Of a DNA stretch of 64,000 bases, positions 1 through 64,000 are shown piece after piece; position 1 is the stretch's first letter; every line of letters starts with the position of its first letter. The position numbers and the translations under genes are program-made. Under the pieces are notes generated by a model, which had not been told where the DNA came from, did not search any database, and was given only the letters and a program-made list of their open reading frames with translations. This DNA is from a virus: the IMG/VR virus record IMGVR_UViG_3300009079_000013. One strand, given 5' to 3'.

Positions 1-2
1 TT

Positions 3-719
3 GCAGCAGAATTAATATGGTATTTTCTAGGAAGAAATGATGTAGATTTTATAAGCAAATACGCTAAATTTTGGAAAACTATACAAAATAAGGATGGCAC
101 TGTAAATTCTGCTTACGGAAACCTAATATTTAAAGAAGAAAATAACCATATGTATACCGAGTATACATGGGCCCTTAAATCTTTACAAGAAGATATGAAT
201 TCTAGGCAAGCCGTTATGCACTTTAACAAACCTAGTCATCAATGGGATGGAAATAAAGATTTTGTATGTACTATGTATGCTAGTTTCCTAATAAGAAACA
301 ATAAACTTAGAATGTCTGTTAAAATGAGAAGTAATGACGTAATGTTAGGAATGCCAACTGACATTGCATTTTTTACTACTTTACAACAACAAATGTTAAA
401 CCATTTACGAAAAACATCGTATCCAGATCTTGAAATAGGAACATATTCTCATGTAGTAGATTCTATGCACATATATAAGCGAGATTTTGAAAAAGCGCTA
501 GACATGTTGCATTATTCTTTTGAAAACGTACAAATGCCAGTATTGGATAATGATTTAATAGATACAAATGGTTTACCAACCGATGTTCTTAAAAAACTAG
601 AGCTTTTACATGAATTTAATGATTTAGAAGATCATTATACTCCAAATGAATTAGATGGAAAAATAATCGATTGGATATATGTAAACTTGACTGGAATAAA
701 AACAGCTAAACTATATTAA
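3..719 (+). CDS. Thymidylate-synthase-family enzyme, dCMP hydroxymethylase-like (5'-truncated by window edge)
   Basis: Frame open from nt 3 (AAELIWYFLGRND...NSAYG). Motifs SRQA, KDFVCT (catalytic Cys), MRSNDVMLGMPTD, SMHIY. Asp at the position that is Asn in ThyA, as in T4 gp42. Confidence 0.8.
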   Translation, partial: AAELIWYFLGRNDVDFISKYAKFWKTIQNKDGTVNSAYGNLIFKEENNHMYTEYTWALKSLQEDMNSRQAVMHFNKPSHQWDGNKDFVCTMYASFLIRNNKLRMSVKMRSNDVMLGMPTDIAFFTTLQQQMLNHLRKTSYPDLEIGTYSHVVDSMHIYKRDFEKALDMLHYSFENVQMPVLDNDLIDTNGLPTDVLKKLELLHEFNDLEDHYTPNELDGKIIDWIYVNLTGIKTAKLY

Positions 720-923
720 ATGAAAAACAGAATTATTAGTATCTCAAAAAATATATTAGGTATGTTAGTTTTATGGTTCATCACGTCTCTAATAGGATAT
801 GGTACATATTACGTAACATTTGATGAAAAAATACTTAGTTATGGTAATTTCTTAGGAATATATGCTATTCTTTTACAGATAGTTATTATAATTATGGTAA
901 GCATGAAGAACGATGACAAATAA
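720..923 (+). CDS. Small membrane protein (2 TM)
   Basis: Two hydrophobic segments; tightly packed in operon. Confidence 0.6.
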   Translation: MKNRIISISKNILGMLVLWFITSLIGYGTYYVTFDEKILSYGNFLGIYAILLQIVIIIMVSMKNDDK

Positions 924-1335
924 AGAAAAACAATACCATATAACATACTTGAAAATGGCGTTGGTTTGGTCAACTCTATCTAAAAGTAAGCGTAAAAAAG
1001 TTGGCGCTTTGGTTGTTAAAGGAAATACTATCATATCCGATGGATTCAATGGAACTCCTACGGGTTTTCCAAATGATTGTGAAGATATTGATGGAAATAC
1101 TCATTGGTATGTTTTACATGCAGAAGCAAATGCCATTTTAAAAACAGCAAGGTCTACTCAGGACATAAGCGGATCTACTTTATACGTAACCCTATCTCCA
1201 TGTAGAGATTGTTCTAAGTTAATAATACAATCAGGTATTAAAAGAGTGATATACATAGAAGATTATAGGGATTTAGATGGAATTAAAATACTTAAATCAT
1301 CAGGTGTTGATGTACTAAAAATAAGCGATTTATAG
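913..1335 (+). CDS. dCMP deaminase
   Basis: KVGA, GFNG, HAEANAI and TLSPCRDC zinc motifs. Confidence 0.92.
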   Translation: MTNKEKQYHITYLKMALVWSTLSKSKRKKVGALVVKGNTIISDGFNGTPTGFPNDCEDIDGNTHWYVLHAEANAILKTARSTQDISGSTLYVTLSPCRDCSKLIIQSGIKRVIYIEDYRDLDGIKILKSSGVDVLKISDL

Positions 1336-1337
1336 AA

Positions 1338-1739
1338 ATGGAAAACACAAGAACGTTAGATGTAGTATTTATAAGAGAGTTTAAGTTTTTTATAAAAAAG
1401 TACAATAAAAAACAAAAAGAAGATTATCTTTTAAATGTAAATAAAATCATAAAAGATAAATTTAATACTAAGTTCTTAGTTCCAAATCCCGTTCAATCTT
1501 TTTTACTAAACTATGAAATAAAAAAGTTATTAGATAAAGCTATTAATATCAAGAACCAAAAATATAATAGGATAGTGTTCTTAAATTCTACTATAACATT
1601 TGGAGGAATTCAAAATACTATTGAATTTTTAGATAAAGAATACTTGAATGTTAAATTTAATTACATAATGATAGATCCTAAAAAAGATTTTGATGAAAGC
1701 TTGTTTGATAAATCTAAATTAACATTTTTAAGTTACTGA
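1338..1739 (+). CDS. Hypothetical protein
   Basis: ORF contiguous with upstream operon. Confidence 0.55.
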   Translation: MENTRTLDVVFIREFKFFIKKYNKKQKEDYLLNVNKIIKDKFNTKFLVPNPVQSFLLNYEIKKLLDKAINIKNQKYNRIVFLNSTITFGGIQNTIEFLDKEYLNVKFNYIMIDPKKDFDESLFDKSKLTFLSY

Positions 1740-2683
1740 CCGCATCCAGGACCTTCACTATAACAATCAGGACCTTCTCCGTATTTTGCTATTATTTCTC
1801 CTAAATCTTCCATTTTATTCTTTGGATTAGGGTTGTTTCTTCTTCTTGGCGGATTTTCTGGACCTTCTTCTACATCTGGAATAACTTCTATTTCTTCTTC
1901 TGTATCTGGTTCAGCTGTTTCTAAGTCTCCAATTACGTCAATTGCTAATATAGCTTCTGCCTGTTCTCTGGATATTCCCATATAATCCATTAAGTCTTGA
2001 ACTGCTCCTTCTAATGACATATCATTTTTAGGATTAGGATTAATTCTTCTTCTCGGTGGATTTTCTGGACCTTCTCCGGGAATAACTTCTGGTTCTTCTG
2101 TTTCTATTTCAGGCTCTTCTGTTTCTGGATATGCCATATCAAAGTAATTCTCTGATATTGAATTAAACTCCTTAAAGCTATTACATTTACCTTCAGACAT
2201 TGCTTCTTTTCTAGCTTTTTGTAATTTTTCTAAAGCTGCGTTTTCTTCTTTAATTACTTTCTCAACATTACTATTAATGTCTACTGATTTTTTAATAGAT
2301 CCTTCTAAATCTTTAGATTCCGATATAAACTCATTAAAACTAGGTAAAGTTGATTCATTAGTGTCATCCCATTCTCCTACTTCAACTGTTGCTACGCCAG
2401 TTATATATGGATCAGGATATGTAACCGGTTTCTCTCCTTCTTGTTTATATACAAGGTCATGACTCATAGCTTTATATGTAGAGTTATAATGAGGATTCTT
2501 AAAAAGAGGATCCCTTTTTACAACTCTTCTGTAATCTTTAAGTTTATCCGATTCAGATGTTTTTTTACCATTAGCATTTTTATCATATATTAATGAATCG
2601 TTTCCACCAAATCCTGGTTTTTTAAGATCCATATATTGATCAAAATTATAAACATCTCTTCTATGTACGTCAAATATATCCAT
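1733..2683 (-). CDS. Acidic hypothetical (probable virion/head) protein with duplicated GPENPPRRRxNPNPKN motif
   Basis: Downstream of tail tube gene; contains SFNEFISE and SFKEFNSISE motifs. Confidence 0.6.
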   Translation of the reverse strand: MDIFDVHRRDVYNFDQYMDLKKPGFGGNDSLIYDKNANGKKTSESDKLKDYRRVVKRDPLFKNPHYNSTYKAMSHDLVYKQEGEKPVTYPDPYITGVATVEVGEWDDTNESTLPSFNEFISESKDLEGSIKKSVDINSNVEKVIKEENAALEKLQKARKEAMSEGKCNSFKEFNSISENYFDMAYPETEEPEIETEEPEVIPGEGPENPPRRRINPNPKNDMSLEGAVQDLMDYMGISREQAEAILAIDVIGDLETAEPDTEEEIEVIPDVEEGPENPPRRRNNPNPKNKMEDLGEIIAKYGEGPDCYSEGPGCGQ

Positions 2684-2701
2684 TTTTAATAATAAGTTTT
2701 T

Positions 2702-3274
2702 CTATACTGTAATTGCTCCTATTCTAGATTCTCTAAAAGAATCGCATTGGAAATTAGCACTTAATTTATACAAGCCGTCTGATTTGTATTCTAAATCCAT
2801 TACAGTAAGTGGATTGTACAAAAACGCTGGGCTAAAATTAAATTCTCTAAATATTTCTTGAGCTTTATTAAAGATAACCACTTTAATAGATCCAATATAA
2901 TCTTTTTTAAGTCCTTGTCTTCCATTAAGAGGATCAAATGTTAAATCTCCCCATGCTCTCATCATGTTATATACATACGCATCATTCTCATCGTTCAAAT
3001 TGACTTCAAAATCAATTTTAAGTTGTGCATCCGTTGCTTTAGGTTGACCTGCTGCAAACGTACGTTTAGCGAATTTATAGAACTGCTCTACGGTACCAAC
3101 ACCTGTTAGTTCAGGAAGTCCTGTTATTTTAGTAACATGTTCAACTAGTAATCCATCATTAGTTCCTTGTATAGAACTTGGTAAGTTAATGATTACTTCG
3201 AACTGATTTAAAAATATAGGTTCGTAATAATTAGTAGCTGCTGTGGAATTATCAAAATGTGGTAAGCCTGCCAT
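2702..3274 (-). CDS. gp19: Tail tube protein (T4 gp19-like)
   Basis: Size ~190 aa; NQFEV, GLPEL, 'MRAWGDLTFDPLNGRQGLKKDY' pattern typical of myovirus tube proteins. Confidence 0.8.
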   Translation of the reverse strand: MAGLPHFDNSTAATNYYEPIFLNQFEVIINLPSSIQGTNDGLLVEHVTKITGLPELTGVGTVEQFYKFAKRTFAAGQPKATDAQLKIDFEVNLNDENDAYVYNMMRAWGDLTFDPLNGRQGLKKDYIGSIKVVIFNKAQEIFREFNFSPAFLYNPLTVMDLEYKSDGLYKLSANFQCDSFRESRIGAITV

Positions 3275-3309
3275 AATTGTGTAAATTATTTTATTTTATT
3301 TATCTTTTT

Positions 3310-4128
3310 TTACTCAAGGTTTTTTTTCATTTCAATAGTGTCCTTGTCAATTTTACCATTGGATGTTAGTTTATCTAATTGCGAAGTTAACAGCTCTTGA
3401 GAAGCGTCTTCGTCACCTGACCATATTTTTTGAGTTTCAACAGCATCACCTGTGAATTTTAATATTAAAGACGGTAGAACCAATTCAACAAGTGAATTTT
3501 CTACTTTTTTATCTACTCTATCATATTCCTTGATATTAGATATATTAATAGGAGTAGAACTGTCTATCTTAATATTTGCACCATTACCTGAAACGTTTAA
3601 TCTAACGTTATTCCAGTTATTTACAGTTTGATTTTCTAAAGTATCTACCATGTGAGTAGAAGCTTTTAGTACTATTTTAGGACTTCCTGAATCTAAAGAA
3701 GATGCAACTCCTCTAAAAACAAGCCTATTAGTCGTTATATTGACTTTAAATGAAGTTTTTTCAAAATACTTTTCAGTAGATTCTTTTATGATAGTATCAG
3801 TTATATTTTGATCTATACCAGATGACATAGAAGATATTTCCAAATCATAATCCTTAACTAATTGTTTTTTAATAAATTCAGTTAATAGATCTAGCTTTTG
3901 TTTTAATAAAACAGCTTCACTTAATATGTAGTATGTTGAAGTAGCAGTTGCTTTTTTAAAATTCAGATCTGGAAATACGTCAATTTCATGTATTTTAGTA
4001 TCGACTGTGTATTGTTCAAATTTTGTTATACCGTCTACTATATTCCAAGATATATCATGGCTTAGTATAACCTGAAAGATCACGCCTCCGTCTTTAGCAC
4101 TTACATTTTCATACTCGTAAACTTTCAT
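3310..4128 (-). CDS. Hypothetical protein
   Basis: Long ORF in late-gene cluster. Confidence 0.6.
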   Translation of the reverse strand: MKVYEYENVSAKDGGVIFQVILSHDISWNIVDGITKFEQYTVDTKIHEIDVFPDLNFKKATATSTYYILSEAVLLKQKLDLLTEFIKKQLVKDYDLEISSMSSGIDQNITDTIIKESTEKYFEKTSFKVNITTNRLVFRGVASSLDSGSPKIVLKASTHMVDTLENQTVNNWNNVRLNVSGNGANIKIDSSTPINISNIKEYDRVDKKVENSLVELVLPSLILKFTGDAVETQKIWSGDEDASQELLTSQLDKLTSNGKIDKDTIEMKKNLE

Positions 4129-4139
4129 TAATGGTTAAA

Positions 4140-4397
4140 TTATTTAGCTAAACTATCTCGTGTTTTAGTATAGTTTTTCCAAAGCTCATTATAGATATCA
4201 CATGATGCTCCTAAGAAATTTATAATACCTACGTATTTTCTTTTATTCTTACCATCCATCTTAGCTATTTTCTTTCCTAGTTTTTTCGCATCATTAGTGG
4301 TTAGTTCCTCATCTGGATCTTTACCTACTAGTTTTTTAAGTGCGCCTTTCTTCTCAAGAATTGCAAAGTCTTTAAAACTTAAAGCTCTTTTATTCAT
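4140..4397 (-). CDS. Small basic protein with capsid-targeting-like N-terminus
   Basis: LSFKDFAILE motif, Lys-rich. Confidence 0.55.
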   Translation of the reverse strand: MNKRALSFKDFAILEKKGALKKLVGKDPDEELTTNDAKKLGKKIAKMDGKNKRKYVGIINFLGASCDIYNELWKNYTKTRDSLAK

Positions 4398-4407
4398 GGT
4401 AAATGTA

Positions 4408-4641
4408 TTATTTTTTCTTTCCGTTCCCTACTACTTTCTTACTTTTAGCTTTAGCTAAAAACGCTTTAGTATATCTCTGAATAGAGTCTGTTCCTTTTCC
4501 TTCAAGTTTAGCTAAATCTTGACCTACTTTAATTCCACCTTCATCTTTTTGAGCAGTGTTACCTTTAGTGGCGTATTTAGCAGAAGCAGCGTTAGCTGCA
4601 GCCATGAATTGAGCGTGGTTCATTACAACATTCTTCTTCAT
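4408..4641 (-). CDS. Small basic Ala/Lys-rich protein
   Basis: ORF preceded by late-promoter-like GATAAATAA. Confidence 0.55.
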   Translation of the reverse strand: MKKNVVMNHAQFMAAANAASAKYATKGNTAQKDEGGIKVGQDLAKLEGKGTDSIQRYTKAFLAKAKSKKVVGNGKKK

Positions 4642-4781
4642 CTTAGTGTATATTATTTTTAGTTATTTATCTATAAAACAACTGGTCTTTTTATAGACGG
4701 ATTGGATTATATACGTTATTTATTTAGTATTATATACCTATAATATAAAAACCAATCGTATTTTATTAGTAAAAAAAAAAT

Positions 4782-6653
4782 ATGAAGAAAAAAGAATTAG
4801 CTACTAAGTATCAGAAATTAACTGATATAGAGCATGTATTACATAGGCCTTATATGTATGTAGGGTCTACTAAGGCTCATACAGGAGATCAACATTTGTT
4901 CGATGGAGTAAATGTTGAACTTAAAGAAGTTGTATATAATCCAGGCTTTATTAAATTATTTGATGAAATATTATCTAATTCAATAGATGAACATAGAAGA
5001 AATAATACAATAAATGAAATAAAAGTAACCTTCGACTTAGATAATAGTAGCATTTCTGTTTGGGATAATGGTGGAATACCGGTAAAAAAACACCCTGAGC
5101 ATAAAGAATGGATACCAGAAATGATATTTTCAAATCTTAAAGCCGGTAGTAATTTTGACGATACCCAAGATAGAAATGTAGCAGGTACAAATGGCGTAGG
5201 TTCTACGTTAACTAATATATTCAGTACTAAATTTGTCATAACTACATGTGATGGCACTGATAAGTTTCAACAAGTATTTAAAAATAATATGAATACTAGA
5301 AGCAAACCTAAGATAACTAAAGCGTCTAGGGGTTTTACTGAAATTACGTATTATCCAGAGCTTTCTAGATTTAACATGGGTTCTATAGATGAAAATACTC
5401 ATCAAATACTGTATAAGAGGTGTTTAGACGCTGCTGCGTGCAATCAAAAACTAAAAATAAAAGTAACTACTTTAAAAGATGGAAGTAAATTCACGAATGA
5501 TCTAAGGTTTAAAAAATTCGAAGACTACATTCAGTTATATGTTAAAGATGCAGAGTATTTTTATGAAGAATCTGAAAACTGGAAGATAGGCTTTGCAAAA
5601 TCTAAAGATGGCTTTAATAATGTGAGTTTTGTTAACTCAGTTCACACAAAAGACGGTGGAAATCACGTAGATTATATATCAGATCAATTAATATCTTATT
5701 TACGTGAAATGATTCACAAAAAATATAAAGTTGCAGTTAAACCTAATGATATTAGGAACCATTTATATGTATTTATAGATAGTACTATCATTAATCCAGC
5801 TTTTTCATCACAAACCAAAGAAAAACTAATAACTGAAAAGAAATACTTTAAAACTTCACATGAAGTAAGTGAAAAAATAGCAAAACAGGTTTTTAAATCA
5901 GAAATAATACAATCCGTTTTAGATTGGGTAGAAAGAAAAAAATTAGCAGAAGAAAGGGCTGAGCTTAGAAAACTAAATAAAAACCTAAGTAGCTCTAAGG
6001 TTTTAAAACTAATAGATGCTAAGAAAAAAGGCAATAGAAACAGTTGTATATTAGGTATATATGAAGGATTATCTGCACTCAGCGCCGTTAGGAAATTTAG
6101 AGACTCTCAAACAATAGGAGCTTTTCCACTTAAAGGAAAATTTTTAAATGTTAGTGAATTGCCTAACTCAAAAGTAATTCAAAACGATGAGGTTAAAGAT
6201 TTAATGGCTGCATTGGGTTTAAAACTAGGAGAGGAGCCCACTGCTCTTAGATATGGTAAAATATACATATATACCGATGCAGATCCTGATGGAGATTCTA
6301 TAGCTTCTCTTTTGATAAATTTCTTTAATAAATATTGGCCAGAATTGTTTGAAAAAGGAGTTATTCATAAAGTAATGACACCTATTGTAGTTGCAAAAAG
6401 AGCAAATAAGGTTTTAGAATTCTACTCAGATGAAGAGTATAAAAAATGGTCAACTAAAGAAAAATCGTTAGGTAAATGGAATATAGAATACAAAAAAGGT
6501 TTAGCATCACTAGAAGATACTGAATATGAAGAGATAATAAAGAATCCAAGGGTTATTAAAATAATAAACGATAAAAACTACAAAGAAAGTCTAGATACTT
6601 GGTTTGGAAAAGATTCAAGTCCTAGAAAAGTTAAAATTTTAAATATAAATTAA
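4782..6653 (+). CDS. gp39: DNA topoisomerase II large subunit (ATPase+TOPRIM; T4 gp39+gp60 fused)
   Basis: EHVLHRPYMYVGS, FDEILSNSID, GTNGVGS, EGLSA, PLKGK, TDADPDG, YKKGL. Confidence 0.95.
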   Translation: MKKKELATKYQKLTDIEHVLHRPYMYVGSTKAHTGDQHLFDGVNVELKEVVYNPGFIKLFDEILSNSIDEHRRNNTINEIKVTFDLDNSSISVWDNGGIPVKKHPEHKEWIPEMIFSNLKAGSNFDDTQDRNVAGTNGVGSTLTNIFSTKFVITTCDGTDKFQQVFKNNMNTRSKPKITKASRGFTEITYYPELSRFNMGSIDENTHQILYKRCLDAAACNQKLKIKVTTLKDGSKFTNDLRFKKFEDYIQLYVKDAEYFYEESENWKIGFAKSKDGFNNVSFVNSVHTKDGGNHVDYISDQLISYLREMIHKKYKVAVKPNDIRNHLYVFIDSTIINPAFSSQTKEKLITEKKYFKTSHEVSEKIAKQVFKSEIIQSVLDWVERKKLAEERAELRKLNKNLSSSKVLKLIDAKKKGNRNSCILGIYEGLSALSAVRKFRDSQTIGAFPLKGKFLNVSELPNSKVIQNDEVKDLMAALGLKLGEEPTALRYGKIYIYTDADPDGDSIASLLINFFNKYWPELFEKGVIHKVMTPIVVAKRANKVLEFYSDEEYKKWSTKEKSLGKWNIEYKKGLASLEDTEYEEIIKNPRVIKIINDKNYKESLDTWFGKDSSPRKVKILNIN

Positions 6654-6654
6654 T

Positions 6655-6822
6655 ATGAATAAACAAGAAAAAAAACAAGATTTTAAGGAAATAGTGGAAT
6701 TATTAATATGGTCCTATAAACAAGGGTATATGCACGCTGGAGCCGTTTTAAAAGACACTATTCCCGATGATAAAAAATTAGCAGAAATGTTTGAAAAAGC
6801 ATTGGCGGAAAAAGAAAAATAA
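6655..6822 (+). CDS. Small hypothetical protein (55 aa, not in ORF track)
   Basis: MNKQEKKQDFKEIVELLIWSYKQGYMHAG...; fills gap and overlaps the next ATG via TAATG. Confidence 0.6.
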   Translation: MNKQEKKQDFKEIVELLIWSYKQGYMHAGAVLKDTIPDDKKLAEMFEKALAEKEK

Positions 6823-8171
6823 TGGAAAAAACAGTAACTGAATACTTAGATCAAGATTACGGAAATTATGCAAAGTATGTAATTGAGCATAGGGCTATTC
6901 CATCTGTTATAGATGGATTTAAACCAACTCAACGTAAAGTCATACATATAGCTTCCAAAGTATGGAAGGGTTCTAATAATAAACCTTTAAAGATATTTCA
7001 ATTAGGTGGAAAAGTTGCTTCTGATGCAAATTATCATCATGGAGATGCTTCTCTTTCATCTGCTATAGTTGGAATGGCACAGAGTTTTAAAAATTCAATG
7101 CCTCTATTAGATGAAATAGGGCAGTTTGGATCACTGAGGTCACCTGAAGCAGGTGCTCCTAGGTATATTTCAACTAAACTAAATGAAAACTTTAAATTAT
7201 TATATAAAGACTTTGAATTACTTGATTCTAGATACGAAGAAGGAATAGAAATAGAACCAAGTTTTTTTTTACCTATAATTCCAACAGTTTTATTGAATGG
7301 AGGATCCGGAATAGCAGTCGGTTTTGCTACAAATATATTAAATAGAAATCCAATAGATCTTATAGATTCATGCATAAAAGAATTGTCTAATAAAAAATAT
7401 ACTGAGCCTAAACCATGGTATAGGGGTTTTACAGGAAGCTGTGAAAGAGATGAAATTAATTCTTCTACTTGGATATTAAAAGGTACTTATGAGATTAAAA
7501 ACACGTCTACTGTACATATATCTGAACTTCCTCCTTCGGTTACTTATGAAAAATACGACAAATATTTAATAAGTAAGGAAGAATCTAAAGAAATATCTAC
7601 ATATGACGATAATTCAAAGTCTAATATAAACTATACTTTAAAGTTCAAAAGAGCAGATCTAGATAAATTAGTTAAAACTAAAAGGTTAAATAGATTCTTA
7701 AAAATAGAAGAGAGACAGTCTGAGAATTTAACAATGTTAGATGAAAATGGTAAACTTAAGATTTTCGATAATGTAAAAGATATTATTAAATATTTTATAA
7801 ATTTTAGATTAAGTTATTATGACAAAAGAAAGGATTATTTAATAAAAACACTAAAAGAACAACTAACAGTTCTTTCAAATAAAGCAAGATTTATAAAAGA
7901 CATTATTGATGGTAAACTTATTGTAAACAATGCTCCTAAAAAATCCATTATAATTTATTTAGAAGCAAATAATTTTGATAAGACTGATGGTTTTTATAAT
8001 TATCTATTATCTATGCAAATATACACACTTACTAAAGAAAAGTATGAAGAACTTCTTTCTCAAGAAATAGAATTAGAAAAAGAGCTAGATATAGTTAAAT
8101 CTACACTACCTATTGATATGTATAAAAAAGATTTAGGTGACTTAAAAAAAGTAATAATAAAAAACCAATAG
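6822..8171 (+). CDS. gp52: DNA topoisomerase II medium subunit (GyrA/ParC-like, T4 gp52)
   Basis: RAIPSVIDGFKPTQRK, YHHGD, GAPRYI catalytic Tyr, GIAVGFAT. Confidence 0.95.
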   Translation: MEKTVTEYLDQDYGNYAKYVIEHRAIPSVIDGFKPTQRKVIHIASKVWKGSNNKPLKIFQLGGKVASDANYHHGDASLSSAIVGMAQSFKNSMPLLDEIGQFGSLRSPEAGAPRYISTKLNENFKLLYKDFELLDSRYEEGIEIEPSFFLPIIPTVLLNGGSGIAVGFATNILNRNPIDLIDSCIKELSNKKYTEPKPWYRGFTGSCERDEINSSTWILKGTYEIKNTSTVHISELPPSVTYEKYDKYLISKEESKEISTYDDNSKSNINYTLKFKRADLDKLVKTKRLNRFLKIEERQSENLTMLDENGKLKIFDNVKDIIKYFINFRLSYYDKRKDYLIKTLKEQLTVLSNKARFIKDIIDGKLIVNNAPKKSIIIYLEANNFDKTDGFYNYLLSMQIYTLTKEKYEELLSQEIELEKELDIVKSTLPIDMYKKDLGDLKKVIIKNQ

Positions 8172-8175
8172 TAAC

Positions 8176-8322
8176 ATGAAAGAGTTTGGAAAAATGAAAA
8201 TATCAGAAGCAATGCCATATTTAAAATCAGTAGCTAAAGTTTACAATTTAAAATTGAATAAGCTTAACGAATTCAAAATGGCAAAGACTATATTAGCCAA
8301 TTTATATTGTAATAACTTTTAA
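8176..8322 (+). CDS. Small hypothetical protein (48 aa, not in ORF track)
   Basis: MKEFGKMKISEAMPYLKSVAKVYNLKLN... fills intergenic gap. Confidence 0.5.
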   Translation: MKEFGKMKISEAMPYLKSVAKVYNLKLNKLNEFKMAKTILANLYCNNF

Positions 8323-8330
8323 TTAAAATT

Positions 8331-8340
8331 TTAGTATAAT
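8331..8340 (+). promoter_or_regulatory. TTAGTATAAT promoter-like motif
   Basis: Identical decamer also at 10519, 57411 and 58488, always just upstream of + strand genes. Confidence 0.5.
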
Positions 8341-8346
8341 AATTGC

Positions 8347-8739
8347 ATGAAAGAATTATTTTTACTTAGAGGTATTCCTGGATCTGGAAAATCAACAGTT
8401 GCTAGATCTATCGGAGGAACACACTTAGAATCCGATATGTATTTTATAGATTCAATCACCGGAGATTATACTTTTAATCCAAATAAATTAAAAGAGGCAC
8501 ATGAATGGTGTCAAGGATCGGTATTATCCTTTATGATTGCAGGAGAATCCAAAATAGTTGTTTCAAATACGTTTACTCAAGAGTGGGAAATGAATCCATA
8601 CTATAAAATAGCAAAAGATAATAACTACATTGTGCATTCGTTAGTAGTTGAGAATAGACATAATGGAGTAGACACACATAATGTCCCAAAAGAAGTGCTA
8701 TATAACATGCAAGAAAGATTTGAAATAAAATTAAAATAA
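8347..8739 (+). CDS. P-loop kinase (AAA_33 / polynucleotide-kinase-like)
   Basis: LLRGIPGSGKST Walker A; VVSNTF; HNVP. Confidence 0.8.
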   Translation: MKELFLLRGIPGSGKSTVARSIGGTHLESDMYFIDSITGDYTFNPNKLKEAHEWCQGSVLSFMIAGESKIVVSNTFTQEWEMNPYYKIAKDNNYIVHSLVVENRHNGVDTHNVPKEVLYNMQERFEIKLK

Positions 8740-8740
8740 T

Positions 8741-9154
8741 ATGAAAATAGGCATTACATGTTCAACATTTGACCTTTTACATGCAGGTCATATTAAAATG
8801 CTAGAGGAAGCTAGAAGTCAATGCGACTATTTGATATGTGCACTTCAAACTGATCCAACAATTGACAGGCCTGATACTAAAAATAAGCCTATACAATCTT
8901 TAGTTGAAAGATTTATTCAATTAGAAGGTTGTGTTTATGTAGATAAAATTTTACCTTATCAAACTGAAAAAGATCTAATTGATATCTTTAGTTCATTTGA
9001 ACTTAATGTAAGGATTATAGGTGGCGAATATTTCGGTAAGGAATTTACTGCAAAAGATATTTGTAAAAAAAGAAATATAAATATATATTATAATAAAAGA
9101 GACCACGGTTTTTCTACCACTGAATTAAGAAAAAGAATTAAAAATAATCCCTAG
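8741..9154 (+). CDS. Cytidylyltransferase (TagD / glycerol-3-phosphate CT-like)
   Basis: STFDLLHAGH (HxGH) and RDHGFSTTELR motifs. Confidence 0.85.
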   Translation: MKIGITCSTFDLLHAGHIKMLEEARSQCDYLICALQTDPTIDRPDTKNKPIQSLVERFIQLEGCVYVDKILPYQTEKDLIDIFSSFELNVRIIGGEYFGKEFTAKDICKKRNINIYYNKRDHGFSTTELRKRIKNNP

Positions 9155-9157
9155 TTA

Positions 9158-9334
9158 ATGCTAGATGAAAACCAAGTCGCTAAAGAAAAAATGCTTTTAG
9201 CAAAATTATATGAATGTCAAGACCTAATGGAACATCTATTAAATGAAGGCACCGCAGATAAACACTACTTTCTTATTGAAATACTTATAAAGCGTTTAGA
9301 ACTACACCTACAACATAATCATGATTTAATGTAA
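9158..9334 (+). CDS. Small hypothetical protein (58 aa, not in ORF track)
   Basis: MLDENQVAKEKMLLAKLYECQ... fills gap between operon genes. Confidence 0.5.
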   Translation: MLDENQVAKEKMLLAKLYECQDLMEHLLNEGTADKHYFLIEILIKRLELHLQHNHDLM

Positions 9335-9336
9335 AT

Positions 9337-9687
9337 ATGAATAATATCACATCTCTACTTTACGGTATATTTTTCTTTGTACTCGGTCATATAGCTGTTT
9401 TTATACAAATAAACGGTCAATTCAAATGGAGTTGGTTTCAAAAAAATGAATTGATATTAGCTTTATTTGGTGTTCCTATTTCGTTTCTTTATATATGGGG
9501 AACTAAGCACACAGTGACTGCAATGGATGGAGTACTATGGCCAACTAGATTCATTGGATTTGGAATAGGTATGGTAGTTTATGCGATAATGGTAAATTAC
9601 TTTTTTAATGAAGCATTCACTTTAAAAATATTCGTATCGCTATTATTGTCAATAGCTCTTATTTCAATTAATGTTTTTTGGAAGTAG
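9337..9687 (+). CDS. Four-TM membrane protein
   Basis: Four hydrophobic helices. Confidence 0.65.
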   Translation: MNNITSLLYGIFFFVLGHIAVFIQINGQFKWSWFQKNELILALFGVPISFLYIWGTKHTVTAMDGVLWPTRFIGFGIGMVVYAIMVNYFFNEAFTLKIFVSLLLSIALISINVFWK

Positions 9688-9688
9688 T

Positions 9689-10444
9689 TTATTTGCTAGC
9701 ACTGGCTTTTCTAAGTGTAGATTTTTCAGAATCAGTTAAACTAGACCATCCCGTACTAGATAGTTTATCTAAAATTATATCTATTTCTATTTGATTTTTA
9801 AATTGCTTAGGCTTGGGTTTACTGTAGCTTTTAAACTTAATTGGCTCTGGTTTTTTCTTAAGTTCATCGTGCATCATATTATTTACGCCGTCTATGTTGG
9901 ATATATCTTTATCATTTACACTTTTTCTTAATGATTCTAAATGGCTTTTAAAATATTGTCTAGACATTTTAGGATAAATTGCTGTCGCTTGTTTATAATT
10001 TTTTACCCCGTTTGAGTCTAGTAAATGTTTAGATTTAATGATAGCTAGCCTGTCTGCTACTAATTCAATATTCATTAGTAAATCAACAGCTTTTTCTATA
10101 TCTATATTTGAATTATACGAGTCCCACATTACATCTTTTCCATATTTAGAATATTGATACTGATGAGACACTTCATGAAGTATTACATAAAGAGCATTTT
10201 CAATAGGTCTACTTAATATCTTATCTGCAATCACACATTTATCAGTTTTAGATATACCAGAAGCCCCGTATAATGTATCGAATCCTATTGCTTCGCATCC
10301 TGATTTTACTATATAATCTTTTAAATCATCTATTACATTATGATGATCTTTAAAAGTGTCTTTTAAAGTCTTAATAAATTGTCCTAATCCTTCTACGTTA
10401 GTTTTAGATTCAAACAATGAGAATGGTTTTATAAAGTTTTTCAT
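9689..10444 (-). CDS. HExxH metallopeptidase-like protein with CTS-like N-terminus
   Basis: ILHEVSHQYQ plus downstream ELVAD; C-terminal IDIILDKLSSTGWSSLTDSEK motif. Confidence 0.55.
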   Translation of the reverse strand: MKNFIKPFSLFESKTNVEGLGQFIKTLKDTFKDHHNVIDDLKDYIVKSGCEAIGFDTLYGASGISKTDKCVIADKILSRPIENALYVILHEVSHQYQYSKYGKDVMWDSYNSNIDIEKAVDLLMNIELVADRLAIIKSKHLLDSNGVKNYKQATAIYPKMSRQYFKSHLESLRKSVNDKDISNIDGVNNMMHDELKKKPEPIKFKSYSKPKPKQFKNQIEIDIILDKLSSTGWSSLTDSEKSTLRKASASK

Positions 10445-10518
10445 AGATAATAACTATTATTTATTATTTATTATTTATTTAAACTATTTTACGGTATAGT
10501 GTATAATATTATAAATTA

Positions 10519-10528
10519 TTAGTATAAT
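10519..10528 (+). promoter_or_regulatory. TTAGTATAAT promoter-like motif
   Basis: 6 nt upstream of uvsE ATG; recurrent motif. Confidence 0.5.
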
Positions 10529-10534
10529 ATAACT

Positions 10535-11503
10535 ATGAAAAATCTAGGATACTGTTGTATAAATTTATCTCTTAAACCTAATGGCGTATCTACTAATAGA
10601 GGTATGATCAAGAGAACATTTCAAGAAAAAGGTTTACCTTACGCTAGTGAATTATCTTTAAAGAATATACTTGATTTAAAGAAAATACTAGAATGGAATG
10701 TAAAACATGACATAAAAATATTTAGAATGTCAAGTAGCCTTTTTCCATGGATGAGCGAATACAAATTTTCACAGCTACCTGATTACAAAGCTATCAAGAA
10801 AGCCTTACGCGAAGCTGGGCAATATGTACTAGATAATGATTTAAGAGTAGGGTTTCACCCAGGTCAATATTGCGTACTTCCTTCGCCTCATCATAGAGTA
10901 GTTGTTAATAGTATAAATGATCTCGATAAACATTCTGAAATATTAGATTTAATGGGTCTTCCTAAAAATCATAAATATAGTTTAAATATTCACGTAGGTG
11001 GTACTTATGGAGACAAAAAATCTTCTATAGAAAGGTTCATAGAAAACTTTAAAAAGTTATCTAAATCTACTCAAGCTCGTCTTGTTATAGAAAACGATGA
11101 TAAGGCTAGTCAATATAGCGTAGTTGATTTATACGAAGGTTTATACAAACATATAAATATTCCTATTACATTTGATTTCTTTCATCATTTATTTTGCACA
11201 GGTGGTTTGTCTCAAGAAAAAGCTGCTAAACTAGCGGCCTCAACGTGGCCAGCTAATATACGTCCACTTGCCCATTTCAGTAGTAGTAAAAAACTCAATG
11301 AAGACACTTCTGTTATGGAAAGATCTCATGCAGATTATTTATATGACAGTATACCTCAAATAGGTCAGCTTTTTGATATAGAAATAGAAGCAAAATCAAA
11401 AGAATTAGCGCTATTTAATTATGTAAAAGAGTCCCATAAAATGGAACTTAGGCCTACATTAGAATCTAAATCATTAGATACATCTTTAAAATTAAACCTA
11501 TAA
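10535..11503 (+). CDS. uvsE: UV DNA damage endonuclease
   Basis: LGYCCIN, FRMSS, HPGQY, NIHVGG, IENDDK, FDFFHH, HADY, EAKSKE. Confidence 0.93.
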   Translation: MKNLGYCCINLSLKPNGVSTNRGMIKRTFQEKGLPYASELSLKNILDLKKILEWNVKHDIKIFRMSSSLFPWMSEYKFSQLPDYKAIKKALREAGQYVLDNDLRVGFHPGQYCVLPSPHHRVVVNSINDLDKHSEILDLMGLPKNHKYSLNIHVGGTYGDKKSSIERFIENFKKLSKSTQARLVIENDDKASQYSVVDLYEGLYKHINIPITFDFFHHLFCTGGLSQEKAAKLAASTWPANIRPLAHFSSSKKLNEDTSVMERSHADYLYDSIPQIGQLFDIEIEAKSKELALFNYVKESHKMELRPTLESKSLDTSLKLNL

Positions 11504-11507
11504 TAAC

Positions 11508-11684
11508 ATGAGTGAAGAGAGAAAGATAATTTCTGAAATAGTAAAAACAGTGCTTGATAACCCAAATTATGCAGATGCAGGTAAAGAATTACATAAATAC
11601 GTAAATAAACACCTAAGCTACAGAAAAGAGATTATTATGCAATATAGAAGACTAGACAAAAACAGCGGGAAAAGTGAAGTTTAA
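11508..11684 (+). CDS. Small hypothetical protein (58 aa, not in ORF track)
   Basis: MSEERKIISEIVKTVLDNPNYADAGKELHKY...; preceded by repeat-like TTAAACCTATAATAAC. Confidence 0.55.
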   Translation: MSEERKIISEIVKTVLDNPNYADAGKELHKYVNKHLSYRKEIIMQYRRLDKNSGKSEV

Positions 11685-12213
11685 ACAAAATAGAGGAGAA
11701 TTTAGCTATAGCAATAGGAAATTTTTTAATAAGAAGAAAAAACAATCTATATTAGGAACTAAACCTGTTAAAAAATCTAAGGAAAATATACCATTGGGAG
11801 AATTCTCAAATGAAACTGATAAGGACATTAAGAAAATGTTAAATGGTTGGTATAAACCAAATTGGCTCCCTTCCGTAGAAACAGCTATTAGAAAAGGACA
11901 AAAAATAGAGGCCATAAAAATATTTAAAACAAAAGAGGATCTACGATTATCACATGCTAAAAGCACAGTAGATACATATATTGAAACTGGTAACTGGCAG
12001 CACTATCTCTTTTTAAGAAGAGGCAGATTAGATCAAGCGTTTATAAACGTAACAGGTTGCACTATTGAAAAGTTTGAAAAAGAGTATCATCTTAATAAAG
12101 AAGAGGCAGACCGTACATATGCAGATGCAAATCAACCTTTATTTACCATAGATACAGTATTAGCTGTAGCTCACGAATACGTAAATGTAATTAGAAAGGA
12201 TTCCAAATACTAA
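11674..12213 (+). CDS. Hypothetical protein with ribosomal L7/L12-CTD-like motif
   Basis: GQKIEAIKIFKTKEDLRLSHAKSTVD. Confidence 0.5.
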   Translation: MKFKQNRGEFSYSNRKFFNKKKKQSILGTKPVKKSKENIPLGEFSNETDKDIKKMLNGWYKPNWLPSVETAIRKGQKIEAIKIFKTKEDLRLSHAKSTVDTYIETGNWQHYLFLRRGRLDQAFINVTGCTIEKFEKEYHLNKEEADRTYADANQPLFTIDTVLAVAHEYVNVIRKDSKY

Positions 12214-12224
12214 AAAATATTAAA

Positions 12225-12566
12225 ATGAGAAAGACACTGCAAAAAATAGCATGGAAAACAAATAAGTGGTCTATTAAAATAAGTCTACTTAATATTTATT
12301 TAGGTGGAGATAATCATAAATTTGGATTTCAAATACTTAACATAGATAACTCGCGTTCCTTTTGGTCTGGATCTTTATTTGAAATCACTTGGTATTTTCC
12401 AACAGTTACGCATGCTGGAGAACTAATAATTGATATTTTATTTTTATTTAAAAAATGGAATACTTGGTGCATTGATATGGACGAAAGAGTTTTATGGGGC
12501 TCAGGTCTCAGCAAATGGGAAAGAGTTAATAGATATGTTCACAATAAATTAAACCAATTAAGATGA
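12225..12566 (+). CDS. Hypothetical Trp-rich protein
   Basis: ORF ends inside a degenerate copy of the cassette repeat (KLNQLR*). Confidence 0.6.
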   Translation: MRKTLQKIAWKTNKWSIKISLLNIYLGGDNHKFGFQILNIDNSRSFWSGSLFEITWYFPTVTHAGELIIDILFLFKKWNTWCIDMDERVLWGSGLSKWERVNRYVHNKLNQLR

Positions 12567-12571
12567 GTAAA
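12550..12571 (+). repeat. Degenerate copy of cassette-junction repeat (TAAACCAATTAAGATGAGTAAA)
   Basis: Matches the 60-63 kb repeat at both ends. Confidence 0.65.
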
Positions 12572-12700
12572 GGAGAAATAAAACAATTAGCAGAAGAAAT
12601 TAGTTTCAGATTATTAGCTACAAGAAAACATCCAGAACATGAATGGTTAATCAAGAGATTAAATAAGGCTATTAATGAAAAATCAAAAGAATATGAGTAG
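12563..12700 (+). CDS. Small hypothetical protein (45 aa, not in ORF track)
   Basis: MSKGEIKQLAEEISFRLLATRKHPEHEWLIKRLNKAINEKSKEYE*, starts at the repeat ATG. Confidence 0.6.
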   Translation: MSKGEIKQLAEEISFRLLATRKHPEHEWLIKRLNKAINEKSKEYE

Positions 12701-12950
12701 AATAAACACAATGGGTATAAATCCCAAAGACGGTGATCCAGTGGAGGTATGTTATGGATATGACAGTGTTCCTGGATTCACCTCAGGTTACTTTTTTCAA
12801 GTCTTTAGTAGTAATGAAGAAGACATAGCAAATGATCCCTCGGGTGAAGGAATGATTGTTAATGAAGGTTTCCTAGAAGGAATATCTAAACAACAATTAT
12901 TGTCTATAGCTACTAGGTACTCGGTTACTTTAAATTTTAAAAATGTATGA
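12693..12950 (+). CDS. Hypothetical protein
   Basis: ORF track 12675-12950; ATGAGT start at 12693 preferred. Confidence 0.55.
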   Translation: MSRINTMGINPKDGDPVEVCYGYDSVPGFTSGYFFQVFSSNEEDIANDPSGEGMIVNEGFLEGISKQQLLSIATRYSVTLNFKNV

Positions 12951-13201
12951 TAGGTTACTTAACTCAAACTAAGCAACAGAGGCATGTAAAAGGGGTAATT
13001 AAAAAACTACTTAAGAGGTTTCCTCCTCATGGAAAAAAACACACTTCTTTTCTTTATAAATTGCTTGAAGAGAGACTAATAAGTTCTGAAATGGCCGTTG
13101 TCTTAACTCATATAATAGAAAATCCGGATATCAAATATAAAATATTCTCCAATGGTACGTTATCTATAAATAAAAAAAGGGAATCCGAAGATTCCCTTTA
13201 A
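12947..13201 (+). CDS. Hypothetical protein
   Basis: ATGA overlap with previous ORF. Confidence 0.5.
   Translation: MIGYLTQTKQQRHVKGVIKKLLKRFPPHGKKHTSFLYKLLEERLISSEMAVVLTHIIENPDIKYKIFSNGTLSINKKRESEDSL
13172..13199 (-). terminator. Intrinsic terminator of major capsid transcript (UUCG tetraloop)
   Basis: Minus strand AAAGGGAATC-TTCG-GATTCCC-TTTTTTT, ~25 nt after the capsid stop codon. Confidence 0.85.
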
Positions 13202-13223
13202 TATTATAACTTCTCGGTTAAAA

Positions 13224-14918
13224 TTAAACTGAAGCGTTAGAAGGAGCTGCTCCACCTGTAAGTGTAGCTAAATCTCCGATAACGTCCATGTTAACATACT
13301 GAGTTTCTGGATGCCATCCAGCTTCAGTGATTGCGTAACGTGACTTCATTCCAATTTTTGGTGAGAAAGTACCTTCTGAAATAGTCTGTAAAGACTCAGC
13401 CATAATATATGGTAAGAATTTAACACCTGGTTCTTCGTCAGATCCTTTACGTCCGATAGTAATTCGAGAATCACCGAATCTTAAGTTAGGATCAACGTAT
13501 ACTTGAACACCATAGACTTTACCAGCTGGGTATAAGTTACCAGCAACACCGCCCATATCAGATGGAGCTTGTGCAATTGAGTAACCAGCAACATCAGCTA
13601 ATGCAGATGCAACTCTACCGTTAGTAATCATGAATGTACCAGCACCGAATCTACCTCTATGGTAAATTAAGTTTGCTAATTCAAGAACCTTAGTAACTAA
13701 TCTTCTTTGAATTGTAGATACGTTTTCAAAACCACCAACACCAGCGTTTAAGTCTAATGTAGTAATTCCAGCACCTTCAACGTTAGTTACTTCCGTATTA
13801 TGGTCAGCAGCTAAAGTAAAGATTCTGTCAACTAATCTTTTGTTGATAGACTGTGCAAGTTCGTTAACTGCAACGTTCTCTAACATAGAGATTACGTCGA
13901 AGTTCCAAACTCGGTTAAGATCTTGAATCTGCTCAACAGATGCTGAGATAGATACTTGATCACCTTTTGCTTCAACAAATTTAGTAAACATTCTAAGACC
14001 CATTTGTCTGAATCTAGATAGTTCTCCTTGCTCTCTTGACATTGAGTCAGGAATCTGACCGTTAGTGTCTGTAAAGTAAGGTCCAGTGAAATCTTCTGTT
14101 GCATAATTTTCATCAGCAACTGAAGTAAATCCTGAGATATGGTTTTCTAAAGCTGAAACTAAAGAAACACCTACTGAAGTAGTAGCTGGATCTAAGTCAA
14201 TAGCTCCTAAACCTGCTGCTGCGGCACCACCACATGCAGTCATTGTGTTACCAGTGTTGATTAAATCAGCTGTAACATTTACAGCGGCACCACCATCATC
14301 AAGAACTTTAAGGATCAATTGACCATCAACTCTTGAGAATCCTACAAATCTGTATGTACCAGCGGTAGTACCACCAGCGAATACAGTATCTGCAGTATCA
14401 ATAGCAGGAACTGTTGCGAAGTCATCAACTGTGATTCCTTCTAATTTAACCATATATGGTTCAAAATCTGTATCTGTTCTACCACCGGCATATAAATAAT
14501 CCAAGTAAGGTAAGAACCCAACCGGAGAATCCATAGGAACAACGGGAACAAGATCAAATCCGATCGTTTTTGCAGCTACTTGAATAGCAACTGGAAGTAA
14601 CGATGGAAACTTATCTCCAGAACCAGAATCGGCATACGAACCTTTAACACCAGCATCTGAAAAAGGTGTCTGACCAGGTGTTGGAGCAACAGCGTTACCC
14701 ATACCTAATACAGAACCTGGTTGTTGAAAAAACAACCCAGGTGCAGTTTGCTCAAAGAGAGGAGCGCTATTATCAAAAATAGCATGGTTATGCGCATATT
14801 CTGCTAACCATTCTTGTCTCCCACTATCAGCTGTTACACCATGGCTTTCAAGCATTGGCTTCCAAGTATCGAGGATTCTAGAATCTGAAGTACGTTTAAA
14901 AACTTTTGTACGTGACAT
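13224..14918 (-). CDS. gp23: Major capsid protein (T4 gp23-like)
   Basis: TWKPMLE, DLVPVVPMDSPVG, EQIQDL, G-x-F-x-ITNGRVASAL, VYVDP, FLPY, FSPKIGMKSRYA; strong codon bias. Confidence 0.92.
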   Translation of the reverse strand: MSRTKVFKRTSDSRILDTWKPMLESHGVTADSGRQEWLAEYAHNHAIFDNSAPLFEQTAPGLFFQQPGSVLGMGNAVAPTPGQTPFSDAGVKGSYADSGSGDKFPSLLPVAIQVAAKTIGFDLVPVVPMDSPVGFLPYLDYLYAGGRTDTDFEPYMVKLEGITVDDFATVPAIDTADTVFAGGTTAGTYRFVGFSRVDGQLILKVLDDGGAAVNVTADLINTGNTMTACGGAAAAGLGAIDLDPATTSVGVSLVSALENHISGFTSVADENYATEDFTGPYFTDTNGQIPDSMSREQGELSRFRQMGLRMFTKFVEAKGDQVSISASVEQIQDLNRVWNFDVISMLENVAVNELAQSINKRLVDRIFTLAADHNTEVTNVEGAGITTLDLNAGVGGFENVSTIQRRLVTKVLELANLIYHRGRFGAGTFMITNGRVASALADVAGYSIAQAPSDMGGVAGNLYPAGKVYGVQVYVDPNLRFGDSRITIGRKGSDEEPGVKFLPYIMAESLQTISEGTFSPKIGMKSRYAITEAGWHPETQYVNMDVIGDLATLTGGAAPSNASV

Positions 14919-14935
14919 TTTCTAATTGATTTTTT

Positions 14936-16933
14936 TTATTTTTTGCGGCTTTCCGCATTTCTCATAAGAGAATCTATATAAGTCTGAGAGTAACCTCTCG
15001 TCATATCAACTACCCGGTTTACTGGGATTGCACCTTCTGTACTTTGGCTCTCGTTGATTTGTTGTAATTTTCTATTTGCTTTTTCTCTTTCTACTCTTTC
15101 GTTAACTCCTCTGAAATCTATTTCATCCCAGAAAGATTTAACTTGATATGGAGTGTTCAAGTTGTAAAGTTGAGTTTTAGTATGAATACGATTCTGTTCA
15201 GCTTCGTTCATATTACCCCAATCTGCTTTGTATTCGTTTGGCATATATTTAATATGATTAGGAATAGCTTTATTAACGTTTTCAACAATTGCTGAAATAA
15301 TACTTGTTACATCAGCTTCGTTAAACCATACTGAAGCGTTTGTTGCTTCAACAACGGCTTGTTTAATGTTAGTATCTAAGTTATAGAAAGCGTCTTTCTT
15401 TTCTTGAGACAATACTTTTAAGAAAGGATATTTATTTTCTAATACAGCTGTTGCTGAGTTATTCTTTACAGTTTTTATTACTTCGTCAATTCCTTGAGTG
15501 ATCGTTTCAATCTGCTGACTTTCATTTAATCCAGATACTTTATTTAGTAATCCTTTATTAGATGAAAACTTTCCACTGTTTAAAGATTCTGCAATATATT
15601 CAGCATAACTAATCCCTTTTGAAGATTTTTCAGCTACATATTCAACATATTCTCTATTTAATTGTGAATTTTCAGCAATATATTCAGAAAACTGAATTCC
15701 TTTATTAGCACCTTCTGCTACATATTCAGTGTATTGAATACCTTTATCTACTTCTTCAGCTAAATATGATTGGTAATTAATACTCTTGTTTAAGTTCTCT
15801 TTTAAATAATCTTGGTAATTAATGCTCTTATTTAGATTTTCACCTAAGTAATTTTGATAATTTAAACTTTGATTAAGTTTTTCTCCTAAGTAATTTTGAT
15901 ATTCAATACCATTATTAGTAGTTTCAGCAACATGCTCAGTATATTTAACTGACTGATTTAATTTACTTGATAAATAATCAGTATATTTAGTTAAATTCTC
16001 AACTTTCTCAGCTAGGTAATTAACATATTTTCCCACGCCTGATGTTGGTGAAACTTCAACTGAATTAGTTTCTTTTGAAACAGATTCATTAACTGTTTTA
16101 AGAGCAGCCATTTCGTTTTGAATAGATTCAAATTTTTCTTTAACTATCTCAGTATAATGATTCATATCATTTTTATTAACATACTCGTTCATTTTGCTTT
16201 TATTATTTTGATTGCTTAAACTATTAGCTAGCTTGTTATTATTTTTGTTATTTATCTTGTAAAATTTATAATTATTTGAAAAATTTAAATTTTCAGATAT
16301 ATCTTCTAATCTTTCTTTATTTATAAAGGAGTTTTCTTTTAATAAACTGTAATTTTCAGTTATCATATCGAAATTAGTCTTTAAGGATTCATTCACTGTT
16401 TTCTTTAAAACTGCTTCGGTAAATCCAGGCTCAGCAACCAGGTCATATGTAAAAATTCTATGAAGTTTTACTTTACCTTCATTTAGTACTTGTCCTGCTG
16501 CTCTGGAAGAAACTGATATATTAACACCTCCGTCGATAAGAGCTTTAGCTATTTTACCATTAGGCGTATTTTCTAAAATTCTAAGCTTAATGTTTACTTT
16601 ATCTCCTCCATCATGTGTTAATCCTTCTATTATATGAGAAGCACTTTTAAGAGTTACTTCAAAAGAAGGTGGATGATCTAAATCTCCAACTAGTTGTCTA
16701 GTTTTTATCTTTTCATTTAAATATTGTAAATGTGGAAGATATTCCTCTTTTTCATAAACACGTTGATTATTATTCTTTTGTCCAAAGACTGCGCATACTC
16801 CTTCGAGTATCGTGTTATTTACACCGTTACTTTTGACACTTAATTTTTCACCTACGTTTTCGACGATTAATACTATATCATCTCCGCTTGTGTTTTCTAT
16901 GAAACTACTTGGTTTTAGATTTGAACTATTCAC
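14936..16933 (-). CDS. gp21: Prohead protease (gp21-like) fused to scaffold/core domain with 14-aa repeats
   Basis: LEG..KNNNQRVY, GDLDHP, SHII, TPNGKIAKAL, SVSSRAAG, TYDLVAEPGF, then long coiled-coil repeat region; directly upstream of capsid gene. Confidence 0.88.
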   Translation of the reverse strand: MNSSNLKPSSFIENTSGDDIVLIVENVGEKLSVKSNGVNNTILEGVCAVFGQKNNNQRVYEKEEYLPHLQYLNEKIKTRQLVGDLDHPPSFEVTLKSASHIIEGLTHDGGDKVNIKLRILENTPNGKIAKALIDGGVNISVSSRAAGQVLNEGKVKLHRIFTYDLVAEPGFTEAVLKKTVNESLKTNFDMITENYSLLKENSFINKERLEDISENLNFSNNYKFYKINNKNNNKLANSLSNQNNKSKMNEYVNKNDMNHYTEIVKEKFESIQNEMAALKTVNESVSKETNSVEVSPTSGVGKYVNYLAEKVENLTKYTDYLSSKLNQSVKYTEHVAETTNNGIEYQNYLGEKLNQSLNYQNYLGENLNKSINYQDYLKENLNKSINYQSYLAEEVDKGIQYTEYVAEGANKGIQFSEYIAENSQLNREYVEYVAEKSSKGISYAEYIAESLNSGKFSSNKGLLNKVSGLNESQQIETITQGIDEVIKTVKNNSATAVLENKYPFLKVLSQEKKDAFYNLDTNIKQAVVEATNASVWFNEADVTSIISAIVENVNKAIPNHIKYMPNEYKADWGNMNEAEQNRIHTKTQLYNLNTPYQVKSFWDEIDFRGVNERVEREKANRKLQQINESQSTEGAIPVNRVVDMTRGYSQTYIDSLMRNAESRKK
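15578..16030 (-). repeat. 11 tandem degenerate 42-nt (14-aa) coding repeats, Y-x-x-Y-[LIV]-x-E
   Basis: KYVNYLAEKVENLT/KYTDYLSSKLNQSV/.../NYQNYLGENLNKSI/NYQDYLKENLNKSI/.../SYAEYIAE. Confidence 0.85.
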
Positions 16934-16950
16934 ACAGATTCTATTTTTTA

Positions 16951-16959
16951 TTATTTATA
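16951..16959 (-). promoter_or_regulatory. T4-like late promoter TATAAATAA
   Basis: Upstream of protease/capsid operon; same core upstream of many virion genes. Confidence 0.5.
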
Positions 16960-16998
16960 AGGAAAAATGGTATAAAAAACAATAAACCGATATCATCT

Positions 16999-17949
16999 TT
17001 ACCCTTTAGATAGTATTTTTTTAAGATCTTCTTTATCTCTATCCGTTAGTTTGTCCAGATCAGGAGCATTCACTACTAAAGTAGCTATATAATCTCCTAT
17101 TCTATTTTTAGAGTTTACTACTCCATTTCCTTTTACTGTAAATTTTAATGAGCTCAAATTCTTAGGGTTAGTTATATCTATCTTGTACTTTTTTCCTAAT
17201 ATTGAATCAACTACATAGTTTCTTTCCTTACTAAATAGTGCTGTATATAAATCAATATTAATATCTTCTAATATATTTCCATTATCAAAGCTAAAGCTAG
17301 CAGATGCTGTTATTTCTATGGTAACTATTAAATCTCCTATTGCATAGAAATCTTCTTCTTTTCCATATAGAGTTTTTCTCTTTCCACTAGACTCGTCTCC
17401 CATACCTCCTATATTTAGGACTATACAATATGAGCCTGCTATTTTTCGTATGTCATATTTTCTTTTTCGTAAATTAATTTTAATTTTTATATCTTTATTT
17501 TCAATATCTCCATTCATTAATTTCCTATTAAATGAGATGGTTATTTCTTTATTTTCAAAAAGCGACTTTATATCAGATTTTACATTTTTTCTAATATGTA
17601 GCTTATTTATGTTAAAGGAAGATTCTCTAAAACTAGTATTTTTTATGAAATCATCAAATCCTCCGAAACCTGTTGAATTTCCTCCAAATCCATTAAAGCC
17701 CGTTCCTTGAAAATGACTTTTTCTAGAGTTATCGTAACTTTTTCTTTTTTTAGAATCTCCCAATGTGTCATATGCTTCAGCAACTTCCTTAAATCTTTCT
17801 TCGTGAGTTTTGCTTTCTTTGTTTTTATCAGGATGATACTTCTTGGCTAGTTTTCTATATGAAGATTTTATATCATCCTGCGTTGCATTTTCTGATACTT
17901 CTAATGTGGTATAATAGTTTTTATTCAAATCTTTTATTTTTTGAAACAA
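16999..17949 (-). CDS. dnaJ: DnaJ/Hsp40 co-chaperone (J-domain + C-terminal domain, no Zn finger)
   Basis: [34 protein letters not shown]-rich linker, GDL, GDY. Confidence 0.88.
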
Positions 17950-17999
17950 TATTGTAAAAATATTGTATAAAATAATATATCTTATAATTATATATTATT

Positions 18000-18608
18000 A
18001 TGACAAATACTTTATCTAAGTTTAAAGATATACATAAAGGAAAGTCTGCAATAGTGTGCGGATGTGGTGTGTCGTTAGACATAATGAAAGATCACTATAA
18101 AGATATTATTACGATAGGTGTAAACGATGTTCCTAAATTATTTATGCCTACTTATTTAGTAGTAACGGATCACCCTCAAAGGTTCGCAATTCCTAGAAGA
18201 AAGCTTGTAATGGAATCTACGTGTAAAGCTTTATTTACATGTGTAAAAGGCTGGAAAAATAGAAACTTAGTTTCATTTGACTTAGGTTCCAGGAGATTAG
18301 CTAATTTAGATTCAGATAACAAGGTTGATTTTTGCTTAAATTCACCATATGTAGCTACTGGAATTGCTTATAAAATGGGGTTTACTAAAATAGGATTAAT
18401 TGGTGTTGATTTTACAGCAAATCATTTCTATGCAAAAGATGGACATCATCCTCTGACTCAAATGAAAAAAATAAAACAGGTCAACGAAGGATATGGCGTG
18501 TTAAAAAGTGAATTACTAAAGAGAGGAGTAGAATTTTACAATTTAAGTAGTAAAAGTAACATTACTTCTATTCCAAAAATAGACATAGAAAAATTTAAGA
18601 TGCTATGA
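18000..18608 (+). CDS. Maf/DUF115-like (CstII-fold) nonulosonate transferase candidate
   Basis: KFKDIHKGKSAIVCGCGVSL, IGVN, AYKMGFTKIGLIGVDF. Confidence 0.65.
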   Translation: MTNTLSKFKDIHKGKSAIVCGCGVSLDIMKDHYKDIITIGVNDVPKLFMPTYLVVTDHPQRFAIPRRKLVMESTCKALFTCVKGWKNRNLVSFDLGSRRLANLDSDNKVDFCLNSPYVATGIAYKMGFTKIGLIGVDFTANHFYAKDGHHPLTQMKKIKQVNEGYGVLKSELLKRGVEFYNLSSKSNITSIPKIDIEKFKML

Positions 18609-19234
18609 AGATAATAATACCAGCTAGACGAAATTCAAAAGGTTTGCCCTTTAAAAATAGAAAGTTGTTTAATTATACAGCTAATATTATACCAGACGTA
18701 TATAAGCACCTTACTTATGTAGTTACAGACGATGAAGTGATATTAAAGGAATCTTTAAAGTATGGATTTAACACAATAAATAGAATACCTGAGATGTCAC
18801 TGGATGTGACTTCCACTAAGACTACAGTTCAATACGCTATTGATGAGATAGGTATAGAGAACGAAGATGTTATCGTGTTATATTTGACATATCCTGAAAG
18901 AAATTGGGATCACATAGACATGGCATATTCGATGTTTAAACTAAATCGTAATCAGTCATCACTTCTTTGTAAGAAGAAAATAGATACAAGTCCGTTTTTA
19001 ATGTTAAAGCAGGAAAAAGGCAATAGGGGATCTCAACTATTCTATCACGACCTATATAGAAGACAAGATTATCCTACTTGTTTTGAGATAAGTCATTATA
19101 TATGTATATTCAATAGTAATAAGATAAATAATTTAAATAATAACATGTATAATAACGATACAATATATTATGACATTGATAATGTAATAGATGTAGATGA
19201 AAAAAAAGATTTAGACCGTTTTGAAGAAAGATGA
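18605..19234 (+). CDS. neuA: CMP-nonulosonic (sialic) acid synthetase
   Basis: IIIPARRNSKGLPFKN, VVTDD, RRQD, IDVDE. Confidence 0.85.
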   Translation: MKIIIPARRNSKGLPFKNRKLFNYTANIIPDVYKHLTYVVTDDEVILKESLKYGFNTINRIPEMSLDVTSTKTTVQYAIDEIGIENEDVIVLYLTYPERNWDHIDMAYSMFKLNRNQSSLLCKKKIDTSPFLMLKQEKGNRGSQLFYHDLYRRQDYPTCFEISHYICIFNSNKINNLNNNMYNNDTIYYDIDNVIDVDEKKDLDRFEER

Positions 19235-20774
19235 TATAAAATATGCAATAGTTACCGAAGGAGCAGATTTTAATTTTCCTTATCTTAGGGTGATGCTGAA
19301 TTCTCTCCTAAAGCATAATGGTTGGGTTAAAGACAATATTGTTATTATGACATGTGATTTAACACCTTTATCATCGCACAATAGAGAAATCTTAAAATCC
19401 ATTAATGATAAAATACAGTTTGTAGATATAGACTCTAAATACTTTTCTAATATAAAGATTAAAAATAAGAATCAACTTAATAGGATTTTAATTAGTCTAT
19501 ATAGGTTAAATTGCTTTAATTTAAAAACATTTGATCTAGCTCTTTATATCAGCAGTTATAATGTATGTACTTCAAGTATTGTATCTCTATTTGAAGAATA
19601 TTCTAATGTTAGCTTAGCTGACACTGGTGGGATGGCTCAAACTTCAGTAGGTTCAAATCAAAAAATATTAGGTAGTGAATTAAATAGCTCTGTAATGTTA
19701 ATTTCAAATCAGGTAACATCAGGTAATATGCTTGAAAAGTCACTTGGAAATATTAATAAAATCAGAAGATTGACCGATAAATCAATAGATCAAGTAATTC
19801 AAGATTATTTAAATTTAGAAAAAGTAGATTATAGTTTATTTGGTTTAAATTTAATAATAAAAAAAAGTAAATTTCCTGATTCTAAATTTAAAGATTATCA
19901 GGCTATTCAAAAAATGTCATGTATTATAAACATGGATATTGAATTATCAAAAAACAACAATGCTCGTTTTATGTTCAAACGAATAAATTCTATTTGGAAT
20001 AGTTATAATAAACAGGGAGATTGGGATACTGGAAATTTTTCAAACACTCCTAAAGATATTATAAACACTAATATTCGTAAATTTAAAGATGGAGATTTCC
20101 ATTCAAAATTTTGTGTTATGATAACTACATATAATAGACCCTTGGGTATTAATAGATTAACAGAGGAATTAAAAAAATTAGACTCCAATTGTAGAATAGT
20201 TGTAGTAGATGATGCATCAAATACCGACGTGGATTTAAATAATATCGATGAATATGTAAAACTTCCTAGAAATAATGGTAAGAAAGGCTGGTGGAAGACA
20301 GTGAATACTCTATGGAAAAAAGCTATCTCTAAAAACCATGAATATTATATAATGATGCCAGATGACGCTCTTCCAAAAGAATCCTTTTTTAACGAGGCTG
20401 AAAGGTTGTGGAAATCAATAGGAGGTCCAGTTAAAATAGCTTTACACTTGGCTAACAACAATAGAGAAAAAAACTGGACTAATTTTCCAAGGCGTGAGTA
20501 TTCTAGTGAAATATTTTTAACGCAAACTACTGAATTCAGTTTTATATGCAAAAGAGATTTTATAAGCTATACTATCCCTGAAATACCTTTAAACACTTGG
20601 GATAAAAACCCATTATTAGGATCCGGTGTAGGTCCTAGGTTAAACAGATATTGGGTAAAAAAAGGTAGGAAAATATATGGGGTAAAAAAATCGTTGATTA
20701 AAATAAATTTAGATTGTCAAGAAAGCGTAATGAACCCTAAAGAAAGAAAGAAAAATCCATGGATTATAAAATAA
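19221..20774 (+). CDS. Two-domain glycosyltransferase (GT8-like + GT2-like)
   Basis: N-terminal LRVMLNSL/LNSSVM/DQ; C-terminal ITTYNRP, VVDDAS, MPDD. Confidence 0.65.
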   Translation: MKKDDIKYAIVTEGADFNFPYLRVMLNSLLKHNGWVKDNIVIMTCDLTPLSSHNREILKSINDKIQFVDIDSKYFSNIKIKNKNQLNRILISLYRLNCFNLKTFDLALYISSYNVCTSSIVSLFEEYSNVSLADTGGMAQTSVGSNQKILGSELNSSVMLISNQVTSGNMLEKSLGNINKIRRLTDKSIDQVIQDYLNLEKVDYSLFGLNLIIKKSKFPDSKFKDYQAIQKMSCIINMDIELSKNNNARFMFKRINSIWNSYNKQGDWDTGNFSNTPKDIINTNIRKFKDGDFHSKFCVMITTYNRPLGINRLTEELKKLDSNCRIVVVDDASNTDVDLNNIDEYVKLPRNNGKKGWWKTVNTLWKKAISKNHEYYIMMPDDALPKESFFNEAERLWKSIGGPVKIALHLANNNREKNWTNFPRREYSSEIFLTQTTEFSFICKRDFISYTIPEIPLNTWDKNPLLGSGVGPRLNRYWVKKGRKIYGVKKSLIKINLDCQESVMNPKERKKNPWIIK

Positions 20775-21460
20775 AAAATAATATGATTGTAAAACTAACA
20801 GCCTATAATGGAAAAACAGCTAATTTAGTAATAAGGGATGAAAATGAACATATTCAAAGATGTTGGAAAGGTTTAAAATTTTATGAATCTCATAAAGGTG
20901 GAATATTATCATATATGATGAATAATTTAGATAAGTATTCTAATAAAAAATGCTTAGATATAGGGGCATGTATAGGTAATCATACAATTTATTTTTCAAA
21001 AATATTAGGATGTGAAGTAACAAGTTTTGAACCCTCTCAGGAATCATACGATCACTTATTAGAAAATTGCAAATTAAATGATATATCTCCTATTTTACAT
21101 AATATTGCTTTAGGTGAAGAAAAAAAGACTGCTGGGCTTAGAAATAATAGTAAAAAACATTTCAATATAGGAATGAATCAAGTCGTTGAAGGTGAAGGCA
21201 TTCAGGTTGAAAAGCTAGATAGCATGGTAGAAGGTCAATTTGATTTTATTAAGATAGATGTTGAGCATTATAACATTCCTTTATTAAAAGGTGCTAAGGA
21301 AACACTAACATCTCAAGTAAAATGTGACGTATTCATAGAATGTGAAACAGATTCTATATTAAAAGAAACTGATAACATAATGAAATCATATGGATATGTT
21401 AGAAACCTTAAAATTAAATTAAACCATACTCCAACATATCTTTGGACAAAAAACAATTAA
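20759..21460 (+). CDS. FkbM-family methyltransferase (likely start 20783)
   Basis: LDIGACIGNHT, SFEP, NIALG, FIKIDVE. Confidence 0.85.
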   Translation: MDYKIKNNMIVKLTAYNGKTANLVIRDENEHIQRCWKGLKFYESHKGGILSYMMNNLDKYSNKKCLDIGACIGNHTIYFSKILGCEVTSFEPSQESYDHLLENCKLNDISPILHNIALGEEKKTAGLRNNSKKHFNIGMNQVVEGEGIQVEKLDSMVEGQFDFIKIDVEHYNIPLLKGAKETLTSQVKCDVFIECETDSILKETDNIMKSYGYVRNLKIKLNHTPTYLWTKNN

Positions 21461-22146
21461 ACAATATGATTATAGCTGGAATGGCAACTTTGCCGGAAAG
21501 ATTAAACACTTTAGAATTAGTTTTAGACAATTTGCATCCACAAGTCGATGTAATTGAATTGGCTTTAAATGGACATGCAGAAATCCCAAAGCTTCTTTCT
21601 AAATATCCCAAGGTTATTCCAAACCTAACAACTAATGAAAAAGGAGACGCTAATAAATTTTTAAACGTTAGTAAATATAAAGACGATTATTATTTTTCAA
21701 CAGATGATGATATTTTATATCCTTCTAATTATGTGTCTACATATATAAAAGAAATAGACAAACATAAATCATTAATAACTATACATGGATCAGTTATTCC
21801 TCCTCGTAAAATATTAAGTTATTATAAAGGTAGAAAAATGAAAGCACATTGCTTAAATTCATGCGAAGAGGAAATAGTCCATATTCCTGGATCAGGTGTA
21901 TCTGGTTTTCATACTTCATTTTTAAAAATAGATTATGAAAATGGATTCCCTAATGCAAATATGGCTGATATCTTTGTAGGTATTCAATGCCAACAACAAA
22001 ATGTTAAATGTATATCGATTAAACACGCTAAGGAATGGATTAAAGGAGGTCTTAATGAAGGTAGAAAAACAATATGGGAAACTCATAGGCATGACGATAG
22101 GATTCAAACTAGCCATATAAACAAAATAACTTGGAAAAATATATGA
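21442..22146 (+). CDS. GT-A glycosyltransferase (likely start 21466)
   Basis: ATLPER, TDDDILYP, GSGVSGF, MAD. Confidence 0.7.
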   Translation: MDKKQLNNMIIAGMATLPERLNTLELVLDNLHPQVDVIELALNGHAEIPKLLSKYPKVIPNLTTNEKGDANKFLNVSKYKDDYYFSTDDDILYPSNYVSTYIKEIDKHKSLITIHGSVIPPRKILSYYKGRKMKAHCLNSCEEEIVHIPGSGVSGFHTSFLKIDYENGFPNANMADIFVGIQCQQQNVKCISIKHAKEWIKGGLNEGRKTIWETHRHDDRIQTSHINKITWKNI

Positions 22147-22643
22147 GTGGAAGTGTTAAAATAAATAGCATTCATGAAAGTGCTAAAATAGGAAAAAACG
22201 TTGAAATAGGAGAGTTTTGCGTAATCGAAGAAGGCGTTGAAATAGGAGACAACACTGTCATTAGAAATTATGTAGAGCTTAGAAAAAATACAATAATTGG
22301 ATCTGATTGTTACATAGACTCTAGAGTGTCTACATCAGGTAATTGTAAAATAGGAAACAACGTGACACTAAGATATGATGTAATAATAGCACGAGGTGTT
22401 GAAATTGGAGATGGAACTTATATATGTCCTAGAGTAATGACAAATAATTTAGATTCTGGAAAAACTCAAATAGGAGGTGCTAAAATAGGTAAAAAGTGTT
22501 TTATCGGAACAAATACAGTTTTACAGCATGGTATAGAAATCACTGACGGTGTTACAACTGGATCAATGTCATTTGTAAATAAAGATATAACAGAAAAAGG
22601 AATCTACTTTGGAAATCCTGCTAAAAAATACGAAAAGAAATAA
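22131..22643 (+). CDS. Hexapeptide-repeat acyltransferase (WbpD/FdtC-like)
   Basis: Left-handed beta-helix repeats, GNPAK. Confidence 0.85.
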   Translation: MEKYMSGSVKINSIHESAKIGKNVEIGEFCVIEEGVEIGDNTVIRNYVELRKNTIIGSDCYIDSRVSTSGNCKIGNNVTLRYDVIIARGVEIGDGTYICPRVMTNNLDSGKTQIGGAKIGKKCFIGTNTVLQHGIEITDGVTTGSMSFVNKDITEKGIYFGNPAKKYEKK

Positions 22644-23140
22644 TGAATACGTGGAGTCAAGATGAAAACGGGAATAAGATACATATCACCGCTATAGTTG
22701 GTGAAAATGTAGAACTTGGTAAAAATAATATCATATATCCATATGCTGTCATAGGTCTACCAGGTTTCATTAGAGATGCCAATAACGCAACCGGTAAAGT
22801 TATAATAGGAAATGGAAACAAGATAGGAGCGCATACGTCTATTATGATAGGTCAAGAAGGTATTACTAAAATAGGAGATAATAATCTACTTATGAATTAT
22901 GTTAATATAGGACATGATTGTGAAATAGGTAATAATAACGAAATAGGCGCGGGAACTGTTGTAGCTGGATGGGCTAAGATTGGAAACAATAATATGATTA
23001 AAATTAGATGTACTATTAGAAATCGCAAAATAATTGGAAATGATAATATCATAGGCATGTGTTCAAATGTAACTAAGGATTTTGATATAGACAGCTGGTT
23101 GATTTATGGAACCCCCGCAAAGCAAATAAAATTGAAATGA
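22643..23140 (+). CDS. Hexapeptide-repeat acetyltransferase (NeuD/LpxA-like)
   Basis: IGHDCEIG, GTPAK. Confidence 0.82.
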   Translation: MNTWSQDENGNKIHITAIVGENVELGKNNIIYPYAVIGLPGFIRDANNATGKVIIGNGNKIGAHTSIMIGQEGITKIGDNNLLMNYVNIGHDCEIGNNNEIGAGTVVAGWAKIGNNNMIKIRCTIRNRKIIGNDNIIGMCSNVTKDFDIDSWLIYGTPAKQIKLK

Positions 23141-23841
23141 TAAAACCGAAAGTACTAGTTACAATGCCAGCGTATAACGCAGCGAGATTTTTAAATGAAT
23201 CTATTCCTTCTATTTTAAATCAAACGGGAGTAGACGTATCCCTATTTGTAATTGATGATGCATCCACTGACAAAACATATGAAATAGCAAAAAGCTATAA
23301 AGAAGTTACTGTCATGAGAAATAAAACTAACATGGGTAATTATTACTCCGTTAATCTAGTAATGTACACTTTAAAAAATCAAGATTTTGATTGGGATTAT
23401 CATGTTTATCACGGCGCAGATGATGTTTCTGATCTAAATAGATTTAGTAAACAGTTAAAGTTATTTAATAAACCCGAAACCCTAGCCGTTGGCTGTGGAT
23501 TCAAAAGAGTAGATTTTAGGACAAAAAAGATTCTTTCAGCAAATAGAAAAACTAATGAATCAATGCTGATTTTTAAAAAAGAAATGCTTGATTTAGTAGG
23601 CTATCGTGATTCTGGAAGAGCTGGGTGTGATACAGAATATAAAAGAAGAATCCAATTGGCTAAACCGGGCTGTATAGACTCGCTAAATGAAATTTTACTT
23701 ACTGCTTATTTACACGATGATAATCTAACTAAGAGGATTCCAATAGGTGGAACCTTTAGAAAAAATTATGTAGCAAGTTTCACACGAGAACATCAGGAAA
23801 TGAAAAGTAAAAATAACTTCTATAAAGATTTCACACTATGA
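23137..23841 (+). CDS. GT2 glycosyltransferase
   Basis: MPAYNA, IDDASTD, GADD. Confidence 0.85.
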   Translation: MIKPKVLVTMPAYNAARFLNESIPSILNQTGVDVSLFVIDDASTDKTYEIAKSYKEVTVMRNKTNMGNYYSVNLVMYTLKNQDFDWDYHVYHGADDVSDLNRFSKQLKLFNKPETLAVGCGFKRVDFRTKKILSANRKTNESMLIFKKEMLDLVGYRDSGRAGCDTEYKRRIQLAKPGCIDSLNEILLTAYLHDDNLTKRIPIGGTFRKNYVASFTREHQEMKSKNNFYKDFTL

Positions 23842-24749
23842 AAAATAACAAACAAACGAAAAATTTTGCAATAATTGGAGCATCTGGATATATTGCTCCT
23901 CGCCACATGAAAGCTATAGAAGAAACTGGAAACAATCTAGTTGCAATATTAGATAAAAATGATAGCGTTGGAATAATTGATACGTATTTTCCAAAAGCAG
24001 AACTTTTCTTAGAATCTGAAATGTTTGATCGTCATATGTATAAGTTAAAAGATACTGATCGTAAAATAGATTACATATCAATATGTTCTCCTAATTATCT
24101 ACACGATGCTCATATTAGACTTGCGCTAAGAAATGACGCAGATGTTATTTGTGAAAAACCTCTAGTATTGAACCCTTGGAATATAGATGAACTAATGAAA
24201 TTAGAAATTGAAACTGGTAAGCAAATTAACAATATTCTACAGCTACGTTTGCATCCATCGGTTATTGAATTAAAAGAAAAGATAGATAATGGGCCTTCTG
24301 ATAAAACGTATGAAGTTACTTTAGATTATATTACAGGTCGAGGTAATTGGTATTTGAGATCCTGGAAAAATAAAATGTCAAAATCGGGAGGAATTGCTAC
24401 TAATATAGGAATTCATTTCTTTGACATGCTCATTTGGATATTTGGAAATGTTAAAAATTCTACTTCTAATCATTCTGAAACGAGTGCTAGTGGATATCTA
24501 GAACTAGATCGGGCTAATGTGACATGGAAATTGAGCATTGATTCTGATGATTTACCCTTAGAATATAAACAAAAGGGGTTGCCAGTATACCGTTCAATTT
24601 GCATAGATGATAGTTCATTTGAATTCAGCACAGGATTTACTGATCTGCACACTAAATCGTATGAAAAAATACTAATAGGAGAAGGATTTAAATTAAGAGA
24701 CGCTATTCCAAGTGTTGAATTAGCTTACAAAATAAGAAATAATAAGTAA
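23838..24749 (+). CDS. wbpB: Gfo/Idh/MocA oxidoreductase, UDP-GlcNAcA 3-dehydrogenase-like
   Basis: IGASGYIAPRH, SICSPNYLHDAH, CEKPL, LQLRLHP, SGGIATNIGIHFFD, GFTDLH. Confidence 0.85.
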   Translation: MKNNKQTKNFAIIGASGYIAPRHMKAIEETGNNLVAILDKNDSVGIIDTYFPKAELFLESEMFDRHMYKLKDTDRKIDYISICSPNYLHDAHIRLALRNDADVICEKPLVLNPWNIDELMKLEIETGKQINNILQLRLHPSVIELKEKIDNGPSDKTYEVTLDYITGRGNWYLRSWKNKMSKSGGIATNIGIHFFDMLIWIFGNVKNSTSNHSETSASGYLELDRANVTWKLSIDSDDLPLEYKQKGLPVYRSICIDDSSFEFSTGFTDLHTKSYEKILIGEGFKLRDAIPSVELAYKIRNNK

Positions 24750-25579
24750 TGAAATTAGGAGTATCATATACTGTATTTGATGGAATAGAACTATTGGAAT
24801 ATTCTATAAAGCAAATAAGAGAACACGTTGATTTTATACACGTAGCATATCAGGATATTTCATGGTTTGGATCACAGATGTCACAGAGTGATAAAGACAT
24901 ACTAAGTAGGCTCCATAGAAAAAAACTAATCAACTCATTAGATAAATTCTCTGATTTCAAAAATCTAAATAGAGCATGTGCATCTAATATACAAACATCT
25001 AAGGCTTTTGAAATGCGTAAAAGACAATTTGGATTAGACGCATGTGTTAAGCAGGGTTGTACTCATTTTATATCAATGGACGTTGATGAATTTTATAAAG
25101 CCGATGAGTTTAAAAATGCCAAAGATATCATCATAGAACGTAATATCACAAGAAGTTCATGTTCATTTATAAATTATGTTAATCTCCCAATATATCATAG
25201 AGGATATGATAGTTCGTCAGTTCCTTTTATATGCAAAGTCAATGCTTCCTCTAGGATGAGCAAATCGTTCTTTACTAGATGCGACCCTACTAGGGGAATA
25301 AACGCAATTGCTAAAGGCGGTGATGTGAGGCTACCTATATCAAATATAACTATGCACCACATGGAAACTATTAGAAAGGATCTCAATAAAAAATACACAT
25401 CTACTACAAGAGCCGTGTTTAATAGAGCTAGAACTAGTGAATTGGTAGACAGTATAAAACTAGTGAATGAAGATACCAAGACTTTTGGATTTAATAAAAT
25501 TATATTTCCAAAAACCCCTAATGTATCTCTTAAAACTGTAGATAACATATTTAAAATTCCATATGCAACTTGGCAATAA
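24749..25579 (+). CDS. Putative GT-A glycosyltransferase
   Basis: FDGIELL, HFISMDVDEFY (DxD), DPTR, MHHM. Confidence 0.55.
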   Translation: MKLGVSYTVFDGIELLEYSIKQIREHVDFIHVAYQDISWFGSQMSQSDKDILSRLHRKKLINSLDKFSDFKNLNRACASNIQTSKAFEMRKRQFGLDACVKQGCTHFISMDVDEFYKADEFKNAKDIIIERNITRSSCSFINYVNLPIYHRGYDSSSVPFICKVNASSRMSKSFFTRCDPTRGINAIAKGGDVRLPISNITMHHMETIRKDLNKKYTSTTRAVFNRARTSELVDSIKLVNEDTKTFGFNKIIFPKTPNVSLKTVDNIFKIPYATWQ

Positions 25580-25588
25580 CATAAACGC

Positions 25589-26440
25589 ATGCAACACACA
25601 AAAATAATAGCAGAAATAGGAATCAATTTTGCATATGGTAACGACCGGTCTAAATTCTTAGACAATGCAAAAAGACTAATCGACGTAGCCGTTGTTGCAG
25701 GTTGTGACTGGGTTAAATTCCAAAAGAGATCACCAGATCACTGTGTTCCAGAAGAACAAAAAACTAAACCTAAGAGAGTTCCATGGAGAACTGAAGAAAC
25801 CACCTATATTCAATACAAACATGACATCGAGTTCAATGAGGAACAGTGGCAAGAATTATATGCATATTGCGAAGATAAACCGATTGGGCTATTCGCATCA
25901 GTATGGGATAAGCCTTCTGTTGATTTTATGATGCGCATGTGTCCACAGATAGCTAAGATACCGTCTGCTTTAATCACTGATATCGATTTATGTTCATATG
26001 CAGATCATAAATTTGATCATATGATAGTAAGTACCGGAATGAGTACTGAAGAAGAAGTGGTTAGATGCATGGACGCAATCCAACCTGATATTGTAATGCA
26101 CACTAATTCCAGTTACCCATCCAATGTAGGTGAACTCAGGTTAGAATACATAACGTGGCTAAAAGACAAATATGGACATAATACTGATATCGGTTATTCT
26201 GGACATGAATATGGTTTAACAACCACAATGGCTGCAGTGACTCTTGGAGCAACGTGGGTTGAAAGACATATTACTTTAGACAGAACTAATTGGGGAAGCG
26301 ATCAAGAGTCCTCAGTTGAACCTAGCGGACTAATGAAGTTGGTTAAAGGAATACGCGATATTGAAAGAGCAATGGGAGGATACGGTCCAAGATCAGTAAT
26401 TGGTTCAGAACTGGCTAAAATGAAATCTCTTAGGAAATAG
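25589..26440 (+). CDS. neuB: N-acetylneuraminate/nonulosonate synthase (no C-terminal SAF domain)
   Basis: IIAEIGIN, VKFQKR, SVWD, KIPS, STGMS, GYSGHE, VERHITLDR. Confidence 0.92.
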   Translation: MQHTKIIAEIGINFAYGNDRSKFLDNAKRLIDVAVVAGCDWVKFQKRSPDHCVPEEQKTKPKRVPWRTEETTYIQYKHDIEFNEEQWQELYAYCEDKPIGLFASVWDKPSVDFMMRMCPQIAKIPSALITDIDLCSYADHKFDHMIVSTGMSTEEEVVRCMDAIQPDIVMHTNSSYPSNVGELRLEYITWLKDKYGHNTDIGYSGHEYGLTTTMAAVTLGATWVERHITLDRTNWGSDQESSVEPSGLMKLVKGIRDIERAMGGYGPRSVIGSELAKMKSLRK

Positions 26441-26495
26441 TAAAAGCATTTATTAAGTCAGGTAAAGTGAATGCTTGCGGAAAACTTATAATTTC

Positions 26496-27254
26496 TTAAT
26501 ATTTAGCCATTTCTTTCCACTTAGAAAGTACATATTTTTCTATTTCTTTACCAAGTAGTGTAGAAGGTCTAAAAGCCATTTCACCTGCGTAAAGTTTGTC
26601 CTCTTTTTTATTGTAAAAGAAATCTATTCTAAAGAAATCTATCTTTAATTCTTTTGCTATGGCTTTACAAATGTCATATTCTTTATCCCAATTAAAATAA
26701 GTATTGCTTTTGTCTATCATATCTACTCTATGCCATTCTTTTGATCCTTTTCTTAAATCACCAACTATTGGACATCCATATAGAACAAATACTTTAAATT
26801 CATAATCGTATTCGATATATTCTTCTACTATTATTCCTTTTTCAGTTTGTTTCATCATCTCAGGTTCAGTTGCTCTTGATGAAGACTTTAAACATTCCCT
26901 AAGTTTTCTATCTACTTTTTTAAAGTCTTTATCATTAATAAAAACTCCATCGTTTTCTGACATATGAGCAGGTTTAGCAACATACCGTTCCCTTAATGCA
27001 TGTGAAATATCAGAATCTTTAGTAGAATAACAATATAATGTAGGTACGTTTAAACCATGTTTTTCAAAAAATTTTTTAACTTCATACTTATTATAAAGTT
27101 TTTTCATATTTATACATTCTATTTTGTTTTTACGCCTTAGCGTTAACATATAATTATCTTCAATATGAGTTTTATACCTAGTGTGAATGTACGAACAGTC
27201 AAATTCAGGCGACCATTGAGTTAAGCTAGACGGTAAATAATTATAATATTTCAT
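26496..27254 (-). CDS. ATP-grasp protein (TupA-like)
   Basis: NKYEVK, VAKPAH, IIVEEYI, EFKVF, FFRIDFF, GEM. Confidence 0.7.
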   Translation of the reverse strand: MKYYNYLPSSLTQWSPEFDCSYIHTRYKTHIEDNYMLTLRRKNKIECINMKKLYNKYEVKKFFEKHGLNVPTLYCYSTKDSDISHALRERYVAKPAHMSENDGVFINDKDFKKVDRKLRECLKSSSRATEPEMMKQTEKGIIVEEYIEYDYEFKVFVLYGCPIVGDLRKGSKEWHRVDMIDKSNTYFNWDKEYDICKAIAKELKIDFFRIDFFYNKKEDKLYAGEMAFRPSTLLGKEIEKYVLSKWKEMAKY

Positions 27255-27873
27255 AACTTACACTTATCGATTCTCCCTTTTTTATTTTTCTTTTTGATTT
27301 TAAACGTAACTCTTTATCTTTTTTAAAGATATTACAATTAGGCGTAGCAGATTCTATTAAATATCCTCCTACTGGATTAGGTTCGTATAAATCAGATTTA
27401 CTATAATAGCTATGAGAATACCCAAAATCAAAATCTTTTACAATATCTTTAGTTGCATAAAGAGTATAGGCCCCATCTCTTTCCTCTATAGAAACACAAT
27501 CCGGTAAAGGAACGTAATGTTTATTTTTTTTAGTATCTGGTTTTGTAGGGTCATACCAACTATACCTTAATAAAATTTCTTCACCTTTTTCTATATCTTT
27601 AGTTGTTATTAATTCAGTAACCGAACCTATTCCATTTGTAAATTCTTTTTTTACTATAGGTAACCATGCGTTTTTATTGACCGAGTAATTAAAAAAACCA
27701 ACTAAGGGGTTTCTTAAATGTTTAACTGGTCTTTCGTTATAGTCATAGTAATGACAGATGCCTAGATTACTACCCTTTGGAATAAATTTTGTTGCAAAAA
27801 CCCCAAGTCCATGCAAAGGTGATTCTTTTAGTTCTAAACCCTCCGGTATGATATTTCCTTTTTTAATATTCAT
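27241..27873 (-). CDS. Tandem SET-domain protein
   Basis: SPLHGLGVFATKFIPKG...FNYS...KDIEKGEEILLRY; second copy LYATKDI...PNC...IKKGESISVSY. Confidence 0.75.
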   Translation of the reverse strand: MNIKKGNIIPEGLELKESPLHGLGVFATKFIPKGSNLGICHYYDYNERPVKHLRNPLVGFFNYSVNKNAWLPIVKKEFTNGIGSVTELITTKDIEKGEEILLRYSWYDPTKPDTKKNKHYVPLPDCVSIEERDGAYTLYATKDIVKDFDFGYSHSYYSKSDLYEPNPVGGYLIESATPNCNIFKKDKELRLKSKRKIKKGESISVSYEIL

Positions 27874-28442
27874 TTCTCATCATACACCCAGAACGGTTGA
27901 TTTTCCATCCAACTAACAGGTAACTTGTAACGCTTATATTTAGCTCCACTGAAGGGTTTATATGATATTATAGATATTTCAGGGTGTTCACCTATGATCT
28001 TATTAAAAATATCTTCAAAACTATTTTTATCAAAACAGCAATTACTCATCCATATTAAGTCAGTTGATTTAAATTCAAATTTATATAAATCATCTACATC
28101 TAATGATATATTAGATAAATTATATTTTTTTATTAGAGATTTTCCAAATCTTATTCTACCTCTATGTATATCTATTCCTAAAGTTTCTATATCTGGATAT
28201 TTGTCATTAAAGTAAAAATTCATCCACCCTATGCTTGCGCCAACAACTACGAATCTATCGTACTTTTTACTAACTGAATCTATTAGCGTTATAGCTGTTT
28301 CATATGGAGTAGTCCCATATGTAAAATCTTTATAGGAAAGTGCATTATTTGAAGAAATCATATGTTCAATATGTCTCTTATCCTCGCTTCTCATATTTTT
28401 AATATAATCTTCTAAGTCTTTTAATATATTTAAGTTTTTCAT
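27870..28442 (-). CDS. Class I SAM-dependent methyltransferase, DOT1-like
   Basis: FTYGTT, VVGASIG, GIDI, IWMSNCCF, IISYK. Confidence 0.6.
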   Translation of the reverse strand: MKNLNILKDLEDYIKNMRSEDKRHIEHMISSNNALSYKDFTYGTTPYETAITLIDSVSKKYDRFVVVGASIGWMNFYFNDKYPDIETLGIDIHRGRIRFGKSLIKKYNLSNISLDVDDLYKFEFKSTDLIWMSNCCFDKNSFEDIFNKIIGEHPEISIISYKPFSGAKYKRYKLPVSWMENQPFWVYDEK

Positions 28443-28533
28443 ATTATTATTTATTCCTTCTTATTTTTTACATAATCAGCGTGTGCACAAAACCTATTGA
28501 ATATACATCAGTACTATATAAAAAATATAATTT

Positions 28534-29238
28534 ATGAAATGGCAAGGCTATGATTGGCAAGTGGGTGAAAGATGGGGATTAATGCACCCTGAAAAAACAG
28601 AATGTTGGTATGATAAAAGCGCAGTTAAAATAATAGATGATGAATTATACTTAAAGACACACTATAACCCTAAAAAAATAGATGGAGTAATTTCACCATT
28701 CGGAGTAGGTTTGATAAACTGTACAACTAAATTTAAACATGGTAGATTTGACATAGATATTAAACTTCCAAAGGGACCTAGTTTATGGCCAGCTTTTTGG
28801 ATGTGGGCCTTTGAGTCATGGCCCCCTGAGATAGATGTTTTCGAAGCATATTCAAATCATAAAGGAAGCTATTTTAATTGGAATATAAATGCTTTACTAG
28901 GAGATTTCTGGAAAGTGCAAACGAATGTTCATCTAGGAAAATCTCCTGATAATTACATGATTGGAGCAAAAGAACATTGGCTGGGCTGGAAATGTCCAAG
29001 CAAAGATTTTCATACATATAGTGTAGAATGGTTCCCTCATGGAATATTTATATATTTCGATAATAAACTAGTTAGAGAAATATTAGATGAAAATATATTG
29101 TCTCAATTAAATGACAAAACAATGAATGTAGTTATAAATAATAGTATTAAGAAAGAACATAATATACCTGAAAATAAAACAGTTGTTTCAACTATGATAT
29201 GTAAAAACTTTAGATATTCTGAATATTATGGAGATTAA
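28534..29238 (+). CDS. Glycoside hydrolase family 16
   Basis: LWPAFWM, WPPEIDVFE (ExDxxE), DFHTYSVEW. Confidence 0.85.
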   Translation: MKWQGYDWQVGERWGLMHPEKTECWYDKSAVKIIDDELYLKTHYNPKKIDGVISPFGVGLINCTTKFKHGRFDIDIKLPKGPSLWPAFWMWAFESWPPEIDVFEAYSNHKGSYFNWNINALLGDFWKVQTNVHLGKSPDNYMIGAKEHWLGWKCPSKDFHTYSVEWFPHGIFIYFDNKLVREILDENILSQLNDKTMNVVINNSIKKEHNIPENKTVVSTMICKNFRYSEYYGD

Positions 29239-29271
29239 TGACAAATAATAATTATAAAAAATCCTAAACCT

Positions 29272-29574
29272 ATGACAATATACGTTGATATTGATGATAC
29301 TATATGTAGATTAAAAAAGCCTATGGAATATGACACAGCTTATCCTATTCCAGAAGCAGTTGAAAAAGTCAACGCCTTATATGAAAAAGGTCATACTATA
29401 ATATTTTGGACTGCTCGAGGAACTGTAACAGGTATTGATCACAAGATATTAACAATGTGTCAATTAAACGAATGGGGTGTAAAATTCCATGAATTAAAAA
29501 TGGGGAAACCTGCATATGATCTCTTTATAGATGATAAAAATATTAATTCTTATGATTGGTTAAATGAAAAATAA
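29272..29574 (+). CDS. Small HAD-superfamily phosphatase (capsule-biosynthesis type)
   Basis: YVDIDDTIC, WTARG, MGKP, FIDDK. Confidence 0.8.
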   Translation: MTIYVDIDDTICRLKKPMEYDTAYPIPEAVEKVNALYEKGHTIIFWTARGTVTGIDHKILTMCQLNEWGVKFHELKMGKPAYDLFIDDKNINSYDWLNEK

Positions 29575-30172
29575 AGTATTACTAATAGGAAATGATTCAA
29601 ATGTAAATAGCATTGATTTTTCAAAAATACAACCTAACATTATAAAAGTTGGAACAAACAGAGCATGGCTTAAATTAATACCTAATTATCTTTTTTTTCA
29701 TGATCCTAAAATATTCCTGGAATTAGATAATAATCAAGACAGGTTGTCTGAATTAAAAAAGCATACTCGCATTATTTCAAGCGACTGGCTGCAGACGGGT
29801 TGTAGTAAAATAAATATAAAACCTCCCGGATACACTACTATATACAGTCGTCCTAATAAAAAGAAATACGTAGACTGCGTAACTACCGCTATAGACATAT
29901 TAGATAGGCATATTTTAAATAAAAGAAATACTACATTCTATATAGCAGGTGTTAGTTTAATTTGGAAGAATCCTAGTCATTTTTGGAAAAAAAATCCAAT
30001 AGACGGTATTGGTAATTCCAATGACAAAAAATGGCATGAAAAAAGATTTAAGTTAACTTTAGAAAATTTTAAACATCTTAAAGATAGGGGATTTGATATT
30101 GTATCAAGTACTCCTTGTTCTAAAATAAATAGCTTATTTAGATATGAACATATAGAAAATCTATATAATTAA
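29564..30172 (+). CDS. Second Maf/DUF115-like transferase candidate
   Basis: VLLIGN, VGTNRA, FFHD, YIAGV. Confidence 0.5.
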   Translation: MKNKVLLIGNDSNVNSIDFSKIQPNIIKVGTNRAWLKLIPNYLFFHDPKIFLELDNNQDRLSELKKHTRIISSDWLQTGCSKINIKPPGYTTIYSRPNKKKYVDCVTTAIDILDRHILNKRNTTFYIAGVSLIWKNPSHFWKKNPIDGIGNSNDKKWHEKRFKLTLENFKHLKDRGFDIVSSTPCSKINSLFRYEHIENLYN

Positions 30173-30939
30173 GGAGTTATCTTAGTAGATTTAGATAAAA
30201 AAGTTTGTTGCAGCTGTGTTATTGAAGCAACTGTTGCTCCAGGAGTTGGAGGCCATTTTGAATCTATTACGCCGGCTAAAGTAGTTAATGCAGTAGATAG
30301 GGAAGTTCCTAAAACAGCAGGTTGAGCTAGCGGTTTATTTGGACCAACAACCACGTTATTTCCATTTACATGTATGTCGTTAGAGTTAAGTTCTATTTTA
30401 CTAGTAGATGTAGCTATTATCTTACTATCAGCTGTTATGTTTATTTCAGTTCCTTTTAGTTCTATCACTGACTGTGTTTCAGCGTGTTCTATGGTAATTG
30501 TTTTATCTTGGCCAATATTTAACCTAGAACCCTTTAGTTGCATGGTTATACCTTTCTCTTTAGTAAACCAAAATTTCAATTCTTCATCTCCATCAAAAAG
30601 TAAAAAGTGAGAACCGTGATATTCTCCTTCTTTTTGAAGCTCTTCCTTAATATCATCTGCGAGCTCCTGTATTGCATAATATTCAGGTGAATATATATTT
30701 CCATTATCGAACCTAATCGCTACAACAGAGCCGTCCTTAGGTATAGATACCGATCCTGCTTTTCCATCTTTTCCAAAATACAGTGGTTTTTGTTTTGGAT
30801 ATGACCATGGTAAATCTTCTATAGGTATTGCTTCTCCATGTATTCCAAATACTCTAACTTTACATCTACCTTCAAAATTAGGGTCTCTTGAATCTTCAAC
30901 CGTTCCTAGAAATTGTTTATCTATTAAGTTACTTTCCAT
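30169..30939 (-). CDS. gp5: Baseplate hub/spike protein (gp5 N-terminal OB fold + beta-helix, no lysozyme domain)
   Basis: GTVEDSRDPNFEGRCKVRVFGIH, EDLPW, PKDGSVV. Confidence 0.8.
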   Translation of the reverse strand: MESNLIDKQFLGTVEDSRDPNFEGRCKVRVFGIHGEAIPIEDLPWSYPKQKPLYFGKDGKAGSVSIPKDGSVVAIRFDNGNIYSPEYYAIQELADDIKEELQKEGEYHGSHFLLFDGDEELKFWFTKEKGITMQLKGSRLNIGQDKTITIEHAETQSVIELKGTEINITADSKIIATSTSKIELNSNDIHVNGNNVVVGPNKPLAQPAVLGTSLSTALTTLAGVIDSKWPPTPGATVASITQLQQTFLSKSTKITP

Positions 30940-30960
30940 GTTTATATTTTACAATTTCTT

Positions 30961-32088
30961 TTAAAGAGGTTTTTTAGGAACTGCAGTATTTCTAGGCGCA
31001 GTTCTTCCTTCTTGCGATTCATAACCTACTACATTTGTTATTCCTAAATTACCTTGATCTACTAATTGGCTTAATTCACTTATACCTTGACTGATTAGTT
31101 TATTTGGAGTGTTTAAAACTGATGAAATTCCTTCAGATGCTTTTCCACCAATAGTGCTTGCTTTATTTCCAATTATAGGTAATCCTGTTAAAAATCCTCC
31201 TAATGAATCTAAATTTGCTCCAAGACCCGCTTTATCCCATGTGTTGCTTCCTCTTGTTTTAGCCGATGTTGCGTCATCATAAGTAGCACTTCCTGATGAG
31301 TAGTGGTTTTCTTCTTCCATCCATCCTATTTTTATCTTAAATTGATTTGCTTCCGGTTGCTTATTTCCGCCAATAGACATTGAAGGTCCTCCCGGAAATG
31401 AATCTGAAAAATCAAATTCACATTGTCTACATTTCATTTTAACATAACCAAAGTTATCTAATACATTTCCTAGGTTATTACCTGCTCCTAGTGCTCCCGC
31501 TAAATTAGGGCCTCCGATATTTATTCCGGCTCCTAGGTTAACTAAAGAAGGTAATACGTTTCTTAAGTTTCTAAATTCAGCTACCCATATATCCATTGAG
31601 AACCATCTTAGATTATCTGGAACTCGTTCTCTCATATATTGTTTATCATATACTGCATTTCTATATAAATCAGCTAATTCTGTCATTCTTAAATCAACTG
31701 CTTCTAGTGTTTTTACAGTTATTTCACCTCCTTTCATAGGTTCTGCCATATTAGTAGCTTTTTGCCAAAGTGCATTTAAACCTACCACTTCTTGAAAATA
31801 CCATGGAGTATCGTCCCTTAAATACTTTAATAATTTAGAAAAAATAGATAGTTGATTAGCTTTGTCAGTATGACCTCTCTGTATCAAATAATTTATTGCG
31901 CTTTGACTTTTACCCTCAGCAACATTGAATAGTGGACTTATCGCTAAAAAGTCATCGTTTCTATACATATCATCAAAGGTAAAGTCTAAAGAAAAAGTTA
32001 AGTAAGTAGGTTCATCAAATTGATCTCTAACTATTCCCTTTCTGAAATTACTAAGGTGTCTTTCCGTATTTAAAAAATTTACTGGCAT
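30961..32088 (-). CDS. Probable tail-tube-fold baseplate protein (tube initiator-like)
   Basis: Baseplate cluster context; ITVKTLEAVDLRM resembles tube-fold proteins. Confidence 0.4.
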   Translation of the reverse strand: MPVNFLNTERHLSNFRKGIVRDQFDEPTYLTFSLDFTFDDMYRNDDFLAISPLFNVAEGKSQSAINYLIQRGHTDKANQLSIFSKLLKYLRDDTPWYFQEVVGLNALWQKATNMAEPMKGGEITVKTLEAVDLRMTELADLYRNAVYDKQYMRERVPDNLRWFSMDIWVAEFRNLRNVLPSLVNLGAGINIGGPNLAGALGAGNNLGNVLDNFGYVKMKCRQCEFDFSDSFPGGPSMSIGGNKQPEANQFKIKIGWMEEENHYSSGSATYDDATSAKTRGSNTWDKAGLGANLDSLGGFLTGLPIIGNKASTIGGKASEGISSVLNTPNKLISQGISELSQLVDQGNLGITNVVGYESQEGRTAPRNTAVPKKPL

Positions 32089-32098
32089 ATATTAATAT

Positions 32099-33544
32099 TT
32101 ATTTCGTAGGATTTGGAATCCAATCTCTTTTAGATAGCAACAACTCTGTTTTAAAACTTCCACCTTTTTCATAAGTATGTTTATTTCCTATTGAGTAATA
32201 TATACCTGATAAAAACTCATTGTATAATGAGCCTTTCATAGTTTGCGTAGGTTCTTGTTCATTTTGCGTAGGATCCCATGATTTTGAATATTCTTGATCT
32301 ACGTCTGTTTCATATATACCTACGGGAACTCGCATTCCTCTGGTGGTATTATAATTTACACCGTCGGTTATCGTCTTTAATTTTATTTTATTTAATTCTG
32401 ATATGTTGTGAGAATTAATAGCGTCTGCGGCTACAAAATTTTTGTGAGTATTTGGATATTGTATATTAATCCATTCTCTAGATTCTGTATTTTTTAAACT
32501 TTCATTAATTGGAGAAAGGTCTCTTTTTCTACCCTTTGTTATGTTAGATTCTATAGGTTTAACATAAAAATCAACTAACTTATCCATAGGATCCTCCTCT
32601 TGTAATGTAGTATCGTAATAATATACTCTTTTTTTAAAACCTTCGTTTACTAATATTTCCCCATTTTCAGTAATCAAATGTCTTTCCTTTATATTATTAA
32701 TACCTTCTGTTATTCTAGGATTTTCTATAAGTCCCATGGGAACAGCTTCTACTTGTTTTTCCGCTTCAGCTTGTAATTTTTGAGATATGTTATAACTCTG
32801 GCCACCGGCAAATATAGTGTTATCAAATTCTCCATCCTGTTCTAGTTGTATGTTTGCTTCTACATAATTTAAATGATAATACTTATCTATAAATACGTGA
32901 AAAAAGGATTGATCATTCTGGTAAGAATGTTTTGCTACATGTTTAATAAATTTTTCAGAGTTCCAATTTGGATTGATCCAATTCATAACATCATTAGGAG
33001 TTGTTTCGTTAGATTGAAAGCCTAATCCTAATTCTTCACATACTTGATATAGACAATCTTTTGAAGTAAGGTTGCTATAACTTCTAGATACGTTTGTATA
33101 TATTTCAGGTATAAATAATTCACCTTTTATTATCTTAGTTTCATTACCTTTAATACTAGTTATAATGTAGTCATTTCTAATAGGCTTCATTTTTTCATGA
33201 GTAGACTTTACATATAAACTTAGTATTGGGTTTTTATTAGGAAATTGAACAGGGGAAAACCAACCTTTACTATCTTCATACACTAAAGTTATTTTTGGTA
33301 AAAAACCAGTTTCGTCTATTACAAGAGTATCTATGTCTTCAGAATCTACGTTAAAGTCGTTTATTTGAATAAACGGTTTATTATTACCAGTTGATTCCTT
33401 GTTACTTGCTGTAGTGTCATTTTTGTTTCGTTTGATGTGTTTTCCACTAGGAGCGCTTCCTTCATCGCTGTCGTTCCACATCGCCATTTCTTTTAATGGA
33501 ATATTTGGACTAAGTGCAGATTTTAAAACGTGTTTAAACCCCAT
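32099..33544 (-). CDS. Probable baseplate hub protein (gp27-like)
   Basis: Position between gp53-like and gp5-like genes; C-terminal LSGIYY...H...TELLL. Confidence 0.45.
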   Translation of the reverse strand: MGFKHVLKSALSPNIPLKEMAMWNDSDEGSAPSGKHIKRNKNDTTASNKESTGNNKPFIQINDFNVDSEDIDTLVIDETGFLPKITLVYEDSKGWFSPVQFPNKNPILSLYVKSTHEKMKPIRNDYIITSIKGNETKIIKGELFIPEIYTNVSRSYSNLTSKDCLYQVCEELGLGFQSNETTPNDVMNWINPNWNSEKFIKHVAKHSYQNDQSFFHVFIDKYYHLNYVEANIQLEQDGEFDNTIFAGGQSYNISQKLQAEAEKQVEAVPMGLIENPRITEGINNIKERHLITENGEILVNEGFKKRVYYYDTTLQEEDPMDKLVDFYVKPIESNITKGRKRDLSPINESLKNTESREWINIQYPNTHKNFVAADAINSHNISELNKIKLKTITDGVNYNTTRGMRVPVGIYETDVDQEYSKSWDPTQNEQEPTQTMKGSLYNEFLSGIYYSIGNKHTYEKGGSFKTELLLSKRDWIPNPTK

Positions 33545-34143
33545 TATCCAAATAGGTTATTTTTAATTAGTGCTTTTTTAAGATTTGCTCTGGATATTGG
33601 TTCTGGACATTCATTTCTATTTATAGAAGTTACGTCTTCTCCAAATATTATTTTTCCATCTTTTATCTTTATATTTTTATCACCTTTTCTGTTTACATTA
33701 CTCGGTAATACTTCTCCACCTCTATTTTGCTTTTTAAGTAGTTCAAGTCTTTTCTTATCCTGATTATTTTTTGGATTTATAAAAATAGATTCTACTTCTG
33801 TTATTTCTACATTACCTATATCTTCTATCCTACTAGGTGCCTTTATTATATCGTTTAAATCATCAATTGCAGGTACATATAATATCTGACCTTCATATAA
33901 AGAAAAAGGGTTAGATACGCTATTATATTTTAAGAGTACATCTAACATACCTTGATCATTATATAAAGCAACAGCGGCGAGGTCAGGTCTCATCACAGTA
34001 TCTTTATCTACTATAAAGGTTCTAGATGATCTAAGCGCACTTTTTTTATTAGCATCTATTGAGCTTCTAGTCAAGTCTGGGAAAACGTCTCCGTTTTTCT
34101 TTTTGCTGCTGTATTTGTTTATTAAGGTCCGTAATATTATCAT
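33544..34143 (-). CDS. Baseplate wedge protein (gp53/LysM-like)
   Basis: RPDLAAVALY..LLKYNSVSNPFSLYEGQILYVP. Confidence 0.65.
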   Translation of the reverse strand: MIILRTLINKYSSKKKNGDVFPDLTRSSIDANKKSALRSSRTFIVDKDTVMRPDLAAVALYNDQGMLDVLLKYNSVSNPFSLYEGQILYVPAIDDLNDIIKAPSRIEDIGNVEITEVESIFINPKNNQDKKRLELLKKQNRGGEVLPSNVNRKGDKNIKIKDGKIIFGEDVTSINRNECPEPISRANLKKALIKNNLFG

Positions 34144-34145
34144 TA

Positions 34146-36161
34146 TTAAGTTGCTGTTTTTGATATGTAGTCTTCTAACATAGACGAAGCTCCATATACT
34201 TTACCATAATGTGTAGTAACCCTGCCTCTATATATGTTTATTCCATCTCCTGCTACTGAATCATCTACATCCGATTGCTTAGCAGTTGTGTTAATTTCAT
34301 CCATGTTTGCTATATTACCTGCTCCTGATTCACCGGAAACCCCTCCGGCTTGTCTTTTACCTTTACCCAAGTCTTTGGGTTCTGTTGCAAATGTATTTTT
34401 AGTAGAAGAAGGAGGTTTAAGTTTACTAAATGACATTGGGCCTCCGCCTAAATTAAACATACTTTCTATGTCTTGTTTTGCTCTAGGTCTTCCGTGTTGA
34501 AGGGTTACTGTAAAATCAACTGATTTTGGAAAATCATCAGCTCCAAGTTCATTACTAAACTTCATATCACAATTAGTACATACTAGATTACCCATTACTG
34601 CCATTGGATCTAATGGATTTCCTATAGTCATATGCCATTCCCCAACAGGTCGTCCTTCTAACAAAGACCTATAACTCAAAGGAGCTTGCATTAGCGCAGA
34701 GGCCCTTCCAGCTGCAAGTACGTTGAAAATTGCTTTTCCTTGTTTTGTAATTTTTCCACTTGCGTCTCTTAATTTAAGATCAGCGTCATCTGCTTCACTT
34801 TTTGTTCCACCAGTTTCTGCTTCAAAAACATTTGCTACTTGATTTAGTAATTGTTTAGTTGCTCCGGTTGCTGTTTTTAGCCATTCATTTAAAGTCAATG
34901 CTATACCCTCAATTACCCTACCTTGTTCTATTAATTCACTACCTGCACTGGAAATAGTTACACCTGGATTTTTAAAGTAACGATATCCACCTCCCCAAAA
35001 AGGAGCAGTATTATATGTAAGAGTCAATATATTACTTAACATATCAAGAAATGCTATCCTGGGATTAATAAAATTAAAAGATCTAAGAGTATAACTAAAT
35101 TTAACCTTTATGGTTGTGTTAAACATACTACTTCCCATTCCCCTATCTCTCATTCTATTTTTATTGATAACGTTAACTGGTCCAAGTACCCTGTTCCAAT
35201 AAGGACCGTCGCTTTTATACGCGCCTTTAATATAATCTTGTAATTTCTTATCATATCCAGCAACTTCAAGAGCTCCTAGATTTCCCCTTTGACTAGCAAC
35301 CCCTGCTCTAATACTTTTTTGAATAGTTTCGTCTTCTACTCCGGCTCCTGCTATTACATCATCTACTAGGATTTCATTTCCCGTAATGTCTTGTACATTA
35401 GCTTCTTTTTCTATCCATTTCATATCCCATCCCATAGGTAAAATAGTATTTATGTCGTTACCGGTACCTTCTCCGTAATATGCAAGAGCTTGTGCTAATG
35501 GAACTTTAATCTCATCACTTGTCCCGTTTGGATTTATTAAACTATCTTCCACAGGCTGTGGATATCTCCTAAGAGCAACTAATCTGTTATTAGGTATTTT
35601 ACCGTAATGTGTACAAAATATAAAGTCGTTATACGCAAAAGGAGTGGGTCCAAGAATATTGGAATTATCTATATTCCTAGAATGTTCTATTATTTGAGCA
35701 GCTGTTGGGTTTCTTACTGTTTTTTGATATTCCCCAGCTGAAATAGGCTGTAGATCATCTTCTTTATTAATAGGTACATTGCTAATGTAATTAAAGGCCT
35801 GATTAAATATATTTCCCTCCTTGGCCTTAGTTAATCCTTCACTTGCTCCGTAAAGGTTAGTATCAGAATGCTTTTTTAAGTCATATGCGCCTTGCGCTAG
35901 TCCAAATTGTCTATATCTAAAAACATTAAACGGATTAAATCTTGAAGGCGCTGCTTTTATTGATTCTCCCTCAGTATTGCCTATTACACCTGCACTTTCT
36001 GTAGATAACTCTTCTTCTTGCATTAAGAGTAAACTATCACCGGCTGTTCCGTTTCCTCCGGTTCTAAATTTATCAAAAGATTTCCCTCCTAAAATATTCT
36101 TAGACATTAGATTGCCTATATCTGAGTCTTTTCCTATATTTAAACCTGGAAATTTTGCCAT
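34146..36161 (-). CDS. Probable virion/baseplate protein
   Basis: First gene of baseplate operon; C-terminal MGNLVCTN..FPKSVDFTVTL tube-fold-like segment. Confidence 0.45.
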   Translation of the reverse strand: MAKFPGLNIGKDSDIGNLMSKNILGGKSFDKFRTGGNGTAGDSLLLMQEEELSTESAGVIGNTEGESIKAAPSRFNPFNVFRYRQFGLAQGAYDLKKHSDTNLYGASEGLTKAKEGNIFNQAFNYISNVPINKEDDLQPISAGEYQKTVRNPTAAQIIEHSRNIDNSNILGPTPFAYNDFIFCTHYGKIPNNRLVALRRYPQPVEDSLINPNGTSDEIKVPLAQALAYYGEGTGNDINTILPMGWDMKWIEKEANVQDITGNEILVDDVIAGAGVEDETIQKSIRAGVASQRGNLGALEVAGYDKKLQDYIKGAYKSDGPYWNRVLGPVNVINKNRMRDRGMGSSMFNTTIKVKFSYTLRSFNFINPRIAFLDMLSNILTLTYNTAPFWGGGYRYFKNPGVTISSAGSELIEQGRVIEGIALTLNEWLKTATGATKQLLNQVANVFEAETGGTKSEADDADLKLRDASGKITKQGKAIFNVLAAGRASALMQAPLSYRSLLEGRPVGEWHMTIGNPLDPMAVMGNLVCTNCDMKFSNELGADDFPKSVDFTVTLQHGRPRAKQDIESMFNLGGGPMSFSKLKPPSSTKNTFATEPKDLGKGKRQAGGVSGESGAGNIANMDEINTTAKQSDVDDSVAGDGINIYRGRVTTHYGKVYGASSMLEDYISKTAT

Positions 36162-36220
36162 GTGTCTAGTATCTTTTTATTATATATCTAACAAAAAAAT
36201 ATAGATAGAGTTTTTATAGT

Positions 36221-36646
36221 TTACATTCTATATTTTTCGTCTATCGTTATCTGATCTCTTGTTTTATTTAGTAGTTGTCCTATTGAAGAATCACCACCTG
36301 GTCTAACTACTGTGTATGTAACAGAATTATTATTTGGCATATCTACTACTCTACCCATTGACTTAAATTGAGGACAGCTCTGGTTAACGTTTCTAACCAT
36401 GTCTCCTATAGAAATATCTTGGTTAAGGCTACAATCGCAGTTTCCATTTTGTTCATTGCAGTTTCCACAATTTCCTTTGCATCCACATTCTTCTGGAAAT
36501 CTAGAACAACTAGGGCAAGTGTCCTGTTTTACAGGTAAAGAATTTGCTATTTTGCTAAATATCTCTAACGGTGCTATTTCAGCTTTTGTTTCTTCTCCAT
36601 TATATCCGCAATTTTCTTTTAAGTAATCTGTGTAACCTTTAACCAT
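36221..36646 (-). CDS. Cys-rich hypothetical protein
   Basis: CPSC..CGCKGNCGNC..CDC cluster; N-terminal GYTDYLKE. Confidence 0.55.
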   Translation of the reverse strand: MVKGYTDYLKENCGYNGEETKAEIAPLEIFSKIANSLPVKQDTCPSCSRFPEECGCKGNCGNCNEQNGNCDCSLNQDISIGDMVRNVNQSCPQFKSMGRVVDMPNNNSVTYTVVRPGGDSSIGQLLNKTRDQITIDEKYRM

Positions 36647-36655
36647 GTTTAATTA

Positions 36656-36913
36656 TTATTTTTTAACTTCAGTTTCTATATCTTTAACAGGTTCGCTTTT
36701 CTTAAAAATAGCCTTGGCTGTTGATACTCCTAGCATTGTTCCTGAATAAATCAGCATAGTGTTAAATAAAGCTTCGTTAACTGTAAACCAGTGAAATCCG
36801 TCTCCTACAAATGCAAGGCATACTAATATTCCTGAAATTATGCCTAATGTTTTTTTTGATGAATATTTTCCATCGTTTTTGTCTTCTGTAAAAATATCTT
36901 TAATATATCTCAT
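36656..36913 (-). CDS. Small 2-TM membrane protein (holin-like)
   Basis: Two TM helices, charged C-terminus. Confidence 0.5.
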   Translation of the reverse strand: MRYIKDIFTEDKNDGKYSSKKTLGIISGILVCLAFVGDGFHWFTVNEALFNTMLIYSGTMLGVSTAKAIFKKSEPVKDIETEVKK

Positions 36914-36915
36914 AT

Positions 36916-38595
36916 CTAGTATTTATTTTTATTTATAAAATCGTTAAATGATATAATTGAACTAGACCTCTTATTAGCCTTTTTCTTTTTCTTTTTTCTC
37001 TTACTTTTCTTTTTAACTTTACCTGGGCCAAGTTTAGAAAAAGTATCCATTCCCCCTGCTACGGATTGTGGTGTATCAAATATTGCTCCAGGTTGATTAG
37101 CTCCTCCTGAATCCATGGGTGCTAACATATCTTCTTTTAATTCTAAATTTAAAGCATTTCCTACTTTCCTAGCTGCTAAGTCTGTTTTATTCCTAGCCTT
37201 ATCTCCTCCTACAGCTCCCGCTATAGATTTAGAAACATTAGTAATAGCTTGAAGTATAGCTCTATTTTGCATTTTATTTGCTTTAGCCATTCCTTGATCT
37301 ACGTAACTCTTTTGCCACCCAAGCAATCCTCCTAAGTTACCTAAAGCCGCTTTAAATTTACTAAATTTAGAATTAGCAACAATGTCTTCATTAGTTATAG
37401 GAATATTTACAGTTTTATATAATGGAATCTTAATCTCTCTTTTAATTTTTAGACCTGCAAAGTCCGTCATGTTAATTTTTCTAGAAAGATTTTTATTTCT
37501 AATATAAGCGGCTTTATCTACATATAGACTATTTACCAATCTCTTTAGCTTATCTCTATCTCTTTTTGTAGAAATATAAGAATCTATCATGTAATCTAAA
37601 AAATAACGTATTGTTTCTAAGTATGATATTTGATACTTAACATCTGCATTTTCTTTATCTAAAAATATGTTGTCTTCTCCTAGGTTTATTGCTCTTCTTT
37701 GTATTATATTAAGCAAAGCATCTTTATAAGAAGATTGTATATTTAAAATATTATTATAAAATCCTCCGGTTTTTATAATCAAACCGTCTCTTAATTCAGG
37801 TATGTTTGAAGATTTTAACCTAGTTATAGTATCTTTTATAAACGATCTTTGATTTTTTGTTTCCTTTGGTTTTGTTGAATCTTCCTTTACCTTTATTTTT
37901 TCTATTTGATCTTTTACAGTTGTTTCTTTTCCACCAATATTTATGTTAATTATGGAAATTCCACTTTCTTCAAAAGTGTTATTGATATCGTCTATGATTA
38001 AATCAGCATCGTCGTCCTTATCTACTTTTTTATTTAAATGATCAATTACCTTTTTTGCTAATTTTTTATACGATTCTATAACTTTACTAAAAACTTTGTC
38101 GCTTTTAGACAATTCTTTTATTTTATCCTTTTCTTCAGGATTCATCTCGGAATTTAATTTATAAATCTCAACTAATTTATTAGCTCTATCTAATTCTAGA
38201 TTTAAATCAGTCGCTGCTCTTATAAAATCATTATTAGACTTTTCTCTTTCTTTATCTGTGTTGGAATATAAGTTTTTAGATATCTTATTAAGATTTTTAC
38301 TTATATTGTTTATTTTGCTTGATTTTTTATTTTTATAATCTGAAAAACTTTTTAATTTACCTGAATCTGAAAATAATTTAATTACATCTCCTACATCTGT
38401 TTCTTCTTTTCTATTTAATATTTCATATGTAATATCGTCAAGTATAGAATCTATAATAGATTCATCTTCTACCCCTCCTATTTCATCAGTTAATCTTTTA
38501 CTTATAGACTTGATATCTGTGCCTATATCTTCTTGAGTAGACTCTAAAATCTTTTTTGAAAAATTAAATCCCTTTATTTTATCTATGAAATTCAT
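36916..38595 (-). CDS. Large hypothetical (probable head) protein
   Basis: Helical; very basic C-terminal tail ending ISFNDFINK. Confidence 0.6.
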   Translation of the reverse strand: MNFIDKIKGFNFSKKILESTQEDIGTDIKSISKRLTDEIGGVEDESIIDSILDDITYEILNRKEETDVGDVIKLFSDSGKLKSFSDYKNKKSSKINNISKNLNKISKNLYSNTDKEREKSNNDFIRAATDLNLELDRANKLVEIYKLNSEMNPEEKDKIKELSKSDKVFSKVIESYKKLAKKVIDHLNKKVDKDDDADLIIDDINNTFEESGISIININIGGKETTVKDQIEKIKVKEDSTKPKETKNQRSFIKDTITRLKSSNIPELRDGLIIKTGGFYNNILNIQSSYKDALLNIIQRRAINLGEDNIFLDKENADVKYQISYLETIRYFLDYMIDSYISTKRDRDKLKRLVNSLYVDKAAYIRNKNLSRKINMTDFAGLKIKREIKIPLYKTVNIPITNEDIVANSKFSKFKAALGNLGGLLGWQKSYVDQGMAKANKMQNRAILQAITNVSKSIAGAVGGDKARNKTDLAARKVGNALNLELKEDMLAPMDSGGANQPGAIFDTPQSVAGGMDTFSKLGPGKVKKKSKRKKKKKKANKRSSSIISFNDFINKNKY

Positions 38596-38603
38596 TTTCT
38601 TTA

Positions 38604-39113
38604 TTATTTTTCTACTCTTGGAAACATTTGATCCATTATTTGATAGATAGCATCTAAAACTCCATATGAATCTATTCCAACTTTACCAGAATATTTATTT
38701 ACTAATTCGGATAAATCTTTTTCTAGAGATTGCATGTTTAATTGTTCAGGTTTTTCATCACTCCACCAATTTTCTCCCTTATCTTCCGCTTCTATATTAC
38801 TGAGTAAATCATCTGTCCATTCATCTTCATTTACATCATTGAACTTGTTATAATCTATTACCACGGTTTCTTGATTATTTTTATCAAAAGATTCTGAAAC
38901 ACCTCCTAATTTATCATATTGCTCGAAGTTCATGACCCACATGTTTCTGGATTTATTTTTTTGCATATATCCATATATGGAATCGTCAGTATCGTCTGGG
39001 TGTTGAAGAACAGCGTTCTTTAGTTTTTCGGGTTTTCCTTTACCCATTCTATAATCAAAATATTTCTTATAGTTTTTCTGACTGCTGTTTTGTTTCTTTG
39101 CTTTCTGGTTCAT
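38604..39113 (-). CDS. Hypothetical protein
   Basis: ORF track; start uncertain because of overlap. Confidence 0.5.
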   Translation of the reverse strand: MNQKAKKQNSSQKNYKKYFDYRMGKGKPEKLKNAVLQHPDDTDDSIYGYMQKNKSRNMWVMNFEQYDKLGGVSESFDKNNQETVVIDYNKFNDVNEDEWTDDLLSNIEAEDKGENWWSDEKPEQLNMQSLEKDLSELVNKYSGKVGIDSYGVLDAIYQIMDQMFPRVEK

Positions 39114-41007
39114 CTTCTGAGTTAGATTTTTCGTTTATATTATTTATCTCAGAATCATCGGGTAATTTGTCTAAGTTAGATTCGTTAAGTTGATCCATCT
39201 CCTTTTTTAAATTATAGAAGTCAGACACTACTGAATCTGGAACAAGCCTCTTAAACTCAGCATAGTTTTCATCTTTTATACTATCTCTTAACTCAGATGA
39301 GGATTGGTATTTAGGTATCTCAACTAACTTGAAATCTTTGTTTAAATCTAGAGATACATCTCTTTTCTTTAAATATCCAAGTTGTATAGCGTACCTATTT
39401 AATCTATTTTTGTTAGTTCCCCATAGTACTGGAATATACGAAGGTTTTAAAGAACCTATTATTTCTTCTATTCCTCCTCCTTTGACGATAATTGCTTTCT
39501 CTATAAAACTTCCATATTCCTGTTCTACGTTGTTTAGCATTTTCCTAACAAGTTGTTCTGAAAAAGGATTGTTATTGTTTTTTTCTTTTTTGATAGTTGA
39601 CACTAGAATAACAGGAAAGTTATTTTTAGATTTTAATTTTTCAGCTGCTTTGATATGACCTAAGTGTATGGGTTGAAAATCTCCTATTAATAAGTTTACT
39701 TTCTTTGGTTTTTGAATAGATCTTTTTTCTTTTGAAAAACCCTGTATTGTCATTGGTTCAAATTCTCCAGATTCCCCTACATATTCATTAAATGTTGGAA
39801 AAAATCCTTCAAATACCTTTTCCTTTAATAGTATCTTTTTTATCTTGTCAACCTGCAAATTTAATTGATTTATTAAATTACTGTCAAATAAATTAGAGTT
39901 AACTTTTTTTCTTTTCTTTCTAAAAAAGTTTAATAATATCTTATAAATTTCTTTATAAGTATCACTTTCCTTTATTAAATCTATGATGTATGGATCTTTT
40001 ACCATATCCATGTTTAAATCAAATTCTTCAGCGTCTAAAAAATCAGGCTTATTCAATTCTAAACCTTCATACTTATTTTTATATTCTTCTATAAAGTCTC
40101 TATATACCTTGTTTATGAATTTTACATATCTTTCTTGAAAAGAATCTCCTGTTATTTTCCACTTACTAATTGTCTTTAAATCATATAATTCTATAAAATT
40201 CATGAGATCTATTACAATTAACCATATATAATCTTGAGATTTATTATCTTCACGCTTAACTTCTTCTTTTTCCATTTTATTCTGAAAAATAGGGTCTATT
40301 AATTTTGCTAAGAATGATTTAGAACTAGGATTTTCTCTATCGCCTTCGTAAAATCTAAATACTAATCCATTTATATCTCTTATTATACTATTTTCTAAAA
40401 AGCTTTCTCGAAAATCGCTATTCAAGATAGATATTATATGCTTTATAAAAGATTTTGTTTTAAATTTTTCTATTAAGTCTTCTTTAGGACAATATATAAA
40501 GTCCATTATCTCTACCTTTTGATCATCATTTAAATTTCCTTCAAATACTATGGTTGGTCCATCTATTTCTAAAAAACTTGCCCATTCGTCAAGTATACCT
40601 TTGTCCTGTATAGTCTTTACTACTCTTCCTTCTTCATCTAATTCATGAATAAAATTAAGTAAAAGTCCGTTTTTAGGAAGCCTTCCATAATCGTTTAAAT
40701 TAACAGACGTGTTTGAGATGTATTCCATACCAAAATACATATTAGAAGGAATCCTATTTGTTTTATCTCCCAAGTTACTTATATGAGATATAGGATCGTT
40801 ATAAAATCTAGATAAAACCCTATCGATATATCCTATTTCATTTTTCTTATTAAAAAATTTAAGTTCATCAGTAGCTTGATCCTTTTTAAATCCTAAGAAG
40901 CTACCGTTTACTTTCTCATTGACTATAAGATATTCATTAAATAGTTTATTTAAGAAGTCATTTCCCATTTTATCGTAAACTTCTTTTAGATGCCTTAGTC
41001 CTGCCAT
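39067..41007 (-). CDS. Ligase-like nucleotidyltransferase domain fused to HxGH cytidylyltransferase domain
   Basis: N-terminal NEKVNG, GMEY, NGLVF, LAKLI; C-terminal GDFQPIHLGH, NPFS, SSSELR. Confidence 0.6.
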   Translation of the reverse strand: MAGLRHLKEVYDKMGNDFLNKLFNEYLIVNEKVNGSFLGFKKDQATDELKFFNKKNEIGYIDRVLSRFYNDPISHISNLGDKTNRIPSNMYFGMEYISNTSVNLNDYGRLPKNGLLLNFIHELDEEGRVVKTIQDKGILDEWASFLEIDGPTIVFEGNLNDDQKVEIMDFIYCPKEDLIEKFKTKSFIKHIISILNSDFRESFLENSIIRDINGLVFRFYEGDRENPSSKSFLAKLIDPIFQNKMEKEEVKREDNKSQDYIWLIVIDLMNFIELYDLKTISKWKITGDSFQERYVKFINKVYRDFIEEYKNKYEGLELNKPDFLDAEEFDLNMDMVKDPYIIDLIKESDTYKEIYKILLNFFRKKRKKVNSNLFDSNLINQLNLQVDKIKKILLKEKVFEGFFPTFNEYVGESGEFEPMTIQGFSKEKRSIQKPKKVNLLIGDFQPIHLGHIKAAEKLKSKNNFPVILVSTIKKEKNNNNPFSEQLVRKMLNNVEQEYGSFIEKAIIVKGGGIEEIIGSLKPSYIPVLWGTNKNRLNRYAIQLGYLKKRDVSLDLNKDFKLVEIPKYQSSSELRDSIKDENYAEFKRLVPDSVVSDFYNLKKEMDQLNESNLDKLPDDSEINNINEKSNSEDEPESKETKQQSEKL

Positions 41008-41036
41008 AATATATTATTGGTTGTTTATAGATTTAT

Positions 41037-41567
41037 TTAATCTTCTGATTCCTCCTCTTCGTCAGTATCGTCAGATGTTTTATTTGAAAGTTTCATTCCA
41101 AACTTTTTAGATGATTTACTGTCTAGTGATATGGAAAAACTTTTAAATTCATCAGCGTCTTCTGGATTGGTTTGAACATAATCTTTAACTTTTATCATGT
41201 CTATTTTTCCATATTTTTCTTTATCCTCATGGAAAAGTCCATCTGCTTCTATCATCTTATCTTCTAATTCCTGAGAAGCATTAAAGTCTCCTTTAAAGGT
41301 AATCGACCAACAATAAAATTTTACATCCTCTTTTCTTTTAGAATAATAATGTGATATATCTTTTATTCGTTGAATAGCGTCAGATGCATCTTTATAAGAA
41401 GTAGACTGTCCTAGGTTATCTGATGGAACACCAAACTGTATGTCGTTAGGCAATACTTCCATAACAGATTCTATCTTTTTTATAATGTTTTCAGAAGAAA
41501 TTCCTTTTAAGGCCATTTCCTTTTTTTCAAATATAAATTGGCTATACTTAGTTACTAAATTTTTCAT
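41037..41567 (-). CDS. Hypothetical protein with CTS-like N-terminus
   Basis: MKNLVTKYSQFIFE. Confidence 0.55.
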   Translation of the reverse strand: MKNLVTKYSQFIFEKKEMALKGISSENIIKKIESVMEVLPNDIQFGVPSDNLGQSTSYKDASDAIQRIKDISHYYSKRKEDVKFYCWSITFKGDFNASQELEDKMIEADGLFHEDKEKYGKIDMIKVKDYVQTNPEDADEFKSFSISLDSKSSKKFGMKLSNKTSDDTDEEEESED

Positions 41568-41577
41568 CGAATAAATG

Positions 41578-42186
41578 CTATTTTAGTTTATTTATATTAT
41601 TTTTATATATTATTTTGTCAAACATCTTCATCATAACAGCCTCGCTTAAAAAGTCTTTATTGTTAATTACGTGAGTATATGAATTATTTTTAGTGTTGCA
41701 TTCTATGTTTTTAATATTATCTTCAAATACTTTATCAAATAGATAATTTTCTTTTGCACTATCTGTAAAGTTATCAAATAAATCGCTATGATCGCGTTCC
41801 TCCTTATTATTTGAAGTTACTCTAATTACATGACAGTTTTCATATAATGTACTATCTAGTAAATTATGCAATTCTTTGTTTAATTTATTTACGTTTAACC
41901 TATTTCTTAAAATAGACCAAACGTATGCTGAAAAAATTCCTCTATCGAATACTATAACCTTATCTTTTAAAACTGTTTTATGTAACTCTAAAATAGTAAG
42001 AGTATTAGATATAGTAAAATAATGAAAAGCTTCTTTTGGCTCAATGTCTTCAAAATCTAAGTTTTTCATATGAGACACGTGTCCATATTTGTAAAATATT
42101 ACGTCACCATCTCTTCTAATAGATTTTAGATAGTTTACCATGTGAGTTTTACCAGAGCCCTGTGACCCTTCTATAATTATTATCAT
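41578..42186 (-). CDS. Deoxynucleoside monophosphate (thymidylate-like) kinase
   Basis: IIIEGSQGSGKT, FDRGIFS. Confidence 0.75.
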   Translation of the reverse strand: MIIIIEGSQGSGKTHMVNYLKSIRRDGDVIFYKYGHVSHMKNLDFEDIEPKEAFHYFTISNTLTILELHKTVLKDKVIVFDRGIFSAYVWSILRNRLNVNKLNKELHNLLDSTLYENCHVIRVTSNNKEERDHSDLFDNFTDSAKENYLFDKVFEDNIKNIECNTKNNSYTHVINNKDFLSEAVMMKMFDKIIYKNNINKLK

Positions 42187-42262
42187 TATTGTTTTATTTT
42201 ACAACTATACTATTACACTATATGTTTTACAAATAAATAACAAAAAAGTTTTACACTTTATT

Positions 42263-42733
42263 ATGAACAAATACATAAAAGTTTTTGAATATTTTGAAAA
42301 AGCAGAGATAAAAGACCTAAAAGCTGGCTCTAGTGGAAATTGGAATTCCATAAGAGATCACATACAGTCTTTAAAAAGCTTTACTATAATAAACTTTAAA
42401 GATAGAGAAGGTTATTTAGAGTTTTTAACTGATTGTAAAGACGACGTTGTAAAACAGTCTTATTATACTGGCTTTGGAAATGGTGTAAAAAAATGTCCAT
42501 CCGTGTTTATTAATCGTAAATTAAAAATAAACGATGATGATTTTGAAAAATATAATTTAATAAATTATTTAGTTGGCAAAGACAATAAGCCTAATATATT
42601 AGTTAAATCTAAAAAAGAGTCTAATGTGATAGGTAATGAAGTAGTATCTACTCTTTCTCAAAATGAAGTATATCCTGAAGATCATTTTAAAATAGATTCT
42701 GTATTTTACAAATTCATAAACTTTTTCTCCTAA
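42263..42733 (+). CDS. Hypothetical protein with CTS-like N-terminus
   Basis: MNKYIKVFEYFE; ATAAATAA upstream. Confidence 0.55.
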   Translation: MNKYIKVFEYFEKAEIKDLKAGSSGNWNSIRDHIQSLKSFTIINFKDREGYLEFLTDCKDDVVKQSYYTGFGNGVKKCPSVFINRKLKINDDDFEKYNLINYLVGKDNKPNILVKSKKESNVIGNEVVSTLSQNEVYPEDHFKIDSVFYKFINFFS

Positions 42734-42762
42734 CTAGGTATAACATACTAAACTAAAATAAA

Positions 42763-43068
42763 ATGAGTAATAAAGATAAAGATATACAACAGGGTTTTTC
42801 AGGTATGAATTTTGGTAAAAAATCAAAATTATTTCATGAAATGCCAGATTATAAATCAAGGTCAACTAAGAAACAAGCTCTTAACGAACTTAGACAAACT
42901 AAAGATGATGCTTACACTAACTCAAATAAAACTGCTTCTCAAGAAGAGTTAAGATTAGAAGCAAAATCATTTATAGATAAAGAACATTATCATTTAAATT
43001 CAGACTTAAATAGTTCTCAATTCGCAGATGTAATAACTGCTTTAGTAGACTATAAAAATAATCATTAA
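42763..43068 (+). CDS. Hypothetical protein
   Basis: ORF track. Confidence 0.55.
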   Translation: MSNKDKDIQQGFSGMNFGKKSKLFHEMPDYKSRSTKKQALNELRQTKDDAYTNSNKTASQEELRLEAKSFIDKEHYHLNSDLNSSQFADVITALVDYKNNH

Positions 43069-43071
43069 AAT

Positions 43072-43920
43072 ATGTTATTAAAAAAAGGAAGTATCGGCAC
43101 TAGAGTAAGAGAATTACAAACTTTATTAAAAATTAAAGTAGATGGGCATTTTGGACCAGCTACAGAAACAGCCGTTGTGGCATTTCAAAATCAAAGAAAT
43201 TTAGAACCAGACGGTATCGTTGGACCAAACACTTGGGAAAAATTAAAATCTAGTTTAATTATAAACGAAGTAGAATCAGAAGATAACAGAGGGTACGTTT
43301 GGATATTAGATAACGGTCACGGAGGAATCATAGATGGAATATACCAAACAGCAGGTAAAAGGTCTCCTAAATGGGAAGATGGCACTCAATTATTCGAAGG
43401 TGAATTTAATAGAGCAGTTGTAAAAAGGATCATTGAATTATGCAAAGTTGAGGGTATAGAATGCATTAACTTAGTTGATACTGAAAAGGACCTTTCATTA
43501 AGGTGGAGAACTGATGAAGCAAATGATATTTATAGAAAACGTCAACAACTGGATGGTAAGAAATGTATATACGTTTCGGTTCATGCAAATGGCTTTAATA
43601 AAGAAAGCGCTCACGGATGGTCTGTATATACAACAGTTGGTGAAACTGTTTCAGATAAAATAGCTCAGATTCTATATGAAAAAGCAAGAGTTGAATTTCC
43701 AGATCACAAAATGAGAAGAGATACTAGAGATGGAGATGCAGATAAAGAAGCTAACTTTTGGGTTTTACGTAAAGTTGTAATGCCATCTATTCTTTCAGAG
43801 AATTTCTTTATGACAAATAGAGAAGAATCTAAATTACAGCTAAGTGAAGAAGGAAGAGATAGAATAGCTAAGATTCATTTTGAAATGATAAAAGAAGTTG
43901 AACAAAGAAAACTAGTCTAA
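43072..43920 (+). CDS. Endolysin: peptidoglycan-binding domain + N-acetylmuramoyl-L-alanine amidase (Amidase_3)
   Basis: VDGHFGPATE..FQ..DGIVGPNTW; LDNGHGG, E, SVHAN, ILSENFF. Confidence 0.9.
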   Translation: MLLKKGSIGTRVRELQTLLKIKVDGHFGPATETAVVAFQNQRNLEPDGIVGPNTWEKLKSSLIINEVESEDNRGYVWILDNGHGGIIDGIYQTAGKRSPKWEDGTQLFEGEFNRAVVKRIIELCKVEGIECINLVDTEKDLSLRWRTDEANDIYRKRQQLDGKKCIYVSVHANGFNKESAHGWSVYTTVGETVSDKIAQILYEKARVEFPDHKMRRDTRDGDADKEANFWVLRKVVMPSILSENFFMTNREESKLQLSEEGRDRIAKIHFEMIKEVEQRKLV

Positions 43921-43934
43921 TTAAAAAATATACA

Positions 43935-44372
43935 ATGGAAAACACAGTTAAAAGTAATACAGATAACATATCTGAAAAATTTAAAAAAGAAAGAGACCAT
44001 TACTCTTTAGAAATTCGTAGAAACGTTGAAAAATTAAATAATATACGAGACCTTAAAGAAGTTCAAATATTTTTTCTAAGCGTCAGACAGCGTCTTCTTG
44101 AAGACAATCATACGCTAATAGATACTTTATCTAAGCTAAAGAAATCATATAGACAGAAGAAAGGTAAAGAGTGGGAAAATGTTTCTAATCAAAATATGAG
44201 ATATCAATCTCATGAAAAAAAGGTTATTGTAGAAGGAAAAACAACCGAAATGCAAGAAACTGTTGAGGTTATAGAAAATCAAATATCCTTCATGGATGGA
44301 TCTATAAAAACAGTAGACAATGTTTTATTTGGTTTAAAAACTCGTCTTGATCTAGAAAAACTATTAGGCTAA
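43935..44372 (+). CDS. Helical protein, possible UvsY-like recombination mediator
   Basis: All-helical ~145 aa protein immediately upstream of UvsW. Confidence 0.4.
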   Translation: MENTVKSNTDNISEKFKKERDHYSLEIRRNVEKLNNIRDLKEVQIFFLSVRQRLLEDNHTLIDTLSKLKKSYRQKKGKEWENVSNQNMRYQSHEKKVIVEGKTTEMQETVEVIENQISFMDGSIKTVDNVLFGLKTRLDLEKLLG

Positions 44373-44378
44373 TATTAT

Positions 44379-46088
44379 ATGTTAAAGTTTAAAGTCTTCA
44401 AAACTAGAAATTGTATAAAGTTAGTAGAATGGGATAGCGATTCTGAAAAAGGAAGGTTGCGAGATCATTTTACTAAAAAATCAAAAGATGGAGATTTTAA
44501 CGTATTAGTAGATAGAGGTATATGGGACGGAATGGACAATTTTATGTCTAAGGAAAATGAAATACCGATAGGACTTTGGAAAGAAATATATTCTTTTTCT
44601 GAAAAAAATCAAATTAAATGCGAAATATCAGGTCTAAAGGAAACTTTAAATTTAGAATATCAAAAAGAAAACTACACTGAATTTGTAAAAAGGCTTTTCA
44701 ATGGTGTAGTTGATGAACATAATAATACCATATATCCTAGGGATTATCAATTTGAAGCAGCGTATAAGGCGCTTCAGTATAAGTACTGTACTCAGGAATT
44801 AGCGACATCCGCAGGTAAGACTCTAATTTTTTATATTTTTAATTCTTATTTAAAACATACTGGTATAATTAGTAGACATAATAAAGCGTTGATGATAGTT
44901 CCTAATATTTCGTTAGTTGGCCAAACTGAAGAAAAATTTAAAATGTACTCTAATGGATTAGTTAATTGGAATATTTTAATGATAGGAGGTAGGAATAAGT
45001 TCTCAGAAGAGGAATTCAGAGAAGCGGACTTAGTAATATCTACTTATCAAAGCCTTATCAGTTTTGAAGAAAAAAGCTTGGATTCTCAGTTAACTTCAGC
45101 AGTTAAGAAAAAGATGAAGTTAGAGAGACTTAAAAAACCTAAAGAAAAAGAACTTGAAAAAGCAATTAATAAAGTAAGCAATTTAAAAGAAAAAATAGAT
45201 TATGCAAAGCTTTTTAGAATGTTTGAATCATATAGTGTAGTTAATGTTGACGAAACTCATAAATCAAGAGGATCTTCTATTTCTAATATAATATCAGCTT
45301 GTAATAATTGGAGATATAAACTGGGACTTTCTGGAACGGCAAAGGTATCTGAAGAATATTCTGATTTCTATAAGATACAGGAAAAGGTTGGGCCTTTAGT
45401 CATGACTCTTTCAGCAAAGCATTTAATTGATCATGGGTACTCTCCTAATGTATCTATTCGCATGGTTTACTTAACATATAATAAATCAAACACAGCTGCT
45501 CAGGAGTACATTAAAATGAGAAAGAGCCCAGATGAGATTAAAAGAATGTATCGAGATAATAAAGAGTATGGTAGAGAAATGTTAACTATTGAAAAAGGAA
45601 TCATATTTGAAAGTCAAGAGAGATTAGACCTAATAAGCGGCATGATAAGAAAATTCGGTAAGAATACTTTAATTCTCTTCTCAGACATTAAAAATGAATA
45701 TGGTAAGAATATATGCAAGAAACTTCAAGAGTGGAACAAGGACACCTATTACATCGACGGGGGTGTTGAGAGTGAACAGCGAGATGAATATAAAGATGCA
45801 ATGGAAAAAAATGAAGGTGTTATTATAGTTGCTAGTTTTGGTACCTTTGCAACTGGTATTGACCTTAAGAATGTTCATCATATTGTTTTTTCAGAAACCA
45901 CTAAAGCTGAAATTACAATTAGACAAGCGATTGGTCGAGGAATGAGAAAGCTTGCAAACAAAAACAAGGTCACCATCTGGGACCTTGTAGATAAATTAGA
46001 TGGTTATTCAGTACGTCACTCTGAAGTCAGAGAAAAAATATATACTGAACAATCATTTCCTATTAAGAAACATCAAGTTAGTCTTTAA
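44379..46088 (+). CDS. uvsW: SF2 DNA helicase UvsW
   Basis: PRDYQ, ATSAGKT, VPN, STYQS, DETH, GLSGT, TGID, QAIGRGMR. Confidence 0.9.
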   Translation: MLKFKVFKTRNCIKLVEWDSDSEKGRLRDHFTKKSKDGDFNVLVDRGIWDGMDNFMSKENEIPIGLWKEIYSFSEKNQIKCEISGLKETLNLEYQKENYTEFVKRLFNGVVDEHNNTIYPRDYQFEAAYKALQYKYCTQELATSAGKTLIFYIFNSYLKHTGIISRHNKALMIVPNISLVGQTEEKFKMYSNGLVNWNILMIGGRNKFSEEEFREADLVISTYQSLISFEEKSLDSQLTSAVKKKMKLERLKKPKEKELEKAINKVSNLKEKIDYAKLFRMFESYSVVNVDETHKSRGSSISNIISACNNWRYKLGLSGTAKVSEEYSDFYKIQEKVGPLVMTLSAKHLIDHGYSPNVSIRMVYLTYNKSNTAAQEYIKMRKSPDEIKRMYRDNKEYGREMLTIEKGIIFESQERLDLISGMIRKFGKNTLILFSDIKNEYGKNICKKLQEWNKDTYYIDGGVESEQRDEYKDAMEKNEGVIIVASFGTFATGIDLKNVHHIVFSETTKAEITIRQAIGRGMRKLANKNKVTIWDLVDKLDGYSVRHSEVREKIYTEQSFPIKKHQVSL

Positions 46089-46126
46089 CTAGCTACCATT
46101 GAATTAATTTTTAGTAGCCAGTTCCT

Positions 46127-46597
46127 CTACCGCCATGATTGCATAGCAGTTTCCATTTTGCTATAGCTGAAAATAACAGTTATTTTCATAGGACTTGGTA
46201 GACCTTTTGGTTGGTATGCAAATTTGGCAACACATAATGTTTCGTCTGGATCTCTAGAGACTTTGTTTGGTTCTTCTACCAGTTTACTGGTTAGTCTTAA
46301 AGGTTTTCCGTTATAACTAAGCGATATTTTTTCTGCATACTCAAATAACTGAGGGTTCTTTTGATATCTTAGAAATATGTTATTATTTTCAGGATTTAGC
46401 ACAATAATATCTGGCGGACCTAAAGATTTACCTTTACTGTCTTTAACTTCAAATTTCTTATAAGCAGCTGCTCTTTCAGCTGAAGAGACTTCTCCGACCA
46501 TTTCCTGTGCAACCATGTCCTTAGTAAGAAGGTCTTCTGAGGCAACTGCTTCATTAATCTTCTGAAATTGAATAAAGTCTTTTATATAATTTTTCAT
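46127..46597 (-). CDS. Hypothetical protein with CTS-like N-terminus
   Basis: MKNYIKDFIQFQKINE. Confidence 0.55.
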   Translation of the reverse strand: MKNYIKDFIQFQKINEAVASEDLLTKDMVAQEMVGEVSSAERAAAYKKFEVKDSKGKSLGPPDIIVLNPENNNIFLRYQKNPQLFEYAEKISLSYNGKPLRLTSKLVEEPNKVSRDPDETLCVAKFAYQPKGLPSPMKITVIFSYSKMETAMQSWR

Positions 46598-46617
46598 ACT
46601 TTTATTTTTTTATGTTA

Positions 46618-47379
46618 TTATTTATTTGTTTCTATCTTGTCAAAAATTTGCTCAACAATTTTAATGATTGGGTTTCTAACTACATCGTCAGGATCTCTTA
46701 ATTCAACACAACCGAATCCTTCTACATTTTTAAATTTTTCTAATACTATTTCTAAAGAACTATCACTTTTATTTTTAATGTCCTTTTGTCTAACGTCGCC
46801 CATTATTACCATTTTAGAGTTATCCCCTATTCTCGTCATCAGTGTTCTTATGTTATCCATTGATATATTTTGGGCTTCATCTATTAATATAATAGAATTG
46901 TCAATGCTTCTACCTCTAGCAAATGCTATTGGTACTATTTCTATTACACCTAATTCTATTAATTTTTCCATTCTACTTCTACCTATTAGCTTTCTAATAT
47001 TGTCAGTAAATGATTCCATAATAGGCGCCATTTTTTCTTTTAAGTCACCTGGTAAATGACCTATTTCTTCGCCTTTTAAAGCAGTGATTGATTTAATTAA
47101 GACAATCCTTTTGTACTTAGGTCTTGATTTAATTAGTTTTAAAGCTTCAGAACATGATAAAAAAGTTTTTCCAGATCCAGGAAAACCGTTACATATAGTT
47201 ATCATATTTTGTTTAATTGAATTAACTAATAGTTTTTGATTTGTGGTTTTGCATTTAGTATTTATAGACATTGTTTGAAGAAACTTATCTTCTTCTACAT
47301 TTCTGCTCCATACAAATTCTTCAACTTCTTGAATTTCGGCTTCAGATAGCCTTTTATTTCTTCTGCTTTTTTTACTCAT
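46618..47379 (-). CDS. phoH: PhoH-family ATPase
   Basis: GFPGSGKT, GHLPG, FARGRS, IDEAQN, TRIG, GDVRQKD, VVRNP. Confidence 0.93.
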   Translation of the reverse strand: MSKKSRRNKRLSEAEIQEVEEFVWSRNVEEDKFLQTMSINTKCKTTNQKLLVNSIKQNMITICNGFPGSGKTFLSCSEALKLIKSRPKYKRIVLIKSITALKGEEIGHLPGDLKEKMAPIMESFTDNIRKLIGRSRMEKLIELGVIEIVPIAFARGRSIDNSIILIDEAQNISMDNIRTLMTRIGDNSKMVIMGDVRQKDIKNKSDSSLEIVLEKFKNVEGFGCVELRDPDDVVRNPIIKIVEQIFDKIETNK

Positions 47380-47385
47380 GTATAA

Positions 47386-47940
47386 TTAGTGTATTTTTGA
47401 TGCTATGACAATTCCTAACATTATCTTAGCATGGTGTAATTGAAAATCTAAATATGAATCTATTGTAATTAATTCATTTACGTTTAGTTTTTCATCTTTT
47501 AACTTCTTATCTAATTCATCTATTTTATTTATAATATCTTCAGAAAGCTCAACTTCGTTCATTTCCTGAAGACCGTTTAACACTGTTTTAAAAGTATCAG
47601 CGTTTTCAGCGGGTGATTTTATCTTTTTTAGAAACGTTTTAGCTTTACGTATAGATGTGAATTTAACTGTCATTGAATTAGAATCTAGCCCCTTGTCTAT
47701 GCTTTTTCTAATCCCGTCTAATACGGTTATGTCTTTAGATATCACATCTAAAAATAGTATATCAGTATCGTAAAAAGATATAACTATATCTTTATCTCGA
47801 TATACATATTTAAAATTAAATAATTCGTCTTCAAATGAATCTTTTTGTTCATTTTCCTCTTCCTCTTCCCCTTTTCCTCCAGATATAATATATTGGTCAA
47901 ATGGAAAAGATTTTAAAAATGGAAATAATTCGTATAACAT
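47386..47940 (-). CDS. Hypothetical protein
   Basis: Start at 47940 (MLYELFPF) avoids overlap with the polymerase gene and follows TATAAATAA. Confidence 0.55.
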   Translation of the reverse strand: MLYELFPFLKSFPFDQYIISGGKGEEEEENEQKDSFEDELFNFKYVYRDKDIVISFYDTDILFLDVISKDITVLDGIRKSIDKGLDSNSMTVKFTSIRKAKTFLKKIKSPAENADTFKTVLNGLQEMNEVELSEDIINKIDELDKKLKDEKLNVNELITIDSYLDFQLHHAKIMLGIVIASKIH

Positions 47941-47989
47941 ATTTAAAACCTTCTTTAAATTATTTATAAAAGATATTAAATATTTTATA

Positions 47990-49441
47990 ATGAATAAAGA
48001 ATCTTTATACAAAAAATTAGACTTAGAACAACTCGCAATTAAACTACTTATTAATTCCATATATGGTGCATTTGGAAATAAGTGGTTTTATTTCTTTAAT
48101 GTAGATTTAGCGCAAAGTATAACATTGCAAGGACAAGACCTTATTAAATTTACAATTAAAGCCGTTAACTTTTATTTTAAAGAAAGGTGGCATTTAGATA
48201 ACGAGCTTCATAAAAAACTAGGTATAGACAAATATGATATTAAACCTATAAATTCAGAAGCAGCTATTTATACAGATACCGATTCTATATATGTAGAGTT
48301 TGGTTCAGCTATTAATTCTATACAAGGGCTACCTAAATTAACAGAAGAACAATATTTAAAGTTATGTATTAAAATTGATGAATACAGGTTAGCTGAATAT
48401 TTTAATACAGCTTTTGACAAATACGGAAAACATTTTAATACAGTCAATCAACAAAATTTTGAACTTGAAAACTTATCTGCTAAGGCCATGTGGCTGAAAA
48501 AGAAAAACTACGCCCTTAGAGTTTCATATGAACCCAATTCTGATCAAACTCTTTTAAAGGAAAAAGGTAAAGAGTATGATGTATTTAAGGGATTAGAAAT
48601 GATAAAGGGTTCTTATCCAATATGGGCTAGAAATCATTTATCTAAGTTAACAAAAATAATCTTAGAAAAAGGATCGTCTATAAATCCAGAGGAGGATCTT
48701 ATTCCTCTATTTGAATCTATAAAAAAAGAAATGAAATTAAAAACAACTGATGAATTGGCTCAAACATTTAGTTGTAGGGTATATAACAAATATGTAAAAA
48801 ATGAAACTAAGCTAACTTTACTTAAAGGAATCCCTATATATGCAAGAGCAGCTGCTTACTATAATCACCTTTTAGTAATCAACGAATTAACGGGTAAATA
48901 TCAAAAGGTTAAAGAAGGTGAAAAAATAAAGTATTATTATCCTAAAGAAAACAATAAGGAATGGGATGTGTTTGCATATTCACCTGGTAATTATCCAACA
49001 GAAGTTGCTCTTCCTTTAGATTATAGTAAACAGTTTTTTTCACTGATAGTTGAGCCTATTAATAGACAATTAGTTGCATTAGGTTTAACTGAATTCAATG
49101 TTCACTTAAAAAGAAATATAAACATGGTTAAAACTGGTTCTAAAAAGCCATTGAGTGACGAAGACAAATATCCTCTTTATATAATAAATGAAAAAACATT
49201 AGAATACGAAGAGATACCTGAAAGATTTTGGAAAATAATAGGTAATCCTAATGCTGAAATACAAAGTAATGATTTCACAGAATACCTAAGTATAATATCT
49301 AAATATGGATTAAATACAAAAGTTGTTCCTAATTCCAAACTGCATCCTTTTAGAAAAAGAACAGCTAAGAGATTAAACATAGAATTAAAAGAATACTCTT
49401 CCAATGAAGATGAACAGCAGCAAGTAGAACTTAATTTTTAA
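47990..49441 (+). CDS. gp43: Family B DNA polymerase, C-terminal subunit of split enzyme (gp43B-like)
   Basis: Begins at motif B KLLINSIYG; ITLQGQ; motif C YTDTDS; KKKNY; KGLE; exonuclease and motif A absent. Confidence 0.88.
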   Translation: MNKESLYKKLDLEQLAIKLLINSIYGAFGNKWFYFFNVDLAQSITLQGQDLIKFTIKAVNFYFKERWHLDNELHKKLGIDKYDIKPINSEAAIYTDTDSIYVEFGSAINSIQGLPKLTEEQYLKLCIKIDEYRLAEYFNTAFDKYGKHFNTVNQQNFELENLSAKAMWLKKKNYALRVSYEPNSDQTLLKEKGKEYDVFKGLEMIKGSYPIWARNHLSKLTKIILEKGSSINPEEDLIPLFESIKKEMKLKTTDELAQTFSCRVYNKYVKNETKLTLLKGIPIYARAAAYYNHLLVINELTGKYQKVKEGEKIKYYYPKENNKEWDVFAYSPGNYPTEVALPLDYSKQFFSLIVEPINRQLVALGLTEFNVHLKRNINMVKTGSKKPLSDEDKYPLYIINEKTLEYEEIPERFWKIIGNPNAEIQSNDFTEYLSIISKYGLNTKVVPNSKLHPFRKRTAKRLNIELKEYSSNEDEQQQVELNF

Positions 49442-49444
49442 AAC

Positions 49445-50587
49445 ATGAATATAGATTTAGATACTAATACTACTCTTCCGGAGTTCTTAAAAGAAGTTAT
49501 GCTAAATAGATTTCCTGATGATCCCATTAAGCATAAAATAGACGAAGCTAATCCTAAAAAAATAAACTTAGCATGTCCAGTATGTGGAGATTCTGAAAAA
49601 AAGAAATCTAAACGTAGAGGTAATATCTATTTGGAAAGCAATACTTATAAATGTTATAACGATGGATGCATGATATTTATGGATCTCGATAAATTTATAT
49701 CTAGATATTGTCATGAATATAGTTTAATGCCACCTGACCTCTTTATTAAAGGCGGTCTTAAAACAAATGTTAAATCAAGGAAAAAATTATCTCTTCTTAC
49801 TTTCTTAATAAATCAAGATTTAAAACATAAGTTGGTTGATTTAGAATACTTTGCAGATAGGTTTTCATTAAATAAAATAGATACTAACTCAGCTAATTCA
49901 AAATGTTCAAAATACATAATAAGCAGAGAATTAGATAAGTGCGATTCCTTTTCAGAATGTTGCTATGAAGATTCTAAATCTGAAAAGATATTTATTTTTA
50001 ATAAAGATAATGTTTCAAACAAAATATTAGGATATTCCGTCAGGTCCATAGACGATAATTATTGGGGCCCTAAATATAAAATGATGAACTATTCAGAAAT
50101 AAATAGAGAAGTTTCTAAATTAGGAATGACCGAAGAAGAGCTAAATGAAATAGATTCTCTCAATAACATATTTAATATATTGAATATAGATTTTAAGAAA
50201 AAAATAACAATATGCGAAGGTCAATTTGATTCAATGTTTTTACATAATGGTATAGCATCAACCGGTGTAGGTAAAATAAAGGAGACTATAGCAATGCTCT
50301 CAGAGGACGCTAAAGTTAGGATATTATTCGACAATGACAAAGCTGGAAAAACACAATCTATTAAACTTTTACAAGAAGGATATGAAGTCTTCATGTGGTC
50401 TAAGTTGATAAAAGATTTAAAGAATGACTTCCCAAAACATTTAATAGATATTAAAAAAATAACTGATGTGAATATGCTTTACATGTTTTTAATTAAATTA
50501 AACTCTTCATTTTTTAGTATAAAAGAGTTTAATAAAACACTAGACTCATATTTTACAAATTCACTGTTTGACATACTATATTTGTAA
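49445..50587 (+). CDS. gp61: DNA primase (T4 gp61-like)
   Basis: CPVCGDS..KRRG..YKCYNDGC Zn ribbon; CEGQFD; FDNDKAG TOPRIM. Confidence 0.88.
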   Translation: MNIDLDTNTTLPEFLKEVMLNRFPDDPIKHKIDEANPKKINLACPVCGDSEKKKSKRRGNIYLESNTYKCYNDGCMIFMDLDKFISRYCHEYSLMPPDLFIKGGLKTNVKSRKKLSLLTFLINQDLKHKLVDLEYFADRFSLNKIDTNSANSKCSKYIISRELDKCDSFSECCYEDSKSEKIFIFNKDNVSNKILGYSVRSIDDNYWGPKYKMMNYSEINREVSKLGMTEEELNEIDSLNNIFNILNIDFKKKITICEGQFDSMFLHNGIASTGVGKIKETIAMLSEDAKVRILFDNDKAGKTQSIKLLQEGYEVFMWSKLIKDLKNDFPKHLIDIKKITDVNMLYMFLIKLNSSFFSIKEFNKTLDSYFTNSLFDILYL

Positions 50588-50613
50588 ATAAATAAATAAA
50601 AATAACTTTTTAA

Positions 50614-51045
50614 ATGAAAAAATTAGTAAAAACTTTAACAGAATTCAAAAATCACGGATTAAAAAATCCTAAAAAAGCTGATTTAAATGATGATAATAAA
50701 CTATCTAGCTATGAAGTAACGAGAGGAAAAGCAATAGAGAACAATATGGGAGAAGGTCCAGATTCAAACAATATGGACGATATAGCATCCGAATTAAATC
50801 TAGCTGAAGAAATCTTAGACGAGTTGATAGAAGCAGTAGGTTCAGAAGAAGATGTTGAAAAAGCTGCAGAAGAAGCGTATAACGACTTAAAGGATGCATA
50901 TGAGTCTGATGAAATAGAAATGATGGAAAAAGAGGGAGTTCCTGAAAATTTAGCAATGTCTGCACTTATTGTAAAATTAGTAGAACAAGGAAAATTAGAT
51001 CCTAAGAAAGCCGATAAATTCATAGGCGATAGCGTAGATGACTAA
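50614..51045 (+). CDS. Acidic hypothetical protein (EF-hand-like KADLNDDNKLSSYE segment)
   Basis: ORF with late-promoter-like motif upstream. Confidence 0.55.
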   Translation: MKKLVKTLTEFKNHGLKNPKKADLNDDNKLSSYEVTRGKAIENNMGEGPDSNNMDDIASELNLAEEILDELIEAVGSEEDVEKAAEEAYNDLKDAYESDEIEMMEKEGVPENLAMSALIVKLVEQGKLDPKKADKFIGDSVDD

Positions 51046-51550
51046 TAAAAACAATAAACCTAAAAGTATAAAAGATACTTTAAAACCTAGAAGGGGGAAG
51101 ATAAGACAGGGTTATTTTATTCCTAAGAATCCTGACAAATACGATGGAGATCTTTCTCAGATAATATACAGATCTAGTTGGGAATATAAATTTTTGAAGT
51201 TCTGCGACGACAATGAAAAAATATTAAAATATTCATCGGAGCCTGTTGGTATTGCTTATTGGAATCCTGTTACTAAAAAAACATGTAAGTATTGGGTTGA
51301 CGCCTATATAGTAACAAGAGACCCTAATGGAAATATAAAAAAGTGGATACTTGAAATAAAACCTCTCAAATACACTCAACCTCCTAAGCCTATAAAAAAA
51401 ATGACTGAAAAACAAATGAAACATTATCTTAGTCATACAAAGGCGTATTTAATAAATAGAGCTAAATTTGAAGCAGCTAAAGATTATGCAGATTCAAAAG
51501 GTATAAAATTTGGAATAATAACTGAAAACTTTTTGTTTAAGAATTTGTAA
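51038..51550 (+). CDS. gp4: Head completion nuclease (T4 gp4-like)
   Basis: PKNPDKY, YRSSWE, YSSE, YWVD, EIKP, AKFEAA, IITE. Confidence 0.88.
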   Translation: MTNKNNKPKSIKDTLKPRRGKIRQGYFIPKNPDKYDGDLSQIIYRSSWEYKFLKFCDDNEKILKYSSEPVGIAYWNPVTKKTCKYWVDAYIVTRDPNGNIKKWILEIKPLKYTQPPKPIKKMTEKQMKHYLSHTKAYLINRAKFEAAKDYADSKGIKFGIITENFLFKNL

Positions 51551-51559
51551 GATATTACT

Positions 51560-52237
51560 ATGAAGAAATTACTTAGAGATATTAGTATTAAAGCACCTGT
51601 AAATAATCCATTTAAAATAATAGAGGAGTATGGAAAACCCATGCCTCCTAGTTTAATACCAGGTCATTTATACGCGCTCGGTATAGACACAGGTTCCCAA
51701 GTATCTCCCGATACTATTCCATACGATAAGCAGGATTATGTAGACAATAAAGACGATAAGTTCTTTGTTACGAAAAAACCATATTATGATTCAATGCCAT
51801 TTGGAATAGCATTAAATATAAACAATGAAAACTATCAATCTATTTTAAATTTAAAATTAATGTCACCTGTTTACCGAAGACTTATACTAGATTCATATTA
51901 TGCTATTATGAACGTTAAAAATAATTTCATAAGTCCATATGTAAGTGAAGATTTAAAAACCATAGATACTCCTATTGGTAAAAGAATAAGAGATCAATCT
52001 TATATGCAACCCTTTTTTGCTGTAAACGAATCGTTTATATCTAAGATTGTTAATGCAAATGTTAATTTTGCAATAAAAAACTATGAGATAAATAGTATAA
52101 AGAAGGTTAGATTACTTGACTGGAATGCTTTACCCGATATATACAACATGGGAGTAGCCTCAGATGGAATAATATTTAACCAGAGAATAGGTGGAATAGA
52201 AGGAATATTCGAAAGATTCGAATCTAAGTTCTTTTAA
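51560..52237 (+). CDS. Possible DNA end protector (gp2-like)
   Basis: PGHLY, PYYDSMP, LNLKLM; adjacent to gp4 as in T4-like phages. Confidence 0.45.
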   Translation: MKKLLRDISIKAPVNNPFKIIEEYGKPMPPSLIPGHLYALGIDTGSQVSPDTIPYDKQDYVDNKDDKFFVTKKPYYDSMPFGIALNINNENYQSILNLKLMSPVYRRLILDSYYAIMNVKNNFISPYVSEDLKTIDTPIGKRIRDQSYMQPFFAVNESFISKIVNANVNFAIKNYEINSIKKVRLLDWNALPDIYNMGVASDGIIFNQRIGGIEGIFERFESKFF

Positions 52238-52263
52238 ATCGTAAATAAAAACTATAATAAGCA

Positions 52264-53994
52264 ATGGCAGGATTTTTAGAAAATACAGTAAATAGATTAA
52301 GCAGCAGACTATCTGCATTAAGCAGATTCAATGTTAGGCATGAAGATCTTTTACTAAAGAATTCACAGGCAATTGGATTCATAGAAAGTCAACTAATGGC
52401 TAGAAGTAATGAACAATATGGCCAGAACGAGATGATGAGAATGTCGATGGCTATATCTGACACTACTTCTCAATTAAGAACAAAAGCAGTTGCCTTTTTT
52501 CAATTAGACTATGCTATAAAAAGAGAAAGACTTAGAGATATTGCATCCAATGGGGAAATAGAATTTGTATTAGAAACTATAACCGATGATGTTATAGTAT
52601 ATGATGATGAAAATATGTTTTGCCAACCGTCTGATCCTATTGGTAAAATGATGTACAAAGGAAACTCAAAGGAACAGCGATTAAAGTATCAAGATAATGT
52701 CATACGAAAATACAATGAAAACTTTCATAAAATATATAATTCATGGGGGTTTGGTGAAGGTATATCTGCCTGGCAATATGTATATCAATATTTAGTAGAA
52801 GGTCATTTAGCGTTTGAAATAATATATGACAATCCTCAAAACCCTAGGGAAATAATAGGCTATAAAGAACTTGATCCTACTAGTATAGTTCCCCAGTTAT
52901 CGAAAGATAACGCAGGTAAATTATTTTTACAGTGGACCCAATATACTCCAAATAGTACTCATACTAGAACGCTTACAGATTCTCAAATAATATACTTGTC
53001 TTATTCGAATCATTTTAGAACAAAAAGAGTTAGCTTTGTAGAAAGACTAATACGTTCGTTTAATCTACTAAGAATTATTGAACAAAGCAAGGTTATATGG
53101 CACGTTATGAATGCTCCAATAAGACTAACCACTACTGTTCCCGTTGGTTCTAAATCTATTCAAAAAGCACAAGAAGACGTAAGAGAGTTTTTAAATATTC
53201 TTAAGGAAGATATTAACTTTGACAATGATTCAGGTGAAATAAAAGTAAACGGACAACCTAATATCTTATTTTATAAAAATTATGTTTTACCAGTAAATGA
53301 TAGAAACGAACAAGTAAAGATTGAGCCATTACAGTATCCGGGACCTAATCTATCTGGATCTGAATTATTAAATCACTTCTTAAAGAAATTAAAGATGGAT
53401 TCTAAAATTCCATATTCTCGTTGGGAAGGTCAATCTGGAATGGGAGCATTTACTCTCAATGCCGAAGGTATTACTAGAGAAGAAATAAGATATAACAAAT
53501 TCGTAAATAGAATTAGAACAACTATACAGGAACTTATAACTAAACCTCTTTGGTTACAAATGGAATTAGATATACCTCAGATAAAAGGAGATCATAAATT
53601 TAAAAACGCAATAGGCGTTAAATTTAATAATGATAATTTGTTTGAAGAAATGAAAGAACGAGAAGTTGCTAATAAGAGATTAGCTAGTTTCACTGCCATG
53701 AAAGGTGTAATGAACGATGATGGTACTCCATATTTCTCTACTGAATATTTAATAAGAAAGGAACTTAAAATGTCAGATGATGAAATTTCAACAAACCAAA
53801 ATTACATCATACAAGAGCAAGAAGCTCAGGAAGAAGCTAATTCCAAACCCCCTAAGCCTGATGGAAGTGCAGGAGGTGCTATGCCAGATGTAGGTGGTGG
53901 TGGAGCTGCGGCCGCTGGTAGCGGAGCTGCGGCTCCTGAAGGAGGAAGTGAAGTAGTGGATGGTGGAGAAACCAAAGGCGAAGGCCAATTATAA
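52264..53994 (+). CDS. gp20: Portal protein (T4 gp20-like)
   Basis: EIEFVLETITDD, YLVEGHL, ELDP, LRIIEQS, L-PG, KIPYSR, ITREEIRYNKFVNR. Confidence 0.88.
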   Translation: MAGFLENTVNRLSSRLSALSRFNVRHEDLLLKNSQAIGFIESQLMARSNEQYGQNEMMRMSMAISDTTSQLRTKAVAFFQLDYAIKRERLRDIASNGEIEFVLETITDDVIVYDDENMFCQPSDPIGKMMYKGNSKEQRLKYQDNVIRKYNENFHKIYNSWGFGEGISAWQYVYQYLVEGHLAFEIIYDNPQNPREIIGYKELDPTSIVPQLSKDNAGKLFLQWTQYTPNSTHTRTLTDSQIIYLSYSNHFRTKRVSFVERLIRSFNLLRIIEQSKVIWHVMNAPIRLTTTVPVGSKSIQKAQEDVREFLNILKEDINFDNDSGEIKVNGQPNILFYKNYVLPVNDRNEQVKIEPLQYPGPNLSGSELLNHFLKKLKMDSKIPYSRWEGQSGMGAFTLNAEGITREEIRYNKFVNRIRTTIQELITKPLWLQMELDIPQIKGDHKFKNAIGVKFNNDNLFEEMKEREVANKRLASFTAMKGVMNDDGTPYFSTEYLIRKELKMSDDEISTNQNYIIQEQEAQEEANSKPPKPDGSAGGAMPDVGGGGAAAAGSGAAAPEGGSEVVDGGETKGEGQL

Positions 53995-53996
53995 AT

Positions 53997-54206
53997 ATGA
54001 TAAAGAAAGGGATAATATCAGGCAAAGTTTTAAAAGGAAGTAATCCTGAGCAATTAAATGTTACACATGGACCTAATACTCATAAAGTACATAAGCATCC
54101 AGTAGACGATTTAATTGATAAGTCTATAGGGAAAACTGCTGAGTGGTTTGAACCTAACGGAAGTGTAATTATTCCAACTGAAAAGATAGAATATTTAAAA
54201 TCTTAA
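53997..54206 (+). CDS. Hypothetical protein
   Basis: Follows portal gene. Confidence 0.5.
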   Translation: MIKKGIISGKVLKGSNPEQLNVTHGPNTHKVHKHPVDDLIDKSIGKTAEWFEPNGSVIIPTEKIEYLKS

Positions 54207-54213
54207 TACGTTT

Positions 54214-54588
54214 TTATCCGTAGAATATACCAAATGGATTATCTCCATCGATATTTATTTTTAATACAAATACATCCCTGTCTTTTTCGTCTGTATATTT
54301 AGAAGGAGCCACGTCTATATTTTTAATTTTAGCAGATGCAACATATCTTTCTATCTGATTATTAGCCTCATTGGATAAATTAAAAGGGTCTGTTTCAAAA
54401 TCAAAAAGATATTTATTTACATCTAACCCAAACTCAGGTTCTCCTAACACGCTTCCTCTTTCAGTTAAAACAGTCATTTTAATTTGAGATATTGCTTCTT
54501 CGGTATCATCCGATATTTGTAAAACTCCCTTTTTATAATTTGGATCAGTTTCAGTTCTCATATAAAAGTCTTTAAGTGTTGATGCCAT
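54214..54588 (-). CDS. gp25: Baseplate wedge protein (gp25-like)
   Basis: LTERGSVLGEPEFG..YLFD. Confidence 0.75.
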   Translation of the reverse strand: MASTLKDFYMRTETDPNYKKGVLQISDDTEEAISQIKMTVLTERGSVLGEPEFGLDVNKYLFDFETDPFNLSNEANNQIERYVASAKIKNIDVAPSKYTDEKDRDVFVLKINIDGDNPFGIFYG

Positions 54589-54602
54589 TTTAATACATTA
54601 TT

Positions 54603-55337
54603 TTATTGTCTATATAGATAAATCCAATCAGGAGTATTCTCCTTACTCATCATGTCTTCCACTGCCTTTATCTCAGCTTCAGCCGTAGATGTTATAGATT
54701 CATAACTAATAGCTACATTACCAGGTAGAGTATATTTAAAAGTCTGTAACATATGTGCTAGTCTAACTTTACATTTAGCTCTTACCCATCTTTGAAAGAT
54801 TTCATCTTCATATAACTTATCTACTTCTAGTTTTTTATAAAACTGAACAATTGCATCTACCTTAGGAGTTCTTCCCACTATTGTAAGTAATTTAGTATTT
54901 TTGTTATAATCATACGCTAATGTGTCTAATACAAGTCCTCTGGTTAAATCTAAGAAGCTAAAGATTACTGTTCTATACATTATACTCTCTCCAATAAAAG
55001 GTGTTAGAAACACTTCTGAACCTATAAATTTTGACTCTGAAAAGTCTCTATCCATTGTTCCGAAAATAGAACCTCCAGTAGGTTCTTTACATTGTGTAAC
55101 AAATTGTACACAATCTGGTAATTGTATCTGTCGTATTTTCTTAAATTGTTTAGAATCAAATAATTCTTTAGGAAGACTTAAATATCTGGGCTCAACGGCA
55201 TGTCTCCAGTTATCCCAAAAATACCTTGCACCTATGTCAAGTTGCCTCTTAATCTCTTTCTCGGGTAAAGAATATGGTAACATTCCTGAAAATGTTATTT
55301 CTTCATTAATGTCTTTTATTAAATCTTCTTCAGTCAT
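54603..55337 (-). CDS. Neck protein (gp13-like)
   Basis: YDYNKNTKLL, LYEDE..W..AKCK, LPGNVAI. Confidence 0.6.
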   Translation of the reverse strand: MTEEDLIKDINEEITFSGMLPYSLPEKEIKRQLDIGARYFWDNWRHAVEPRYLSLPKELFDSKQFKKIRQIQLPDCVQFVTQCKEPTGGSIFGTMDRDFSESKFIGSEVFLTPFIGESIMYRTVIFSFLDLTRGLVLDTLAYDYNKNTKLLTIVGRTPKVDAIVQFYKKLEVDKLYEDEIFQRWVRAKCKVRLAHMLQTFKYTLPGNVAISYESITSTAEAEIKAVEDMMSKENTPDWIYLYRQ

Positions 55338-55361
55338 CTGGTATTATTTATTTTAAAAAAT

Positions 55362-55814
55362 CTATTGGTTAGAACCGGGTCCGTTTCCTGAGGTTTTATC
55401 GCTAAATCTTATGTCTGAGGTATCTATCTCAACAGTACCGTCTTCTTTTTTAAGCTTAGCCAAAGCTCTATGATTTTTCTTATTAGACAACTCGTCCCTT
55501 TTTGATGCTCTGCTAGCCGCGTTAGATTGAACCCCCTGTAAACATCTGTCCTTTATATTTCTTTTCCAATCGCTATGAAATATTAAATTAAGAGCTCTTG
55601 ATATATCAACTTCTTCAATATCTCCTATGTTGTTATAAGGATCTCTTGCTAACTTTTCATTAGCTAATTCTTGAGCAATTGCCATTATACTAGTGTACAT
55701 ATTAGCTACTGCGCTGTTTACCATTCCAGTATAGTTAGTATTATACACTACATTATCTTTTTCTTCATTTAGAAAAGATTCTATGTCGCTTATATGTTTG
55801 CTTTTATGCTTCAT
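55362..55814 (-). CDS. Hypothetical protein
   Basis: IESFLNEE motif near N-terminus. Confidence 0.55.
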   Translation of the reverse strand: MKHKSKHISDIESFLNEEKDNVVYNTNYTGMVNSAVANMYTSIMAIAQELANEKLARDPYNNIGDIEEVDISRALNLIFHSDWKRNIKDRCLQGVQSNAASRASKRDELSNKKNHRALAKLKKEDGTVEIDTSDIRFSDKTSGNGPGSNQ

Positions 55815-56028
55815 TGGCTTCTTCCTGATCTTCTATTTGTCTAAGTTGCTCTATTTCTATGTCTAATTTAGAAATGTCTGACTCAATTTGAGTTTTTTGA
55901 ATGTCATCTGTAGTTTGCTTTAGTTTTTCTTGCAAAGCTTTTTTCTGATCTAATAACTGAATTTCTTTAGTATTAGTTTCAATAGATTCTGATACAAATC
56001 CTTTAAAATTTTTAATATAATTTTTCAT
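55804..56028 (-). CDS. Small coiled-coil protein with CTS-like N-terminus
   Basis: MKNYIKNFKGFVSE. Confidence 0.55.
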   Translation of the reverse strand: MKNYIKNFKGFVSESIETNTKEIQLLDQKKALQEKLKQTTDDIQKTQIESDISKLDIEIEQLRQIEDQEEANEA

Positions 56029-56033
56029 GTTCT

Positions 56034-57089
56034 CTATTTTAATTTTTCTGGAATATTTATCACCATTGATAATATCCTATTTACGTCTTCTATTTTATCT
56101 TTTCTTTTAAAATATGAAACGTCTTTATATTTATTATTTATCTCACGAATTTTCTTAGATGTATCAGCTGTGTTGTTGTTTAATGAGTTTTTACAAAGCA
56201 TAGTTAAATATAGCAAAATACCTAAATTTAATTCATCGAATTGTTCATATATGTCTTCATGATCTTCATAATATCCATTTCCTTCAAAATAACCTTCATC
56301 TAAATTTTCATATTTTGATTCCAGTCTTCTTCCAATATAATTAACTTGTGCATCTAAAATGTCTAATATTCCATGTTTAGATAATCCAGTTTTTAGGATA
56401 GCTGCTGATATTGAAATTTTATTTTTAGTATAGTTAACTACAATTTCATCTAAAGAAGGAAGATCGTTAGTAGAATTTATTCTAAAAATAGTATTAAATG
56501 TTTTAGAGTTTTCACTGTTTATAGGACCTACTATTTCTGATGTATATTCACCGCTATCTCCTCCATCTGGAGGATTATAATAATCTCCGGGGTCTCCTTC
56601 AGTTGGAGTGTTTATCGTATCGTAAAAAATCTCTACTCCTATTTCTAATATTTTATCATTTATAGTTCCATCTATATCGTCTTCTTCTAGATTAAGGTTA
56701 CCTGAATCTATGTCGTTTAACATTGACATGCATATATTTTCATATTCAGTTTCACCTAAGCTTTTTTCTATTGATGTAAATTTCTCTACCATATAGTCTA
56801 AAGCTCTATCTGACTGAAGGTCTGATATTTCATTACGTTTATCATTATTGATATCTTCTTCACCAGTTGGGTCTTGTCCAAACCTTCCACCTCCTGCACC
56901 TCCAAAACCGCCTGATAAATAAGGAGAATTATTCCAATGCATAGGCATTCTTCCTATTCCTCCTACATGAGTGTTTATAGATAGCGGAGTCGGTACACTA
57001 GGGTTTCTAACAAACATATGCTCAGGAGGATATTCTATTGTGATAGCCCCAAAATGCTCTTTGATATATTCTTTGTAACTTTTTACCAT
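56034..57089 (-). CDS. Hypothetical protein with CTS-like N-terminus
   Basis: MVKSYKEYIKE. Confidence 0.6.
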   Translation of the reverse strand: MVKSYKEYIKEHFGAITIEYPPEHMFVRNPSVPTPLSINTHVGGIGRMPMHWNNSPYLSGGFGGAGGGRFGQDPTGEEDINNDKRNEISDLQSDRALDYMVEKFTSIEKSLGETEYENICMSMLNDIDSGNLNLEEDDIDGTINDKILEIGVEIFYDTINTPTEGDPGDYYNPPDGGDSGEYTSEIVGPINSENSKTFNTIFRINSTNDLPSLDEIVVNYTKNKISISAAILKTGLSKHGILDILDAQVNYIGRRLESKYENLDEGYFEGNGYYEDHEDIYEQFDELNLGILLYLTMLCKNSLNNNTADTSKKIREINNKYKDVSYFKRKDKIEDVNRILSMVINIPEKLK

Positions 57090-57099
57090 ATTAAATGAT

Positions 57100-57375
57100 T
57101 TATAAATCCATCCAGGAATCTTTGTCCATCATTGAATCAAACGCAGTAGGTTCTCTATCTGCTATTTCATCCCATGTCGGTATTTTATTCGATATTTCAA
57201 CATCTACCGTTGGATTTTCCATAAGATGCATCTTTAGAATGTTTTCAATTGTACTGTATTCTGCATCTAGTTGCATTTCCTCTAGTTTATCTAATAACTG
57301 ATCTACGGTCATTGATAGTATTTCTTGTGGCCATTCTTCGTCGTGATGTTCAAATATTTTATTCCAACTTTTCAT
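57100..57375 (-). CDS. Acidic hypothetical protein
   Basis: MKSWNKIFE N-terminus. Confidence 0.5.
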   Translation of the reverse strand: MKSWNKIFEHHDEEWPQEILSMTVDQLLDKLEEMQLDAEYSTIENILKMHLMENPTVDVEISNKIPTWDEIADREPTAFDSMMDKDSWMDL

Positions 57376-57410
57376 ATCAATAGGAGTTTATTTTATATAT
57401 TTAGAATTAT

Positions 57411-57420
57411 TTAGTATAAT
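57411..57420 (+). promoter_or_regulatory. TTAGTATAAT promoter-like motif
   Basis: In divergent intergenic region, heads + strand repair operon. Confidence 0.5.
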
Positions 57421-57439
57421 ATTATAAAATAAATCAAAT

Positions 57440-57655
57440 ATGTTCTTTAAAAAACGTAAAACAATTACTGAAACAGATGGATATAGAAGCGAAATACTTA
57501 AAGCTAAACTTAAGACTGATGTAATCAATAAACTTAATCAGATAAGAATGCACATAGATAAAGAAGATAATTGCTCATATGGAGCTTCTTACGAGCAAAA
57601 CCTTAGAATAATACTAGAAGACCTAGATGATATTTTATTAAATTGGAAAGATTAG
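57440..57655 (+). CDS. Hypothetical protein
   Basis: ORF track. Confidence 0.5.
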   Translation: MFFKKRKTITETDGYRSEILKAKLKTDVINKLNQIRMHIDKEDNCSYGASYEQNLRIILEDLDDILLNWKD

Positions 57656-57659
57656 AATT

Positions 57660-58481
57660 ATGCCTGAATTAGCAGAACTTAGATTAACAGCGGATTATAT
57701 AAATCAAACAGTTAAAGGAAAAACCTTTAATAAAGTTAAGAATAATCCAGAACATAAATGGAAACCCTTATTTCAAAAACATCCATCATTTACTATTAAA
57801 GCCAAAAGTAGAGGTAAGGAGTTAATAGTATATATGAACAATTATCCTATAAGAATGACAATGGGTATGTCAGGTTATTTTAGAATAACTAAGACAGGTG
57901 AAGAGCATAAACATTCGCATATTATTTTTGAATCAACTTGTGGAATGTCATTATCATTTATTGACATGAGAAGATTTGGTAAATGGTGGCCAGGACAGGA
58001 GTGGTCAAATGACAGAGGCCCTGACCCAACTCTTGATTTTGAGGAATTTGTTAGTAATGTTAAATCTAATTTACATAAGAAAATATTTAATAAACCTATA
58101 TGTGAAATACTTTTGAATCAAAAGTATTTTAATGGTATAGGTAACTATTTAAGAGCTGAAATAATTTATAGAATCGAGGAACTAAGTCCTTTTATGAAAG
58201 CAAGTGAAGCAATAGAAAAATATCCAGACATATTAAAACTTTGTAAATATATGCCAGAATTAGCTTATATCATGGGCGGAGGAAGCATTAAAGATTGGAA
58301 AAATCCATTTTTAAAAGAGTCAGGTAATTTTATGAAATGCTATGGTAATAGTGACATGATTAGAGAAAAAGATGGAACCGGAAGAACGATATGGTATAGA
58401 CCTGAACACCAATGGAAAAAAATAGATGAAGATCAGTGGGACCATTATTCAGGTTTACCTAATCCTAAATACTATAGTTAA
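57660..58481 (+). CDS. Fpg/Nei-family DNA glycosylase (zincless-finger type)
   Basis: N-terminal MPELAE, RGKEL, MGMSG, DMRRFG, H2TH LLNQKYFNGIGNYLRAE, GRTIWY; no 4-Cys finger. Confidence 0.88.
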   Translation: MPELAELRLTADYINQTVKGKTFNKVKNNPEHKWKPLFQKHPSFTIKAKSRGKELIVYMNNYPIRMTMGMSGYFRITKTGEEHKHSHIIFESTCGMSLSFIDMRRFGKWWPGQEWSNDRGPDPTLDFEEFVSNVKSNLHKKIFNKPICEILLNQKYFNGIGNYLRAEIIYRIEELSPFMKASEAIEKYPDILKLCKYMPELAYIMGGGSIKDWKNPFLKESGNFMKCYGNSDMIREKDGTGRTIWYRPEHQWKKIDEDQWDHYSGLPNPKYYS

Positions 58482-58487
58482 TATTAT

Positions 58488-58497
58488 TTAGTATAAT
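58488..58497 (+). promoter_or_regulatory. TTAGTATAAT promoter-like motif heading ligase + cassette array
   Basis: 15 nt upstream of ligase ATG. Confidence 0.5.
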
Positions 58498-58512
58498 ATA
58501 AAAAAATAAAAA

Positions 58513-59832
58513 ATGTTTAATAGATTACAGCAATTCGTAGAGAGAAGTAACTCAACAAACTCAAACACTGATAAATTAAATGTCTTAAGAGACTATATAT
58601 CAGACCAGGAGGTCCTTCAAGCCCTTAGGTATGTATATTCCCCCTTTAAACAGTATTATGTTACTTCAAAAAATCTTAAAAAGAGAAGTGACCTGGTTAG
58701 TCCAGTCGGAAACCAATACGGTAGCATCTTTACCCTATTAGATACGTTAAATGATAGAATAATCACAGGACATGATGCCATTGCAGCCGTAAACAGATTT
58801 ATTCTCGAAAACAGACAATACGAAGACCTTATTTATAACATCTTCGACCGGAATCTTAAGACCCGTTCTACAACTTCAATGATTAACAAAGTTGTACCAG
58901 GTTTGGTTCCAACATTCGATGTAGCATTAGCCGCAACTTATGATGAGAAAACCAAAAAGAAAGTCAATCTTGATTCTGATGAATGGTACCTTTCTAGAAA
59001 ATTGGACGGAGTCAGATGTTTAGCATTCTTCGACAATTTTGGAACTGTTACTTTCAAAAGTAGAAGTGGCAAACCATTTGATACACTTGGAAACGTGGCC
59101 AAAGAACTTGAAGGTCTTAAACTCTATAACATTGTAATGGATGGAGAGATTTGCATTGTTGATGAAAATGGCGATGAAGATTTTCAATCAATCATCAAAG
59201 AAATTAAAAGAAAAGACCACACCATCGAAAACCCATTATTTCAAATTTTCGATATGATATCGTTAGAAGACTTTGAGAATAAGGCATCTAGGGAAAAATT
59301 AAGTGAGAGGCTTGATAACCTTCAAATGTCAATCGACCATGTTTATACCCCAATGGTCCCACCAACATACTTCAGAGTACTTGAACAGGACCTCTTAACC
59401 AGTTGGGATATGTTTGAGTCTAAGATGGACCATGCAGTTCAAAGCGGTTGGGAAGGTCTAATGCTAAGAAAAGACGATAAGTACCAGGGAAAACGCAGTA
59501 CTGATATCTTAAAAGTAAAGAAATTCTATGATGAAGAGTATATTGTCGTAGACTTAGAGAACTCCCCAAACCGTGTAATTGTCAATGGGCTTGAAGTAGA
59601 AGAAATGATGCTAAAGAATGTTATCATAGAACACAAAGGAAACAGAGTACAGGTTGGAAGTGGTTTTACAATTGATGAAAGAAGAAGTTATTTTAAAAAT
59701 CCTAATAAAATATTAGGTAAGACCATAACCGTACAGTACTTTGAAACTACAAAAAATAATCAAGGTACAGAATCACTTAGGTTCCCAGTGATTAAAGCAG
59801 TTTATGAAAACGGAAGAGTTGATTATGTATAA
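58513..59832 (+). CDS. ATP-dependent DNA ligase
   Basis: KLDGVR, SRSGK, MDGEI, FD, EGLMLR, KVK, VGSGF, SLRFP. Confidence 0.93.
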   Translation: MFNRLQQFVERSNSTNSNTDKLNVLRDYISDQEVLQALRYVYSPFKQYYVTSKNLKKRSDLVSPVGNQYGSIFTLLDTLNDRIITGHDAIAAVNRFILENRQYEDLIYNIFDRNLKTRSTTSMINKVVPGLVPTFDVALAATYDEKTKKKVNLDSDEWYLSRKLDGVRCLAFFDNFGTVTFKSRSGKPFDTLGNVAKELEGLKLYNIVMDGEICIVDENGDEDFQSIIKEIKRKDHTIENPLFQIFDMISLEDFENKASREKLSERLDNLQMSIDHVYTPMVPPTYFRVLEQDLLTSWDMFESKMDHAVQSGWEGLMLRKDDKYQGKRSTDILKVKKFYDEEYIVVDLENSPNRVIVNGLEVEEMMLKNVIIEHKGNRVQVGSGFTIDERRSYFKNPNKILGKTITVQYFETTKNNQGTESLRFPVIKAVYENGRVDYV

Positions 59833-59844
59833 ACCAAAACAACG

Positions 59845-59973
59845 ATGAGTAATATAGATATTGTAATTATATACCTATTTGTGCCATTTTTAATGGGTGT
59901 AACAGCTGTTTTGGGTGGGGATGTCTTTAAAGATTGGATAAAACATAAAATTAAACAAAAAGATGATGAATAA
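59845..59973 (+). CDS. Cassette 1: 42-aa single-TM peptide (not in ORF track)
   Basis: MSNIDIVIIYLFVPFLMGVTAVLGGDVFKDWIKHKIKQKDDE*. Confidence 0.65.
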   Translation: MSNIDIVIIYLFVPFLMGVTAVLGGDVFKDWIKHKIKQKDDE

Positions 59974-60283
59974 AAAAGAATTTAAACCCCTAAAATGTTT
60001 TTTAAAATGGTCTTATGGTGAACCAAAACACCCTAAAGAATCTATGACAGAGTTTACCTGGGGTTCAGGTATTAATATGACAATTGCGGGACCAGAATTA
60101 AAGTTTGATGAAAATACAACATTATCCGAATGGAGACAGTCAGAAATAAAAAAGTGGGAGAATCTTATGGAAGATTTTAATAAAGATAAAAGAATACAAC
60201 AGTTAGACTTTAGAATAAACCCAAATAGGAATGATGTCGAAGAAGTTGAATCAGATATTAACTTCATTAAGTGGGTAGATTAA
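59963..60283 (+). CDS. Cassette 2: hypothetical
   Basis: Starts and stops in repeats. Confidence 0.7.
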   Translation: MMNKKEFKPLKCFLKWSYGEPKHPKESMTEFTWGSGINMTIAGPELKFDENTTLSEWRQSEIKKWENLMEDFNKDKRIQQLDFRINPNRNDVEEVESDINFIKWVD

Positions 60284-60295
60284 ACCAAAACAAAG

Positions 60296-60556
60296 ATGAG
60301 TAAAAAAGACAATAATTTAGAAATGTTATTAGTTGGTTTATTCCCACAAAACAAAATTAAAGTTGATACTGAAATCCACAGTAAATTCGGTATGTGTATT
60401 GATGTGAATGTTGATGATAAGAAAATAAAATTCAAAATACCAGAAATAGACCCAATAGAAAGGATGATGTTTTCAGTTGAAGATTGGGCTATGGAATACA
60501 GCCATTTAATCGTGCAGGAAATCAGAAATCAATTAAACCAAAACAAAGATGAGTAA
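60296..60556 (+). CDS. Cassette 3: hypothetical
   Basis: MSK... ends NQNKDE*. Confidence 0.7.
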   Translation: MSKKDNNLEMLLVGLFPQNKIKVDTEIHSKFGMCIDVNVDDKKIKFKIPEIDPIERMMFSVEDWAMEYSHLIVQEIRNQLNQNKDE

Positions 60557-60689
60557 AGAAGAAATTATAGATTCCTTATACGATATATTAGATGAAATAG
60601 ATGAAACACCAAAGGATGAATTTGTTGATATAGTGTATATTAAAGAAACGCTAGAAAATATAATAAAACAAAACAAAGAAGATGAGTAA
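60549..60689 (+). CDS. Cassette 4: 46-aa acidic peptide (not in ORF track)
   Basis: MSKEEIIDSLYDILDEIDETPKDEFVDIVYIKETLENIIKQNKEDE*. Confidence 0.7.
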   Translation: MSKEEIIDSLYDILDEIDETPKDEFVDIVYIKETLENIIKQNKEDE

Positions 60690-60825
60690 AGATTATTTAG
60701 ATAAGTCGGAAGAAAGACAAAAGCAGAACATAGAAAAGATTAAACCAAAACAAATGCCACATCCTATTCCTAAATTGAAATGGTGGCAGATGTTAATAGG
60801 AGGATTCAAAGGTAGAAGATATTAA
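60682..60825 (+). CDS. Cassette 5: 47-aa basic peptide containing an internal repeat copy (not in ORF track)
   Basis: MSKDYLDKSEERQKQNIEKIKPKQMPHPIPKLKWWQMLIGGFKGRRY*. Confidence 0.65.
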   Translation: MSKDYLDKSEERQKQNIEKIKPKQMPHPIPKLKWWQMLIGGFKGRRY

Positions 60826-60840
60826 ACCAAAACAAATAAG

Positions 60841-61056
60841 ATGAGAAATAATATAGAAGACTTATCATTAGAATTAATAAAAGACATTAAAAGTTTAGAG
60901 GGGTTTAAAAGTTCACTCATAGAGGAAGAACTTATACATAACTTATCAGAAAAATTAGACAATTTAACTAGTGAAGACAAAGAGGAAAGAATTAAGGCAT
61001 TACACAATATGTTTGCACTAGGTCAAATATTTACAAACCAAAACAAAGATGAGTAA
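60841..61056 (+). CDS. Cassette 6: hypothetical
   Basis: Ends NQNKDE*. Confidence 0.7.
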   Translation: MRNNIEDLSLELIKDIKSLEGFKSSLIEEELIHNLSEKLDNLTSEDKEERIKALHNMFALGQIFTNQNKDE

Positions 61057-61219
61057 AGAAATTGAAAAAATAAGTAAGCAATTATTTGAACTTAAAGAAT
61101 GGCTATCTGAACAACCAGGACATCCTAGTCATCTTTCTAATTTACCTCAGTGGTTTTGGGAAGGTTGGGGTGAATGTATAGATGATTTAAAACGATTAAG
61201 TAAAACAAAACAAAGATGA
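61049..61219 (+). CDS. Cassette 7: 56-aa peptide (not in ORF track)
   Basis: MSKEIEKISKQLFELKEWLSEQPGHPSHLSNLPQWFWEGWGECIDDLKRLSKTKQR*. Confidence 0.7.
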   Translation: MSKEIEKISKQLFELKEWLSEQPGHPSHLSNLPQWFWEGWGECIDDLKRLSKTKQR

Positions 61220-61644
61220 GTAAAATTAAAGAAGAGTTAAAACCCGTGAGATTAACAAAAACTGAAACCTGTTTAACTTATGTTTTAAGACGAATGGGAT
61301 TAGAGCCTGATTTTTGTACTTATGAAACATTTCATGAACACTTTAATCAATTTACATTTTCTAGGTATCAAAAAAAAATAAAAGTTGGTGATATTCTTCT
61401 ATGGGATAAAACTAGTACATGGGAATGGTTACCTTGGACTATAAATGACAACGGTATTATTGAATGGAAAAATATACCAGTAGGATTTCATTTTGCAATA
61501 TATGAAGGTGATGGTATGTTTAGTGATTGTACAAGACTAGTAACGCCACCACATCCCACACTTAGATTAAGAACAATGACAGACTTGCAAAAGAACCCAG
61601 ATTTTGTATTAAGATTAGAACTAAACCAAAACAAAGATGAGTAA
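61216..61644 (+). CDS. Cassette 8: NlpC/P60-like (Cys-His) protein
   Basis: ETCLTYV, KVGDILLW, HFAIYEGDG; ends NQNKDE*. Confidence 0.6.
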   Translation: MSKIKEELKPVRLTKTETCLTYVLRRMGLEPDFCTYETFHEHFNQFTFSRYQKKIKVGDILLWDKTSTWEWLPWTINDNGIIEWKNIPVGFHFAIYEGDGMFSDCTRLVTPPHPTLRLRTMTDLQKNPDFVLRLELNQNKDE

Positions 61645-61834
61645 AGAAGAAGATAAGGAATTAGTCAGCAGGTTACTAAAAGCAGCTAACGAAATTCATA
61701 AGAAAGGATTAGCTAAAGCAAATTATATACATCTACCAGCAAAATTCATACAACAACGAGCAGACGAAGAAGGAGTTACATTTGATGAAATGGTAAAGAT
61801 AATTGAAGAAGAGATTAAACCAAAACAAAGATGA
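61637..61834 (+). CDS. Cassette 9: hypothetical
   Basis: Ends KPKQR*. Confidence 0.7.
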   Translation: MSKEEDKELVSRLLKAANEIHKKGLAKANYIHLPAKFIQQRADEEGVTFDEMVKIIEEEIKPKQR

Positions 61835-62043
61835 GTAGAGAATATATTAAAGAACAATACCAACATCTACAATTATTAAGTAGCAACATAACACCAACAA
61901 GACCAGGTGTGGGATCCTATGTAACTGTAGATGGATTAGAAATATCTGAAGACTATTTTCCAGAAGAATTTGAACAAATAGAAAATGCCTGGGATAGTGT
62001 TGCTAAAAAAATAAAAGAACTAAACCAAAACAAAGATGAGTAG
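61831..62043 (+). CDS. Cassette 10: hypothetical
   Basis: Ends NQNKDE*. Confidence 0.7.
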   Translation: MSREYIKEQYQHLQLLSSNITPTRPGVGSYVTVDGLEISEDYFPEEFEQIENAWDSVAKKIKELNQNKDE

Positions 62044-62263
62044 AGGAGAATTTGCAGTATCACCCCAAGTTGCTAAAGTACTTAGTGATATACAACAAAG
62101 AGAAGAAGATTTTATTAAAGGTAAATCTATAAAAGTAGAAGAATGGGACCTCGAAGACATTCAAAAAGAATATGAACTTATTCTTAAAAAAGAGAGTAAA
62201 CTCTCGTCTAACAATAGAAAAAAGATTTTAGAAATATTAAACCAAAACAAAGAAGATGAGTGA
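62036..62263 (+). CDS. Cassette 11: hypothetical
   Basis: Ends NQNKEDE*. Confidence 0.7.
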   Translation: MSRGEFAVSPQVAKVLSDIQQREEDFIKGKSIKVEEWDLEDIQKEYELILKKESKLSSNNRKKILEILNQNKEDE

Positions 62264-62522
62264 AGAAGAAATAAAAACACTTAGACCATCATTCAAATTT
62301 GGAGGAATGATTATGACTGATTGGTTTGAAGTTTCAGAAGGTAAAGGATATTGTATAATAAGAAGTGGATTAAAACACGCTGATGGTATTACAAAATCAC
62401 CTTATCATTATGAATATTTCAAAGGTGGTAACAATGCAACAAATGAAGTTTTAAACCATTTTAATAATTGGTGGAAACTATTAAACCAAAACAAAGATGA
62501 GCAAAGGAGAATGGATATTTGA
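62256..62522 (+). CDS. Cassette 12: hypothetical
   Basis: Reads through a mutated repeat: NQNKDEQRRMDI*. Confidence 0.7.
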   Translation: MSEEEIKTLRPSFKFGGMIMTDWFEVSEGKGYCIIRSGLKHADGITKSPYHYEYFKGGNNATNEVLNHFNNWWKLLNQNKDEQRRMDI

Positions 62523-62691
62523 ATACAAAAATCATACCTATCATCTACAAGACAGAGATGATAGTTTTAAGAAAGGAGATTTGTTTTTTGAAAGATCAGG
62601 TAGATTAGGTCCTATTGAATGGGACGGTAAGGGACAACTTAACTATCATTGTAAAAAAATAGTAAGTATTAAACCAAAACAAAGAAGATGA
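62497..62691 (+). CDS. Cassette 13: hypothetical
   Basis: Ends KPKQRR*. Confidence 0.7.
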   Translation: MSKGEWIFEYKNHTYHLQDRDDSFKKGDLFFERSGRLGPIEWDGKGQLNYHCKKIVSIKPKQRR

Positions 62692-62912
62692 GTAAAGATG
62701 AAATAATAGATGGATATACCTTTAAGTATAATTCAGAAAATAAATTCTACGAATGTAGAGGAGATGTTTGTTATGATGATGAACATGATGAAGTACCTGA
62801 AAAGGGACTTTGGGATGCAGCACATAAGCTTGAACATAAATTAAAGAATCAAGGTATTGATTGTGATGTAGAGCATTCTGAAAAAGGTTGGGTAGAAGTA
62901 TGTATAAACTAA
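62688..62912 (+). CDS. Cassette 14: acidic hypothetical
   Basis: Stop is the repeat's TAA. Confidence 0.7.
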   Translation: MSKDEIIDGYTFKYNSENKFYECRGDVCYDDEHDEVPEKGLWDAAHKLEHKLKNQGIDCDVEHSEKGWVEVCIN

Positions 62913-62927
62913 ACCAAAACAAAAAAG

Positions 62928-63140
62928 ATGAGTAAAACTAATTACCAACCCTTAATATGTTCAGATAAAGAACTAAAGGAGATAGCAGAACATTGGTGTG
63001 TTTTAGTTGGTGAAAAACCAACAGCATCAATATTAAATGCGTTTATAATGGGAGCAAAAATAGCCGTATCTAATAACGGATGGATAGTAAATAAAGACAG
63101 TAATGAAGATGATTTTGACTACGAATCGGGGATGTGCTAA
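62928..63140 (+). CDS. Cassette 15: hypothetical (terminal)
   Basis: Starts in last repeat; has its own stop. Confidence 0.7.
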   Translation: MSKTNYQPLICSDKELKEIAEHWCVLVGEKPTASILNAFIMGAKIAVSNNGWIVNKDSNEDDFDYESGMC

Positions 63141-63180
63141 GGCATGTAAACAGTAACAGCTTTAAATGTGAATAAACAAA

Positions 63181-63465
63181 TTATCTTTTAGAATCCATTA
63201 ATCTAAGATAGGCTTCTCTCACTTCTTTCTTTGCATGAATTAATCTTCTTTTGATATATACATTTTCAAAATTATCGTCTTCTGATATTGCATTTAAGGC
63301 TGCTCCTGAAAGAGCGTTTATATGTTCAAGTAATTCTTTTATAGTTTGCATTTCTTCCATAGGAATTGGGTCTTTTCCAAATTCATAACGGTTTCCGTTA
63401 CCACCAAGTTCAGAAGATCTGATGAATTCAATGTACCCCATTCCTTCTTTTACTTGCTTTTTCAT
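63181..63465 (-). CDS. Hypothetical protein
   Basis: Start MKKQVKEG at 63465 avoids overlap with upstream gene. Confidence 0.55.
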   Translation of the reverse strand: MKKQVKEGMGYIEFIRSSELGGNGNRYEFGKDPIPMEEMQTIKELLEHINALSGAALNAISEDDNFENVYIKRRLIHAKKEVREAYLRLMDSKR

Positions 63466-63466
63466 A

Positions 63467-63850
63467 TTAATATTCTCCAGATTCTTCTCTTTCTTCCTCT
63501 TTAGATTTTTTAGAATCACTTTTAGTTTTCTTTAAAGGCTTAACCTTTTTATCTGACTTAACTTTCTTATCTGATGATTTTTCATCATCTATATCGTCTA
63601 ACTTAACAGGTCCATTTGGTATAGTAGGGCTATTTTCATAATCTGTTTTTATAAACTTAGTAGCCGGTTTACTAGAAATAGAATCCATATCTCCTTTACT
63701 ATCTGGTATGCTAGGGGAATCTGTCAATTCATTAGATGCGTTTTGCATCTTTTCAACACTCTGTTCATCATTACCTGGAGCAGAGAAATGATCTCCTTTA
63801 GAATAGGCTTTTGTAAATTCTGAAAAATTTAGTATTCTTTTGTTATCCAT
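63467..63850 (-). CDS. Hypothetical protein with CTS-like N-terminus
   Basis: RILNFSEF; low-complexity C-terminus. Confidence 0.55.
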   Translation of the reverse strand: MDNKRILNFSEFTKAYSKGDHFSAPGNDEQSVEKMQNASNELTDSPSIPDSKGDMDSISSKPATKFIKTDYENSPTIPNGPVKLDDIDDEKSSDKKVKSDKKVKPLKKTKSDSKKSKEEEREESGEY

Positions 63851-63852
63851 TG

Positions 63853-63999
63853 TTACTTAGATTTTTTAATATGATAACTTACCGAACTAGCGGCAACGTT
63901 ATATTTTTTACCTATTGCTTTATAAGTCATTCCATTCTTTCTATCTTTAATAAACTGCTTTTTCATGTCAGATGTTATTAAAGTCTTCTTTGATTTTGA
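63853..63999 (-). CDS. C-terminal end of a helix-turn-helix protein (truncated by window edge)
   Basis: ...KNGMTYKAIGKKYNVAASSVSYHIKKSK*. Confidence 0.55.
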   Translation of the reverse strand, partial: SKSKKTLITSDMKKQFIKDRKNGMTYKAIGKKYNVAASSVSYHIKKSK

Positions 64000-64000
64000 A

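Follow-up and report, generated by a model that had tools for sequence, protein, structure and literature searches.

What joins a row of small, unrelated phage genes through one and the same short sequence, and what does that sequence do? The question is raised by an array on the + strand of a 64-kb stretch of virus DNA, here called the window. A sequence-only reading described 16 copies of a junction sequence bounding 15 head-to-tail mini-genes, and likened the arrangement to an integron or CRISPR array. A sequence check located all 16 junction copies at the given positions, and the 15 ORFs of 42-142 aa were recovered. Thirteen of the 15 start with Met-Ser, and successive starts are 77-421 nt apart. 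They are mutually unrelated, with blastp similarity confined to their repeat-encoded ends. The locus is probably a polycistronic array of accessory genes, whose junction would serve both as a translational restart and as a short stretch of homology at which cassettes are exchanged.

The source is a large marine T4-like phage of lytic type, and gp23, gp20, and UvsW are found among the window genes. The host is probably a member of the Flavobacteriia. The ligase and the mini-gene array form an accessory block (58499..63188, + strand) that is missing in the closest syntenic relative, L155. This relative is 80-90% identical to window positions 48230-58497 and, after the equivalent of 58497, runs straight into a homologue of 63189-63991. 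Compared with L155, the 4.7-kb block is an indel, and the repeat was not found in the 85-kb record of that phage. A putative promoter-like motif, TTAGTATAATA (58488..58498, +), marks its left edge. The window holds four exact copies of it, all on the + strand and each 16-29 nt ahead of an ATG. The first gene of the block is an ATP-dependent DNA ligase (58513..59832, +; phrog_114, E 1.3e-79), whose stop is the TAA of junction copy 1. In relatives of the ligase, nucleotide homology stops at 59852-59862, within that copy.

The junction is a 24-mer that joins each gene to the next, with the consensus TAAACCAAAACAAAG followed by ATGA(GTAAA). On the 5' side, conservation sets in abruptly at the T of TAAACC; it takes in the A of ATGA and continues beyond the ATG into codons 2-3. 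The consensus holds one stop codon per frame, covering all three frames. It then provides an A-rich leader that lacks a Shine-Dalgarno sequence and has A at -3, -6, -12, and -13, followed by the next start codon. Upstream ORFs read the repeat in all three frames. Depending on the frame, they end in LNQNKDE at the TAA of ATGAGTAA, in IKPKQR at the TGA of ATGA, or at the leading TAA. The repeat is therefore conserved at the nucleic-acid level and not at the protein level. In 272 pairs of neighbouring cassettes, drawn from about 120 loci, the upstream gene stops at +1 in 62, at +5 in 78, and at -15/-18 in 46, together 186 pairs (68%). Structure prediction leaves the junctions open, with a probability of 0.51 that 10 nt are unpaired, compared with 0.12 elsewhere in the array. 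The repeat lacks dyad symmetry and is not predicted to form a hairpin, and no Rfam match was found.

Nine copies are ungapped 24-mers with 0-2 mismatches, all copies being on the + strand. These are copy 1 (59830..59853, two mismatches), the exact copies 3 (60281..60304), 4 (60534..60557), and 10 (61622..61645), and copies 8 (61034..61057), 9 (61201..61224), 11 (61816..61839), 12 (62021..62044), and 14 (62482..62505). A 3-nt insertion ahead of the ATG is present in copies 5 (60664..60690), 7 (60823..60849), 13 (62238..62264), 15 (62670..62696), and 16 (62910..62936). Copy 2 (59952..59975) is degenerate. Copy 6 (60741..60756) is truncated to AAACAAATG and has no stop, and the two units on either side are fused in frame into a single ORF. 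Allowing at most one mismatch, the 13-nt core AAACCAAAACAAA occurs 15 times in the 64-kb window, always on the + strand and always inside 59831-62923. By chance 0.56 occurrences would be expected, and 15 were reached in 0 of 100 shuffles.

The cassettes between these copies are also on the + strand, and several match other arrays over one unit only. ORF 1 (59845..59973, 42 aa) is hydrophobic, and ORF 2 (59963..60283, 106 aa) has a homologue in L029 with 50% amino acid identity. ORF 3 (60296..60556, 86 aa) is followed by ORF 4 (60549..60689, 46 aa), whose homologues in L031, L041, and L064 match at the nucleotide level over 60532-60692, from repeat to repeat. ORF 5 (60682..60825, 47 aa) is the fused product at copy 6; its match to L030 is limited to aa 1-24, and the nucleotide match stops at 60753. 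ORFs 6 (60841..61056, 71 aa) and 7 (61049..61219, 56 aa) precede ORF 8 (61216..61644, 142 aa), which is 97% identical in nucleotides to L020 over 61206-61640 only, between unrelated flanks. ORF 9 (61637..61834, 65 aa) is 93% identical in nucleotides to L029 over 61614-61837 only. Next are ORFs 10 (61831..62043, 70 aa), 11 (62036..62263, 75 aa), and 12 (62256..62522, 88 aa). The last of these continues past copy 14, owing to AGC in place of AGT at that point. ORF 13 (62497..62691, 64 aa) is 93% identical in nucleotides to L051 over 62481-62706 only. Homologues of ORF 14 (62688..62912, 74 aa) in L045, L096, and L100 span 62663-62935, and the final gene, ORF 15 (62928..63140, 70 aa), has homologues in L008 and L059.

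The junction is not a general start signal of these phages. As the sequence-only reading had stated for core genes, it is missing from all 62 other genes of the window. In four gp23-bearing T4-like records of 210-380 kb, the repeat forms one to three tight clusters each and is not spread more widely. A Shine-Dalgarno motif precedes only three of the 62 other genes, and their leaders are A/T-rich. In Flavobacterium johnsoniae, A at -3, -6, -12, and -13 are measured positive determinants of initiation (Baez et al. 2019, PMC6847099). With A at these four positions, no Shine-Dalgarno sequence, and low predicted structure, the junction fits a start region of the Bacteroidia type. It also resembles the overlapping stop and start of translationally coupled genes (ATGA, TAATG), since the upstream stop overlaps or abuts the downstream start. 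Ordinary coupled genes, however, have neither a single fixed 24-nt junction nor a stop for every frame, and the array junction has both. The array region shows no excess of promoter-like sites (29 versus 33.7 expected), the 24-mer lacks a -35/-10 hexamer pair, and no terminator-like sites were found on the + strand of the array. The interior has no such excess, and the 58488 motif borders the inserted block; the earlier suggestion of co-expression from this motif is plausible.

Exchange is visible when arrays are compared. The evidence is comparative throughout and comes from short-read metagenome assemblies. Loci were collected by an exact 19-mer, so the sample is biased toward intact repeats, and cassette pairs are not independent events. 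The repeat is carried by more than 117 IMG/VR stretches. Their arrays reach 28 repeat copies, and 453 cassettes fall into 338 families. Ligases are 85-92% identical between contigs, yet the arrays beside them differ. Among homologous cassette pairs, both flanks are unrelated in 90 and shared in 37, the latter mostly from the same or near-identical contigs. In pairs that are 95-100% identical between unrelated neighbours, identity starts and stops inside the repeats. Crossover limits are scattered over -15..+8, with no fixed crossover point. One cassette is present in two arrays (L021 and L025) of a single 380-kb genome. The array comparison proposed in the sequence-only reading thus bore out its view of the units as exchangeable cassettes: gain, loss, and reordering are seen, with breakpoints inside the repeat. 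As read from these alignments, the pattern is one of single-gene exchange at the junction. A second junction family, M2 (TTAAMACCAAAGAGAGATGA; the first is M1), is found in more than 120 further stretches and has the same anatomy and flank pattern. Both junction types adjoin each other in one array.

These properties suggest how the array may work. The promoter-like site, the ligase, and the 15 small genes are probably read as one long mRNA. The junction would end the upstream gene in any frame, by TAA, TGA, or TAA, and would then offer the ribosome an open, A-rich start without a Shine-Dalgarno sequence, in the Bacteroidia style. By this combination of frame-independent stop and open start, each small gene would be restarted beside the previous stop. 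Because every boundary shares the same ~24 nt, the junction is also a short homology tract, at which single genes appear to be inserted, lost, duplicated, or swapped. The exchange appears to run among co-infecting phages, and also among arrays within one genome. A crossover anywhere in the junction would rebuild an intact stop-restart signal, so shuffled products would stay expressed. General phage recombination or replication template-switching is a likelier route than any enzyme dedicated to the site. Two records contain a RecA/UvsX-like ORF. A tract of 24 nt is short for efficient homologous recombination of the T4 type, and a helper or another route may therefore be needed. The repeat is almost invariant across diverged phages, for which a sequence-specific binding factor could alternatively account.

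Several other readings of the repeat were weighed. It could be an expression signal only, a strong start and coupling element for one class of early genes, with mosaicism produced by ordinary illegitimate recombination and selection for intact genes. The repeat would then mark the boundaries without taking part in exchange. The junction does meet the Bacteroidia start determinants and is predicted to be open, and joints in phage mosaics generally sit at gene boundaries. Random joints under selection would, however, scatter around the boundaries, and here dozens of 95-100% identical cassettes have both limits inside 24 nt with unrelated DNA right outside. Expression alone also does not demand an exact 24-mer, since further genes in these genomes have quite different leaders and cassette homologues at 65-90% amino acid identity have unrelated leaders in ~35-42%. 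This account is unlikely. The repeat could instead be an operator on the array mRNA, kept constant for a trans-acting regulator such as a RegA-like translational repressor or RegB-like endoribonuclease that shuts off all the early genes together. T4 offers a precedent, as RegA and RegB act at the initiation regions of many early mRNAs, and conservation here passes the ATG into codons 2-3. The third-frame stop, in use in 78 of 272 upstream genes, already accounts for the conserved GTAAA, however. A search of five records, run without a positive control, gave no RegA family match. Two different junction sequences stand in one array, and an operator leaves the breakpoints inside the repeat unaccounted for. 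Such control could hold alongside exchange, and is very unlikely as the explanation of the repeat. Chimeric assembly of metagenome reads at a short repeat is extremely unlikely as the source of the mosaic arrays. All data are short-read assemblies, and Logan contigs break or enter unlike sequence at repeats. Identical arrays nevertheless occur in independent samples (L031 = L041; L019 = L089; L118/L119/L122/L070), and contigs from other runs span the window junctions in the same order. The repeat is also shorter than the final word size that assemblers usually use.

A dedicated machine that recognizes the 24-mer and moves cassettes, whether a site-specific recombinase, a homing-type endonuclease, or another enzyme, would suit the integron-like layout of constant repeat, variable unit, single orientation, and apparently promoterless cassettes. 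It would also suit the near invariance of the repeat among diverged phages. The length of 24 nt is typical of a homing-endonuclease target, and an HNH endonuclease is one member of the cassette pool. Against this, a search of five records that carry the repeat or are related, of which one is rated 100% complete, turned up neither a tyrosine nor a serine recombinase. PF00589 had no match in G001-G004 and G006, with positive controls, and no integrase is among the 25 of 34 Pfam families listed for the window ORFs. No conserved gene adjoins the arrays, the repeat has neither dyad symmetry nor a hairpin, crossover limits vary, and two junction types adjoin in one array. Such a machine is improbable. 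It is likewise doubtful, if slightly less so, that the junction families, at least M1 and M2, are recognition sites of a dedicated gene-capture mechanism, a phage counterpart of the integron without a tyrosine recombinase. If that were true, new genes together with a frame-independent stop-restart signal would be actively loaded into the expression arrays of marine jumbo phages.

The likeness to integrons and CRISPR arrays is one of architecture alone: no tyrosine or serine recombinase was found in the five records, the repeat is non-palindromic and predicted to be unpaired, and crossover is not fixed. Integron arrays likewise alternate a constant site with variable cassettes, mostly of one gene each, apparently promoterless in the phage and set in a single orientation; they have an upstream promoter (here putative) and a large cassette pool of mostly unassigned function. 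An integron was rejected because no IntI-type recombinase was found in the five records and the repeat is not one of the hairpin-forming imperfect inverted repeats of attC. Unlike integron arrays, the phage array has no attI and no palindromic attC that folds as single-stranded DNA; its repeat is part of coding and initiation sequence, and its replicon is a lytic-type T4-like phage. CRISPR arrays have non-coding repeats, near-uniform spacers of about 26-72 nt, and cas genes. A CRISPR array was rejected because the units are 77-421 nt long, coding, and under purifying selection, with no Rfam match.

Short conserved gene-boundary sequences of lambdoid phages have been proposed as recombination points between modules. 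They are likewise short and conserved, with modules exchanged at gene boundaries, but they are sporadic and lie between functional modules, whereas the phage array is regular, has up to 28 copies, and is of translational design. A closer precedent than integron or CRISPR, which the sequence-only reading did not name, is modular shuffling mediated by the promoter-early stem-loop (PeSL) of T4-type phages (Arbiol et al. 2010, PMC2839356; Comeau et al. 2014, PMC4122927), in the hyperplastic regions of coliphages and vibriophages. A PeSL combines a stem-loop terminator with a sigma-70-type -35/-10 promoter and a Shine-Dalgarno sequence, which makes every gene a separate transcription unit. Both elements are short repeated regulatory sequences; the genes that they bound are small, mostly ORFans, and lie in variable regions of T4-like myophages. 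Both include the downstream start codon, have sequence variants that differ among phage groups, and hold the joints of insertions, deletions, and replacements between relatives. The PeSL is intergenic, whereas the array repeat of ~24 nt extends into the coding sequences on both sides, has a stop in each of three frames, lacks hairpin, promoter, and Shine-Dalgarno sequence, and would act on translation within one transcript. Of the PeSL hallmarks, the array has the T4-like variable region, the ORFans, and the joints within the element, and does not have the stem-loop or the promoter in each element. PeSL mini-circles were demonstrated by experiment (PMC2839356, PMC4122927), whereas the phage array is known here from sequence comparison. 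The role of the junction in shuffling would be the same as that of the PeSL in T4-type phages.

Judged by a pooled pN/pS of 0.33, the cassettes are real genes under purifying selection. The sequence-only reading took them as probable host-takeover or anti-defence genes, which they may be. Most have no family match; besides the HNH endonuclease, one pool member is Tad5-like. ORF 8, the largest cassette of the window, is possibly an NlpC/P60-like Cys-His protein. Its fold matches are weak, and Cys19 and His92 are invariant.

The genes of the array lie head-to-tail after the DNA ligase and are separated by a ~24-nt stop-and-restart sequence, the junction repeat. All 16 junction copies described in the sequence-only reading were confirmed in the sequence, coordinates included. 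Nine match TAAACCAAAACAAAGATGAGTAAA ungapped at 0-2 mismatches, and five carry 3 extra bases before the ATG. The copy at 59952 is degenerate, and the copy at 60741 is truncated, so that two units are fused in frame as ORF 5. The 13-nt core of the repeat (at most one mismatch) occurs at 15 sites in 64 kb, all on the + strand and all within 59831-62923, versus a chance expectation of 0.56; none of 100 shuffles reaches 15. The account of the genes held as well: there are 15, of 42-142 aa, and 13 of the 15 start with Met-Ser. They are mutually unrelated, with all-against-all blastp similarity confined to the repeat-encoded ends.

The repeat is entered by the upstream gene in any of three frames. 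Upstream genes end in ...LNQNKDE* (the TAA of ATGAGTAA), in ...IKPKQR* (the TGA of ATGA), or at the leading TAA, and the consensus thus provides one stop per frame followed by the next start codon. Across 272 adjacent gene pairs, the upstream stop is located at +1 in 62, at +5 in 78, and at -15/-18 in 46. This spread over three positions indicates conservation at the DNA/RNA level, with all three stops used. In 560 repeat-plus-ATG sites from 122 IMG/VR loci, conservation sets in abruptly at the T of TAAACC on the 5' side. It takes in the G at -1 and the A that follows the ATG, and then declines over GTAAA. No dyad symmetry is observed in the repeat. The first 24 codons of ORF 5 (60682-60753) form a separate unit that is found again in three comparison loci (L030, L021, and L024) at 78-88% nucleotide identity and represents a micro-protein or the remnant of a cassette.

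The junction is peculiar to the array and is not a start consensus of core genes, as originally proposed; the 13-mer is absent elsewhere in the 64 kb. Four repeat-bearing, gp23-positive records of 210-380 kb contain it in just 1-3 tight clusters each, e.g., at 0.1-5.5 kb in G003, at 90-93 kb and 375-380 kb in G001, and at 53-56 kb in G004. The closest syntenic relative of the window, L155, is collinear with 48230-58497 at 80-90% nucleotide identity, and its Fpg/Nei gene is joined directly to the homolog of 63189-63991. The window and L155 thus differ by the insertion or deletion of the whole block at 58499-63188, made up of TTAGTATAATA, the ligase, and the 15 cassettes. In the 85-kb record of this relative, the core is no more frequent than expected by chance. 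Homologs of repeat-preceded genes were also gathered by protein similarity, irrespective of leader. At 65-90% identity, the repeat still precedes ~44% of them, and the leader is unrelated in ~35-42%. The exact 24-mer is thus not required for expressing these genes, and its uniformity inside arrays is due to something other than expression.

The 19-mer AAACCAAAACAAAGATGAG is found in at least 117 IMG/VR stretches, where ~1 chance match is expected by rough estimate, and in many of these stretches the sites are clustered, with as many as 28 within 6.5 kb. Contigs with a ligase 85-92% identical to that of the window possess different, shorter arrays, and their nucleotide similarity to the window ends at 59852-59862, inside the first repeat. 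Exchange of cassettes with breakpoints in the repeat had been suggested, and it is supported by arrays that vary in content and order and by matches that run from repeat to repeat. Window cassettes matched in this manner are 61206-61640 (97% in L020), 61614-61837 (93% in L029), 62481-62706 (93% in L051), 60532-60692 (L031/L041), and 62663-62935 (L045/L096/L100). A single 380-kb genome (L021 and L025) has copies of one cassette, 97% identical, in two of its arrays.

Over all loci, 453 cassettes represent 338 families, and the shared families are ordered differently between arrays. The loci were fetched by exact motif and are biased toward intact repeats. Homologous cassette pairs from different loci, which are not independent events, have both flanks at background in 90 cases, one flank shared in 11, and both shared in 37, the last being nearly all from the same or near-identical contigs. 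For pairs that are 95-100% identical, identity gives way to noise precisely at the outer boundaries of the two repeats. Pooled pN/pS is 0.33 over 40 families, indicating that most cassettes are real genes. The ligase relatives also have a different upstream neighbor of the ligase than the window does, and these varying contexts suggest that the ligase itself is mobile or exchanged. The gene before the ligase in these relatives (L118:9562-9897) is an 82% homolog of window 12225-12566, 46 kb away. More distant ligase relatives (~48% identity) have neither the repeat nor a comparable array and were uninformative as a comparison.

A second junction family, M2, has the same layout as the first (M1) and another sequence. 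In a related contig (L163:5351-9198, + strand), 15 mini-genes are joined by TTAA(A/C)ACCAAAGAGAGATGA. The anatomy is that of M1, i.e., a TAA at -15, a 12-nt A-rich leader, and then ATGA. The M2 motif is found in at least 120 further IMG/VR stretches (also L005, L101, L162, and L199-L318), and M1 and M2 junctions adjoin in L005 and L101. Sorted by junction, the homologous cassette pairs comprise 122 M1-M1, 187 M2-M2, and 30 mixed. M2 pairs of at least 90% identity repeat the flank pattern of M1, having both flanks unrelated in 28 cases and both shared in 27.

No dedicated recombinase had been seen in the window, and none was detected either in five repeat-bearing or related records searched for tyrosine and serine recombinases (one rated complete; controls positive). 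Two records have a RecA/UvsX-like ORF. Among the most similar pairs, the innermost mismatches on the two sides are scattered from -15 to +8 with no single position, in small samples of 21 and 18 comparisons. No conserved gene or leader is observed at array starts; the arrays grade into additional small ORFs whose leaders are ordinary. Together with the lack of a dyad, these features of the sequences favor general homologous recombination or template switching over a site-specific enzyme. With a stop in every frame and a restart site, any crossover product would be expressible. Efficient T4 recombination generally needs longer homology than 24 nt, so a helper may be involved.

Conservation of the repeat solely through a phage-specific regulator is another explanation, and the coexistence of M1 and M2 junctions in one array argues against it. 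Profiles of RegA (PF01818) and Tad5 (PF25190) gave no match in the five records, but the controls were silent too, so these negatives do not establish absence. All evidence is comparative and is derived from short-read metagenome assemblies, where mosaic arrays could arise as assembly chimeras. Such an origin is unlikely, since the same arrays were assembled from separate samples, and the order at the window junctions is reproduced in contigs of other runs that span them. The stretch is present in public runs from marine samples (X1-X6), which were examined as contigs. Many of the "joints" in public-run contigs have sides of 21-31 nt that are the repeat itself from other phages, and loose contig ends in these runs accumulate at repeats.

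Bacteroidota do not use Shine-Dalgarno sites. In the window, a Shine-Dalgarno-like tetramer precedes 3 of the 62 non-array genes, and their leaders are A/T-rich and varied, in the Bacteroidia style of initiation. Initiation in F. johnsoniae is raised by A at -3, -6, -12, and -13 (PMC6847099), and the junction carries A at these four positions. The predicted probability that -12 to -3 is wholly unpaired is 0.51 at junctions versus 0.12 elsewhere in the array, and the predicted openness of each junction is in the 82nd-99th percentile. Promoter-like and + strand terminator-like sites are not in excess inside the array, and the array has no match in Rfam. From its sequence, we infer that the array may be transcribed as a unit, with translation restarting at every junction. 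RNA-library contigs of public runs, in which DNA carry-over is possible, cover relatives of the ligase and one cassette.

The promoter-like TTAGTATAATA has four exact copies in the window (8331, 10519, 57411, and 58488), all on the + strand and each 16-29 nt 5' of an ATG. With one mismatch, it has 18 window sites versus 9.6 expected. This motif is a candidate promoter class and was not generally found upstream of arrays in other loci.

The closest known system is the promoter-early stem-loop (PeSL) element, and the likeness is in the proposed role. PeSLs are repeated regulatory cassettes in the hyperplastic regions of T4-type phages, where recombination shuffles ORFans and gives rise to mini-circles (PMC2839356; PMC4122927). 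A stem-loop, a promoter, and a Shine-Dalgarno site are all missing from the junction. Unlike a PeSL, it overlaps both genes and gives a stop in each frame. A resemblance to integrons and CRISPR arrays had also been proposed; it holds for the constant repeat with gene units, but no integron recombinase was detected in the five records and the repeat is no attC, and the array does not qualify as a CRISPR. No published description of the repeat or the array design was found in the open literature, and literature matches to the 13-mer were unrelated primers and similar only.

The 24-nt tag is present in at least 200 uncultured marine phage contigs (two exact-match scans) and thus delimits a large, shared, actively exchanged accessory gene pool. 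Being fixed and searchable, it is usable for harvesting accessory genes from metagenomes. The PeSL idea, developed for transcription signals of phages of enterobacteria and vibrios, is extended to a proposed translation signal and to phages of probable Bacteroidota hosts. The stop/restart design is a concrete, testable answer to how tiny genes are shuffled without being wrecked, and the junction may serve as a synthetic-biology part for Bacteroidota.

Small genes without known function make up a large share of phage "dark matter", and host-takeover and anti-defense functions are emerging from them. A Pfam scan of ten of the 15 window cassettes gave nothing above threshold. Cassette 8 has many metagenomic homologs, in which Cys19 and His92 are invariant, and its model is confident (pLDDT 81). 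The fold search returned no match at E <= 0.001; the best, non-significant matches are NlpC/P60 peptidases, in agreement with a language-model lead. On this predicted model, an NlpC/P60-like cassette 8 is only a lead. In the wider pool, sampled by 149 representatives, most cassettes have no recognized function. Functions found include thymidylate synthase, UvdE, spore-photoproduct-lyase-like and SPFH proteins, the ERF and Sak4 annealing proteins, a DnaB-like helicase, a SET domain protein, and an HNH endonuclease. A repeat-preceded protein of 128 aa (L107:8714-9097, - strand) matches the Tad5 family of Thoeris inhibitors at E 7e-8, above the curated cut-off.

The window comes from a T4-like myophage of ~30% G+C. 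It encodes gp23, a prohead protease, the gp20 portal, UvsW, topoisomerase II subunits, primase, part of a DNA polymerase, PhoH, ligase, NeuB, and hexapeptide transferases. ORFs of at least 90 aa outside the array contain DnaJ, TnsA-like endonuclease N-terminal, SET, GH16, and dCMP deaminase domains. Within the isolate collection, the most similar portals (32-38% identity) are those of Lak phages of Prevotella and uncultured huge phages, and INPHARED phages have no nucleotide match to the array region. "Moraphages" are large aquatic Lak relatives with DnaK/DnaJ genes and predicted Flavobacteriia hosts (PMC12619734, 2025). The window appears compatible with this description, DnaJ included. The phages probably infect Bacteroidota. 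In 596 Gb of bacterial genomes, the repeat has 23 single occurrences, 8 of them in Bacteroidota, which do not identify the host; a few resemble phage contigs binned into MAGs. Cassette-like, repeat-bearing stretches are also filed under bacterial or archaeal bins (L139, a Prochlorococcus single-cell assembly, and L134, L140, L142, L148, and L152). These are probably phage DNA binned with cells, and the labels are therefore of little help on the host.

The 483-aa ORF at 47990-49441 (+ strand) matches phage DNA polymerase families just in their C-terminal part (profile positions 503-839 of 856), which suggests a possibly split polymerase like that of some T4-like phages. A cluster at 18000-30200 encodes NeuB, hexapeptide transferases, glycosyltransferases, a GFO/IDH/MocA oxidoreductase, a cytidylyltransferase, and an FkbM methyltransferase, and looks like a phage-borne block for sugar synthesis, possibly of nonulosonic acid. 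The 189-aa ORF at 150-716 (+ strand) matches just positions 114-225 of thymidylate synthase and is a fragment or divergent form of this enzyme.

Follow-up and report, generated by a model that had tools for sequence, protein, structure and literature searches.

The elements closest to the junction described here are the promoter-early stem-loops (PeSLs) of T4-type phages (Arbiol et al. 2010, PMC2839356; Comeau et al. 2014, PMC4122927) and the start-associated sequences (SAS) of Cluster K mycobacteriophages (Pope et al. 2011, PMC3203893). PeSLs, similarly to the junction, are short conserved regulatory motifs around ORFan cassettes, situated in hyperplastic regions of T4-type genomes, and provide shared homology for the insertion, deletion and replacement of cassettes with no dedicated recombinase. 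A PeSL, however, lies between genes and consists of a sigma-70-type early promoter and a terminator stem-loop, so that every PeSL cassette is a transcription unit of its own, whereas the junction is a translation stop/start of 19-25 nt without promoter-like hexamers or stem-loop, is part of the coding sequence of the two genes that it joins, and belongs to an array that is apparently one transcription unit. Mini-circles have been shown for PeSLs. SAS share with the junction the form of an asymmetric short repeat, in one orientation and immediately 5' of the start codon, in non-structural genes that belong to different families; host genomes have no copies of them, and they have been proposed to take part in translation initiation or to bind a factor (PMC3203893). 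Unlike the junction, SAS are 13 bp long, include a Shine-Dalgarno core, lie 3-7 bp 5' of the start, carry in about half of the copies an added inverted-repeat extension and are scattered over half a genome instead of forming arrays; neither cassette exchange nor three-frame termination is described for them.

Other systems are comparable in part. In Flavobacterium johnsoniae, A residues at -3, -6, -12 and -13 are positive determinants of initiation (Baez et al. 2019, PMC6847099). The junction has the same four A positions, no Shine-Dalgarno sequence, little structure and only one AUG close to the start; these Kozak-like determinants are, however, a statistical preference of host genes and no fixed sequence, and they leave unexplained the invariant C/G positions of the junction and the presence of the motif on array genes only. 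In termination-reinitiation coupling, including calicivirus TURBS, where a conserved motif upstream keeps the ribosome in place to restart (reviewed in PMC12548453), stop and start are likewise a few bases apart (ATGA and similar), but TURBS operate with eukaryotic 40S subunits, while coupling at the junction is suggested by its anatomy. Integron attC/cassette arrays also consist of promoterless, one-orientation cassettes with a repeated site between them and a high turnover; the junction array differs from them in having no integrase and no folded attC-like site, and in that its junction is coding.

Organization of the array

The window (the whole 64,000-nucleotide stretch of DNA analysed) belongs to an uncultured, AT-rich, large T4-like phage. 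A Shine-Dalgarno sequence was found upstream of none of 75 non-array genes (0/75), and this absence, together with distant capsid and topoisomerase relatives, suggests a Bacteroidota host; a promoter-like repeat of the window that resembles TATAAT and not the Bacteroidota promoter type counts against such a host. The copy of this repeat 5' of the DNA ligase gene is the likely start of the array's transcription unit, and within the array neither a + strand copy of it nor a + strand terminator-like site was found. Behind the ligase, 16 unrelated mini-genes are joined by a sequence of 19-25 bases in which one small gene ends and the next begins. The array contains 15 core copies and one degenerate copy of this junction, all on the + strand, from 59830 to 62936 (Table 1). 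Searching the window with a 23-mer (up to 3 mismatches) gave 9 matches, all on the + strand, against 0 expected; the 11-nt core AA[AC]CAAAACAA gave 15 matches, all on the + strand and inside 59832-62922, and with up to 1 mismatch 18 matches against 3.5 expected. The repeat is far beyond chance.

Table 1 Features of the junction array and related sites in the window. Frames A, B and C are those in which an ORF enters the junction at its 3' end.
Feature	Position	Strand	Basis
Promoter-like repeat, 5' of ligase	58487..58499	+	exact 13-mer, also before other + strand genes
ATP-dependent DNA ligase; stop codon coincides with bases 1-3 of junction copy 1 (frame A)	58513..59832	+	Pfam PF01068, PF14743; ORF list
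Junction copy 1, 1 mismatch; start codon 59845	59830..59852	+	23-mer search
Cassette ORF 1, 42 aa, hydrophobic; frame C, ends in degenerate copy	59845..59973	+	ORF list
Junction copy 2, degenerate; start codon 59963	59952..59973	+	family D1
Cassette ORF 2, 106 aa; frame A	59963..60283	+	ORF list
Junction copy 3, matches 25-nt consensus in full (-16 to +9); start codon 60296	60280..60304	+	23-mer search, logo
Cassette ORF 3, 86 aa; frame C	60296..60556	+	ORF list
Junction copy 4, exact; start codon 60549	60534..60556	+	23-mer search
Cassette ORF 4, 46 aa; frame C; 12-member family, 12 loci	60549..60689	+	family clustering
Junction copy 5, variant longer by 3 bases; start codon 60682	60664..60689	+	core search
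Cassette ORF 5, 47 aa; frame A; two cassettes fused in frame at eroded internal copy	60682..60825	+	family 9
Eroded internal junction copy, 2 bases lost 5' of ATG, read through in frame	60741..60756	+	core search
Junction copy 7, variant spacing; start codon 60841	60823..60848	+	core search
Cassette ORF 6, 71 aa; frame C	60841..61056	+	ORF list
Junction copy 8; no frame-A stop, since C replaces first T; start codon 61049	61034..61056	+	23-mer search
Cassette ORF 7, 56 aa; frame B	61049..61219	+	ORF list
Junction copy 9; start codon 61216	61201..61223	+	23-mer search
Cassette ORF 8, 142 aa, NlpC/P60-like pattern; frame C	61216..61644	+	sequence pattern, homologs
Junction copy 10, exact; start codon 61637	61622..61644	+	23-mer search
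Cassette ORF 9, 65 aa; frame B	61637..61834	+	ORF list
Junction copy 11; start codon 61831	61816..61838	+	23-mer search
Cassette ORF 10, 70 aa; frame C, stop TAG	61831..62043	+	ORF list
Junction copy 12; start codon 62036	62021..62043	+	23-mer search
Cassette ORF 11, 75 aa; frame C, stop TGA	62036..62263	+	ORF list
Junction copy 13, longer by 3 bases; start codon 62256	62238..62263	+	core search
Cassette ORF 12, 88 aa; frame C, runs 6 codons beyond copy without frame-C stop	62256..62522	+	ORF list
Junction copy 14, AGC for AGT; start codon 62497	62482..62504	+	23-mer search
Cassette ORF 13, 64 aa; frame B	62497..62691	+	ORF list
Junction copy 15, longer by 3 bases; start codon 62688	62670..62695	+	core search
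Cassette ORF 14, 74 aa; frame A	62688..62912	+	ORF list, family 7
Junction copy 16, variant spacing; start codon 62928	62910..62935	+	core search
Last cassette ORF, 70 aa; has a stop of its own and no junction 3' of it, then convergent genes	62928..63140	+	ORF list
Diverged junction copy outside array, between ORFs 12225-12566 and 12563-12700 (ATGA overlap)	12548..12570	+	family D2

Reading frames and protein termini

Upstream ORFs enter the junction in all three frames: 4 in frame A, with the stop at -15, 3 in frame B, in which the stop overlaps the next start as ATGA, and 8 in frame C. A previous, sequence-only reading of this DNA had given the same split for the 15 upstream ORFs and had stated that none of them stops ahead of its junction, which holds for all 15; its observations that TAG and TGA are both used in frame C (cassette ORFs 10 and 11), that one frame-C ORF (cassette ORF 12) reads through a mutated copy, and that the motif has A at -3, -6, -12 and -13 are correct as well, these four positions being the ones reported for F. 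johnsoniae (PMC6847099). In other contigs, 244 ORFs divide into A 47, B 64 and C 133, and counted per family the use of frames is uneven (C 86, B 49, A 33; p = 2e-6).

One protein family may end in frame A, B or C, or junction-free (families 2, 3, 4, 10, 19, 21 and 25), and the members without a junction are without a junction-coded tail. The 142-aa family of cassette ORF 8 has a conserved core, a junction tail in some members only, and ordinary stand-alone homologs outside arrays that are full length and have their own termini; in cassette ORF 3 the junction-type tail is present in 14/14 database homologs too. The expectation of the earlier reading that native termini are replaced by junction tails is supported, homologs outside arrays having no tails and one family entering the junction in different frames. 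Since it is conserved whichever frame the upstream ORF takes, the junction is a nucleotide-level element rather than a protein motif.

Sequence and stop codons of the junction

The consensus of the junction is TTAAACCAAAACAAAGATGAGTAAA, with a hard core from -15 to +4 and, according to the logo, sharp edges of the conserved block at -16 and +9. In 195 copies that were not chosen as exact 21-mers, positions -15, -14, -2, -1 and +4 are 88-94% conserved, and conservation falls to 51-66% at +5 to +9. The ATG follows the core at a spacing of +2 in 297/353 copies and of +5 in 32/353; the looser junction pattern admitted a few false sites, e.g. inside thymidylate synthase genes. Non-A positions are conserved at 89-98%, and the near-invariant C at -11, -10 and -5 and G at -1 are beyond the reach of the known A-rule. 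Structure prediction makes the junction more accessible than array interiors (0.64 vs 0.49, p = 6e-4), with a small gain over ordinary gene starts (0.64 vs 0.56, p = 0.06); it folds no better than shuffles, and no dyad symmetry was found in it.

The consensus carries a stop in every one of the three frames, as had been claimed for the 24-nt repeat. By chance, three-frame stops in a 23-nt span arise in 2-3% of shuffles of the motif, the figures being 5% for the window composition and 2% for all window ATGs; however, 19% (14/72) of the ordinary gene starts here have the same property, which is uncommon but not unique. That the junction stops every frame universally holds for the consensus, and all frames are used, but the frame-C stop is found in only 45-54% of unbiased copies, whichever the frame class, and junction stops are no better conserved where they are used. 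When the frame-C stop is missing from a copy, frame-C ORFs just run on for a few codons. The proposal that the repeat suits the capture of partial genes and de novo gene birth received no support: cassette bodies are under purifying selection (median dN/dS 0.26; 32/37 families below 0.5), and the 142-aa homologs outside arrays are full length.

Distribution and cassette exchange

At least 117 stretches of IMG/VR carry the exact junction 21-mer; it is found in none of the cultured phages, and in only 5 MAG contigs of a cellular-genome collection of 185,579 species genomes. Motif-bearing contigs span 23-41% GC, with the junction core kept at 88-100%, and each genome, of 156-380 kb, has one or two tightly clustered arrays, all on a single strand. 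The 445 junction-started ORFs fall into about 309 unrelated families, 232 of them singletons; among the window cassettes no paralogy and no similarity beyond the junction was detected. Cassette bodies have diverged synonymously by 0.3-1.2 over pairs in which the junction core is kept.

Phage breakpoints often fall at gene boundaries. The downstream neighbour of homologous cassettes differs in 105/125 pair comparisons and the upstream neighbour in 45/65. Of the HSP ends, 38% lie no more than 20 nt from a junction ATG, vs 6.5% for random nearby positions, and one-sided homology ends at the boundary for 82% of junctions vs 30% of ordinary gene starts (odds ratio 11), the compared loci having been collected via the junction motif itself, which biases them toward cassette-only homology. 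In three loci (L099, L055 and L058) homology to the window in the ligase ends exactly at junction copy 1 and is followed by three different genes. Cassette ORFs 9 and 13 are each 93% identical to a counterpart (in L022 and L039, respectively), with junctions as both limits of homology, and the nucleotide homology of cassette ORF 5 with L023 ends at 60753. As homology between contigs breaks at junctions, what is exchanged as a unit is the cassette that lies between two of them.

Discussion

We propose that the repeat is probably a standard stop/start junction that joins accessory mini-genes into one polycistronic unit in uncultured, AT-rich, Shine-Dalgarno-less phages. Judged from the anatomy of the array and the comparison of contigs, its role would include both initiation with coupling on the mRNA and recombination on the DNA. 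On the mRNA, the junction would be an unstructured, A-rich, Shine-Dalgarno-independent initiation region; since the upstream ORF ends between -15 and +8 from the next ATG, a terminating ribosome could restart there (termination-reinitiation coupling). On the DNA, its 19-25 identical bases would offer a shared site for homologous recombination, at which cassettes may be gained, lost or swapped without a dedicated recombinase, like PeSLs, and the three-frame stops would let the junction tolerate any incoming frame. As a design selected in its own right these stops are less well explained than as a useful by-product of the sequence (ATGA followed by Ser-Lys as second and third codon). The junction also marks gene swaps in more than 100 other uncultured phage contigs, and so resembles a natural, standardised connector of accessory genes in phages. 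General initiation has no need of it, as other genes of the window phage start without the exact junction; a sequence-specific reader, or homogenisation driven by recombination, may be the real cause of its conservation.

Such a reader leads to the alternative that survives best, albeit as an unlikely one: the junction may mainly be an operator at which a sequence-specific regulator switches the translation or stability of all array genes together, be it an RNA-binding protein of phage or host, a small RNA or, similarly to calicivirus TURBS, a segment of rRNA; the value for recombination and the three-frame stops would then be secondary. The RegA sites of T4, which overlap start codons, are a precedent. 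It would account for the conservation of the non-A positions, though the initiation rule covers A residues only, as well as for the sharp edges of the block, the dispensability of the junction for other genes of the phage and the near absence of the motif from cellular genomes, and mycobacteriophage SAS were proposed as sites bound by an unknown factor (PMC3203893). However, no candidate reader was found, and a RegA-family gene had no match in 5 large motif-bearing genomes, a weak negative as the control was also missed. The motif is common to phages with and without a gp23-type capsid gene, thus a phage-encoded reader must be shared by them too.

It is less probable still that the junction has no special function, being an ordinary gene start that spread with mobile cassettes and was homogenised by frequent recombination or gene conversion, with the three-frame stops arising by chance in an AT-rich junction. 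The frequency of such stops at ordinary gene starts over the same span, the lack of better conservation where they are used and the absence of the frame-C stop from about half of the unbiased copies are all in line with this; the persistence of the core across contigs of such different GC content, over pairs so diverged in their cassette bodies, is not. Eroded copies such as 60741-60756 and 59952-59973 imply that decay happens, and is presumably selected against elsewhere.

That every junction serves as a promoter, or as the initiator of a phage-modified RNA polymerase, so that each cassette has a leaderless or very short-leader mRNA (or, as a variant, that it is an RNA processing site), is improbable. 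A sequence-specific motif in one orientation abutting the ATG is what a start-codon-overlapping promoter is expected to look like, and 2 copies of the promoter-like repeat elsewhere in the window, just 5-7 nt 5' of an ATG, imply that short leaders may occur in this phage. Nevertheless, the junction is unlike this repeat, sigma-70 elements or the Bacteroidota -7/-33 elements, the upstream ORFs overlap the next ATG as in an operon, and F. johnsoniae transcripts are mostly leadered (PMC6847099).

We give very little credence to an integron-like platform, in which the junction would be the site of a dedicated site-specific recombinase inserting and excising cassettes. Promoterless small ORFs in one orientation, a single repeated site between them and high turnover recall such a platform, but a tyrosine integrase was absent from 5 records with the motif, three of which are at least 96% complete, while the control was detected in 14/14 genomes, no recombinase was found by Pfam scan among the array-flanking genes of the window and four related loci, and the junction has neither dyad symmetry nor a fold and is inside coding sequence. 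An origin by tandem duplication of one small gene, its conserved N- and C-termini surviving as the repeat, which the regular spacing and the first three and last six residues shared by many cassettes might evoke, is refuted by the absence of paralogy among the cassettes and by the use of the repeat in three different frames, which places conservation in the DNA and not in the peptide.

A diverged junction copy is also located outside the array (Table 1), and in L099 a homolog of window 12212-12585 sits immediately 5' of the ligase.

Organization of the cassette array

Behind the DNA ligase gene of the window, 16 small ORFs of 42-142 codons follow one another without gaps on the + strand as far as position 63140 (ORF list), and a copy of the junction, a 19-25-nt repeat which ends one small ORF and starts the next, is found at every ORF boundary of this array. 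In the window the 23-mer of the sequence-only reading occurs in 9 copies at up to 3 mismatches, with 0 expected, and an 11-nt core in 15 copies, all on the + strand and all inside 59832-62922; the junction repeat itself cannot be a product of chance. That reading, in which the junction stops the incoming ORF in any of the three frames and starts the next one, had counted the ORF ends of the array correctly, as the comparison with the ORF list showed. The opening triplet of the motif is the stop codon of four ORFs, the ligase included (frame A); three others terminate in the ATGA overlap (frame B), and eight cross the motif and stop where codons two and three of the following gene together make a stop (frame C). 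Among these eight, one ends with TAG, one with TGA and one extends six codons beyond a mutated copy. Relative to the ATG, the junction stops are positioned at -15, +2 or +6.

Features of the window and of two further motif-bearing contigs (L013 and L131)
Feature	Position	Strand	Remarks
58-nt direct repeat	1811-2075		84% identical, 207-nt spacing
316-aa ORF containing the 58-nt repeat	1733-2683	-	
13-nt TATAAT-containing promoter-like repeat	4723, 8330, 10518, 57410, 58487	+	before several replication and repair genes
Diverged junction copy outside the array	12548-12570		
Gene with prohead protease-like N-terminus	14936-16933	-	
42-nt periodic repeats within that gene	15587-16029		7 copies, 60-72% identical
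Fpg/Nei-type DNA glycosylase gene	57660-58481		PF01149, PF06831, PF09292
DNA ligase gene	58513-59832	+	PF01068, PF14743
Junction copies 1-16	59830-62936	+	
Degenerate junction copy	59952-59973		
Two cassettes fused in frame	60682-60825		
Largest cassette	61216-61644		
Split thymidylate synthase gene	L013:1625-3473		
Two adjacent small genes with another repeated context	L131:7120-7400		

The cassettes, i.e. the small ORFs between two junctions, are not paralogs of one another in the window, and the repeat is read in three frames, which rejects a tandem duplication of a single gene. Slippery-site frameshifting cannot be a general function of the junction either, since an A-AAA-AAG run is present only in copy 16 of the window copies. 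In one place two cassettes are fused in frame, a first cassette of 24 codons running through an eroded junction copy that has lost two bases into the second; the homology of another contig (L023) to this region ends at the eroded copy.

Three-frame stops as part of one conserved sequence

Stops in all three frames within a 23-nt span are found in 2-3% of the shuffles of the motif, whether the ATG is fixed or free, in 5% of random sequences of window composition and at 2% of all window ATGs. They are notable to this extent, but they are not unique to the junction, as 14 of the 72 ordinary gene starts of the window (19%) carry them as well, which implies that compact AT-rich phage junctions often hold three-frame stops. 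The proposal that the three stops constitute a frame-universal design was evaluated on 337 junctions sorted by the open upstream frame (C 136, B 69, A 64, unclear 68). Any frame is tolerated and all frames are used. The frame-C stop is present in approximately 70% of all copies and in 45-54% of the unbiased copies, the same whichever frame is used, the frame-B stop is near 95% in every frame class, and the frame-A stop is only modestly better kept when used (95-97%) than when not (80-88%). Better keeping of a stop by the upstream ORF that needs it was therefore not seen for frame C, and was modest for frame A, in these 337 junctions. At copies without the stop, frame-C ORFs simply extend 1-4 codons further. 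Frame use, counted per family, is uneven (C 86, B 49, A 33; p = 2e-6). The three stops look like elements of a single conserved sequence rather than features selected one by one.

Diversity and exchange of the cassettes

The junction-started ORFs (n=445, median 64 aa) fall into 309 families, 232 of which are singletons, and none of the window cassettes has a Pfam or PHROG match above threshold. Homologous pairs, compared after the junction-coded codons were trimmed, have a median dN/dS of 0.26, with 32 of 37 families below 0.5, thus the cassettes are functional genes; they probably serve host takeover or anti-defence. The family of the largest, 142-aa cassette, likewise without a Pfam match, has invariant Cys19, His92 and His113 residues and a GD-hLLWDK / FHFAIYEG pattern, in the order known from the NlpC/P60-type papain-fold enzymes. 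Ordinary genes homologous to this cassette are found outside arrays as well.

Individual cassettes of the window have counterparts, 93-97% identical, in contigs that otherwise differ, the homology being bounded by both flanking junctions. When homologous cassettes of different loci were compared, the downstream neighbour differed in 105 of 125 comparisons and the upstream one in 45 of 65, in a set of loci collected via the motif itself and hence biased towards cassette-only homology. Of the HSP ends, 38% are no more than 20 nt away from a junction ATG, compared to 6.5% at nearby random positions, the HSP counts being non-independent observations. Homology present on one side of a boundary stops there in 82% of the cases at junctions and in 30% at ordinary gene starts in these loci (odds ratio 11). 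Three contigs share the ligase gene with the window at 87-91% identity as far as junction copy 1, and the gene that follows it differs between the window, L099/L055 and L058.

The sequence-only reading further proposed that cassette proteins, compared to homologs outside arrays, would have their native termini replaced by junction-coded ones. The termini agree with this: in one and the same family the members may run into the junction in one frame or another, or have no junction at all, and the junction-less members do not carry the junction-coded tail (families 2, 3, 4, 10, 19, 21, 25). More than one ending type was found in 17 of the 77 multi-member families, and repeat-free homologs with the same tails were not seen among the homologs examined. 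In the 142-aa cassette family a conserved core is followed by differing C-terminal tails, the junction tail and the Met-Ser-Lys start being present in some members only; three of its homologs that were examined in other contigs have the make-up of ordinary genes, each with a leader and a stop of its own and set apart by intergenic spacers. In the 86-aa cassette family all 14 homologs found have junction-type ends, hence some families seem to be native to arrays.

Distribution and conservation of the junction

The exact 21-mer is present in at least 117 stretches of IMG/VR contigs. A search of 185,579 prokaryote species, represented by one genome each, found it in only 5 contigs (L118-L122). 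All five come from MAGs, which belong to unrelated phyla (labels Microbacteriaceae, Promethearchaeia, Campylobacteraceae and Aenigmatarchaeota); the contigs contain junction arrays and probably represent phage DNA that was mis-binned. Since the motif is essentially absent from these species genomes, we reject the possibility that phages copied it from the translation signals of host genes. Against cultured phages, a 39-nt junction query had matches at chance level only, and no paper was found that prints the letters of the motif.

The conserved block is sharply delimited at -16 and +9, and the ATG stands 2 bases after the core in 297 of 353 copies and 5 bases after it in 32. Copies outside the exact-21-mer selection are 88-100% conserved from -15 to +4, falling to 51-66% from +5 to +9; a looser junction pattern let in a few false sites. 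Large genomes have one or two tight single-strand arrays; a 242-kb contig, for example, has 21 copies packed into 5.3 kb, and a 156-kb contig has 6 copies within 1.2 kb. A gp23-type capsid gene was found in 10 of the 25 larger motif-bearing records, and a complete 79-kb genome with terminal repeats has a three-cassette array and no such capsid gene.

Full-length thymidylate synthase genes (323-371 aa) in L043, L065 and L118 begin with the junction, which is therefore not restricted to mini-genes. In L013 the thymidylate synthase gene is split by approximately 1.2 kb, possibly an intron or homing-endonuclease insertion, by analogy with the td gene of T4. The two adjacent small genes of L131 share another repeated stop/start context of approximately 35 nt that resembles the 3' end of thymidylate synthase genes in other loci; this context could represent a second dialect of the junction, or what is left of gene ends that were duplicated.

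Phage, host and transcription of the array

The window encodes a gp23-type major capsid protein, a gp21-type prohead protease, both topoisomerase II subunits and a UvsW-type helicase, and belongs to a distant T4-like phage of approximately 30% GC. None of 50,697 deposited phage records is closely related to it, and a near-identity search of the array region against cultured phages gave no match. The capsid and topoisomerase are closest (30-55% identity) to those of metagenomic huge phages, Lak phages of Prevotella and Tenacibaculum phages, and none of the 75 non-array genes is preceded by a G-rich Shine-Dalgarno region, their upstream regions being about 50% A. Together, these relatives and the lack of Shine-Dalgarno sequences make a Bacteroidota-type host plausible. 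The 13-nt promoter-like repeat resembles a sigma-70 -10 box and not the Bacteroidota TAnnTTTG, which is odd for such a host; two of its copies stand only 5-7 nt ahead of an ATG, so that the transcripts would have no leader or a very short one.

The transcription unit appears to begin at the promoter-like repeat before the ligase gene. The array contains no + strand copy of this repeat and no + strand terminator-like site, and no promoter-like hexamer pair coincides with a junction; judged from these signals, the array is likely to be transcribed into one polycistronic mRNA. The junction is rich in A and contains a single AUG, and each of the four positions at which an A raises initiation in F. 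johnsoniae is occupied by A (PMC6847099). Its predicted unpaired share is 0.64, compared to 0.49 in array interiors (p = 6e-4) and 0.56 at other gene starts (p = 0.06). The minimum free energy of 0 to -3.6 kcal/mol in 50-nt windows is no better than that of shuffles, and neither dyad symmetry nor an attC-like inverted repeat was found in the junction. Inverted-repeat partners of the junction lie 45-75 nt downstream in 3-4 cassettes (I1, I2, I10); they are not systematic and were taken as chance.

Comparison with known shuffling and translation motifs

An integron-like system was rejected, since neither an integrase, in the records and array-flanking genes scanned, nor a folded attC-like site was found. 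Integrons rely on the IntI tyrosine recombinase, whereas none is linked to the array, no tyrosine recombinase being found in 5 motif-bearing records (3 near complete) or among the array-flanking genes scanned with Pfam; also, the imperfect inverted repeats of the folding attC have no counterpart in the junction.

The junction shares with the start-associated sequences (SAS) of Cluster K mycobacteriophages the character of a short asymmetric repeat standing in one orientation directly before the starts of different families, and near-absence from cellular genomes (5 MAG contigs among the 185,579 species here). In contrast to the Shine-Dalgarno core and 13-bp consensus of the SAS (PMC3203893), the junction lacks a G-rich core and is unrelated in sequence, and the arrays are particular to it.

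The similarity to PeSLs is closer: a conserved regulatory motif doubling as a shuffling site flanks ORFan cassettes in a variable region of a T4-type genome, and homology between genomes breaks at the motif through cassette indels and replacements. The junction, however, fails both defining PeSL features, the strong sigma-70-like early promoter and the transcription-terminating stem-loop. PeSL cassettes form mini-circles via recombination between motifs. The overlap or close spacing of stop and start is shared with TURBS, reinitiation elements in which a conserved motif is complementary to the rRNA of the small subunit.

Proposed function of the junction

The stops lie in a stretch from 15 nt upstream to 8 nt downstream of the ATG, and the natural reading is termination-reinitiation, known at closely spaced stops and starts (reviewed in PMC12548453), in which the terminating ribosome would restart at the next ATG. 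The 19-25 identical bases at every boundary and the lack of an integrase in near-complete genomes point to homologous recombination between junctions as the putative route of cassette exchange, as was shown for the shared motifs of PeSLs (PMC2839356, PMC4122927). Termination-reinitiation together with homologous recombination does not account for the C and G positions of the junction, which are nearly invariant although other genes of the phage do without the motif. This leaves room for a specific reader of the junction (a protein, a small RNA or rRNA) or for homogenisation by recombination. The RegA-family repressor gene (PF01818) had no match in 5 large motif-bearing genomes, a search in which the control genomes gave no match either.

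We tentatively put forward, as a possibility held with well under even confidence, that the junction is a frame-agnostic plug-and-play adaptor common to unrelated phages of Shine-Dalgarno-blind (Bacteroidia-type) hosts, which would, like a bacterial version of TURBS, actively keep the terminating ribosome in place or reload it, possibly through rRNA pairing or S1 binding, and would serve as the common recombination site for a pan-phage pool of several hundred mini-gene families moving across lineages. If so, phages can assemble their accessory-gene islands with a standard connector that ends the previous gene in any frame, starts the next without Shine-Dalgarno and gives recombination a common address, which would explain the movement of hundreds of unrelated mini-genes among uncultured phages. 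Such a natural and highly conserved junction makes the translation of internal cistrons by Shine-Dalgarno-ignoring ribosomes testable with a two-gene reporter, and would provide a ready-made operon linker for Bacteroidota. The motif also flags real mini-genes of 25-100 codons missed by gene callers, as well as mis-binned phage contigs in MAGs.

Other features of the window

The gene directly before the ligase encodes an Fpg/Nei-type DNA glycosylase with a NEIL1-like DNA-binding end, which to our knowledge is unusual for T4-like phages. The 42-nt periodic repeats lie in a gene whose N-terminus matches prohead protease, and look like a repetitive scaffold-like C-terminal extension. The 58-nt direct repeat lies inside a 316-aa ORF and suggests an internal domain duplication.
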